Positions 1 to 64,000 of a stretch of 64,000 nucleotides of DNA are shown one piece after another. Made by a program: the position numbers and the translations under genes. Position 1 is the first letter of the stretch; the number at the start of each line of letters is the position of its first letter. Location of the stretch: assembly GCF_023055435.1 (NCBI RefSeq), contig NW_025963791.1:41478001-41542000 (forward strand), given 5' to 3'. The notes under the pieces are model-generated. The model was not told where the DNA came from. It was given only the letters and a program-made list of their open reading frames with translations, and made no database searches. The DNA is from Haliotis rufescens (lineage: Eukaryota).

Positions 1-757
1 GCAAAGGAAGACATCCACCAAATACTGTCAATTTCCAGACATTGCCTCTTGCGATAGCGATAGAATAAAAAACAGTACAATTCTTGTTTTCTTGCCATCA
101 GAGCAATGCTTTGTTTCAGTGAATATTTATCAACATAGATGAAATTGTATGTATAATTACAGGGCAAGGGCAGTTTATTTACTATTATCAATTGGCAAGG
201 GTACTATTTATAATTATTAATGGGTAAGGGAGATTTCTGTGTCAACCCTGTGATTCTGGCTAAACAGTTTTCAGTATTGTACTACAATCTATTCGTATCA
301 TGTCTAAGTATGAGCACCTGTTGTATCCGATTCATGGTTTGTTAGAAAGGGTCGACGTTGATCTGATCTGTTTGTTACCTCCATGGTGATGCTACTCATG
401 ACAAGTAAGCTTACTGAATCTTCATTGTAGTCGGTGTATATTTGTAATGTAAATATGTTCAGTTTGTCCATCTCATGTGTGTGAAGATCTATGAAAGGTC
501 TTAGTGTTATATTTGATATTGAATGTAGACATTGTTGCAAATGGGAGCAATATCATCAACTTATTTTATGCCATTATTAGGAAAAGTACTTGGAATACAA
601 ACTTCAAGAAAGCCTCCGTTCTCTCATGGTGGATATAATCATTTCACCTTTTAGCTGTTTCAAATTTCTAAAGATATGAATAATTTCATTTAATAAGTTC
701 AATTGTTTTTCATAGATGAATATTTTGTGTCATTTTCCATCTCCACACCTCTTTCAG

Positions 758-2291
758 GAAATTGTTTGTCAAGGAATAATAGAATAAGTGTGGCAAATCG
801 ATGTCATTTCTGGTGAGCATCGGGCAGAGGAAATCACAATGCATTTGATGTTAATAATGAATCCGTTCTTGCAACAGTGAGGAAATTCAGTCGAAATGCT
901 TATAACGAACTACAGTTATAATGACCTAAAATTAGTGTTCCTTTGAGTTCGTTACAACCGTAGTTTACTGTGGATGAATGTGGATGAATGTGGGTGGGTT
1001 TTAAGAAAAATACCCCCAATTGTTGATGATACAGAGGAACCTAGTTTGTCCGGACACAGTTAATACGTTAATACCGAAACTACACCTTCAAGGAAATCAC
1101 TACCAGTAACGTCTGGTCATGGTTAGAGTGATTAATTCACACAATTTCAAGCATTATAATACAGTCCGAACAAACAGGGTTTCAGATATTTTTGCACATA
1201 TTTCCTATCGTATCATTTCTCCTACAACTTACAATGTACTTGTATGTATATACTGTACATGAACCTGCCTACAGTCCCTCACTGTCTTGTACACTTGTGT
1301 AAATAGCTGTCCATGTGCTGTCCATGTGCTGTGTTTCACAAATGTACATAGTAATCAAAGTGTTCAAAATAGTCACCTGCCACTTCACAAGCAGGAACTT
1401 TTTAAAACATGTTCTGAAAATTTCCCCTTTTCCCCATAACAGGAATAGTAGTCGCTGTCAACACTGGTACTGTAAGTCATGACCTTCTACACTGCAGTAT
1501 CGTAGAAAAAGATGTCATAAAGTTAATTACAATTTTGTTAGTCAGGGCACCATTTTACCAGTTTGTACAAATATGTATCATCTGAGCTGACTTCACATAC
1601 ATGGTAAACAATAGGGCTGTAACGAATACACTATGACGCGAATACAATTCATATCACGAATATAGGGTAACGAATACGAATATTAATTTACGAATACAAC
1701 AAGAAGTCAACAGTTGATGTATTATTGTTATATTCAGTGAAATAATAACAACATAAATTATTTGACTTGGTTTGTTAATAATTAATATAATATACATTTA
1801 TATACTCCACTTATCCAGGTGCTAGTATCTGCTCAAATGACAATGACCAGTGACCACAATACTGTCATATTATATATTATAAGAGTGTTGTCTTTGGAGA
1901 AATCTATGCAAATATGTTCTTAAAGATATTTTTAGGTACAGGGTATGTAAATGTACATGATTGCATATTCATAAATATTCGATTCTAGTGGCCACGAATA
2001 ACAAATTCAATTCATGAATGGATATGGTTTGATTCACCAAATACGAGAGTAAATCGTAACAGCCCTATTAAACAATGCCCATTGACTTCATAGTTAAACA
2101 TGAAAGTGTTTTCAAGGTAGGTGTGAAGTGTTGGACACTTTACTAATATTACTGACATCTTCAGTGTTAGAACCGGACAACATCCAAGCCAACTGGAAGA
2201 AGGCGTCCTGCAACCCTACATTCACATGCTTGTCATGGCTTTGATGTGGTGGTACTATGGGCCGGTGGGAATAAACCTGAATCGCAAGTAG
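758..2291 (+). CDS. Last two coding exons of an unidentified gene whose upstream exons I could not locate (partial)
   Basis: Exon 758-812 (ctctttcag acceptor, TG|gtgag donor) has only one open frame, and it splices in phase to exon 2165-2291 (ctgacatcttcag acceptor). Peptide: xNCLSRNNRISVANRCHFCVRTGQHPSQLEEGVLQPYIHMLVMALMWWYYGPVGINLNRK*. AATAAA near 2558. Not in the ORF track, and I do not recognise the protein. Confidence 0.6.
1612..2067. mobile_element. hAT-like MITE
   Basis: TIRs tagggctgtaacga / tcgtaacagcccta. 8-bp flanks gtaaacaa / ttaaacaa match 7/8. Subterminal acgaata repeats. Confidence 0.75.
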
Positions 2292-3574
2292 CATGGGCTT
2301 GTTGAACACGATGGCTAAAAAGTGATTATGGTCTGGTGTAATTTGTGAATATATTTCTATTTGCACAGTTTTAGCCAGTAATGCAGTATTTTAATAGCTT
2401 TACATCATGTGACTTTCATGTTCAAAGCTGCTATTTTCAACTCTGTCAAGGTAGACAAGGTAAACAAAGACAAAGTAAACAATACTGAAACTTTATTTTG
2501 TGAAGTATGGTCCTATATAAAAATGCAATATATTTTCTTATCTTTATTCAATGACTCAATAAAATTCAATGTGACGTGCTGGTGTCTAGTTGTCTTTATC
2601 CAACACTGACTCTATCAGGTATGTTGCTTCCTCTCGCGTAACTCAAACTGTTGTTTCTCATGATATGTTGTATGCATATTAGGCAACTTCTGAACTGTGC
2701 CCTTGGCTGATCAGAATTTTTAGAAACTATTTTTTGCATTTCCATGGCAACACATTAATATTAAGTATAAATGGGTTTGTTTCTGGAGCTTTAGTAATAA
2801 CTTTTAATATTTCTTTATGAATTTTTGTATGCACATCAGGAAACTACTGCACTGGTGCTACATCAATTGGGACGCACCAGGCGGACATTTTTTATATAAA
2901 ACGTGGGATGCATAAAACCAGTTATACCCCGAGCAATACTGCTACAACAAATTTATCTTGCCACATTACAATCTGCCACTGTAAAAGAATGAAAAAACAC
3001 ACCTGAAAATTGATAGAAAACAGCTGTTTGATTGTGCTGTGTGACATGACTTTCATAGACCTGAAAACAAGATGCAGCTTTTTGCTTTGTAGCTGGATAT
3101 AAGGGATCTATTCTCCCACTCAGAAATATGTTTCCCTCCCGGGCGAGATGCACAGCATTTTATCATACCTCAGTGTCAGAATAATGAGATCTGATTGGTC
3201 CATTTGATCTTGATAAAATACTGTGTATCCCATCTTGGAGGGGAATAAATTTCTCAGCTGGAGAATAAATAAATAAATCCTTTATACCCTGTCACGGACA
3301 AGAGAGGCTGCTCATGGATTTCTGAGAGGCAGAATAAATCACTTATAACACGAGAAGTATGACACACAAACAACCTGACTAAAGAGGTCTAATTACCAGT
3401 TCTACAAGAATTGAAAAAAAGAAAACAAATCGGATCAAAGTTTAAATTTATTTTTTATAGTTACATTTGGTCAACTGTATAACACTGAGGCCATCCGAAA
3501 TAATGAACTGTTGTCCAACATGGCTGCTACAAGTATATCCTCTCAACACACAATGGGGCTAGGGCCATTTGAAG

Positions 3575-6500
3575 TTAATGGTACTTGGTGTGGCGGTGAT
3601 TTGCTGAAACAAAGGACATTTTTAAAACTAAGATCATGAAATATTCAAGCAGATTTATGTCCTCATCCTGGGCTAGTCATCAATTTCAGGTGAGTGGGCT
3701 TGTGTGTACACTAGCGGTTGGTTACATTTGACCACATTCTAAATGGCATTCATGTGTTCATAGCTTTTAGCCATGGGAGCCGTGCCAATTTACACTCATC
3801 AGAGGGCTACATATAGTATGTGATCTAGACAAGATTAGGTGCCTCACTCTGGCAGTGTGGGTTCGAATCCTGGATGGGACTCAACCCTAAGAAGTGCTAA
3901 AATATGTACTTTACTAAGAAAGTGTTATCCCAAATATAACATTTGTTAGCGTACACATGTTAAAAATTAACACTAAATCATGTTATTTTAGAATATTAAA
4001 GAAAAAAAGGAGGCATAAAATCATAACATATTTCAAATATGCATGGAATTGCTTAAATTCCACAAACTGACATCTCACACTTGCAGTTATGCATGAACAA
4101 GGATGACTGACATTCTCTTCAGAACATTCTCAATAGCATCATCAAGAAAGATATATTCCAAATATTTCTATGGAAAGACGATTGTGAGAAATGCAATACT
4201 CACTGTGGCCTCTGTACTGTAGAAAGTAGTAGAAAACAGACAACCCTACACAGACTTGCACCAATGGGGCCACGGAACCCCTCTTGACAAGCAAGTACTT
4301 CTCAGCCCAGCGCCAGTTAGCTAATCAACAAATAAGGAACACTATAAAGATAAAATCATTGGTATTAATACCTAAACATTGCCTTGATTAAATTTACGAA
4401 TTGGAACAACTACTATATCCACTGGCAGCATGCAAAGTAAAAAAACAGGCCAACAATCTTTCTCTAATTGTCATGGATACAACAGCTCTAACTTAAAAAC
4501 CCTTAAACTGTCTTATCATCAAACTGCATCACTTCAACACGTTCACATTTGTCTGCCCTTGGAATGTACATCACTGATACTTGTTTCAGTCAAAATCACC
4601 CCAAATGAAAATTAACAAAACATCTAACTATCAAAAGAAACAAACTCCCCAACAATCCTCCCATCAGTAGATCTAGGAGTGAAGGGAGAAACGATATGTA
4701 TACTTTAGCATGTTTGGTATTGAGGATGGGGTTCAATGTAGCTTCACAAATGACAAGAACACTTTTGTATTGAAGTGTGGTATTGAAGACTTCTAAGTAA
4801 TGCCTATCAAACAATTCAAAGTAGAGACAATTTATGGATTACAACTTCTTTATTTACTGTGAAGACGATGTTTAGGTATAGATCCTTATACCGTTGTCTA
4901 CTTTGTCAAGTACTCACTTGTTCATGAGAAACTAGCTTAATTAGATTAACTCAAGTGTCATGAGCACGTCAATAAAGAGTGGTAAACACAGCTTGTTATT
5001 ATCATTCACTCCCAGTTACGTGGACGAATAGTTGGAAGGCTAGGATAAAACTGAATGTCTGATTTGCTGAACGACTTGAACAGACAGATGCATAGACAGA
5101 GAAAGTACATTCTTCTGTTTACAGATAATGCTCCATCTCATCCAAACACCCTATTGAGCAACGTGAAGATTGAATTTTAGCTCCCAAATACATCTCTGTA
5201 ATGCAGCCAATAACTGTATGAGTTATTACAGCGTTCAAAGCAGAGTTTCATAAGCTGCTCTTGAAATCACCTGTGTCTCAAATAGACTGTGTAATCCGGA
5301 CTTCGCCATAAACCATAATTCTTTTAACAGTCCCAACTGAGTCTAAATTGGACAGATACCACTTATATATAAAAAACACTTTTTCAGAAATATTGAAACT
5401 TTATCAATACGATTATTTCTAGGCCAGCTGAGAAGGGTACAAGTACAGAATTTATTCTTTGATCCATACAGTCATAGTAACACCATACCGTGAAGTACTA
5501 TTCCCTGACATGACATAATCTGATGGTAGGATGCTATTGACAACCTCCGCTTAAGGGAAATGTCAGGCTGCAACCATACCTTGAATCAAGTTCTAGATCA
5601 TCAATATTTGCATTGAGAGGCGGGAACCCGTAAATAAACACGTCTGGACCAGACAATCCAGTGATTGACACCATGAGGAATGATTCATTAAGTCGTCTCG
5701 TACGTGATCAATGTGTGATTTAGTCATTAAAATACTTAATATCATGGCTGTTATCATAACTAAAAAGAAATTTCAATACAGTAATAGGAAGACCAAAATA
5801 CTTTGTATCTCTTAATGACTAATGTTCGAACATCATTTCAAGGCGAGTTCACGGTGAGTTGGTGTGATTTGCGCTTTTATTCTATATATACCAGTGGAAA
5901 TATACAAACCTCTGCTTAAGGCAGCAAACATTCCTTACTAGGGCTGGGACTATCCAAACTTACTATCCATTTACTACCCGTTTACCCACCCCCCTATTAC
6001 CCGACCCTACCCGGGGCCCTGCTGTTTGTCTCAAGAGATTGGGAATAGTTTGATCGTAGCCCTGGCAAAATGTATTTACATACTCATATAAAACGATCTG
6101 GTCGGGCATTCACTGATGTTGACTGAAGTTTTATCTCTATTCAAACATATAAAGTCAGAAGTAATGCGTGCATAGACAGAAAGAGAAGCGGACATTAGTC
6201 ACTTAAGTTCTAGATAATATTTGCCATTAAACAATATATCACTTGACTAACCACGGGTCCGGGTAGTCCTGTGTGTATCCGGGTCCTACTCAGGAACCAC
6301 CATACCCGAGTTACCAGCCCTAAAATATACCAGTGGTACTGTACCAACCTCTGCTTAAGGCAGCAAACATACCTCATTCTACATATACCAGTAGCACCAT
6401 ACTAACCTCTGCTTAAGGCCTTATCGTCTATACACCAGAAGTACTATACCAACCTCTGCTTAAGGCCCTATCGTCTATACAACAGTAGTACTATACCAAC

Positions 6501-7662
6501 CTCTGCTTAGGGCAGCAAACATTCCTTGTGGGCTGAAGCTGCGACGGGAGATCCATGATCCAACCTCTCCAAGCTTTACATCCCCAAGAGGTATATCCTC
6601 TGCAAACATGTGATGAAGGTTTAGTGTCTTTCTCAATGAAGGGTTAATGATCTTCAACATGTGCACTCATTAATTATATATTTTAAAAGTTCTAGGAGAA
6701 TATTTCACCACGTATGAGTGAGTGAGTGAGTTGGGTTTAATGCCGCTTTTAACAGTATTACAGTCATATTGCGGCGTGTCAGCTTAATGTGGGAGGAAAG
6801 CCCAAAGTGATGCAGGTCTCAGACGTTTCCCACTTCGGTGAAACCCATGAGCACAGGTATGGTGCTGACAAACGTAGAAACATAATCGGGTCGAACCGGG
6901 ATTCGAACTCAAGATCATATGTTTCTGGTGTGGCCAAGGGACGCAACTCTGCACAGCGAATTGTGGCGCCATAGACGACTGGGCCACCCATGCCCCCTTC
7001 ACCACGTATGAAATGAGTGCATGCATGTTTCTATAATTTTTTGGCAACAGTCCCTTAGTGTACAGTAGGAAACTATAAGTTGTCAACCAACCTAGGTACA
7101 TGGACTCACACAGAGGTATTGTGTATGAATGAGCCTATGTACTCGGAGCCTAATGGCTCAGGGTACATAGGCTCACACACAGGGTAGGCTAAATCTCACC
7201 ATATGCCACGAGGGGCCGGTTGACAACGAAATGATCTTACCGACATTCATTCATACAGACTTGGAACATTCCATAGTCTCTAGATTCCAAACATCATTAG
7301 ACAACATATAAAGAAGGGGTTCACGTACATTTCTAAACCATATGCGCTGATAAATGATTAATAGCATGAATATCAAATAATGTATTCGTGATAATCAGCT
7401 TATAAGCTCAAATAGTTCCATCTATGCATCAACGTTTAGCTATAAGGTGAATGGTGTTAGGCTCAAAACAAGACGACCGGCATGACCTTGCATGTGCTGC
7501 ACTTAATTTCATCAACAAATTCGAGATGATCACATTTAAACGCATTATTATGTACACAGACAGTAATATTGCAGTAAACATACTTTTCCCGTAGAAGCGA
7601 CCAGGGACATAAGGCCCATGTACTCTTGGATTGTACTCCGGTGGATACTCGCCAGCCCCCAT
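3575..7662 (-). CDS. ATP5MF: Mitochondrial ATP synthase subunit f, 107 aa, 4 exons
   Basis: Exons 7662-7584, 6599-6501, 4320-4204, 3603-3575; all GT-AG and in phase (324 nt). Protein MGAGEYPPEYNPRVHGPYVPGRFYGKKDIPLGDVKLGEVGSWISRRSFSPQGMFAALSRANWRWAEKYLLVKRGSVAPLVQVCVGLSVFYYFLQYRGHTNHRHTKYH has the invertebrate subunit f motifs YNPxVHGPY, VKLGE, WRW and terminal KYH. AATAAA on - near 3447-3452. Confidence 0.96.
3738..3950. repeat. Dispersed repeat; second copy at ~56140-56380
   Basis: Shared tggcatt..gtgttcatagctttt..ggcagtgtgggttcgaatcc..ggactcaaccc..tgtactttactaagaaagt..tatcccaaatataacatttgtta. Confidence 0.8.
4788..4915 (-). mobile_element. Penelope-like terminal-repeat relic
   Basis: Reverse complement matches 43680-43770 (gacaacggtataaggatctatacc..ataaagaagttg). 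The cttctaagtaatgcctatcaaacaatt segment is joined in inverted orientation. Confidence 0.55.
5040..5290 (+). pseudogene. Decayed pogo/Tigger (DDE_1) transposase fragment
   Basis: Translates LLNDLNRQMHRQRKYILLFTDNAPSHPNTLLSNVKIEF*LPNTS, matching the pogo pattern DNAPSH...FLPPNTT, with a stop and a frameshift. Confidence 0.8.
5885..6500 (-). repeat. Degenerate tandem copies of the ATP5MF exon 2 3' end plus donor site, interrupted by a MITE-like insert (5939-6322)
   Basis: aacctctgcttaaggc(agcaaacat) recurs at ~5907, 6346, 6404 and 6451, versus the real junction at 6498-6522. The insert has tagggctgg / ccagcccta ends. Confidence 0.8.
6718..6997 (-). mobile_element. tRNA-derived SINE family A, full length
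   Basis: A-box-like tggcccagtcg and B-box gttcgaatcc on -; (ACTC)n tail; perfect 14-bp TSD ttcaccacgtatga at 6704-6717 and 6998-7011. Confidence 0.92.
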
Positions 7663-7759
7663 CTTGGTTGTGTATGGATGTAAGAATACAATACCGGTGC
7701 GTTAACCATGAAAGTAGTTCACGGGGCGCATTTGTTTAGGTATTTCTATTCTTGACCAA

Positions 7760-8365
7760 CGCGTAGATGTTCATGTTGCACGTAGAAATGAGAAGGCTGA
7801 TAAATCGGCAAAGGCTGCATTAGACTTTGGTGACTCAGAACAGGATGTGACATTATTACCTTCTCCTGCAGAATTAGGCACTGTCAGTAAGATCCATCCT
7901 CAAACACAATGGCACCACAGAGATGGGCATCACCCTACTTACTTACTTTGGAGATTTAACGTGCGCTTTCCGACTGATGCGTATTTCGCACACGGAGGGC
8001 ATCACCCTCCCTATCAAGCCTTTTATTACTAAATTAAAAATATCACGAACCAATCACAGAGAAGAGGTTCTCTTAAACAGACTTCGTCTTGGGCTTTGTG
8101 GTCTTGGTGCATATCTTAATATTATTAATAAAGACATTTCTGCACATTGTACAGTGTGTAGTCAGCTAGACAATTTCTCCATTATTTACTGCATTTCCAA
8201 AATATGTAAATCAACGAAAGGCAGTGGTGGAGTAGCTTATAGTTCTCCATATTGACCTCTCATTGGCTGGACTATTATGTTCTTGGAATATATCGTTCGA
8301 CATGAAGTTTAGAATGTAATTCTTGCTTATATTAAAGCGTGTGGCAGTTGTGCTATACTTTAAGA
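7760..8365 (+). pseudogene. LINE (I/Nimb-group-like) ORF2 3' fragment, RNase H end plus C-terminal zinc-finger region
   Basis: Peptides NEKADKSAKAAL and HREEVLLNRLRLGLCGLGAYLNIINKDISAHCTVCSQ, with frameshifts. Confidence 0.75.
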
Positions 8366-9418
8366 CAATTCTAGTACCTTAATGACTTTAAACCTTACTC
8401 ACGCAATCTAGTAAGTTAGCAAACCTTTATTATGGGCAAGGTGTAAATGGGCCTAGCTGCCCGAACACCTATAAGATTTGCAATATATGAGTGACTACAG
8501 GTAATGTGCTCATTCAGAAAGTATTCGAACACCCAACATTTGAAACAGACTGCGTTCAGATGGCTGTATTCAATAACAAATAATTGCCTCAAAATGCCCT
8601 ATGCAACACATCCAATACAGAATACTAAGAGACTCGTGAAGACCCGGATTAAAACCAACCAATTATATTTCATAATTTCACTTATTTTGAGAAAATAATT
8701 GAAATAACAAGAAAATAATCAAAGTAACGAGAACAATTAGAAGTAGCGAGAAATAAATGCTACCAAAATGGCACCATTATGCTTTCATTACACGCAGAAT
8801 AAGGGGTAATCTTCAGTGAAAAAAACATTCGTAATACTATCCATGTCCACAGTTGTGTCGAAATGGAAAGGGACGCAACTCTGTTAGCCCCCCGCCCCGC
8901 TCCGTTCGTACACGGCTCAACAAGCGTCAATCAAATGCGCCCCTTGTTCAACATTATTTTCGTTGTTAGATTTATCGTTCTCTTTATGTCCATGTAGTGG
9001 AAATTATGACCGAAAAAGAATATTACACAATGATATACCTATAATAATGCAAGTAGCAGATTTCACCAAAGTAGAAAGCCGGTTTATGTTATGAAGGGGA
9101 ACGTTTTCCGAGCAAGCATTGTGATGTGTCTACTTCCGGATTTTCACTTTTCCTGCGAAGTTCTGTTTGAGGCTTTTTGTTGAACAGTGTTGTCACGTCT
9201 GTTTTTTTTAATAACTGTCCAGTTATTTGATATGAAGTAAATGCAAAGGAGCCGTTATGGGATGGACGTAACCCAAGAGCACTTGTTTGAATGTCTACCA
9301 CTAGATCTACACATTGTTATAACTCGAAGTCCTTCCATCACTGCCTCATTCGTCTGTGGGGAGGCTTGCGCTTTATGAAAACTTACATTTTTTAGAACAA
9401 TCAGCTTGTTTGCGCACA

Positions 9419-10714
9419 ATGCTTATTACAGACCTACCGGATGTTGTCCTTGTTAAGGTACTTTCATACCTTGAATGGGAAGATAAACTTATTCTAACAA
9501 GCGCCGTTCCTTCTATAGAGAATCACCTTAGAACGTCTGCTGCATGGCCCTGTTTTGAGTTTGCACCTAGTGCTGTCACAAAGTCTGATTACACCACGAC
9601 TGCAGAAAACTGTGTGAAGGAATATGGACAGTTCTTTAGAACATTTCGTTCTTTGACTTGCATGGAGACCAACTCAGTGACAAATGAACATGCAAGTATG
9701 TTTAAACTTGTCGGTGAAAACTGTCGTCATCTGCGTGGTTTTCACATGGAGCAAGGTAGTGATGGCTTTTGTCATGGACAACATTCAACTTCAAACCGCG
9801 ACATGGAAGAAGCACTGACCATATTGACGACATGTAAGGATTTGAAGAATGTAAGCCTGTTCCTCCCGTGCGAGACTGAGATTCAGCCCAAACCCTTCCT
9901 GTTGCTTCAGCTGATTAATCTGGGTGTGACAAGCTTTGTCACAGCCTTAGATTTGTCAAGTATCAGTTGGACGATGAGTGAAAGACAAATGTCAAGTTTG
10001 CTTAATTTTCCTAATCTGAGAGAACTGAGTTTACAGAAATGTAATGTTGACTCGACCCTTGTTCTGGGTTTAGCCAAGCAGAGTTTGGTACAGCTAAACA
10101 TTTTCCAAGAAAAAGAAATGTTTGATGTTGACATCTGCCAGCCTAATGATAATGACTGGGAAAGGATTCTAAAACTGAAACCAGACATGAAAGTGAATAT
10201 CACATTTGATGGAATCATACTTGTGAAAACTATGTTTCCGTCCAGAGTACCACTGAAACAGCTATCACTGAATGATATATCCAACAGTCTAACAAAGGGA
10301 ATGATGGACCATTTCACAAACAATTACTGGAATACACTGGAAGTATTTAAGTACACAAATCTCCTACATGAACAAACTCGAACTTCAGATACCAGACTTC
10401 CATTTGCTTTGGTAAGCTTTGCAAAGAAATGTTTAAAACTCCAAAGGATACATTTTGATGTTCCTCTGTCAAGCACAACAGTATTGTTATTAGCGCATGC
10501 AAGGAAGTTCCAAGAACTGCGAGTGATAAGAGATGATGTGTCTTATGAATTTGACTGGAAGAGAGCAGAGAGCACAATGACACCTGACTTTGTACAGTGG
10601 CTTAAAGAAAGTGGGCAAAATGAAGCCCAGTTGGAAAAGGCTGTGTCATCACTTCTGGGTTTTAAGTGGAAGTTATGGAATCTGCCTCTCAGTTTTTCCA
10701 ACAAATCATTCTAA
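9419..10714 (+). CDS. F-box/leucine-rich-repeat protein (FBXL-like), 431 aa, intronless CDS
   Basis: Long ORF. N-terminal F-box pattern LPDVVLVKVLSYL..DKL; LRR-like segments (CRHLRGFHM, FPNLRELSL, CLKLQRIHF); C-terminal VSSLLGFKW. First ATG is 9419 (the track start at 9356 is GTG). ATTAAA near 10769. Confidence 0.88.
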   Translation: MLITDLPDVVLVKVLSYLEWEDKLILTSAVPSIENHLRTSAAWPCFEFAPSAVTKSDYTTTAENCVKEYGQFFRTFRSLTCMETNSVTNEHASMFKLVGENCRHLRGFHMEQGSDGFCHGQHSTSNRDMEEALTILTTCKDLKNVSLFLPCETEIQPKPFLLLQLINLGVTSFVTALDLSSISWTMSERQMSSLLNFPNLRELSLQKCNVDSTLVLGLAKQSLVQLNIFQEKEMFDVDICQPNDNDWERILKLKPDMKVNITFDGIILVKTMFPSRVPLKQLSLNDISNSLTKGMMDHFTNNYWNTLEVFKYTNLLHEQTRTSDTRLPFALVSFAKKCLKLQRIHFDVPLSSTTVLLLAHARKFQELRVIRDDVSYEFDWKRAESTMTPDFVQWLKESGQNEAQLEKAVSSLLGFKWKLWNLPLSFSNKSF

Positions 10715-12866
10715 GATTGTGTTCATGCCTGGATTGCCACTTATCTTATGACAATTATGATCATGATGATTAAAATATTTTCAAAATATCAGAGATCTTG
10801 CTTTGTCATTGAGTGTTTAAAATCAGGACTTAATTTATTTTTCATGTGTTACTGGGTATGGTGTAAGAGGTTTTATACAATTATGCTACTTAAAACAAGT
10901 TAAGGTTCCACAATACTATTTTGCGATTCTTTCTTGCTTATCTTGCTTGGTATCTTAAGGCTATCTGTCCGAGGTTGTCAGATAAGGTTTTAAGGAAGGT
11001 ACTTGACAAGTTATGGAAAAAAGCAAGTGATAATATATTTATGTAGAGAGGCGAATGTCCGAGTAACTCTCCGTTCCTTAGAAATAATGGAGATGAGGCC
11101 AATTATTTTTAAGGAATTGTGAGTTAGGAGGATAAACCCCTACTTTGAGAAAAACATTGCCTGAGAAAATATCTATAAAAAAACCAGGATCATTGTTTAT
11201 GCCAGCAACTGAGGTTTGCGCTAGGCAGTGCTTAGAAGTGCATGGAAGCAGTCTATGCACTAGTACGTTTCATTTCGCTGTATCTGCACACATCGAGATA
11301 CGTGATGTAAGCGTATGTTATGAAGCAGAATACCATACAGGACTTAGCATTTGACCTTTTATAGTTGTGTTTTGGTGTATTAAATGTAAATAATTTTACC
11401 GCACTGATGTGAAACAAGTAGGCTACAGCAATATGCATCCTCTGCGCTGATCAGTGATGGATAATCAGCTTTAATTAACTCCTTATTGAAACATTTTAGT
11501 TGAAACAGCAACCAGAAACAGATGCATAGTAATAAATGAGTAAGCCTCGCCTGCTTGAACACTGGCAACTTCATGAAAGTTCAATGTGTTTGTTGTTATT
11601 CCCTACAGTGCTTTTGGTTGCCAATTTTGTTTTGGCCTCTCAGCACTGCTAAGCACCTTCCCAAGTTGCTGACTTTCGCTCTTCAGCGCTGTGTCACAGC
11701 GGGGTGTTGTATAGCGCAGCAATGGACAGCGATGGATAACACTAGGCCTAAGCAATGCGACTCAGAACTCTTTGTAGCCTGTGTTTATTGTGAGTTGCCT
11801 GAGTGATGCTTGTAGAATGTCCTCTGCTGCTGTTGCACGCTTGCCAAGGTCATTTATAATGTTTTTAGAATTATACTGTTGAGTGTAAATAGGCTGACAC
11901 CTACACGATCCATGGCATAATCCTATTGAGTTTAACACAATAATACTTCAAACACGTCAAAAGTTGAAACGTATGAATTTAATATCATACAATGGTCCAC
12001 CTTTAGAATTCAGGCGTTCGTCCCACAAAATTATCGTAGTGCTAAGGCTATCACAACTCACATAATTTAACTTAGACTAACGACTGTCGTTGCGCTAGAG
12101 TACGATCGCCTTGTGGAACGGGGCCTTGCACCTCAAAGTTTACAATGACGTCACAATACCCGATGACGTAATTTGTTGAATTTTGTTGCAAGTTCCATCG
12201 GCGAAACAATGCCATGTGACGTCAGCCTAGCAACAAGGTTGCTGGGGTCATCGAGTGTGCATAAGCTCCTCCCAGTGATCTATCATCTCCACACACAATG
12301 TCGTTGAATACGCCAAGGGATGTTGAGAGCTTTCAATATTTGTTCGTGAAACGTGTTCCGAGAGTACATAAGCACGCGTTTTGGTATTACACAATGTGTA
12401 ATAAAGCTGTATGTTTATTAAACGGGTGATCTCTTCACGGGCAAGTAATAAATTGCAGTATTAAAGGATAAACATGATAAAGGTTGATATGTACTCATGT
12501 TTTGTAAACAAGTGGCAGCACAAATATTGGTAAAACAGAACACGCTCTTTTTTTCGTATTGGAAGTATCCTTGAACCATGCAAACTGCTTTAAGCCGACT
12601 GGAGACCTGAGTGTACTGATTGCCGTAATCTACGTACATATTTGCATATTTATGTTCCATATGTGTATGATTTTGCATTAAATGCAGTCAGTATTTGCAT
12701 CCAGTTGGATGCAGTCAATCAGGTGTAGAAGACTGGAAATCGTCACCAGATACAGATTCCGCAGTCTGTTGATAATGCTGTTATTCACACAGTCTCATAG
12801 CAACATTTCTTTGAGCAATAGCCCTCTATTCTTCAATACTCCACTGTAGTCACTTATTAAACAGTC

Positions 12867-13138
12867 GACTCGTGAAAATTTCGGGGTAGAATAGGTCTTC
12901 AGCAACCCATGCTTGCCGTAAAAGGTGACCCTGCTTGTCATAAGAGGCGACTAACAGGATCGGGTGGTCAGGCTCGCTGACTTGGTTGATGCATGTCATT
13001 GATCCCAATTGCGTGGATAGATGCTCATGATATTAATCACTGGATTGTCTGGTCCAGACTCGTTTATTTACAGACCGCCGTCATATATGATATAACTGGA
13101 ATATTACTGAGTGTGGCGTTAAACAACAAACAAAGAAA
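12867..13138 (+). mobile_element. SINE-like family B (non-tRNA structured head), full length
   Basis: 12-bp TSD tattaaacagtc at 12855-12866 and 13139-13150; (AAAC)n-like tail. Related copies at 41058-41314, 63722-63987, 28778-29010 (-), 58927-59040 (5' part) and 5636-5700 (fragment, -). Confidence 0.9.
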
Positions 13139-13544
13139 TATTAAACAGTCATGAGTATCAATATATTCTTTACCCATCATTGTGACCCAACACAATCACA
13201 CAAGACTTACACAGAATTGGGTTGGGGGATATATTTTTGAGAAGCCCTGGTTGGTAGGAGGGAAAAAATAATATAAGGACATTTCAGATTTCTTTTTTTG
13301 TTCTTAAGCTAGAGTGTTTGTGAAGCAGGTCTTGTCTGCCTTACAGCTCAACATACTGTATGCACAATTCTGTTGCAGTACAATGTACACGTCAGTTTTC
13401 AGATCATTCAGATGGTGGGGAACAAAACAATTGTGCTTTTCAGATCATGTTTTTTCTACATTTCTTTTTAGCATCAACAGATCTTTTATGTTTGGCCTTA
13501 TATCAGTGTATTGTTTGACACATAACTAGTTTTAAGAAGTATAC

Positions 13545-13860
13545 CCACTGACAAAAGAAACGCAACTACTATACATATTGGTTAATATATGAAGAATTAC
13601 TCATATTCAAGATATATTAGATTGGTTCACTGCACAAACAAATATACTGTTATGTTGTGTGAACTGACGCTCATGAACGCATCACATATGATGTCATAGA
13701 TCCATGACTCGAGATTAGCGTGTAAAGTTTGGAGTGAGTATAGTTTTACGCCGCTTTTAGCAATATTCCAGCAATATCACGGCGGGTGTAAAGTTTGGAA
13801 ATCTCATGCAACATATAGCAATAAGAATAAAGACACTGTGGTAACACTTGTCTGATTGTT
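13545..13860 (+). mobile_element. Dispersed DNA-transposon-like repeat (second copy 28235-28510) carrying a 52-bp 5'-truncated family C SINE at 13734-13785
   Basis: Aligns with 28235-28510 except for the insert, which has a perfect 14-bp TSD gtgtaaagtttgga (13720-13733, 13786-13799). Confidence 0.8.
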
Positions 13861-13867
13861 AGGTTGG

Positions 13868-14025
13868 AGTGAGTATGGTTTTACGCCGCTTTTAGCAATA
13901 TTCCAGCAATATCACGGCGGGGGACACCAGAAATTGGCTTCACACTTTGTAACAATGTCGGGAATCGAACCCTGGTCTTCGGCATGACAAGCGAACACTT
14001 TAACCACTAGGTTACCCGACCACCC
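13868..14025 (-). mobile_element. tRNA-derived SINE family C
   Basis: On -: tRNA-like head with B-box ggttcgattccc, then ccgccgtgatattgctggaatattgctaaaagcggcgtaaaa and an (ACTC)n tail. Relatives at 62335-62472 (+) and 31586-31680 (-). Confidence 0.88.
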
Positions 14026-14835
14026 AACTTTTGGTCACATTTGAATAATTTAAGCTTGAACATTTAACTGTAGCCAATAATCAGAAAGTTATGAAACAGA
14101 GAATATTAGAAAAATACAGAGACAGATTTTCTGTCAAATAAGAAAATAAGAAAAATAAGAAAGGTATTTATCCTCGTAGTGGGGCATAATAATGTTGGAC
14201 CTGCCTCATATATCATACCCAGACAATATGATCGTTGCTCCTGATATTGACCACAGGTTTGCCTGGCCCCGACCAGAATATTGTGACTGCTGCATTCAAC
14301 AACATTCCTCAACTCCTCAAGAGAATGAAACAACAAGAATGTGGAAAGATATTTTATTTTTTAGCTTGAGGCCATCAAGCCATAATTTATTACATTTTGT
14401 AGAGTAACATCTACAGCAAAAATACAATCCAACATGGTGGTACAAGCAATAAAAAGAAAAATACAATTATAAATAAACAAACCTGGTAATGGCTTTCATT
14501 CCTTGACTAGATATACATACAGGATCTACTACAGAAAGCAGTCTACACTGTTTGGGGTGTCATCAATGCAGGTGTCCATGAACCATCCTGCAATCATACC
14601 ATACACACCATTTCTGTCTTGCATCGATACACGAAATGTGTATTGAAGACACAGTCTTATTATGAACTGTGTTTGTCAAACGTGTACAACTTCACCAATG
14701 AACACAAACTTCAGTATCAATAATTCAAGTTTAAATTCAGATTTTTATTACCAATATTAGAAGGTATTAGTGCAGTAGTACACAAAGTTTTCAAAATCTG
14801 CACGATAATGTTTCAACTTTTTTTATGTTGCTAGA

Positions 14836-15384
14836 CATCTTCCTGAGGTAAGGGAGTTAACTGACTTTAAAAGTCAAGTTTCCACCCTTGTCGAACCAGG
14901 ATGGAACTTCCAGGCTCGATTGTAGAGCCACCAGTGACTTTTATGAGTTATGTACCTTCTTTGTCCCCACTACTGACCAATCAGATTCCACCTCTCCTAT
15001 CTCTTGCACTGGCTTCAAACAAAATGACGGCGCCCAGTCAAGACGACTTCATCGATAATAAAAATCTTTATTGTAATAAAACAAGTTTTACCTCGTGAAG
15101 TGCATCAAATCACTTGAGCACCTTATAAATGAAAAGATTAGGAAAATATGTTCATGCCCAGTTGGCGGTACACATGCTCTGCAAATCCTGCAATCGAACG
15201 AATTCGGCACAGCCATTGCCATGTTGTTTATTAACTGGAGGTCAATTTCGTTACAGGATTTTGATTGGACTATGAATAGATTCGTTAGTCCAGCCAAAAT
15301 ATAACTCCATAATTCCAGCCTAGTTCGACAAGGGTGGAAACTGGACTAGTAAAGTCAGTAAGCTCCCTTACCTCGGGAAGATTG
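14836..15384. mobile_element. Long-TIR MITE with 9-bp TSD, copy 1
   Basis: ~65-bp imperfect TIRs beginning catcttcctgagg; TSD gttgctaga at 14827-14835 and 15385-15393. Confidence 0.88.
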
Positions 15385-16633
15385 GTTGCTAGATACTGAT
15401 ATTGATGATGTGAATGGTGATGTACGTGTAGGACTATCATGACACCCCTGACATTCAGTATCAGTTCAGTATAACAGTTCAATGTTTCACTTCATCAAGA
15501 CATGACAAACCCTCAACAGGAAGTTACATAATTTGTACTAGGAGCAAACTTTGGTACCCAATCTTAAAATGAAAGATGCACAGGCTTTTCAGCCAGTCAC
15601 GTGTTGCCATTCCAAAACAATTAAGTCTTATTACATTCCTAATTTTGTCAATACAATCTGTTTATTTCATAGTCACTTTCTACCTTCCCTGACCCTGATG
15701 TGAAAATGTCGATCAAACCCCCCAAAAAACCCCACACAAACGTAGATGCCACAGGATTTAGAACTGATGGTTTAACATATCTACAACCATTTGTCTCCAT
15801 TCAGGACATTATGTTTATGTTTGTTTTCGAGATTCAGGAATTAGACATATGGTGCTCCAAATGCTTTGCTTGGTTGTATAGAAAATTTTGAATTGACTAA
15901 GAAACCTTATGTGACTTCCTGTGAAGAGTTATCTGAATGGAAAGAAGGATAGAATCGGAATAAAAAATCTAATTTTAGTGAGATACGATAACTAAAAAGA
16001 TTAACTAATATCTATGTCTTTTTAGTGTTCGAATTAGCTGCCAGTCCATTATTCTTACATGATAAATATTTTAAGAAAACTGGTAATTGTTCCAGTTTTT
16101 TTCTTCCTGCTGTCAATATGATAACAAAATATTTGTGAACCTTTTTCAATCTATGGTAAATAGCCATTTTAAGATCTCTTATTCCTTATAAGTTGGCTTA
16201 CAATGTTTTTGCCTATTATTTAATGTAGGTAGCCAAAATTAATTTTAATTATTTTCAAATCCCAGATTAGTACTGCTACAAACAAGTTTTAACATTGCAA
16301 GATACCAAAAGATATGTTATTGGGTGTTTTGTTAGAATAAATATTTTCATATGAATTATTCACCATTTCGTACAAACAGCGGTGATAAATTCTCGTGGTT
16401 TCTTTCATTTCATCTAATTGTAAAACAGAGTTGAACAATTTGGGTGTCAAAAGTCATTGTTGGTCTTGTAACCAACTAAAATATGACCAGCATGCATCAA
16501 ATACAACAACGGTACAAAAGGAGAAGCATTATCAGTTGTAAAAAATAGTGTTCAGCAATCAAGTCAGACCAGACACTTCCATCTTTCCAGACAGTCTGTT
16601 TTACCTTATAGTTCTTACATTATTGGAGAGAGA

Positions 16634-16900
16634 GGGCACGGTTGGCCCAGTCCTCTAAGGAGCTGCAATTGTCTGTGCAGAGTTGTGTCCCTTAGCCACA
16701 CCAGAAACCTATAATTGTGAGTTCAAATCCCGGTTCGCCCCGATTATGTTTCTAGGTTTGTCAGCAGCATACCTGTGCTCGTGGGTTTTACGAAAGTGGT
16801 AAATGTCTGAGACCAACATCACTTTTGTCCCTCATTAAGCTGACACGCCGTGATATACCTGAATACACTTGAAAATGGCTAAAAACCCAAACTCACTCAC
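16634..16900 (+). mobile_element. SINE family A, diverged full-length copy
   Basis: Colinear with 62729-62997; ends in an actcactcac tail. Confidence 0.88.
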
Positions 16901-19054
16901 GACTGGACACATGTTGCTGTGGAATACTACTACTGGAGAGTCTCCACCTCAACAGTAACTATGGCAACTGGAGCTAATTCGAACACTGAATGTAATGGAT
17001 GATATACCACACTACTTTTCTAACTACATATATTTGAGTTAATGATTTCTTTGACCAAACTAATCACTACAACTAAATCCAATATATTGCCAAACATACG
17101 CCTACAAAATCCAGCAGAGAATGCCAGTTACATGGCCGCTCCAACTGCTACTCAATCATACCGACTGAAGTCACACCAACAACCTCCCTCCAGACACACG
17201 TCTGTCTCAACATGTCACAGGTGCTTCTACTGACACAAAAATCTCAATCTTCCATTAGATATTGAATACATATTCACACAGCTCCTGTGCATCCAAGATA
17301 TCATTGTACATGCTGACATCCTGCTCCTTGTTTTACAATAATCTGAACAAAGAATCAACTTTCAAACAAAATGAAAGAAGAACCAAAGGGGCAAATAAAG
17401 CACAGAGCCAAACAATGGCCGTCTGTCCAGCTCTGCTCGCGGATTACTGGTAACAAAGAAGCAGCCTTTGAAATTCATGCTAGAGACTACTAAATGATGT
17501 GGAGGACAAGTAAAAATCCAATGATGCTTGCCCTCATCAAGAAGTAGCAATTGAAGGCTATAACTTAGACTAACATCTAGTCTCTGAAATGAACATATCA
17601 AACAGAAAAAAACAGTTGTTAAATTATCTTAATAAATATAATAAAAAGGAGCCCAGAGACCTTCAATTTCAGATACAGCAGTAATCTAGACTTGCCAAAC
17701 ATTATAGACTTGCATGGGCTGTATTGATATATTTGTATCGGGGTCTGTAAGACACACTAGGCTATAACTCTGAACCAGTTCTCAATGCTTAATTTTGCTA
17801 CAAATCTGAACTGAATAGAACTGAGAGAAAATGTAAACAGTAAACATTTTTGTTTTGTTCAAGTAGCACTAGCGAAAAAAGGTTTATCTGAGTCCCTGGA
17901 CAAATTTCAAAGGCTGGGAACGAGTGAGGTTTCGTTTGGATGGGATTGCAAAAAAACATGACATAAATGTGAGTGAGTCATCACGGACGCCAGAACTGCC
18001 ACCGCGGCAAGTATCACATAGAGACGGAACTTATACTTCATACAGCTTTACAAATATGGTTATGATTCATATTCAAGTATTCATAAACTCTTTATATCAC
18101 ATATTGAAGAAGCAATACATGTACTGACACACACATTAGGATAGTTAGTGTTATTATTCCACCTTGCAAAATATCCATAACCATTTACTCAACAAACTAT
18201 CACAAAGTTAATATTGCCAGTATAAAGAAAACAGTGAAACAAGTACTGGGAAATACAATAAGAGTATTTTGAAATTAGTAGAAGTAGCAATGGCTGTACA
18301 TTCCTAATATTCTTTTGAAGAACTAATACACATCTTACATTTACACAACCTCAACACCAATACCATTGGGGACTGATACAGGTTCACTCATCACAGGGGA
18401 GGAAAACTGAATCAAGTCTTTCACAAACCAGAGGAATAATGGTAAACATTGCGACATAGAGCTGTTACTCTGAAGATTTTGTCATCAACTTCCTTTTCTA
18501 CAATTTTCACGTCTTTCCTGCAAACCCAGTTAAATCATCCCAGTCTTATCCCAAGACAACCCCTTTTTGAAAAGATTTCTGAATTAGTTTCCAGATATAA
18601 ACTAAACACCGCTAAACAGAGGTACCATACTCGCCATAATAAGCAGCCTGAGTGCTTAGAAAATGATAAAGGGGGTGCTTCTTAAAACCTTACAAGTCAA
18701 ATTTGTGTCAGTGATCGTGCGGTAGAGAACAAACCTCGTGCAAACATTGATGAAACTAAAACATTTTTGATAATAGACACCAGGCAAATATACTCCCCTC
18801 CTGCATTGCTGTTTATTGTAAGACATGATGTAATACGCATGACAAAATAAAGACTGGCATACGATAGTGTTCGGTCTTGGTATGGGGCACTTACAAAAAC
18901 TATCCTGAAAAGGTGGTCTTGAAGTTGGTCAGTTTGAAGCAGGACGCCTAATATGGCGAATACAGCATTCAACAAAACTACCAGTTCCTCCTCCTTCACT
19001 AGGGTGTGGCGCTAGCCCTGACACATGACGAGAGGCACTAGAAGACATGCAACA

Positions 19055-21948
19055 CTAGCTATTGAGTTCATGGAATGACTTTGTCCGTGTGACGCGAGAC
19101 ACGTGAGCATCGTAGAGAATACTGTTGACCCGGAAGTAGTGTGGGTTCTCTCCCTCTTTCAGTTCCGGGTCATAGCCAGCGATGTCCTCCATGTTGATGG
19201 GGCACTGATCACAGACTGCACCAACATTATCTGAACTGTGTAATATATCATTATTGTTCGTTCTTGCCTCTTCTGGATTCAGCGATGGCCGTGTTTGATG
19301 GTTGGGGACTGAACACCCAGGAATGGACAACTGGCTCTGATTGGCTCCAGGACCACAGACTAGATGTTGATTGACTAGTTGAGCTTGTTGCCATGGCAAC
19401 AGATGAGGATCACAGTTTGCAGAGGACGTTCCTTCTCCACTGAAGCCCTGAACATGTACAAGGAATACCTTTACTTCAACTTCAAGAGATCATCTTTGGA
19501 TTATGCATAAACATGTCAACAATCTTTCCAAGTCTTGTGTTTGTCACAAACATAAGAAGTAATAATCTATGGAAGAAAGTACCATTGAATTTTCAACATA
19601 CCATATACAAAATTTATAGCCAGAATATCAGATGATAAATCCTAAAGTTAATAAAAGGCCTTAAGTATATGGAGGATTTTGAACTTTTTAACAAAATGTT
19701 TCCATAATCTGCACAAAACAATTGTACCTCATACAAGTGTCTATGTAACGGAGTCTAGAATTTTCCCCCATATCAACTATTTGCGCAAACCTGAGTCGTA
19801 TCTCCTTTAGCTAACCCTTCCTCCTGACTTCGTCTGGCCGATCTGAAACAAACCATCACCAGGTCAGCAGAATAACTCACATTATCGTCATGCATTCAAT
19901 GGCTAGTTCTCCTTTTTTCATGATACATATGTCCCAGATAATAATACTCTCCATTCTTTAATGCAGAACCCAACATTTCCCATTTGTTTTTACATAAGCA
20001 CACACTTCATGGAAACTACCGGTAAGGGAACAAGTACTTACTCAATATGGAGTTTGTTGATGCGTTTTGATATTGGAAGGCAGTCATCGCAGTCTTCCTC
20101 TAGGTCACTGCGAGGACGTTTTCGACAAACACTGAAGCGGAAAGTGATGGATGTATACAAGCTGCTACATCACGATGTGGAAACAAAGGGCTGGCATTAA
20201 CAACAATTACAATCAGGTTGACAAACACAACTGAGATGTATGAAATGAAATATGCACATGATGTTTCAGCAAAATGGGCTGGGTACACCTTACAGTAAAC
20301 TGGAACCTGGAGCCAAGGTACAGGTAATTGCTCATAGTGACTGACATACAGAGTCTGGGCTAAAACTTCCACAGACAAACAGCATGAAGCTGTCTACATA
20401 TGTTTTAGTAGATTTTCAATCTTATTAAAAACAGATTTTTTACTCCAATGTAAACTTCTCTGTGTAAAGATTTACAAAACCTTCATATGTCTCTACCATG
20501 AGTGAACTCCAACGCCCCAATCTAAATAAAGGTTGTGGTTTCATCTCTTGACCACCGCGATTTGGAAATTTTCATTTTAACAAAAGAACACCCTCACAAA
20601 CAAATATTCCCTTCATAGAAACAGTGTGTGCAAAATATCCACAACATTTGTGGCATGTCTGCTGAACTGCTGCTCATGTTTGTTTTGAAGATTAAAAATC
20701 AGATATACTTCACCTGATGTGACCTCCTATGTAGGGTTTGTGAGTGAGTTATATCTTAAGTCACGTTAGCAATATTTCAGACATAATGTGACTTGAACAG
20801 GTTATACAATATTATTAAAAACTGTCCACAAAAGACAGTACAATAACTAGCAAGATATCACAGATTGACTTAAAACTAGTTGGAAAACATTAAAAATAAC
20901 TGATTATTGGGCAACAACACGATATAAAATGGGGCCATAGATCGCCAGCAACAAATGTAAAGACACCATACTAGGGACCGAGGGGACTTACGGTACCTCT
21001 GCTACCACTGCTACCTGTATGGTTCCCCAGCAGGATTCACATCTTTCCCTAGTTACTGGCGATTGTTGCCAGTTAAGCAAGAGATTAAACATGAACAAAT
21101 ATTCTGCAGTTAAAATTGACGTAGACATAAATATAGTTGAGTGAGGTGGTCTTACATACCCTCACAGGGGGAGAAGGGTTTGTGAAAGAGGTTTCATAAT
21201 ATAGCACTGGAATCAAGTCAGGGATTATTTCCTTCTCAACTAGGTATAATACAGCGCACAGTATTAGGCTGCAAAGTTCAACCAACTCTCAGAAATTCTA
21301 CACTTCAGGTCCTCAGATTTGAATTTATTTCAACTATGAATCATAAACATACTAATCATTGTTTTCTGTATTCCTGTAGGATTTCTCAGTTTACTGATGG
21401 ATACAGGCATCTCACACTGCATATCTCAGTGTCTGTTTCCTTGGCTTCTTTTTTAAAATGACCCTACCTTTTTGTCACAGGTGGGTCCAAAGGTCCTAAC
21501 TATAATAAACATATGTCTTTTGTAACAAGAAAGAAATGGGGCTACCAAATCCCCTGCCAATTTAATAGAACACCCAAAGAAACTTTAGCATATTTACTCC
21601 ATAAATATTCTCTTGTCTTTGAAAACCAAATCAATAAGCAACAATTTGAAACATGAATGTGCCATTGTCCTCAAAACAACAAATATAGTGTTCCAAAATA
21701 CATACATTGCAGTCAGGGAAAAGTCCTGTCATAAAATAACGTAACTTCAACGTCATATGATACATAAACGACTGAAGTGTAAAGACAAACAAATCACAAT
21801 AGACTGTGTCTGGGTCGAATCTAACAGTCACAGCAAAAGTTGTTTCTCCGAAGTTGATGGATGAGATATCTACCGAAACATTTGATGCAACTTGGAAATA
21901 TTGGTTAAAATATATGACACATTGATTGAGTTACCTAGCAGCTGCCAT
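19055..21948 (-). CDS. VCF1: FAM104/VCF-like nuclear p97 cofactor, 182 aa, 4 exons
   Basis: Exons 21948-21935, 20131-20042, 19842-19791, 19447-19055; GT-AG and in phase (549 nt). N-terminus MAAASVCRKRPRSDLEEDCDDCLPISKRINKLHIE is NLS-like. C-terminal YFRVNSILYDAHVSR resembles the FAM104 Y..IN..L.EAH helix. Confidence 0.72.
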
Positions 21949-22670
21949 TATAGCTGGAAAGGTTCACACCAAGTGTGTTTTCATGAGTATGCATAATTGT
22001 AAATCTTAGACGGAAGTGGCAACTGTCTGAAACCAAGGGAGGTTACTCTAATTTTATTAGCAGAATTGAGGCCAATTTAAGGTTATGAATGAAGAAACGC
22101 ATTGTGTTCTAAGCTCACATCAAGGCTCACGTTTTATTGTCGTTCGTCCATCCATACATAATTTTTTAAATTCTCGAGATTTATCAAGCAACTTAAAGTT
22201 ATTAACTGTACATGTATTACCAAAGTATATAATGTGCATAATAATATTTAACTAACATAACCGGTTAACGGCCTCGATCACGTAGTTGGTTACATATTAC
22301 GAATATTGCTTTAATACTGGTTTTAGAAAATAAAAACTATACTACTATAGAAAATATCATCTCAAAATACAAACAAGGGTATCAACAACTGTGATGCATT
22401 GTTTCGAAATGATATTGTGAGGCTCTGCATGGGTTGCTTAATAACGAACATGGCTGGTAGGGGGTCGGCTTGGGGTGTGGAAACTATGTTACATAATTCA
22501 AACCTAAATTATGAATAAATAATTCCAAAATTCTAGATACCTTACGCAGTTCAAATCTCTTGTATTTAGGATAAATGTACAAACATCAACGCGTCATTAT
22601 GTTTTGACAACAATTTTTAGAACTTATCTTTGTGCATTCATCCCACCTAGTGTTGTGTAAACACAATCAT

Positions 22671-22671
<1 letters not shown>

Positions 22672-22704
<33 letters not shown>
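22672..22704. repeat. (CA)n microsatellite
   Basis: Perfect AC dinucleotide run. Confidence 0.97.
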
Positions 22705-22708
<4 letters not shown>

Positions 22709-22713
22709 AATCC

Positions 22714-24655
22714 TGTCAGTCGGACAGTCAATCTCGCGTTCGGCTATTTCCGTCAAGCGCCCCCTGTTAACAGATTGTCGGACAGTGACAACAGTCAATA
22801 TAATTCCAAATGGAACCTGTCTCTTAGACAGTGGCGTAACTTATATATTGGCAAAACAACAACTGCCTACACAAATTGTTTCTACATGCCTTTCGCGGCA
22901 ATCCATAGGTCTCTCCGCAAGAGTAACTGCCCTTTCTCAAAGGGATGCTACTCTAACCCTAGTCTATGAGACGTCACTTTTGTTTAGAGTCTGCCTGTCT
23001 TGTCATAACGTTACGAAGTGCAGTCAGATGGTACATACAGCGAAAAAAGCGAAACAAGGTAACAATCTGACATATTTCGACCAAACCCAACATCCAAGTC
23101 GCAGAGGTCTACAAGCACCGATCTGGAAATTGATCCCGCTAGACTAGTGTCCTTGCTAAATTGTTTTGCAATTTATATCTCCACAGTTGCCAAAACTTGT
23201 AAAACGCCCTAGCTAAGTCACATTTAGACATTGATGTTCAATACAGTAGACTATTCTTTTGATAATGATAGCCATTATCCCAGTAGGTTCTCCAGATTTC
23301 CGGTGGTTAATTCTGACTCGATCGCCGAATGTCAAGGCCAACGCCATGTTTCTTTGAAAACAATGAAAGTAGTCCCTACTTGACCTTTGATATTTGCATC
23401 TCCGCGAATGTTCCCATGTCTAACAATATTACGTCAAAAGCTAGGTAAGTGATTTGTCAGTCGGACAGTCAGTCTCACGTTCGGCTATTTCCGCCAAACG
23501 CCCCTGTTGGCGGATTGTCGGACAGTGACAACAGTCAATATAGTTCCAAATATTGGCAAAACAACAACTGCCTACACAAATTGTTTCAACATGCCTTTCG
23601 CGGCAATCCATCAGTCTGTCCGCAAGAGTAACTGCCCAAGCTCCTTTCCAGCGCGTGACACCTTCGTTACGCTCTCGGTAACATCGCTGCCACCAGTGTG
23701 GGCGCGGCCATTACAAGAATCTTGAAATTTGCCCTCTAACCCCAAATGCAGTCACGTTCATACTTTTGTTCATGTGTTTGTGAATGCCATCATTGTTCAT
23801 TTTGAAAAGGTTTACGACTGACCATGTTTTCCAGATGAATTTACTTTGTTGCTTGTATAATCAGATTGGTTCGAGATTGCAGACTAACGGAAAATCAACC
23901 AACTTCTCCCTTACATTCTTACTTTATCAATTACATGATAGTTTTAATGAAATAGAAATTCAAATTGACAAACAAAGAAAGTAATTTAGCAGGGGTAAGT
24001 GTATTAAGTGTCACAACTTACAGTGTCACTTAAAATTGTTTGTAACTATAACGGTCAATCCGTTGCGAGTTCAACTCCAAGCATGGTTGTAGTCATCTAT
24101 CACTGTGGGGAGTTTTGAGCTCCGCGAACGGACTATCGCTGTGAGGAGCTGGAGTAACTGTCCTTTATCAAAGGGAAGCTACTCTAACCCTAATCTATGA
24201 GACGTCACTTTTGTTTAGAGTCTGCCTGTCTTGTCATAACGTTACGAAATGCAGTCAGATGTACATACAGCGAAAAAAACGAAACAAGGTAACAATTCGG
24301 ACATATTTCGACCAAATCCAACTGTTCTAGTTTGGGGATAAGGTTCCAAGCCGCAGAGGACTACAATCACCGATCTGAAAACCGATCCCGCTAGGCTAGT
24401 GTCCTTGCTAAATTGTTTCGCAATTTATAATCTCCAAAGTTGCCAAAACTTGTAAAATGTCCTAGCTACGTCACATTTAGACAACGGTTTTCAGTATAGT
24501 AGACTATTCTTTTGATAATGATAGCAATTATCCCAGTAGTTTCCCCAGATTCCCAATGGTTAATTCTGACTCGATCCCCAAATGTCAAGGGCAACGCCAT
24601 GTTTCTTGGAAAACACAGAAAGTAGTCCCTACTTGACCATTGATATTTGCATCTC
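22714..24655 (+). repeat. Tandem duplication of a ~690-bp unit; the second copy is split by ~515 bp of extra sequence
   Basis: 22714-22932 matches 23455-23637, and 22921-23402 matches 24152-24655. Confidence 0.9.
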
Positions 24656-25865
24656 TATCTGCAAAAGACCCCAACGGATATCGTTTTTATCCGTTGGCTT
24701 TATCCTGTCGAGAAAACCTACCCATTATATAATATGATATCGGTTTGGAATCATCACGTTTGTGTTATGCCTTCTGTTTTGAACATAAATACATGCTAGC
24801 AATGGTGCTTTCATTCATGAATGTTCATAAACTGTCATTGTTATAAAATTGTCAAATGTCAAATGAAATATTGTTATAATATTACACGTATAAAAACAGA
24901 AACCTAAGTACTTGTTTGTTGTCTTTTTCACTGAAACTAGAGGATGCCATTACTATGACTGAGGGATTAGATTTTAGAATGGTTGTGCAATCAACCGTAG
25001 TAATTGTTCTTTTAGCGGTTCTGCGTTTTGGGAGTTCTGCATTATGACAGGATACCGAAAATACAAACTTATCTTGATAATACTAATTAATGATTTTAGA
25101 TTAAAATCCACCACCAAATAAATTCAAATAGAATTGTATGTCATCTCTGCTGCTTCTACATAATTAATTGTTAGATAGAGGTTCAAATCCAAATTAGAGG
25201 TAGCAGAAGACCTACACTACTTAAAGGCAATTAAGGTCGGGCTAATCGCCACAGGTTGGCACATTACAATTTTTGTTCCTAACATGATATTTACGATACG
25301 TATACACTCACGGCAAATAATCGCTAGGTTGGTGTAATTTGTACAAACGACATCAATAAACCATCTCAATGTTTGCGATAATATTATGCTGATAACCGCG
25401 AAAGAGTGTCTCTTATATATCTTGTCGACCTAAATTAAGGACCCACCAATAATAGCATTTAAATAAGAAGACTGTATATGCTCAAACGTTGTTGTTTTTT
25501 ACTTCACTCGTATACATGACAGACATTGAATCGCGTATTAGAGCTACTTCATTAGCCAACATCACGTGGGCATCCCTAAAGAAGCCTTGCAAAATATTAT
25601 CGAGTGTTACAAGAAAAACAGTGGTTGATCGCAAGAGCAGCGATCCATGCAATCAGGACTCGATGACATACAGGCGAAAACAGTGACCTGTCGATGTTCA
25701 TTTGTCCTCTCTTACAACAAGCATGATGCACTGGTGACCTTTTCTTATTCCAGAATTCCAAAATTCCATTGAGAACCTCAGAAAACTCTCAAGATGACTA
25801 CGGTGCAATGTAGAATATATCATTACCGTTTTTCATGAAGAATTTAAATTAGGCAAGACTTATTG

Positions 25866-26060
25866 TGAGTGAGTGGGCTGGGTTTAACGCCGCTTTTAAC
25901 AGCATGTCAGCTTGATGTGGGAGGAAAGTCCGAAGTGATGCAGGTCTTAGACCACTACCAAGAAACCAACGTAAACGGATACGGTGACAAACCCAGAAAT
26001 ATAATCTATTTGAACCTGGAGTATAACCAATCACAGTTTTCTGGCATGTCCGGTGACTCA
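25866..26060 (-). mobile_element. SINE family A, degraded
   Basis: gtgagtgagtg tail; tgtgggaggaaagtccgaagtgatgcaggtcttaga matches the family A body. Confidence 0.8.
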
Positions 26061-26559
26061 GTACATTGTCCTTGTCCACCAATGATGATTAATGTTGTTT
26101 TTGTGACTGGAAATAATTCTAATTAATGTCTGAGGTTTAATCAAAATATGTTTCATACCCGCATATGAAACGGACTCTTTAACGTTTTAACTAAGAACCT
26201 TGAAGTGTGTCAGATATTCACAAGGATTTTTAACTCAGCTTGTATTGTCTTTCGTCAATGGCGTTTATGTATCTCCGACAGTAAACATGTATATACTACT
26301 CGACGTCTCTGCCAGTGACAAACATTGTTTGGTTACGAATTGGCACTGCCTTTCCTTGATTCATTTATAATTTGTACATCATGTACAGCACAAATGCAGC
26401 AATGTAGTTCAAGTTACAGCGAATAGGAGGATCATACACAATTCAAAGTTTGCTAAGGATCACCACTTTGAATATAAAAGATAATACGTCAAATTGTGTG
26501 CATCTGTTGTAATAGTCGAAGACAATATTGCGTGAAGACATGTTTAATTAACAAGTCCG

Positions 26560-26960
26560 CTGTCACAGACGTCGTCTCACGCTCCCAATAAGTGTCTGGA
26601 TGGTTGCCAAGGGAAGATTGTTTCACTCTTCAGTAAGAGCATTGCCGAGTTCATGTAGAGTTGCCGGAAGGTCAGGGCGTCTTGAGAGGGCGATCTGCAG
26701 CTCGTTCCACACGTTCTATCGGGTTGAGGTCTGGTGACCGGGCTGGCCACTCCATGCGGACAGTGGTCTCCTGCCGTAACAATTCCACACTCGGGAAATG
26801 ACGCTATTTCAGTCCTCGAGTGTTCTGGCAACCTGTGACAGTGGAGTGGTCATGTATGTGACTATCGCTCATCTCAAGGACTCTCCGCTGCCCTCGCTCA
26901 CAACGATACGGCCTTGGAGGCAGTGTGCGTTAATATAACCACCTGACTGAACTTCGTTTC
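26560..26960 (-). pseudogene. Tc1-like transposase fragment
   Basis: On -: MEWPARSPDLNPIE then a frameshift to NELQIALSRRP...ELGNALTEE*; Tc1 WPxxSPDLNPIE motif. Confidence 0.88.
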
Positions 26961-27237
26961 TGTTCAGTAGCATTCCACTGTGACACAAATGAACGCATAC
27001 ATACGACGACTCACTTGATCTGCAGGGCGCATTTCGTCACAGTGGTACAGTGAACACTTCTAGAATCTTAACATATTTCAAAACTAAATTCTGTCGTTCC
27101 CTTAATTTTGTTAAGTCTACATGCAAATTGAATTGATATTATTATTCCACACTCTACACCTTAGTTTCCTTCTTGTGTCTTGTTGACAATGTACCAAGAT
27201 GGAGTGTTATTCATGTACTGATTATGTAATCATCTGA

Positions 27238-27803
27238 TTATACGACCCCGACCTGAAAGGGATGGAGGTATATAGTTATACCAAAGACGTATCTATATAC
27301 AGTTTTGAGTGTGACCACTATCTATACCAATAGGGGAGGTACAGTGCGATGTTTGATTTCAATATTTGGATTTTCTGAAAACAAATACTGCTATTTTTCA
27401 TTTTTTTTACTCAGACATTTGTGCGACCTATAACTTGAAAACGACTGCATTGATCCTTTAAGATTAAGGGAACAATTTCCATACTAATAGAAGAGGTGCA
27501 GTGCAAATAACGATTTTGATATGGGGATTTTCTGAGAAAATATGAATGTTTACGTTTTGAACTTAGAATGGTTTTTTTCTTCAATATTTTTAAGACCTAT
27601 AACTTGAAAACTACTACATGGATTTTTTTCAAATTTAAGAAACACTTTATATACTTATAGGAGAGATGCAGTGCAAAGTCTGATTTCGATAAGTGGATTT
27701 TCTGAACAATATTGTTCTTCAGCTGATGTTGGAGTCGAGGTCGTGGGTATGAGTGAGTCGAGGTCGTGGGTATGAGTGAGTCCTGCTCATTGTTGGCCTT
27801 GTT
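27238..27803 (+). mobile_element. Non-autonomous Helentron/pearl-like element with internal tandem subrepeats
   Basis: Starts ttatacgacccc; ~170-bp internal subrepeats (gacctataacttgaaaac; gtgcagtgcaaa); ends with duplicated gagtcgaggtcgtgggtatgagt then gccttgtt. Confidence 0.55.
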
Positions 27804-28777
27804 TCTATACATTTAATGAATATACAACATGAACAAATATACGTCCAATTCTATATATTTGTTTCATTTACAATACACAACAAATATGTATAAAAGTAAT
27901 ACAAATGCTTCTTCTTGAGTCATGTCAATACCTTCAGGGTAAACTCAACAAATCTCTAAGGCCGGCAATCTGTTGACAGCCCTTGAAAGGTATGAAGCTC
28001 AAAAATGAAAGATAAACAAATGACAAGCCATTTCTGGGAGTGTGTGAGAGGTATTGCTCCACTCTCAGGAGGGAACATCAGAAAACGGTTTTACACTGTA
28101 GACCTATGTGTAGCATCAAATCCAGGTCCTTGGTATAATGAGAGATCATTTAACCACTGGGCTGCCCTGCGCACAAACACAGCTTTGTACAGGGACAAGC
28201 CAGATATGCCATTAAAGGATACATCAGACACATTCTCACTGTTAAAAGAAACGCGAATACCATACATGTTGGTTCATATGTGAAGAATTACTCATATTTA
28301 GGAGATATTAGATTGGTTCAATGGACAAACAAACATTGTTATGGTGTGTGAACTGACGCTCTTAAACGCATCACATGACGTCATAGATCCTTGACTTGAG
28401 ATGCACCATTTGTCTCGTGGGGGATTAGCCTGTAAACTTTGGAAATCACGTGCAGCATATCGTGATAAGAATAAAGATACTGTGGTATCACTTGACTGAT
28501 GGTTAGTTTTGTCATTAAGCGGTACACACTGGAAACATGTCTTCTTAACATACATACTTCTCTCTATGTTTCTATGGTTTGCGTTTCTTTTGGCAGTGAG
28601 TATACAATAAATAGAGGCCAAAAATATAAGATATTCTTCAAATGGATATCACATAAACATGAATTTCAAAAACATACAAGTACAAGTATGTTAACAATTC
28701 TGTGACCGTTAACTAAACTTGAAAGTAACAGAAAAATAAAACTATACTAAATCTGAGGGACTGGTTCAGCATGTGCG

Positions 28778-29010
28778 TTTGTTGTTTAACACCGCACTCA
28801 GCAATATTCCAGCTATATAACAGCACCTAGTAAATAATCAAATCTTGAGCAGATAATCCAGTGATTTCTGTAACGAGCAACAATCCATGCCGGGCTTGTT
28901 GACATGCCATCAACCAAGTCACTGAGTCTCACCACCTGATCCCTAGAGTTGCCTCTTACGACCAGCATACGTTGCAAGGGCTGATTTCTAACCGGAATCC
29001 CCATGGGTTG
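28778..29010 (-). mobile_element. SINE-like family B, diverged
   Basis: Reverse complement aligns to 12867-13138; single-hairpin variant. Confidence 0.85.
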
Positions 29011-30577
29011 ATTTGGCTCAGAATGTACAATCATGACATAAGTAAATGTGAAGGATGCAAACATGTTTATCTGTTAAATTCTGACATAATAAATATCCAA
29101 TCATATCCTAGTTTCAGAAAGCCATAGTTTCAAACACCTGTAAGTATACATAATGAGTGTTCGACACCATTGTTCATTACCAACTGGTCCACAGCATATT
29201 CCAGACTAGTGGTTTGTGTAAAATATCTAGATATTGGGGAAAAAACAAGCAATCCCTCTATACTTAACTAGTCTTGAACTGTTGCAGGCTAGCAGCTGTG
29301 CTTAAGCCTGATAATACAGTAGCATTTGCTTTAGGATTGTGGCTTAACCTGCCGCCCCCAAACAAGCACACACACCTATAACAAGCATATACACAGAGTT
29401 TCCTATTTGGTCATGTTAGAATCATGTTAATGGTGACAGGGGTCTTCTTGTCCTTGATGTTTTGGGCCACAGAAACAGTGTTGCAGCACATTAGTATGTG
29501 TAATAAACACTGATTTTGGACACTAGAAAGTTTGGATCAGGTCTTCTGAGTGCTAGATTTAGACACTTTCATATACTGTTAGCAGAATATTACATATGTT
29601 ATGAAAGAGCATTAAACAGTGTGATAGCACAGGTTTTCTCCTGGCTCCGAAATTGAGAAATTATACTTTTCAAAAATTGGGATTTTTTTTTTTAATTCAG
29701 CAACATTTTTTAATTGCATGCAATAAAATAATGCACAACTACGAATAAATCTTTTTATTCATTTCTGTGATCAGTCACCTTTGCAAAGTTAAAATAATTA
29801 ATATTAGTAGTTTATAATTTCAAATTGGACATTTATTGTAGACCTTGGCCAAATATTGTCCTCTGTGATTATCTAGATCAATCACTGCATGTGTTCATGA
29901 ATATGGCTGCCCAGTAGTGCAAAAACCAATACTTATGGTCAGATGGTATTTCAACTCAACTATTGACATACATGTATTGATATGCATGGTCCTGTGACAA
30001 ATGCGTCACAAAGCCTGTTTAACATATGGTCGTGTTACCACTCATCTCATGCTCTCTCACACGCAGACACACATGCATGTGCACAAGCATATGCACCTGC
30101 ACATACTTGTGCACATGCGCACACACACACACAGGCACATACCTGCACACACACATACACACGAGTATCATCCCATATCATTAAAATCAGATCTTACTTT
30201 TCGCTAACGCTAAACAAAGACCTGAGAACCACCTCTTACAGATCACATCAAGACAAACTTTCATTTGACAAAGCAGAACTTCGTTTACCAGATCAGGAAA
30301 GTGACTGTCGGAATGTGTTTCCTAATCATGCAACCTCAAAAAGGTTAACATTGGGTATTCTGAACGACAGTCTATCTCTTGCTTCACTGGGATAAATATT
30401 TTAAGGGAAGAGACTTTGCATAGCCCATGGGAAGTATTGCCTTACAACCTTGACCATATATTAGACATTCCAGAAAATTCTTTAGTTCAGTTTTCAAATT
30501 TTGAATCAAGAATTTTGTTAACATATTTTTCAAGTGAAGTCTGGAATGGAAGTCACCAGTTTGAAACTAATGCTGTA

Positions 30578-30687
30578 AGCTGCTCTCTGATTGGCTAATG
30601 TCAACTTCTTCTTAGCTGCTCTCTGATTGGCTAATGTCAACTTCTTATTAGCTGCTCTCTGATTAGCTAATGTCAACTTCTTCTTAG
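30578..30687. repeat. 36-bp tandem repeat x3 just downstream of the ANKRD54 stop
   Basis: Unit agctgctctctgattggctaatgtcaacttcttctt. Confidence 0.92.
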
Positions 30688-30790
30688 TGATTTCATTGGT
30701 CAAAGTTGTGAAAGGTTGTTACGATGTGACCTGTAATGATCTTTGTTTAGCAGTAGTGAGCACTAGGATCTGCCTTTAATGAGATTGGCA

Positions 30791-38227
<7,437 letters not shown>

Positions 38228-38604
38228 TCCTGCTAATAACTAACTGGTTCTAAATTTAATAATAATATTGTAGCCCCAGGTCTTCGGAATAGTTGTCACA
38301 TATATGAACAGCGCTTATCTCCCCTTGAATTCTTTTGTCGCTTACAAAAATAAAGCGAACTAAATGTATGTAATAAGCTGTTACTATGCAAAAATGGTAC
38401 ACAATGTGAACATAAGTCTATACGACTCGGTAGTTCTATTGTTCAAATGCAACCTATCTGCTGTTATGTATAAGAAATAAATTTGAATTGATGTAAGGAA
38501 CACCCGGAAGTTTACATTCTGAAGTTGACACGTGTTTTCGTGCAATCACGTTGTTGAAAGATTTATGGGTCTGGGACTTTGACGTTATGTTCAGTTTCTG
38601 AATA
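38228..38604. promoter_or_regulatory. Putative bidirectional promoter of ANKRD54 and ALG1
   Basis: Only 377 bp between divergent ATGs; ETS-type ccggaagt near 38504; E-box cacgtg near 38529. Confidence 0.75.
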
Positions 38605-41600
38605 ATGTTATATACGTTCCAACTTTTGTTTTGGTTTCCGTTTATATTGGTATTTCTATACCTACTACTAAATTATGTTGTTAAAGGGAAAAAAGCAGCT
38701 TGCGTTGTTGTACTTGGGGACATCGGACGTAGCCCACGGATTCAGTACCATGCAATATCACTCGCAAAGGAAGGATACATGGTGGACATCGTGGGCTATG
38801 GAGGTAGATCACAAACAGATCATTTGTTTTTGCTTATATTTGACTTCGATTCTATCATGTCTATCATTATGTGTTTGTCGATCCATATAACTATCGATTA
38901 ATTCAATTAAATCATAATGTATAGATTTTGCATTAAAACGAACATTTATAATGATTTTGAGTTTCATATTTTAAGTATGTTTGCAAGATTTACCTTGCAG
39001 TTTATGAACACAATAAAAATATATAAATCGTCTGTTACCAGTTTGAGCGTAAGGCAGATCACAGGACCATGTAATTAATAATAATAATAAACAAATTCGC
39101 AAAAAACTCGTAGACAAGCACTTTGGCCTTGTCTGCAAGTTTGTTTGTTATTAGTATTCGTTACATGGTCCTGTGGGTTGATGCATATTTCATAGCTAGG
39201 AATGCCAACATAACATGTAGGTGGCCTAGGGGCATAATCATGATAATTGGACCGCTTTGGCAGATTATGCAGTGGATTCTTTTGGGAAAAAACAATTCCC
39301 CTGGACACTTTGGGTAAAATTTCTGATGTACCCTTTCATTAGTAGACCCTTTGGGTATTATAAACTCTAGGACATGGACTGATTGTTATCTAAAATGTTC
39401 TGAAAGGTTTGTTTTTTTCAAATTTGGTCATGATATAGAAGCATGTCCCAGCCAAAGTTGATAAAAACTGAACATGTCCTAATAGTAGTACCAATCATCT
39501 CTTGCAAAATACTGCTTTCACTTCAGTATACTGCAGTATATATGTTACAGGAAACAAGTATAATCAGTGATTAAGTCTAATGACTGAAAATTTCAGTGAT
39601 TATGTCTAATAACTGATTCACTCGGTGGTTATGTCTAATTACTGAAATCTTCAGTAATTAGACATAATCACTGAAATGAACCAAGGGATTTTATACTTGT
39701 TTACTGAAAGCATATTCCTGCCTTGTTTTTATAATGTGTGCTAGTTTTGAAATTAGATTAGCTATCAAAGTAAATACAACCTCCTGTAACCAGATACCTT
39801 ACACAAAAATCACAGAAATAAGCTTAAACAGTTCAATCTTTTATTTCATAAAATGGTATGACGTGAATGGTATGACAAATAGCAGTCAGATGGACACTCA
39901 GGAATGTTTGTTTGCACATGAAAGACTTGAATGACATCTAGAATTACATTGCATCTTGGCCTTAAAACATTTGCAGCGATTGGTCTGACACCGTTTAGTT
40001 CCAACACAATTACACCTTACAAAGCCTTGACCACCACAGACTGAGTCAAGTTGAACCGCTTGACGCAAAGAGAGTGTTCAATCGGTATTGAAATCGTCAG
40101 CATTATACAGTTTGGTTTGGTTCAGTAATTAGACATAACCACCGAGTGAATCAGTTATTAAAATAATCACTGAAATGTCCAGTTATTAGACTTAATCAAT
40201 GATTATACTTGTTTCCTGTAACATATGTTTTGATTTCTATGGACAACTAGCGAAGCCTTCTCAAATGTTGTTACAACACATGATTCTGTTTGTTTACAGG
40301 AGATTGGCTTAGGACAAGATTATGAAGCCTTCTCACAAGTTATTATAAAAAGGCAGGGATATGCTTTCAGTAAACAAGTATAAAATCCCTTGGTTCATTT
40401 CAGTGATTATGTCTAATTACTGAAGATTTCAGTAATTAGACATAACCACCGAGTGAATCAGTTATTAGACATAATCACTGAAATTTCCAGTTATTAGACT
40501 TAATCACTGATTATACTTGTTTCCTGTAACATATATACTGCAGTATTACTACATTATGTATGTAGCTCAGTACTTGTAACTTCATTTTTTTAAACATGAA
40601 GGTTCGGATCCACATAAACAAGTAACAGATGAAAAGAACATATCAGTTCACACAATGATGGAACCTCCCGCTCTATTCAGAGGTAAGGCATGCCTTTGTC
40701 ATTCTCATCATCATGATATGCATATGTGCTGCAGTGATACTATTGATCTTGTCATTGTTTCCATGATGAGTTTGAAAGTAATGAGTGAGTTAAAATTATA
40801 TATAGCAAAGGCAATGTAAGAGAGCAATCTAGCAAGTAGTTCCTGCTTTTCTTCATATGAAGACAGTCAGTAAGCCAATTATGCATTAAAAGAAATAGAT
40901 AGAAGGATATTTGTGACAATTCGTTCCACAAGACTTACCAATGATAGAGTGCCATGAATATGTCGAAGCTGACATATTGCACTAATTTGCAAAGTTTACA
41001 AAACATAATACAGAGTATTCGAAGAACTGTATAAATCCTGCTTTTTCACTGTGGATGTGACCCATGAAGATATGGATTAGAATAACGCAATTTGTCTACT
41101 GCATCCCATGCTTGTCGTAAGAGGCGACTAACGGGATTGGTTGTCAGACTCACTGACTTGGTCGATTCATGTATCGTATCCCAATTGCATAAATCGATAC
41201 TCATGATGTCTATCACTGTATTGTCTGGTCCAGACTTGATTATTTACAATATTGCAGACAGCTGTCACATAGCTGGAATATTGCAGAGTGCAGCGTTTAA
41301 CAATAAGCAAACAAACTGTGGATGCTCACTGGATGAACCATTATGACATGGAATTTGTTTCTTTCAGTGTTTCCAAGAATCATAGGCTATTTTCTGAAAG
41401 TCATCTGGCAGTCAGGTGTTCTAGGATTTACTCTTCTCTTGTTGCCCAAGTCTGGATATACACTGCTTCAGGTAAACAGCTTACCCATCGTTGTTTGCTT
41501 GGACAACACACGTACTATATGTTAATCTATTATCTGGTTCCACATGTCTTGAACTCAGTTAACTGTAACGTCAGTGAACACATTCAGTGAAAGTACATTT

Positions 41601-44600
41601 GTTATGGTAAGGGTGTAAACAACTACATTTTTTAATCAAATTGATTACATTACTCTTGTCATGCAGGGTCATGGAACTGTAGTTTATATTGGTTGGAATA
41701 TTTAAGGAATAACTTAAATATTTGTTTTGCATTTTGTGTTATAAATAATATTAATGAAAATTCTTATATATATTAGTCAACACCTATATCCACACAGACT
41801 GCTTATTACATCAAAAACATAAGATAACTGTAGATAACAACATGGAATCCGTGACAATGTTCAGCCCAATAAAGCAATACAAACCATGGCTGATATATTA
41901 TCAGCCAATCAGGAGACTGTAGTCTGTTAGTGGGCATGGCCTATTTTATGTTAGTTTTATTGAAACATAAATGCACAGGAAAATACTTGGTTTGCCAATC
42001 ACATGCCATGAAATCACTTGCGAGTTACTTATTGTACTATGAATCATAATACTTCAAACTTAGTCTTTTCAATTTGCCATTTAAAGTGACAGTTTGATGG
42101 TTACTTTGCAATCAGAAGTCAGGTTAGTGAAAGTAGATTCCTTCTGAGTAGCAAGACCCGTTGAAACTAACTTGCCAACATCGGATAAGTTTTCTAAAAC
42201 ATGGAGCTTTCTCACTTCTCATATTTTAGATGGAACAGTGCCGTCAGTCTTGAGATGGACAGGTTACTATCTATGGCACACAACTTTTCATGGTACTGAT
42301 TACTGATAACGACAATACGACTGAATATCTACCCGAGGCAAGGGAGTTAACAGACTGTAATGCTCCAGTTTCCACCCTTGCCGAACTAGGTTTCTTGGTT
42401 TGATTGTAGCGCAACCAGTGGCTATTATGAGTTATGTCCCTTCTATGTACCCCTTATTGACCAGTCAGAGTCCACCTCTCATATCACTTGCATTTGCTTC
42501 AAACAAAATGGTGTCACCACATGAAGGATTCTGATCGATAATCAAGATCTATATTGTAGTAACATGGGTCTTACTTCGCGTATTGCATCAAATCATGAAA
42601 AGATGTGGAAAATATCTGTAGACGCTATTTTGACGGATACATGCTTTGCAAATCCTGCAGCCGACCGAAATGTGCACGGTAGTTTACGAACCGGATGTCG
42701 ATTTGGATTGAAGAATGCATAGAGTCGTTAGTCAGGTCAAAATGTAACTCCATAATTCCAGCCTATTTCTGCAAGGGTGGAAACTGAACTTTTATAGTCG
42801 GTTAACTCCCTTGCCTAGGGAAGATGACAGCTGAATAACCCATAGCCCTCCAGCAGCATCTGTGGAATGCTGTCTGTGATGTCTCTGAAGGTTTGGTGTA
42901 ACAACTTATGGACAGACACTGTTCATGGAGATAACAGTCATTCTTCTGTTATGGTATGGCAGCCTACAGTCGGTTCTTGAGATGAGGTGTGTGTTTAACT
43001 GTTCTTCCTAGAACCCCCCGGCCATCCCAACTATTGCCGTCTGCTGGCTGGTGTCGCTGCTGAGATCCAGCCACCTGGTGGTGGACTGGCATAACTATGG
43101 GTACACCATCCTCAGCCTTAGTCTGGGCAGGTCCCATCCACTGGTGGCCTTCTCCAAGTGGTGAGCAGGTTTGGTTGTTTTCGACTTACATTCATGTCAA
43201 ATGTGGCAGTCTTTTGTTCAAGTTGGAAACATTTCAAATTTGCATGATTTAGGCTACAACTTGTTGTTAGGTATTAAGTGACCACAATCTTTTTTTATTA
43301 ATGTAGTTAGCACACAAGGTTAAAACTTCCATTAAGCACATTTTTACACCCAAACACAACATGGCTGCTTGAATGACAGATTTCCCCAAAGTCATTTCCT
43401 TTAACGTGTTAGAGCAATAGGTTGTCTTTTGTTATTTCTTAGTAGTCTTTATGTATAATAATGGGAAAGATCAGTTATATCTATATTTCTCTTACAATTA
43501 TATCCAGTGTTTGACATAGAAAATAATTGCCAGGCTGCCATCAGGACTTTAGAAGCTGTAGGCCCGGACTGAACTCTCCAGGCCCTCATTTAGAAAACTG
43601 CAGCTTACTGTGACAGAGAAATACGCACACAAATTTACTGCAGGACATAAGGACCCAGGCTTGTTGTCAAGCAAGACAAGGTGACAACGGTATAAGGATC
43701 TATACCGAAACGTCACTTTTCACAGTATTAAAGAAGTTGTTATCCATAATATTGTGTCTATCTTGTCATCCGTCAACTTCTAAGTAATGCCTATCAAACA
43801 ATTTAACAGACACGAGATGTACATGTACCTGCCACAGGCTTACGGACAGGTGCTTATTTCAAACACTGGTTATCTCTATAGGTTTTACTGGCAATCGAAT
43901 TGGGATTACACTTTAGAATAAAACAATCCTTTCTTTGTCTCAGGTATGAAAGATTCTTTGGAAGATTTGCACACTCCAATCTGTGTGTGACGGACGCCAT
44001 GAGGAAGGACCTCCACGATAACTGGGGTGTGAAGTGAGTGGGGGGAATCTCCGAGTGTGGGATGCTGGTTGTGAGGGCCACTGCCATAAATTTACAAATC
44101 TGCATAAAAAAAGTGTAATCAATTTATGATGTAAGGATCTTTAGAAATTGAGTACTGGAATTATTAATTTGTGAATGGATGTCTGTTTTTGCATAATAAT
44201 TGGTAAATTACAGTATCTATAAAATATGTATTATAATCCATTGGTAAACTAAACCTTTGTGCGTATTCATTTCCTTCGAAATTCACTCTAGCCTCACTCT
44301 AACTGACAGGAAATGTAAACAAGCTAAACATTTAAGTTACTCAAGGAGGACTAGCTTCAAACTCTGAGGATGAGTGAAATAAGGTTTATACTAGTTTACA
44401 CTAGTCCTCTGGACTGGTATTAAAAAGGGCCATTAACACCAGGCTTGATAACCCGTTGATGAAGGTCTGTGTAATTCTCACAGAGCAGTGACGCTGTATG
44501 ATCGAGCACCACAGAGATTCCAAGCAACCTCTGTCTCCACTAAGCATGACCTCTTCTCCAGACTGTGTCGAGAATACCCTGTATTTGCTGCGGAGTAAGT

Positions 44601-47600
44601 AAAATGTCCGTTTCCAGATGTGAATGAGATTTTGCGAATGCTGATGTTCCTAGGTTGAAGAGTGACACTTTTATCCATGTTAACACAGTTAACACATATT
44701 CCAATTTACTTTCCCAAATTGTCTGTTTTCAATTACCGTTTGACAAACAAGAAGACCTGACTGGGCTCTGTCTAGTCTTTATGTGGCAGTAGCATAACAC
44801 AAAGATAAAAATAGTTTGCTTTGTTATGAAAATTATAAAGGGATTAAGAGATGAGCGTTCATCTAATATCAATATTTATCATTTAACTTAAGCATTTATC
44901 CATGACATAAGCTTATGACATAAAAACATGTATGTCATACCCCAATGACATAAGTATGCAAATTAGATATGCAAATTAGATAACCGGAAGAGCGAGCGGT
45001 TTGATTTGAAACTATATATTATAAGTTAAGTTACACCAGAGATATAATCAGATTACACAGAATCGTTGTTGTTACCGTTATTAAAGTTTCAATTATTCTG
45101 CAAAAGTCTGTTCAAGTATTTTGTTTAAAATAATCCGAGGAACTTTTTTTCTCAGCGAATTGTTTATTTTGGTTTACATGGCTATGGAAAACATGTATCA
45201 CTACGCACGATCTATACGTAAGATTTCGACAAGTTGCTGATGTTAATGTTTAATGCAATTATTCCTTAATTTGGAAGCAAAAATGTGAAAATGATAAATA
45301 GAATTCATCACTCGTGTTTTTTAATATGGGAAATATCAACCTCGTCCCGTTAATCGGTATTTGCCTCGCCAAAGCCTCGGCAAATACCGATTAACTAAGA
45401 CTCGGTTGATATTTCCCATATTAAAAAATACTCGTGATGAATCCTCTATGAACATTATTGATTAACAAATTTCAGGAAAGCCTTAACATATTCAACCAGT
45501 CACAACTGAAACAACTCGACTGACAAATGACAATGTGCAAAGAAATTCTTAGAAAACACATGGAGATCATAAGTCAGTCATTGCACTGTGCAGGTCACCA
45601 GAGGGTCCAGTATTTACCAGCAGAGGCGAGTTGGGTGTGGAGGAGCGGAGGTCAAGGCCGGCACTTCTTGTCAGTAGTACGAGCTGGACAGGTGAGTAGC
45701 TGTACCTGCCCATGTGTGTTTGTTGCCAGGGTTTGGGGGAAATATTATTTTTTGACTGACTGTTGAACTGCGATATATTTTAACCATCGCTGTGTCAGAA
45801 TCTGTCAATACCTATGATTGTGGGCTCGCTTTCCCGTGCTTGTAGGTTTCACCAAAGTGGTAAACTTCTGAGACCTGCATCACTTCAAGCTTTCCTCCCA
45901 AATTATGCTGTCAAGCTGTGATATAATTGGAATACTGTTCAAAGCACTGTTAAACCAAACTCACTCACTCTCATAATCTCTCAAAATTAAGACATCAGAT
46001 ATCAGCTTAATGAAGTTTTACTTCGACCTTTGTTTATTGCATGCCAAGTTTATTGCTCATAAAGGAAGTATGTTATAATGGTGTGATATTTCTTATTGCA
46101 GAGGATGAAGATTTTGGTATCCTGCTCAGTGCTTTAGAAAGTAAGTCATTACCTTACTTTATCATACTTTATCTCCTATCGTGATTCAATAAATATGCAA
46201 ATGAGGTAACCTAGAAGAAACTACTTCTAGAAAACTTCATACAACCTGCCTTGATAAACTATTGCTGAATGCTATCCATTCATTGAGACAGGGATGTGCA
46301 TATTTCCTCAAGAAACATAGATGCAAAGTCAGTTGTTACTATATCCTAAATAGGGCAGTTCATGCTAACATTGTATTCATAGGTGGTTTCTAAATTTACA
46401 GCAGTAAGTGAAAATTGATTATAATAATGTCATTATTATCCCTTGTCCGTCCGTCCGTCAAATTTTCGCAAAACTATTTAAGTCAGAGAAATAAAATTTT
46501 ACACAATGAGTTAGAAAATTGGTGTAAATATATTTTTAACAGAGTTGTGGCCCTTGCTCCATGTTTTTTAACTTTGTGGAAACTGCATGAAATGGGGACA
46601 AGTTTTCTCAGAAACAACTGAAGTTACATGAATGAAAGCTTGCATGCTTATCTAAAACATACTTGTCAAAACTGTGTTTGAAAAATGGTGCTGTAAATTT
46701 TGTGTGTGCAGAGTTATGGCCCTTGCTGCATGCTTTTCAACTAAGTGCATAGTGTCTGCCATTAATTGTTTTCCAGAGAAGGCCCGTGTATTGTGTGTAT
46801 TAATTTCACATGGAATCATTTTTTTCTGATGACAGCCCAAGTGCCTTTCTCTTCTTAAGGCTTTATAGGATTCGTTTTTTTATAGTTTATATTCACTATT
46901 TTAATGATGGGCATAGTTTTCTTGTTTAATAAAGAGACTACGCTTGTGTGTTTGGTATCATAACATCCGATATTCAAAATATATAGATGAGGAACTTAAG
47001 AACAACCTGAGAAAAGTTACGATATTGAAACAATTTGGCTAATATCCATGTTTTAAGAAAAATATATTTGCTTAATGTTTCCAAATACATTTAAAAAACC
47101 CTCCCAAGTAATTAGTCATTAGGGGAATCCAGAAAGCATGAAGTTGGCAAATACTCCAGAACTGTTATTTGCCACTTGTAAACAAACATCATATGTTCTG
47201 AATGATCTTAATTATGACATTGTAAAATTGAAAAAAAAGTGAATTTCTATGCCTGTTGTCAATTCTAAATGCAGAATACGAAGAGGCCGTATCAACGAGG
47301 TCCTTGCCCTTACCTGACCTGATCTGTGTGATAACAGGTGAGCTGGTCCTATTGTCACATTATCATGACTAATGTCTGTAGGGTTTACTCCAGTGTCCAC
47401 CTGTTCAATGGCCTGTCTATGTGTAAGACACGTGAAAGCAGTGGGCACTACATCTTCTCGAGGCAAGGGAGTCAACTGACTATGAAAGTCCAGTTTCCAC
47501 CCTTGCCGTCCTGGAATTATGGAGTTATATTTCGGCTGGAATAACGAGTCTATGCATAATCTAATCAAAATCGTGTAACGAAATCGACATCCAGTTCATA

Positions 47601-50600
47601 AACTGCTGTGCAGATTTCGGTCGATTGCTGGATTTGCAAAGCATGTGTATGGGTAGCTCGGCATCAACAGATATTTTCCAAATCTTTTCATGTTTTAATC
47701 AAGGAGCTCACATGATTTGATGCACTTCGCAAAGTAAAACCTGTTTAATCACAATATTGATGTTGATTATCGATCCGATCATCTTGACTGGGCGCCACCA
47801 TTTTGTTTGAAGCAAATGCAAGTGATATGAGAGGTGGAATCTGATTGGTCAATAGGAGCGACATAGAAGGGATATAACCAGTAATAGAAACTGGTGGCGC
47901 CCAGAAATTCCAGCCTAGTTTGCCAGGAACTGGACTTTTGCAGTAAACAGCCTTGCATCGGGAAGATGTGGGCACAAAGGGTCCACCTGTGATGGTAGTA
48001 GCTTACGTTTCTAAATGGAATTTCTCCAAAGTCAGGCTATGTATTATTTTTCTTCAAATTTCCATTTTTTTGACATCCTGGTAATCTTCTTGATGTAGCA
48101 GTTGAAGCAGAGTAGAGCATGTCGAGTTGTATATAACATGGAGATGTCAGAAGCATAGAACACTATGCTAAACACTTCTCAAGTTCAGAAATTTACACAC
48201 ATGATGTATGTTATCTGTCCAATCTCATTAAAATCAGATTGTTGTGCTCGCTACTGCTTAACAAATATCTGAAGACATCCCATGACGGGTCACATCAGAC
48301 CAAACTTTATCCGACCAATGGGATGACTGACAACAAGTCTACATTAGCCCATCAGAAAGCTGCTTTCTCATGCTCTACAGCACTAGATTCAAATTGGCGA
48401 CTACGCTTCCGAATTCTCGATTAGAAAATAACATTCTGGAGTGGGTAATACATGGCCTATTATGGATTTAGTCGTAAAGCCTGTGTTGTTCGGAATAAAT
48501 TTGTGTTACATTTTTCATGGTTTCATCATTAGAAAACATTCTGACTGTCACTTCCTGATTTGGTAAGCGATGCACTGATTGACCGGATGAAAGGTTGTCC
48601 TAACGTGCCCTGTAATGGAATGTCCATCTTTGTATAGCAGTAGCGAGAACAAAGATCTAATTTTTATGAGATTCGTTATCTGTCCCCTAAGGCAAAGGTC
48701 CTCAGAAAGACTTTTATATGAAGAAGATATCGGAGATGACTTTCTCTCACATCAAGTTCTGTCTCCCATGGCTGACATCGGAGGACTATCCACTCCTGCT
48801 CGGTGAGTAGAACCTGTGACGTGTCCTTGGTAAAATCAATGATCATACTGAGCAAGCATACAATGCAGCTGTAACAGAAAACAGGCTTGGAGCATGATGA
48901 CGTTTATTCACAAAACCACATATTGACACACCTATGTTTTGTACAATATTTACAATGAGCACTATATGTCCTTTGGCTTGATGCAGTCAGATACTCCTAA
49001 TTTGATCGCTGGAACGCACAACACTCCATACTAAGTCCACGAGCAATCTTGGTAACCTCATGGTCATGTGACTCGTCCAAATCAGCTGCTGAAAGGTCGT
49101 CGTGGTTCTCAAAGTTTTGTTTGATGAAGTTGTAGCACTGCCTGACTTGTCTCCACTTCTGTGTGGCCAGTCGTAGGTAGACCTGACGGACACCTTCAGC
49201 TACACACTTCCTGTTAAGCAGGAGTAACCCATGGCCAACATGGCTGCCATTGGCTGCATCTCTCACGATCTTCTCGGTCAGTTCCAGGATGTAGGCATCT
49301 GAAAGGAGTATAAGAACTGTTTATATTTCTGTGTAAAGAAAAAGAATATTACGCCTTACAGTATAAATGTTTTGGAAGGATTTGCTCAATTTTTGAATGA
49401 AATACTTGAGGACAACACATGTACATACCTATGGCCTGGACTTGTTCGAGGAATCTATCCTGCATTTCAATGAGACTGAAGAGCTGGAAGGAGGCAGACA
49501 CTGGGTCGTCCTGCCATGAGACAGCAGCAGACGACAATTTAGTGGCAGACGTTGAACAGATCTGGTCAGCACAGGTGGTTGAAGTGGATGTCGCCATGGT
49601 TTCAAAGTTAGAATATAGGATGGATTTTCAAGGAGAGCCAATTGACAATGCAAATCCAAAGCTTGAATGTGAATAGTGTGCATCAGACATCCTGCCTCTT
49701 ATACCTGCCTGTGTGACACTGAGGCATGGAGTAGCCTGTTGGAGTAGTGGCAAGCTCAGTTCTCCCATAAGTTGGATTGACAAGGATTATCCTGGCTAAC
49801 CCTGCTAATTTGACCTAATCTCATTGTCTTGTCTCATTGAGAGTGCTGGGCAGGAACTGCTTGATTGGCTGGAAGTCGGGTAGATTGAAGAGATTTATTA
49901 CGTGTTGTTACAGCTATGTACTCTCCACACCATGTTGTTAGTGATTGCTTGATTGGATGTCAGCCTACCCAATGGCTGCAATGCATTGCTATAGGAAGGA
50001 CTTTTTGGTGATTGCCTGATTGGCAGTAAATTGGTGGTGCGTATGTCACAGTATTGTGAATATATATTGTTGATATTGTGCTGCCACATTACTGCTGGTA
50101 ATTTAAACAGGCAGGCCAAATTTGACTGCAAAGAAACAGATGTAAACTTGGATACACTTTTTTACCAACCATGATGTAAAATATTGTGAAGTTAGCAAAC
50201 ATTCATTATAAAATTTGAAGTCATGATAACGTATTGTTCCGGAATGTTTAGATAACAGACATATGTATCATGATGTATTAATTTTCTTCTTTGAAAATAC
50301 AATGACACAACATTACCACTATCACTAAGATTTGTACAAACTCTCATTGCTAGTCAGTTGTTTGTTTTGTCTGATTGTTGACACACAGAGAGTAGTTTTA
50401 ATTACAGTAATTTACACAGGTGACAGAGCTTAATTAGCTAGTGTTTAATGGGTGAAATGTTTCACTAATCAGCAGTAGTTTAGTTGAAGTGAAGTGTGAT
50501 GACAACTTCTTCCTATTCACTCAGGCTGTATATAACCATGGTCAGTGCAGGGACTTCTTCAGAATGTTTACTGGCAGGCTTTTGTGTTTGCTGTGCAGTG

Positions 50601-53600
50601 TTGTGTATCAGGGTGCAGTGACCACACCTAATGATTCATTAACATTAATCAGCGCCTTCAACCAACAACTGGTCTGCTATATCAACCATCGCTGTGAATA
50701 GCTGTAATATTGCTGAGGCCCCAAAGCAGAATGTATCCCATCCTTCTATATCAACCAGGCCATGAAGCTATATTGAACCTAAAAGGAAACAGCACTTCCT
50801 GAAAATCCTTCATGAAAGTTTCCCTTTGAAATACCAATGCATTTTTTTTTGTATCTCATTTTTGGCATAGTCTGTATCCAAATTTTATGTCAACGTCCGA
50901 AAAGTAACACACATATGGATATAATGACAAAATGCAGCTTAACAAACAACCATGGTACAAATTCCCGAATGCTTTCCATGAGAATCAAAATTCACTTGCA
51001 TTTCCTTGTGCCTTTTCTGATGAATGGCACCACATACAGTAAACTGGGGTTATAACGAACTGAAAGGGACCACTACCGGGTAATTCTAGTTCGTTATAAC
51101 CATAATTCATTATAAGCTTACATACAACATATAGACAGAAAATGTCCGGGAATAAAAAAAACAGTTTGTTATATCCGTCAGTTCATTATAAGCGTGTTCC
51201 TTATAGACAAAGTTGACTGTACGTGTATCCAACATTCTTGTATTGATACTAGCAACATGCCAAGACTTACAAAGTATCAGAGAAACCAGGCTGTAAGAAG
51301 ACGGTACGCTGTTGGTGACCTGGTGTCTTTGCTGCAATCTGTAGATGGTTCTCAGGTGGACAATAAAAACGTTTGCAATCATTTTTGCAGGCATGCAGTC
51401 GTCCGAAAGCCTGGTTTTCCCCGATCCTTCTATAACATTCCAAATAGGAAATTCCAGGCGAGCTTTGAAAAAAAGCCATGGCTGAATTTTGCTGTTGACT
51501 CTTGTCTTTTTCAGTCAAGAAGAAATCTTTGCAATAGTCTTGATTAACAACAGTATGAGGATCTAAACCGAAATGTCGCCATTACAGTAAAATAGGGAAG
51601 TTGTTATACGTTATTATGTCTACAATAGTCTTTATGTTTCCCTTTCTCCCACAGGCTCAGCGGACATAGGCGTGTGTCTTCATAAGTCATCCAGTGGGCT
51701 GGATCTACCAATGAAAGTGGTTGACATGTTTGGCTGTGGCCTTCCAGTTTGTGCTGTGGATTTTAATTGGTCAGTGAATACAAATAATTGATTGGGGACT
51801 CTGGGTTAGAATAGGTCCCCAGCAACCTATACTTGTCTCCCCAGGGGTTCTCTGGGTTAGAATAGGTCCCCAGCAACCTATGCTTGTCTCCCCACGGGTA
51901 CTCTGGGTTAGAATAGGTCCCCAGCAACCTATGCTTGTCTCCCCACGGGTACTCTGGGTTAGAATAGGTCCCCAGCAACCTATGCTTGTCTCCCCACGGG
52001 TACTCTGGGTTAGAATAGGTCCCCAGCAACCTATGCTTGTCTCCCCACGGGTACTCTGGGTTAGAATAGGTCCCCAGCAACCTATACTTGTCTCCCCAGG
52101 GGTACTCTAGGTTAGAATAGGTCCCCAGCAACCTATGCTTGTCTCCCCAGGGGTACTCTGGGTTAGAATAGGTCCCCAGCAACCTATGCTTGTCTCCCCA
52201 GGGGTACTCTGGGTTAGAATAGGTCCCCAGCAACCTATGCTTGTCTCCCCAGGGGTACTCTGGGTTAGAATAGGTCCCCAGCAACCTATGCTTGTCACCC
52301 CACGGGTACTCTCGGTTAGAATTGGTCCCCAGCAACCTATGCTGGTTGTACAAGGTGACTTAATGGGTAAATGTACAGTGACTTTGTTTATAGCATGTCA
52401 TCCTACTCCGATAGTAGGGGTGACTATTGAGGCATTTTTGACTATTGCGATACTATTGCGATAGTTAAAACAACCTATTGCGATACTATTGCGATAGTGG
52501 CCCTACTATTGCGATACTATTGCGATAGTTTTCACTTGCAATTATAGCAGGCTTTAGCAGCATATATTTCAGCATTTTGACTGACACCATCAAAATAATT
52601 ATAACTTTCTGATACTATTTGCAAAGAAAACAAGAAATGAGAAGAAAACAAGTTCAAACAGACCTCAAAAATATTTTAATATAAAATTTCACTTCATGTA
52701 ACTGGCAGAGTTTTAGCGCCAATGTGAATGAATGTGATTGAATGACTAGTATTTGACTATACAAACTGTCAAACTCTTTAATTGTCACATTGGCATTCAC
52801 TGAATGACTAAATGCGATTCAACATATCAATTAGGAAACAAAGTTGACAAAACTGACATGTGGCATCCGCCATCTTGTCAATGTTGCCTAGCGACGAGTA
52901 GCTAAGGGACGTAATTCTAAATCAAGCAGACAAAGAAGTGCAATCCAATCGAAAGCATGACAGAGGTTAGATGATCATAGGAGTTGTTTCTATGTTTTTT
53001 AAGAAAGTAAATGTACCAAACAAATTAACTATCGAAACTATCAATAGTTAGACAAACTATCGGCAATAGTATCGATTGTTTCAAGTTGCAATCGATAGTG
53101 TACTATCGTGAGACAAGCAATCGCAATCAATCGATAGTTCCATGTATCGTTACACCACTATCTGATAGCGTGGATTGTTGCCAATCATTGGTTCACCAGA
53201 ATCACCAGATTCAACTTCATGTAGGTGGAACATTGCTGAGTGCTGAATTAAATAACAAACCCAGTGGTAAACATCAAGGGCCACACTAGGCTGACATACC
53301 ACGATAGGACTGAGGTAGTGTGTAGTTGGGTTTCCTCTCACACTAAGCTGACATACCACGATAGCACTAAGGTAGTGTGTAGTTGGGTTTCCTCTCACAC
53401 TAAGCTGACATACCACGATAGCACTAAGGTAGTGTGTAGTTGGGTTTCCTCTCACACTAAGCTGACATACCACGATAGGACTAAGGTAGTGTGTAGTTGG
53501 GTTTTACTCTCACACTAAGCTGACATACCACGATAGGACTGAGATAGTGTGTAGTTGGGTTTTCCTCTCACACTAAGCTGACATACCACGATAGGACTGA

Positions 53601-55730
53601 GATAGTGTGTAGTAGGGTTTTCCTCTCACACTAAGCTGACATACCAGGATAGGACTAAGGTAGTGTGTAGTTGGGTTTTCCTCTCACACTAAGCTGACAT
53701 ACCACGATAGGACTGAGATAGTGTGTAGTTGGGTTTTCCTCTCACACTAAGCTGACATACCACGATAGGACTGAGATAGTGTGTAGTGGGGTTTTCCTCT
53801 CACACTAAGCTGACATACCAGGATAGGACTAAGGTAGTGTGTAGTTGGGTTTTCCTCTCACACTAGGCTGACATACCACGATAGGACTGAGATAGTGTGT
53901 AGTTGGGTTTTCCTCTCACACTAAGCTGACATACCAGGATAGGACTAAGGTAGTGTGTAGTTTGGTTTTCCTCTCACACTAGGCTGACATACCACGATAG
54001 CACTAAGGTAGTGTGTAGTTGGGTTTCCTCTCACACTAAGCTGACATACCACGATAGGACTGAGATAGTGTGTAGTGGGGTTTTCCTCTCACACTAGGCT
54101 GACATACCACGATAGGACTGAGATAGTGTGTAGTTGGGTTTTCCTCTCACACTAAGCTGACATACCACGACAGGACTGAGATAGTGTGTAGTTGGGTTTC
54201 CTCTCACACTAAGCTGACATACCACGATAGCACTAAGGTAGTGTGTAGTTGGGTTTTCCTCTCACACTAAGCTGACATACCACGACAGGACTGAGATAGT
54301 GTGTAGTTGGGTTTCCTCTCACACTAAGCTGACATACCACGATAGCACTAAGGTAGTGTGTAGTTGGGTTTTCCTCTCACACTAAGCTGACATACCACGA
54401 CAGGACTGAGATAGTGTGTAGTTGGGTTTCCTCTCACACTAAGCTGACATACCACGATAGGACTGAGATAGTGTGTAGTTGGGTTTTCCTCTCACACTAG
54501 GCTGACGTGCCACGATAGGACTGAGGTGTGTAGTTGGGTTTTCCTCTCACACTAAGCTGACATACCACAATAGGACTGAGATAGTGTGTGAACAGGCATC
54601 CTACTCCAACTTGCATCTCATCAAATATATCTCGGTAGCCCTAATTAAACTCCCAACATGATACTACTAGCATACACAGAGAGTATCTGTTGGAGTGTTT
54701 CACCGTCTTGTGTTCCCAGTCTGCCCGAGTTGGTGAAGCACAGAGAGAATGGGCTGGTGTTCCACGACAGCGAGCAGTTGTCCGATCAACTGCAGGTAGG
54801 TAACATTATAACATGTACCTAGTACAGCACTTCTATTTCAAACCTAAACGGCTTCCAGTTTCAGAAGCGGACTCTCCCTGATTAGCACTGCTAGTTATCG
54901 TAACATGTCATGGCTCATGGAAGATATAAAGTTGGCAGTACTTTTGGACAGAAATCTCTCACAGGAAATACAACTTAATGTATTATAAATTGTAAATTGA
55001 GTCCCATGGGAAGGGTTTAACATTGGTTCTCCTCTGTCACGTTCTGTCTCAAGCATCCCACTGCTTCCACCTGTTTGTCTGTTGATCAGAATAACCCCCC
55101 AGAAACTGGTGTGCACTTTAGAACGCCCGAAGTGATGCAGGTCTAAGACGTTTACCACTTCAGTGAAACCCACGAGCACGGGTATGGTGCTGACAAACCT
55201 AGAAACATAATTGGGGCGAACCGGGATTCGAACTCATGATCATAGGTTTCTGGCGCGCCCAAGGGACGCAACTCTACACAGCGAATCGCAGCGCCTTAGA
55301 CAACTGGGCCACCCGTGCCCCCGTAGACAGTAATAAGCAGTGTCTTAAGCGTAAAAAGTACAGCTAACAGCTTCAGTAGCAGAGCCATTAGTGATGTCAT
55401 TTGATTGTGATGTCATGGTAACCAATGACGTCACAATGGTCTGCAAAGCAATGTAGATATTGCTTGATCTCACCCAAGCAATGTCTCCTTTCTACTACAA
55501 AGTTCATCAAGCATGTATTCAAGGGAAGTTTACAGGTATTAAATCTGTTTGGATGGCTCAAAATAAATGAACACTTCTCTTCACAGGATCTCTTGAAGGG
55601 TTTTCCAGACAACCAATCAGCATTGAGGAAACTGAGAAACAATGTGAAGTCCTTTCAGTCGGTGCGATGGCACGACCAGTGGGTCCGACTGGCCCTCCCA
55701 CTGTTTCAGGACAAAGTGAAGACAGACTGA
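38605..55730 (+). CDS. ALG1: Chitobiosyldiphosphodolichol beta-mannosyltransferase, 459 aa, 13 exons
   Basis: Exons 38605-38803, 40602-40682, 41368-41471, 43012-43160, 43944-44033, 44484-44594, 45594-45691, 46102-46140, 47275-47337, 48692-48802, 51655-51769, 54720-54795, 55587-55730; GT-AG and in phase (1380 nt). Motifs [61 protein letters not shown]. Confidence 0.98.
39529..40545. repeat. ~195-bp near-perfect inverted repeat (foldback-like element) in ALG1 intron 1
   Basis: 39529-39723 is the reverse complement of 40351-40545; extra partial arm at 40121-40226. Confidence 0.93.
41058..41314 (+). mobile_element. SINE-like family B
   Basis: 10-bp TSD actgtggatg at 41048-41057 and 41315-41324. 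Confidence 0.88.
42326..42826. mobile_element. Long-TIR MITE, copy 2
   Basis: Colinear with 14836-15384; TIRs gaggcaagggagttaac / gttaactcccttgcct. Confidence 0.88.
43660..43805 (+). mobile_element. Penelope-like terminal-repeat relic with hammerhead-like core
   Basis: gtgacaa-c-ggtata(aggatc)tatacc-gaaacgtc; relatives at 4788-4915 and 51540-51620. Confidence 0.55.
45299..45448. mobile_element. ~150-bp palindromic MITE-like hairpin
   Basis: attcatcac..ttttttaatatgggaaatatcaacc..gttaatcggtatttgcc / ggcaaataccgattaac..ggttgatatttcccatattaaaaaa..gtgatgaat. Confidence 0.88.
45786..45970 (+). mobile_element. SINE family A, partial
   Basis: cctatgattgtggg..ggtttcaccaaagtggtaaac..gctttcctccca..actcactcactc. 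Confidence 0.8.
46432..46800 (+). mobile_element. Helentron/pearl-like non-autonomous element (degraded)
   Basis: (gtcc)n near the 5' end; two ~170-bp subrepeats, each ending agagtt(g/a)tggcccttgct. Confidence 0.5.
47451..47968. mobile_element. Long-TIR MITE, copy 3 (opposite orientation)
   Basis: catcttctcgagg...cgggaagatg; flanks tgggcacta / tgggcacaa match 8/9. Confidence 0.88.
48997..49597 (-). CDS. Uncharacterised two-exon helical protein, paralogue 1 (156 aa), nested antisense in ALG1 intron 10
   Basis: Exons 49597-49429 and 49298-48997 (G|gtatgt ... tttcag|AT, phase 1); accATGG start; TATAAGA near 49700; AATAAA at 48908-48903; conserved with paralogues 2 and 3. Confidence 0.87.
51257..51400. 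pseudogene. Tc1-like transposase N-terminal fragment with internal inversion
   Basis: [13 protein letters not shown] on +, then [27 protein letters not shown] (paired-like HTH) on -. Confidence 0.6.
51794..52370. repeat. 51-bp minisatellite, ~11 units
   Basis: Unit ctctgggttagaataggtccccagcaacctatgcttgtctcccca(c/g)gggta. Confidence 0.98.
52415..53160. mobile_element. hAT-like MITE
   Basis: Ends taggggtg / caccacta; 8-bp flanks tccgatag / tctgatag; subterminal actattgcgat and actatcga repeats. Confidence 0.7.
53283..54590. repeat. 57-58-bp minisatellite, ~22 units
   Basis: Unit cactaagctgacataccacgataggactgagatagtgtgtagttgggttttcctctca. Confidence 0.98.
55125..55322 (-). mobile_element. SINE family A, lacking its 3' tail
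   Basis: Near-identical to the 5' 200 bp of 62729-62997. Confidence 0.9.
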
Positions 55731-56399
55731 CGTTCATCATTTACCTCTGTTTTAATGTATTATTAAACAAGTTGTTATCAAAGCATGTTCCTTATTTTTC
55801 TCCTCATCCCGTATATAGATCAACTTCCTCAGATTATGGATGATCTCTTGTGTGAGTGAGTTAATATTTGTCAATTCATTGGTATAGTCAAAATCAGTTA
55901 GTGTTGCAAGACCTAACCCCGCTCTATCCAGAGTTACTTACGGGCATCAAAGTACAATGGTAAGTCATCACTGTGCCAGGAAGTGGACCCAACCCCTGGC
56001 AAGGAAGGACACAATATTTGTCCAGAACTGACTGACACATTATATTTGGGATAATGCTTTCTTAGTAAAGTACAGAGTGAGGCACCTAGTCACCAGCACA
56101 AACTCAGCGATCTAATCCACTCAGCCTCCGAGACTTCCCCTCTGACAAGTGTAAACTGGCATTGGCAATGGCATTTGTGTGTTCATAGCTTTTGGCCATG
56201 GGGTACATGCCAATTTACACTTGTCAGAGGGGTACCTCATTCTGGCAGTGTGGGTTCGAATCCCGGATGGGACTAAACCCAAAAATGTATGAGAATCTGT
56301 ACTTTACTAAGAAAGTCTTATCCCAAATATAACATTTGTTACATTTGTTACATTTTTCTAAATGGCATTTGTGTGTTCATGACTGACTGACATTTTGGC

Positions 56400-56560
56400 A
56401 AGACCTCCCCGTGGGCCCCAGTTGGGCTCCCCTTCTTGCTGATCTGTTTCTTTATGCATGTAAATCAGGTTTTCTCCTCAAACTGGCAAAGTCGAAACAA
56501 GGTAACTTGGCCAAGAATTTTAACATGAGCGTCAGGTGTATCGAGGATGTCATATCGTTC
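56400..56560 (+). pseudogene. Penelope-like reverse transcriptase fragment
   Basis: GPSWAPLLADLFLYACKSGFL...NFNMSVRCIEDV resembles MGxxxAPLLADLFL...RYIDD. Confidence 0.7.
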
Positions 56561-57260
56561 ATGTACCATCAAAAAGCCAATTCCCCTCCACTTCCCTTCT
56601 ACTCACCGGAACTCACCTGTATATTATTTTCATTTCACAGACAGATGTTTCAATGATCCTTTCAGATAAGTTTCACCACTATTTTTACCTTTTTTGCCCA
56701 ATCTGTTCGGCGGATAATGGACACTGATTATTCTCTGGGCTTTACGTTTAATACTTTCATTTGAATAGAGTCCGGGTAACATAACAGGAAAATTTATCAA
56801 ATAACCTTTAGACTGAATTTGTAATCATTTGATATACATATCATCTTGGTTTTGGATGACTAGCCTCTAGGACTGCCAATTGGCTCAAGTATGGCGTCCT
56901 GTTCTATTTACACTAAAGGTCCTGACTGGCTTTTACTTCATCGTCTGAAGGATCTGAGGAGAACTTAAGTGTGGTGCTGTAAGTCAACAACAAGACTCTC
57001 AATGTTCAGCAGTTTATTTACAAAGCTCCAGATGAGTTTCTTGACAGCATGTGTCATGGCATCACTTGGCATTAACAATATCAACAAAAACACTAGATTT
57101 CAAACAATGAAGACAGAATCTTCAACATAAGTTTAAGAGTGTTTTCATCCTGCTAGCATGATCGTCACGTCACATGTTAACAATATTTACATGAGCACTG
57201 GATGTTCATCAGTGAAGACATATCTTCAATTCAAGTCATTTTAAGAGTGTTGTCATCCTG

Positions 57261-57942
57261 CTAGCATGATCGCTGGAACGCACAACACTCCATACTAAGT
57301 CCACGAGCAATCTGGGTGACCTCGTGGTCATGTGACTCCTCCAAATCAGCAGCTGAAAGATCGTCGTCATCGAAGTTTTGTCTGATGAAGTTGTAGCACT
57401 GCCTGACTTGTCTCCACTTCTGTGTGGCCAGTCGTAGGTAGACCTGACGGACACCTTCAGCTACACACTTCCTGTTGAGCAGAAGTAACCCATGGCCAAC
57501 ATGGCTGCCATTGGCTGCATCTCTCACGATTTTCTCGGTCAGTTCCAGGATGTAGGCATCTGAAATGAGAGACAGGAGCTTATTAGTAAATTGTAAATTA
57601 GTAAATTGTGTATGTAAATAATAGTTCATAAATGAAGACAGTGATATATATGCATAGGCCAATCAGCTAGTTATTTAGGTTATCATGTTAAAAATAGCAT
57701 TTCTTTACGGATGTGACCTAATGGCCAACTTAATCAAAGAATTTCATTTAAGAAAGAATTACTTTAGATGAACACATGTACATACCTATTGCCTGGACTT
57801 GTACGAGGAATCTATCCTGCATTTCAATGAGACTGAAGAGTTGGAAGGAGGCAGACACTGGGTCGTCCTTCCATGAGGCAGCAGCAGACGACAATTTAGT
57901 GGCAGACGGTGAACAGATCTGGTCGGCACAGGAGGATGCCAT
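57261..57942 (-). CDS. Uncharacterised two-exon helical protein, paralogue 2 (151 aa)
   Basis: Exons 57942-57786 and 57559-57261; GT-AG, phase 1; TATATAG near 58050; CArG CCATAAATGG at 58113-58122; AATAAA at 57018-57013. Confidence 0.87.
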
Positions 57943-59784
57943 GGTTTTAAGTTTCAATTACGATTTAACCAGAAAACAGATGAATTTAGGACTCGTAGCT
58001 TGCTTTAGTGGAGGTTATGAATGGTATGCATCAGACATTCTGCCTCTATATATCTGCCTGTGTACACTGAGGCATGGAGTAGTCTGTCGGAGAAGTGGCA
58101 AGCTCAGTTCTCCCATAAATGGGAATGACAAGGATTATTCTGGCTAATCCTACCACTTTGACCAAATCTCACAATTCTTGTCTCACTGAGAGTGCTGGGC
58201 AGGAAACTGTTTGATTGACAGGGAGACTAAAGCGATTTATAACATGTTGTTACAGTTATACAGCTATCCACTGTCAACACTAAAGTCTTAATAGTAACTG
58301 ATTGTTTGATTGGATAACACCACCTCAGTAATAGTAACGCATTATCATAGGAAAGGAATTGTTGCCGATTTATAAGCAATAGATTGTTAGGATATTGTTG
58401 ATATTATCACACCAATGATGATATAATTGATCAAAGGAATTAATGTATGCTGTGAATTAATGGAAAAAGATTACGTATGTAAAGATGATGATTATATCAG
58501 TTTCGTTGAAAGTAAAGTGCAACTACGATGATTTAAGGCACCTGCACATAACTTCCTGCGTGTCAACAAAGAAGTTGTCAATCATGCTTTTGTGTTCGAT
58601 TAACAAATCACATCTTGTACTCTATTACTGTTTAGTGTTACGCCATTTTCACCTGATGTCAGGTAATTAACGGGGTGTTAATCAACATCGCCACCCGTGT
58701 AACCACAATACACTTTGTGTGCCCACATTGCGACCATTAAAACAGCTTACCAGCTGATGGATGTTTGGAGAAGGTCCTCAAGCCCCAATACAACAGCCAA
58801 TTGTGCATTCTTAATATATAACCACGAGACAGGGACAATGAAAAGTCTTGCTCAATGATGTATATGTCAACAACGTGAGCTGACCAACTAACCATGCAGA
58901 CCTGTCTATAATAACATCTTCATATCCGACCTGTGAAAATCCCGGGTTAGAAGAGGTCTTCACAAACCCATGCTTGCCGCAAAGGCGACTCTACTTATCG
59001 TAAGAGGCGACTAACTGGATTGAATGGTCAGGCTTGTTGTCTAGGCTTCCATCAGAACTATTGTGTAAATTGGCCTTGGAAATATATGGATAAAATCAAA
59101 ATGAATTTGGAAATGAAGGATGTATGTGAGTAAATACTATCAAAATTATATAATAATTTGGTTTATAGAGTAATTAGGGTGATATGTATTGGTATAATTT
59201 TTATTTTCGTATTGAAATGATTTCTATTTTCATATTGCTTTGATTTTTATTTTCGTATTGAAAAGATTTGTTGTTATAACAAGTGTGCGTGAAAATTGGT
59301 TGTTGTATTGGGGCTTCAGGACGTTGTCTAAACATCCATCAGCTGGTAAGCTGTTTTAATTGTCGCAATGAGGGCACACAAAGTGTATTGTGATTACACA
59401 GGTGGCGATGTTGATTAACACTCCGTTAATTACCTGACATCAGGTGAAAATGGCGAAACGCTAAACAGAAATAGAGTACAAGATGTGATTTGTTGATCGA
59501 ACACAAAAGCATGAATGACAACTTCTTTGTTAACACGCAGGAAGTTATGTGCAGGTGCCTTAAATCATCGTAGTTGCACTTTACTTTCAACGAAACTGAT
59601 ATAATCATCATCTTTACATACGTAATCTATTTCCATTAATTCACAGCATACATTAAATCCTTTGATCAATTATATCATCATTGGTGTGATAATATCAACA
59701 ATATCCTAACAATCCATTTCTAATAAATCGGCAACAATTCCTTTCCTATGAAAATGCGTTACTATTATTGAGGTGGTGTTATCC

Positions 59785-60058
59785 AATCAAACAATCAGTG
59801 ACTACAAAGTGTCGACAGTGGATAGCTGTATAACTGTAACAACATGTTATAAATAACTTTAGTCTCCCTGTCAATCAAACAATCAGTGACTACAAAGTGT
59901 CGACAGTGAATAGCTGTATAACTGTAACAACATGTTATAAATCACTTTAGTCTCCCTGTCAATTAAACAATCAGTGACTACAAAGTGTCCATAGTGAATA
60001 GCTGTATAACTGTAACAACATGTTATAAATCACTTTAGTCTCCCTGTCAATCAAACAG
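59785..60058 (+). repeat. 88-bp unit triplicated upstream of paralogue 3
   Basis: aatcaaacaatcagtgactacaaagtgtcgacagtg(g/a)atagctgtataactgtaacaacatgttataaat(a/c)actttagtctccctgtc x3; single copy in the left arm. Confidence 0.93.
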
Positions 60059-60243
60059 TTTCCTGCCCAGCACTCTCAGTGAGACAAGAATTGTGAGATT
60101 TGGTCAAAGTGGTAGGATTAGCCAGGATAATCCTTGTCATTCCCATTAATGGGAGAACTGAGCTTGCCACTACTTCGACAGGCTACTCCATGCCTCAGTG
60201 CACACAGGCACATATATAGAGGCAGAATGTCTGATGCATACCA

Positions 60244-60443
60244 AATTTATTTATTCTTCAATTTATTCCAAATTTTAAAATTTCAAAAATCGATATAAGC
60301 AACCCCTAAAAGCCCCCCTCTTGTGTTGCACACACCACTTTCACCCTTCTCGGAATACACTAAATGGTCTGGCCAGGCCCGTGTGCGAAATACGCTGCAG
60401 TCGGAAAGCGCACGTTAAATCTTCTATATCAGTCAGTCAGTCA
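60244..60443 (+). mobile_element. 200-bp retroposon-like insertion upstream of the paralogue 3 ATG
   Basis: 11-bp TSD gatgcatacca at 60233-60243 and 60444-60454; (TCAG)n 3' tail; absent from the mirrored arm. Confidence 0.85.
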
Positions 60444-60533
60444 GATGCATACCATTCATAATCTCCACTAAAGCAAGCTACGAGTCCTAAATTCATCTGT
60501 TTTCTGGTTAAATCATAATTGAAACTTCCAAAC

Positions 60534-61240
60534 ATGGCATCCTCCTGTGCCGACCAGATCTGTTCACCGTCTGCCACTAAATTGTCGTCTGCTGCTGCCT
60601 CATGGAAGGACGACCCAATGTCTGCCTCCTTCCAACTCTTCAGTCTCATTGAAATGCAGGATAGATTCCTCGAACAAGTCCAGGCCATAGGTATGTACAT
60701 GTGTTCATTTAAAGGAATTGTTTCTTAAATGAAATTCTTTGGTTAAAATGGTCATTTCGTCATATCCGTACCACATAAATTAACATAGCTATACTATTTA
60801 TAAAGAACTGCTATTGTCATCATGATAACCTATACAACTAGCTGACTGATCAATGCATATATATCACTGTCTTCATTTATGATATAACTATTATTTACAC
60901 ACACAAAAGTACTAATAAGCTCCTGTCTCTCATTTCAGATGCCCACATCCTGGAACTGACCGAGAAAATCATGAGAGATGCAGTCAATGGCGGCCATGTT
61001 GGCCATGGGTTACTTCTGCTCAACAGGAAGTGTGTAGCTGAAGGTGTCCGTCAGGTGTACCTACGACTGGCCACACAGAAGTGGAGACAAGTCAGGCAGT
61101 GCTACAACTTCATCAGACAAAATTTTGAGGACCAGGACCACCTTTCAGCTGCTGATTTGGAGGAGTCACATAACCACGAGGTCACCCAGATTGCTCGTGG
61201 ACTTAGTATGGAGTGTTTTGCGTTCCAGCGATCATGCTAG
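60534..61240 (+). CDS. Uncharacterised two-exon helical protein, paralogue 3 (152 aa)
   Basis: Exons 60534-60690 and 60939-61240; GT-AG, phase 1; aacATGG start; TATATAG at 60213-60219; CArG CCATTAATGG at 60143-60152; AATAAA at 61366-61371. Confidence 0.87.
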
Positions 61241-62334
61241 CAGGATGACAACACTCTTAAAATGACTTGAATTGAAGATATGTCTTCACTGATGAACATC
61301 CAGTGCTCATTGTAAATATTGTTAACACGTGACGACATGACATGCTGTCGATGCGTGGTTTTGTAAATAAACTTTGAGAGTCAGTTGAGTTCTTTCTGTA
61401 CCCAGAGCCATGTCCTATAGAAAACAGTGACATTAATGACTGCTCTCTTTACGTATAAGCCTGGGTAGAGAAAGCTTCCCGTCCCGGATACCATCTTCAA
61501 ATGGCAGATTTTTAAAACGTTTTTTTTCAATTGATAGAAAACATATGACAATCCAACAATGCATTTCTATTCCCAACTTACTAAACACCAACTGATCTCC
61601 AGCGGAATACAAACTGCTGGCGACATTCTACCAACTCATTGCAACAATTATATGGGCAATTCTATGTTTTGCTGTATAAGCGGCATACACTTTTCGGAGG
61701 AGCAAGTATGGCAGCTTACAGATGAATAAGGTATCAAAGTTTTTGAAATACCTGAGGAAAATTAATAAAATATTGAATTTTCAGACTCCGCATTGCACAG
61801 TGCAAATATATATTGGCATCATATCTAATTATGAATTGTCAGTGCAAGAGACTAACCAATAACTATATTTTCAGCCGAAACAGATACTATTTGGCGTAAA
61901 GGGCAAATAGTTCTGGTAAGGGAATCGACCACTGAAAATCAGTGATGACTTCAGGTGATTGCGAAAAAGGTAAGCATGTCCTGCCCTACCAGTAGCACCC
62001 GCCATTCAAACAATTTGCATAAAAAAATGTGTTTAGTGCCTGACGCAGCACAGCAGTACTCCTGCCATGCGACGTCAGCCTGTAAACCAATCAGACAATC
62101 AAGTGATCGGCGAACCAGAAAATCCAGTGACACGAGAGTACCATTACTTTGTTAATTTTGAATTACGTCTGCTGTGTACAAGTGCAGATCTTTTGCTGTT
62201 AATATAGGTGAAGAAAAATGTTAAGAAATATATTCGTTTTGTAATTTTTTTTCAAACGATTTACGTAAGAGGGGTGAAAACATATCCCTCCTCCCTGTGC
62301 TATGCCATAAGCCCTACTCATCGAGTATACAGGG

Positions 62335-62472
62335 TGGGTATACAGTAGTCTAGTGGGTAAAGCGTTCGCTCGTCACACCGAAGACCCGGATTCGATTCCC
62401 AACAAGGGTTCCCCGCCGTGATATTGCTTGAATATTGGTAAAAGCGGCGTAAAATCAAACTCACTCACTCAC
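62335..62472 (+). mobile_element. SINE family C, internally deleted
   Basis: tRNA-like head (tagtctagtgg; attcgattccc); 14-bp TSD tcgagtatacaggg at 62321-62334 and 62473-62486. Confidence 0.85.
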
Positions 62473-62728
62473 TCGAGTATACAGGGCACACAATTTGACC
62501 AGCTGTCAAATACGCCGCAATTCGCTGTGTACAGTTGCCTCCCTTAGCTGTACCAGGATGTGTTATTCGTGGGTTAGAATCCCAGGATTGAAATGGTCCT
62601 TGATTTGTCAGCCCCTGCTCGTGGGATTTCACCAACCTGCATAACTTTGGAGTGACAGAAATACTGTTCAAAGAGACTTTATAAGTAACTAACTCACTAC
62701 ACAATACAGCGGATTACTAAACTCACTC

Positions 62729-62997
62729 GGGGGCACGGGTGGCCCAGTCGTCTAAGGCACCGCGACTCGCTGAGTTGCGTCCCTTGGGCACGCCAGAAAC
62801 CTATGATTGTGGGTTCGAATCCCGGTTGGCCCCGATTAAGTTTCTAGGTTTGTTAGCACCATACGCGTGCTCGTGGGTTTCACCGAAGTGGTAAACGTCT
62901 AAGACCTGCATCACTTCGGGCTTTCCTCCCACATTAAGCTGACACGCAATGATATAACTGTCATACTGTCAAAAGCGGCGTTTAACCCAACTCACTC
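62729..62997 (+). mobile_element. SINE family A, full-length young copy (older degraded copy at 62484-62700)
   Basis: A/B boxes; 13-bp TSD actaaactcactc at 62716-62728 and 62998-63010. Confidence 0.92.
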
Positions 62998-63089
62998 ACT
63001 AAACTCACTCACTCACTCACTCATGTGGCAGGTTAGACGGACATGTTGCACCAACGTTAATAATTCACATCTCTAGTGATACACACAGA

Positions 63090-63240
63090 TACCAAACTAT
63101 GTAAGTTGCCGGACTTGCCGATTGACAATGTCTTTGTCAAATTTGGGGATAGACCATTACGGCCAGTAGTAGGTATCCCCATGGGTACCAGCTATGCCCG
63201 TCTGATAGCTGATCTGTTTCTCTTTACATATGAATCGGAA
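63090..63240 (+). pseudogene. Penelope-like reverse transcriptase fragment
   Basis: IDNVFVKFGDRPLRPVVGIPMGTSYARLIADLFLFTYESE. Confidence 0.75.
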
Positions 63241-63721
63241 TCTGGCACCTTGGTCGGAACCTGGACCATAACGGCGCAGAATGGAAAGACATTAGGTAAC
63301 TGTAGTAGGGTTCAGTGAACCCTAGAAAGCAGTTACGACACCACCGATAGTGCAGGATACACTCACCTTTGGCGAAAACCTGGTGTCACCACTTATTTAA
63401 TAGTGATTCATAAACACATGCTGATGATGTAGTCGGAGTCATACAATGGTGGAGATTTCTTAAGAATATGGAAAGGATATATGTCGCTTTTATTTCACCA
63501 GAAAATCTAGGGTTCACAGGCGGAATGTAAACAACACAGGTCACTATTAAAAATCGACTACCTATTTTCATGGCATACTGTAGAATGTTTAATGCTGATA
63601 ACAACATCCTAATTCTCAGTTTCGGTTTCTCGTAAATCTACAATATCACACGAACTGAAAAAAAACCTAATGAAACTCCAAGCTACTTACTACATAATAT
63701 ACAAACACTCAAAGATAAAAC

Positions 63722-63987
63722 GACCCGCGAAGTTCCGGGGTAGAGAATAGGTCCTCAGCAACCCATGCTTGCCTTGAAAGGCGACTATGCTTGTCATAAG
63801 AGGAGACTAACGGGATCGGGTGGTCAAGCTTGCTGACTTGGTTGATCCATGTCATCATATCCCAATTTCGTGGATCAATGCTCATGATGTCAGTCACTGG
63901 ATTGTCTGGTCCAGACTCGATTATTTACAGACCGCCGTCATATAGCTGGAATATTGCGGAGTGCGGCGTTAAACAACAAACAACAAC
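63722..63987 (+). mobile_element. SINE-like family B
   Basis: Colinear with 12867-13138; double-hairpin variant. Confidence 0.9.
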
Positions 63988-64000
63988 ATACCAAATGGTT

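What the first reader, a model, noticed from the sequence alone, without database searches (positions are those of the whole stretch)
48997..61240. Three intact paralogues of an unrecognised ~150-aa helical protein gene clustered in and beside ALG1
Seen: three two-exon genes (49597-48997 -, 57942-57261 -, 60534-61240 +) with an identical phase-1 intron position, good Kozak contexts, TATA boxes and AATAAA signals. Coding indels are whole codons (156/151/152 aa), while the intron and flanks of paralogue 1 have diverged strongly, which suggests selection on the protein. Approximate consensus: [115 protein letters not shown]-acidic [26 protein letters not shown]. Inference: no signal peptide or TM segment; an acidic amphipathic helix, a G/H-rich turn, then a basic amphipathic helix, consistent with an antiparallel helical hairpin plus a C-terminal helix. 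I cannot assign it to any named family. The ORF track shows only fragments of it.
Basis: partly seen in the sequence, partly recalled or inferred. Interest (0 to 1): 0.8.

Follow-up and report, generated by a model that had tools for sequence, protein, structure and literature searches.

The report
Unnamed mollusc helical-hairpin gene family
Three real, spliced copies of a small helical protein gene sit in and next to the red abalone ALG1 gene; they belong to an unnamed gene family seen so far only in molluscs, already listed in public annotation as "uncharacterized protein", whose function is still unknown.

Summary
Three two-exon genes lie at the stated coordinates, with GT-AG introns in phase 1 at the same Asp codon and products of 156, 151 and 152 aa.

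- **Genome and annotation:** The genome is Haliotis rufescens. Copy 2's product is exactly RefSeq LOC124142365. Copy 1 has a 156-aa orthologue in H. cracherodii.
- **Copy number:** The genome holds 8 more copies (one broken) in a second cluster, plus three divergent paralogues.
- **Range:** An exhaustive HMMER search and two word-based searches found relatives only in abalones, scallops and oysters, all "uncharacterized". Pfam, PDB sequences and the ESM Atlas gave nothing.
- **Structure:** Fold searches return only generic hairpins.
- **Selection:** Pooled dN/dS among paralogues is 0.35.
- **Expression:** A probable RNA contig carries the predicted exon 1-exon 2 junction.
- **Copy 3 looks relaxed:** It has an intact frame, but a SINE-like insertion sits at its predicted start site. 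Six of its seven private changes are nonsynonymous, two at family-conserved residues. ALG1 read-through transcripts use its exon 2, out of frame.

Verdict: a real, selected orphan family of unknown function and modest interest.

The parts
48997..49298 (-). Copy 1, exon 2 (2 nt of the split Asp codon, 99 codons, stop TAG)
   Evidence: Acceptor TTTCAG at 49304-49299. 94.6% identical to copy 2 exon 2.
49429..49597 (-). Copy 1, exon 1 (ATG at 49597, 56 codons plus 1 nt). Donor GTATGT follows. The intron 49299-49428 is 130 nt.
   Evidence: A 156-aa orthologue ending ...RSN exists in H. cracherodii (P0052).
49698..49823 (-). Copy 1 promoter block: TATAAG at 49703-49698 and a conserved upstream block at 49716-49823
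   Evidence: The block is repeated at 58064-58171 (89%) and 60094-60200 (90%) (D9 and I9).
48903..48908 (-). Copy 1 AATAAA
57261..57559 (-). Copy 2, exon 2
   Evidence: Product identical to P0051 (LOC124142365). RNA-type contigs lie on it (X3 records 8 and 9, X6 record 17).
57786..57942 (-). Copy 2, exon 1 (ATG at 57942). The intron 57560-57785 is 226 nt.
   Evidence: Contig X3 record 10 lies on 57871-57938.
57013..57018 (-). Copy 2 AATAAA
58047..58171 (-). Copy 2 promoter: TATATA at 58052-58047 and the conserved upstream block at 58064-58171
60534..60690 (+). Copy 3, exon 1 (ATG at 60534). The intron 60691-60938 is 248 nt.
   Evidence: Contigs X6 records 20 and 21 lie on it. X6 record 17 joins 60688(+2) to the exon 2 start.
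60939..61240 (+). Copy 3, exon 2. Also used as the terminal exon of plus-strand read-through transcripts.
   Evidence: X6 record 22 (1019 nt) joins the ALG1 donor at 54795 to this acceptor. X3 record 9 joins an exon ending at 56978 to an exon 2 acceptor.
61366..61371 (+). Copy 3 AATAAA. Contig X7 record 30 ends at 61378.
60094..60218 (+). Copy 3 promoter block and TATATA (60213-60218)
60244..60444 (+). SINE-like insertion in copy 3, between the TATA box and the ATG. It is flanked by the direct repeat gatgcatacca (60233-60243 and 60445-60455) and is absent from copies 1 and 2.
   Evidence: Its core is found again at 7952-7995 (95%) and has a word depth of about 1000 in four RNA-type runs.
57155..61346 (.). 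Palindrome carrying copies 2 and 3 head to head: arms 57155-58802 and 59294-61346, spacer 58803-59293
   Evidence: The arms differ by 6-11% over the aligned blocks, by the insertion above and by extra 88-nt tandem units at 59784-60057, so this is not an assembly duplicate.
54700..54795 (+). ALG1-type exon (...[27 protein letters not shown]). Its donor at 54795|gt is spliced to the copy-3-type exon 2 in one contig.
   Evidence: The ALG1 naming rests on my own knowledge of ALG1 motifs and was not confirmed by a tool.
56949..56978 (+). 3' end of an unannotated plus-strand exon (donor GTAAGT follows), spliced to an exon 2 acceptor in contig X3 record 9

Best explanation
**What it is.** These are three genuine protein-coding genes of Haliotis rufescens. 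They belong to an unnamed small-protein family seen only in molluscs (abalones, scallops, oysters). The family is tandemly amplified in each lineage and keeps an old phase-1 intron in an Asp codon.

**Shown here.**
- The gene structure.
- The splice junction in RNA-type contigs.
- Purifying selection on the protein.
- Conservation between gastropods and bivalves.
- A confident predicted fold for residues 30-118: an acidic helix packed antiparallel against a basic helix.
- A less confident prediction for what follows the hairpin: an acidic linker and a C-terminal amphipathic helix (pLDDT about 70-78). This helix carries the family's conserved E134 and an invariant Arg three residues from the C-terminus.

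**Inferred.** The product is a soluble cytoplasmic or nuclear protein with no enzymatic fold. It most likely works through protein-protein contacts, either by pairing its hairpin with a partner's helices or by self-association into a helical bundle. The C-terminal helix and acidic linker would dock on the basic helix. The residues conserved across the family (D54, Y56, L81, G89, K101-W102, E134, R151) would form the packing or binding surface.

**The three copies.**
- Copies 1 and 2 look fully functional.
- Copy 3 has an open frame but appears relaxed or partly taken over as an alternative terminal exon of ALG1 read-through transcripts.
For: **Gene models**
- Models verified.
- RefSeq protein P0051 equals the copy 2 product.
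- The copy 1 orthologue P0052 is present in H. cracherodii.

**Splicing and expression**
- Contig X6 record 17 joins the end of exon 1 to the start of exon 2 at the predicted bases.
- The four runs cover exons and repeats but leave most of the intergenic DNA and copy 2's intron empty, as RNA libraries would.

**Selection**
- Pooled pN/pS is 0.35.
- W1-W2 is 0.34 (Fisher p = 0.008). W1-C8 is 0.26 (p = 0.0003).
- Synonymous variants occur inside the invariant helix 2.

**Family range**
- 11 copies of this type in the genome, 10 of them open, plus three divergent paralogues.
- The divergent paralogue L025 has the same phase-1 intron in the Asp codon.
- Relatives occur only in Haliotis, Pecten, Mizuhopecten, Argopecten, Saccostrea, Ostrea and Crassostrea/Magallana.

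**Fold and charge**
- AF2 gave pLDDT 77 and helices at 29-69, 74-118 and 131-152.
- Charge pattern is -4, +6, -6.
- Conserved positions are listed.

**Copy 3**
- Insertion at the predicted start site.
- Private changes are 6 nonsynonymous to 1 synonymous, including Y56H and C147F.
- Chimeric contigs.
Against: - No functional data of any kind. The mechanism is inferred from a predicted fold that is among the commonest in nature.
- The runs are only guessed to be RNA. Their tissue is unknown and they probably come from another Haliotis species (most pieces are 95-99% alike), so expression of these three particular copies is not shown.
- The C-terminal helix is modelled with only moderate confidence (pLDDT 58-78), and its docking on the hairpin was not inspected.
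- dN/dS of 0.35 is mild constraint. The W2-W3 comparison alone (0.56, p = 0.34) cannot reject neutrality.
- Gene conversion between copies could lower the apparent divergence.
- The absence of relatives outside molluscs rests on a profile built from abalone sequences only (exhaustive search) and on word-limited searches.
Confidence: 0.6

Rival explanations
1. The family is a very distant, unrecognised branch of a known helical-hairpin family, for example an ESCRT-III/Snf7-like or PspA/Vipp1-like membrane-remodelling protein, or an ING-type dimerisation domain. It would then work as those do: polymerising on membranes, or dimerising a chromatin factor.
For: - The best Foldseek rows are the ING4 dimerisation domain (E 0.12, TM 0.73-0.80 by target) and Vipp1/PspA.
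- A hairpin followed by an acidic stretch and a short C-terminal helix recalls the autoinhibited layout of ESCRT-III.
Against: - All matches are insignificant and tied with dozens of unrelated hairpins (prefoldin, Rad50, dynein stalk, chemoreceptors), with Z no higher than 12. The tool's own note says values under about 13 are common for helical models.
- No Pfam Snf7, PspA or ING hit in any of 35 members.
- At 130-200 aa, the protein is too short for the five or six helices of ESCRT-III.
- Helix 1 is acidic here, not basic.
- There is no PHD finger.
Confidence: 0.12
2. The copies in this window are young duplicates drifting towards pseudogenes. The open frames persist only because the duplications and gene conversion are recent.
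For: - W2-W3 dS is only 0.05 with dN/dS 0.56, not significant.
- Copy 3 has 6 private nonsynonymous changes to 1 synonymous. Two of them hit family-conserved residues, and an insertion sits at its start site.
- One copy of the other cluster (C4) is already 5'-truncated and has lost its stop codon.
Against: - Copy 1 is old enough to have an orthologue in H. cracherodii, about 97% identical over the same 156 aa. Its private changes are 7 synonymous to 6 nonsynonymous.
- Ten of eleven copies are open.
- Helix 2 is invariant across four Haliotis species while carrying synonymous variants.
- The family is conserved between gastropods and bivalves.
- This rival is plausible for copy 3 only.
Confidence: 0.15
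3. The units are cargo of a transposable element or a viral remnant, and the open frame is the element's own gene.
For: The gene is multi-copy, lies beside satellites and a Tc1/mariner-type transposase ORF near the second cluster, and SINE-like pieces are nearby.
Against: - Only about 14 copies in 1.33 Gb, in two local clusters plus singles.
- No terminal repeats or target duplications bound the units.
- A spliceosomal intron is conserved across divergent paralogues.
- No transposase, integrase or capsid-type Pfam match.
- Relatives in bivalves are likewise small local gene clusters, judged from consecutive LOC numbers.
Confidence: 0.03
4. Copy 3's exon 2 is not part of an independent gene. 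It is an alternative 3' terminal exon of ALG1.
For: - Contig X6 record 22 (1019 nt, depth 27) joins the ALG1-type donor at 54795 to the acceptor at 60939.
- X3 record 9 joins another plus-strand exon (ending at 56978) to an exon 2 acceptor.
- In run X6 the canonical exon 1-exon 2 contig has depth 2.8.
Against: - The junction is out of frame for the helical protein. It is phase 0 onto a phase-1 exon, and by my reading it stops after 6 codons.
- Copy 3 keeps its own exon 1, ATG and upstream promoter block.
- The same exon 2 is spliced to exon 1 in the family generally, as in RefSeq model P0051.
- Contig depth is a poor measure of expression, by the tool's own warning.
- This reading can hold alongside the main explanation and concerns copy 3 only.
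Confidence: 0.1

Closest known systems
RefSeq "uncharacterized protein" models of Haliotis (e.g. LOC124142365 and LOC124133854 of H. rufescens, LOC124280894 of H. rubra) and of bivalves (e.g. LOC117328993 of Pecten maximus, LOC110465479 of Mizuhopecten yessoensis, LOC105345240 and LOC109620850 of Crassostrea gigas, LOC125650505 of Ostrea edulis)
   Same: Same family by sequence: identical for copy 2, 79-93% within Haliotis, 17-32% to bivalves with E down to 1e-44 against the family profile. Same size class, same conserved D-x-Y, L-x7-G, K-W, E and C-terminal R positions, and local tandem clusters.
   Different: Nothing in kind. These are the same genes or their homologues. None has a name, a Pfam family or a paper; two full-text searches on 12 identifiers found nothing.
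ESCRT-III / Snf7 / PspA-Vipp1 hairpin proteins
ING-family N-terminal dimerisation domain (ING4, ING5, ING3)
   Different: E is 0.12 or worse and identity 15-17%. No PHD finger, no nuclear localisation region, no Pfam hit.
Abalone sperm lysin and the 18-kDa sperm protein (the well-known ~150-aa helical, fast-evolving Haliotis proteins)
   Same: Same genus, similar size, all-helical, multi-copy or duplicated.
   Different: From my own knowledge, lysin is secreted (it has a signal peptide), strongly basic and evolves under positive selection. The proteins here lack a signal peptide, are acidic overall (pI 5.3-5.9) and are under purifying selection. No member matched any Pfam family, which would include the egg-lysin family.

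Membership tests
Unnamed molluscan family (RefSeq LOC124142365 and LOC124133854 group) | Significant full-length sequence similarity to the annotated members | tested here: met
   Exon 2 of copy 2 hits eight Haliotis proteins at E 1e-46 to 1e-52. P0051 is identical to the copy 2 product.
Unnamed molluscan family (RefSeq LOC124142365 and LOC124133854 group) | Phase-1 intron inside the conserved Asp codon that precedes the Y-I-x-x-L motif | tested here: met
   All 11 copies in the genome and the divergent paralogue L025 have it. In oysters it is only inferred, from ORF predictions that turn into unrelated sequence just before that Asp.
Unnamed molluscan family (RefSeq LOC124142365 and LOC124133854 group) | Conserved positions D54, Y56, L81, G89, K101-W102, E134, R151 (numbering of P0001) | tested here: met
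   Copies 1 and 2 keep all of them. Copy 3 has H at the Y56 position; the family's semi-conserved C-terminal Cys (C147) is also replaced, by F.
ESCRT-III / Snf7 (Pfam PF03357) | Match to the Snf7 profile | tested here: not met
   No hit in any exon or in any of 35 family members, even at E up to 1.
ESCRT-III / Snf7 (Pfam PF03357) | Basic alpha1-alpha2 hairpin followed by alpha3-alpha5 and an acidic autoinhibitory C-terminus, about 200-240 aa (from my own knowledge) | tested here: not met
   130-200 aa with three main helices. Helix 1 has net charge -4.
ESCRT-III / Snf7 (Pfam PF03357) | Structural match standing clear of unrelated folds | tested here: inconclusive
ING N-terminal domain | Profile match and a C-terminal PHD finger | tested here: not met
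   No Pfam hit. No Cys/His-rich finger after the hairpin.
Abalone egg-lysin family | Signal peptide and a match to the egg-lysin profile | tested here: not met
   The N-terminus MASSCADQICSPSATK... is polar. No Pfam family was reported for any member.
Transposable-element gene | Terminal repeats or target-site duplications bounding the unit, high dispersed copy number, and transposase-, integrase- or RT-type domains | tested here: not met
   About 14 copies in two clusters plus singles. No bounding repeats. No such domains.
   Plus-strand exons at 38602-38898, 43012-43161, 48691-48807, 51591-51788, up to 54795 and up to 55730 carry motifs that I recognise from memory as ALG1 ([51 protein letters not shown]). 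Pfam and PDB sequence searches on single exons were silent. A genome-wide PF00534 scan did not list this place.

The most novel reading that the evidence does not exclude
The family is a mollusc-specific invention with a cellular role of its own. One possibility is a self-inhibited hairpin protein that polymerises or bridges partners in a germline- or larva-specific process, kept in many near-identical copies for dosage.

Separately, the head-to-head palindrome beside ALG1 may have a regulatory role. Read-through from ALG1 into the copy 3 exon 2 acceptor would give a truncated ALG1 lacking its last 45 or so residues. The two genes would then be coupled functionally, not just physically nested.
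Probability: 0.12. Interest if true: 0.6.

Novelty: new member of a known kind. Interest (0 to 1): 0.33.

Why it matters
Lineage-restricted small proteins are a large unexplored part of mollusc genomes. This family is conserved between gastropods and bivalves, amplified independently in several commercially important species (abalones, oysters, scallops) and confidently folded, yet it has no name, domain entry or publication.

This report gives the family a definition: signature residues, a conserved intron and a fold. That makes it easy to pick out in expression atlases and proteomes.

The value is mainly in cataloguing. Nothing here points to a new mechanism, and the fold is a very common one. 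The side observation that ALG1 transcripts splice into one copy is a neat example of a nested or adjacent duplicate capturing a host gene's transcripts.

Tried and rejected
**Family and fold searches that found nothing**
- Pfam on each exon, on divergent paralogues and on all 35 family members gave only scattered sub-threshold hits (DUF3730, GOLGA2L5, Stb3), none consistent.
- PDB sequence searches with two profiles gave nothing below E 0.4.
- ESM Atlas with an abalone and an oyster member gave no usable hit.
- Foldseek against PDB gave no E at or below 0.001. VIA-align against 48,161 chains gave a flat list of generic hairpins.
- The first AF2 run, with 8 abalone sequences only, was poor (pLDDT 56) and was replaced by the 35-sequence run.

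**Other searches that led nowhere**
- A third homologue search with the conserved part of the long paralogue L025 found nothing.
- Full-text literature searches on 12 locus or UniProt identifiers found no papers.
- The flanks of the second cluster hold only satellites and a Tc1/mariner-type ORF.
- Attempts to confirm ALG1 with Pfam, PDB sequences or a genome-wide PF00534 scan failed on single exons.

**Readings rejected**
- Abalone lysin or sp18: no signal peptide, acidic, under purifying selection.
- Zinc-binding through the Cys and His residues of the abalone proteins: those residues are not conserved in bivalves.
- Transposon cargo.

Window sequence was searched exon by exon, dN/dS was summed over the two exons without joining them, and the split codon was left out.
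- Full-length analyses used database proteins returned by the tools.
- The N run at 31282-31585 was left alone.
Full report
**1. The observation**

| Copy | Strand | Exon 1 | Exon 2 | Intron |
|---|---|---|---|---|
| 1 | - | 49597-49429 | 49298-48997 | 130 nt |
| 2 | - | 57942-57786 | 57559-57261 | 226 nt |
| 3 | + | 60534-60690 | 60939-61240 | 248 nt |

- All three have donor GTATGT and acceptor TTTCAG.
- Exon 1 ends one base into a codon, so the intron is phase 1 and splits a GAT (Asp) codon.
- The frames are open for 156, 151 and 152 residues, and length differences are multiples of three.
- TATA-like boxes lie about 105-115 nt upstream of the ATG in copies 1 and 2 (49703-49698, 58052-58047). 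In copy 3 the box (60213-60218) lies about 315 nt upstream, because of the insertion described below.
- AATAAA signals lie at 48908-48903, 57018-57013 and 61366-61371.
- A block of about 108 nt upstream of the TATA box is conserved among the three copies at 89-90%.
- Copies 2 and 3 are the arms of a palindrome: 57155-58802 and 59294-61346, with a 491-nt spacer. The genes point outward.
- The arms differ by 6-11% over the aligned blocks, by extra 88-nt tandem units (59784-60057) and by a 201-nt insertion. The palindrome is therefore real sequence and not a doubled assembly.

**2. Where the window comes from, and whether the genes are known**

- Exon 2 of copy 2, searched on its own, found eight 152-153-aa "uncharacterized" proteins of Haliotis rufescens, H. 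cracherodii, H. asinina and H. rubra, at 82-93% identity.
- The window lies on G000 contig C13. A second cluster is on C113, whose length (22,494,865) equals that of the contig encoding H. rufescens LOC124133854. One copy of that cluster encodes this protein exactly. The genome is therefore red abalone.
- Cluster look-up returned P0051 (XP_046366742.2, LOC124142365, 151 aa). This is letter for letter exon 1 + D + exon 2 of copy 2.
- The same look-up returned P0052 of H. cracherodii (156 aa, ending ...RSN), the evident orthologue of copy 1.
- The gene models are therefore already in RefSeq, unnamed. Two full-text searches on twelve identifiers found no paper.

**3. The family in this genome**

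A six-frame search of the whole assembly with the abalone profile, followed by blastn and translation of the fetched stretches, gave the following.

- Eight further copies lie within about 30 kb on C113 (16.893-16.924 Mb). Seven are open. One (C4) has lost the 5' half of exon 1 and its stop codon.
- Three divergent paralogues were found:
  - L012 is intronless at the family's intron position, with an ORF of 200 aa.
  - L023 was seen only as an exon 2-like ORF.
  - L025 has a 267-aa exon 2 carrying a long Gln/His-rich insert in place of the short acidic linker.
- L025 has a short first exon spliced in phase 1 into the same Asp codon. The intron is therefore older than the split between these subfamilies.

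**4. Relatives elsewhere**

- The exhaustive HMMER search of 1.84 billion representatives with the abalone profile found only eight clusters at E of 0.001 or better.
- A word-based profile search with a broader alignment found 29 proteins.
- Those that carry a name come from Haliotis, Pecten maximus, Mizuhopecten yessoensis, Argopecten irradians, Saccostrea, Ostrea edulis and Crassostrea/Magallana. All of these are called "uncharacterized", and none of the hits has a Pfam domain.
- Consecutive LOC numbers in oysters point to local tandem clusters there too.
- Positions conserved across the family are D54, Y56, L81, G89, K101, W102, E134 and R151 in P0001 numbering.

**5. What the protein looks like**

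- Pfam gave nothing consistent for single exons, paralogues or all 35 members.
- PDB sequence profiles gave nothing, and the ESM Atlas gave nothing.
- AlphaFold2 with eight abalone sequences was poor (pLDDT 56).
- With 35 sequences the mean pLDDT rose to 77, and to above 90 for residues 30-118. The model has helices at 29-69 and 74-118 forming an antiparallel hairpin, a disordered acidic linker, and a helix at 131-152.
- Net charges are -4 for helix 1, +6 for helix 2 and -6 for the linker. The whole protein has pI 5.3-5.9 in abalone.
- Foldseek against the PDB gave no match at E of 0.001 or better. Its top rows are the ING4 dimerisation domain and Vipp1/PspA.
- The fold is thus a generic long alpha-hairpin, and no family can be assigned.

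**6. Selection**

- Nei-Gojobori counts were summed over the two exons without joining them, and the split codon was left out.
- Over all pairs of the ten open copies, pooled pS is 0.135 and pN is 0.047, a ratio of 0.35.
- Individual pairs:

| Pair | dN/dS | Fisher p |
|---|---|---|
| W1-W2 | 0.34 | 0.008 |
| W1-C8 | 0.26 | 0.0003 |
| W2-C3 | 0.29 | 0.001 |
| W2-W3 | 0.56 | 0.34 (only 15 changes) |

- Intron and upstream divergence between copy 2 and the C113 copies (0.14-0.23) is similar to dS (0.10-0.16). dS is therefore a fair neutral yardstick for these comparisons.
- Nonsynonymous variants cluster in the N-terminal tail and the acidic linker. The stretch [28 protein letters not shown] has one nonsynonymous variant but several synonymous ones. 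The constraint is therefore on the protein, not on the DNA.

**7. Transcription**

- One run search and one read-laying run were allowed.
- Four runs of "organism A" are held as Logan contigs and are only guessed to be RNA. They cover the exons and a repeat but leave most of the intergenic DNA and copy 2's intron empty, which fits RNA.
- Most pieces are 95-99% alike, so the runs are probably from a sister species or from other paralogues.
- Contig X6 record 17 joins 60688 (+2 ambiguous bases) to 57561 (-2). That is the end of exon 1 joined to the start of exon 2 at exactly the predicted bases, with the two halves mapping best to different paralogues.
- Contig X7 record 30 ends at 61378, just after the AATAAA.
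- Two contigs were unexpected:
  - X6 record 22 (1019 nt) continues upstream of 60936 into sequence that matches the window at 54766-54795 with one change. This is an ALG1-type exon ending CAG|gtaggt.
  - X3 record 9 continues into sequence that matches 56949-56978 on the plus strand, which is followed by GTAAGT.
- Plus-strand transcripts coming from ALG1 therefore splice into the exon 2 acceptor of a copy 3-type gene. By my reading, that junction is phase 0 onto a phase-1 exon and stops after six codons. It would truncate ALG1, which normally ends with the exon closing at 55730, and would not make the helical protein.

**8. Copy 3 is not quite like the others**

- A 201-nt insertion (60244-60444) sits between its TATA box and its ATG, at the position where transcription should start by analogy with copy 2.
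- The insertion is flanked by the direct repeat gatgcatacca.
- Its core recurs at 7952-7995 and has a word depth near 1000 in all four runs, as expected of a SINE-like repeat.
- Copy 3 has six private nonsynonymous changes against one synonymous. They include His for the family-conserved Tyr56 and Phe for the conserved C-terminal Cys. Copy 1 has 6 against 7 and copy 2 has 1 against 1.
- The numbers are small, but together they suggest relaxed constraint or a change of role for copy 3.

**9. Interpretation**

- *Shown:* real spliced genes, purifying selection, conservation between gastropods and bivalves, a confident hairpin fold, and no detectable relation to any named family.
- *Inferred:* a soluble intracellular protein that acts through helix-helix contacts, by self-association or by binding a partner, with the acidic linker and C-terminal helix docking on the basic helix. 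I put about 0.35 on this mechanism and about 0.9 on the statement that these are functional genes of an unnamed family seen only in molluscs.
- The rivals are weaker, for the reasons given under each: a distant ESCRT-III- or ING-like protein, decaying duplicates, transposon cargo, and an ALG1 alternative exon.

**10. Limits**

- The ALG1 name rests on motifs I know from memory. No tool confirmed it.
Full-length work used database proteins.
- The N run at 31282-31585 was not touched.

Noticed in passing
window 54766-54795 (+) joined to 60939 (+); window 56949-56978 (+) joined to an exon 2 acceptor: RNA-type contigs splice an ALG1-type exon donor, and a further unannotated plus-strand exon, into the exon 2 acceptor of a copy 3-type gene. 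The junction is out of frame for the helical protein. It would give an ALG1 lacking its normal last exon, which ends at 55730.
   Followed up: partly
window 60244-60444: SINE-like insertion with an 11-nt target duplication (gatgcatacca) at the predicted start site of copy 3. Its core (60378-60444) recurs at 7952-7995 and has a word depth of about 1000 in four RNA-type runs.
   Followed up: partly
G000:C113:16893500-16924000 (loci L026, L030, L027, L031): Second cluster of eight copies of the same gene. Seven are on one strand and the last is inverted. One copy (L030:7809-8512) has a replaced 5' half of exon 1, an in-frame stop and a lost stop codon, so it is a pseudogene.
   Followed up: yes
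L025 (G000:C179:1909588-1912800), L012 (G000:C113:15454857-15458249), L023 (G000:C223:36588321-36591602): Three divergent paralogues. L025 has the same phase-1 intron but a roughly 170-residue Gln/His-rich repetitive insert between helix 2 and the C-terminal motif. L012 lacks the intron and has a 70-residue N-terminal extension. L023 was seen only as an exon 2-like ORF.
   Followed up: partly
window 51692-52456 and 53260-54589: Two minisatellites, with units of 51 nt and 57-58 nt, lie inside ALG1-type introns. They create long spurious ORFs on both strands.
   Followed up: no
window 59784-60057: 88-nt unit repeated three times in the right palindrome arm, against one copy (58208-58281) in the left arm.
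   Followed up: no
window 9323-10711 (+): Single open frame of 463 codons whose start (LPDVVLVKVLSYLEWEDKL...) looks like an F-box. Pfam gave only a sub-threshold MerR_2 hit.
   Followed up: no
window 36203-36451 (-): Exon encoding ankyrin repeats (Pfam Ank, E 3e-13), just upstream of the first ALG1-type exon at 38602-38898 and on the other strand.
   Followed up: no
window 31282-31585: Run of N (gap or masked).
   Followed up: no
L028:1570-2523 (-), beside the C113 cluster: 317-codon ORF that looks like a Tc1/mariner-type transposase. Long satellite arrays lie on the other flank (L029).
   Followed up: no
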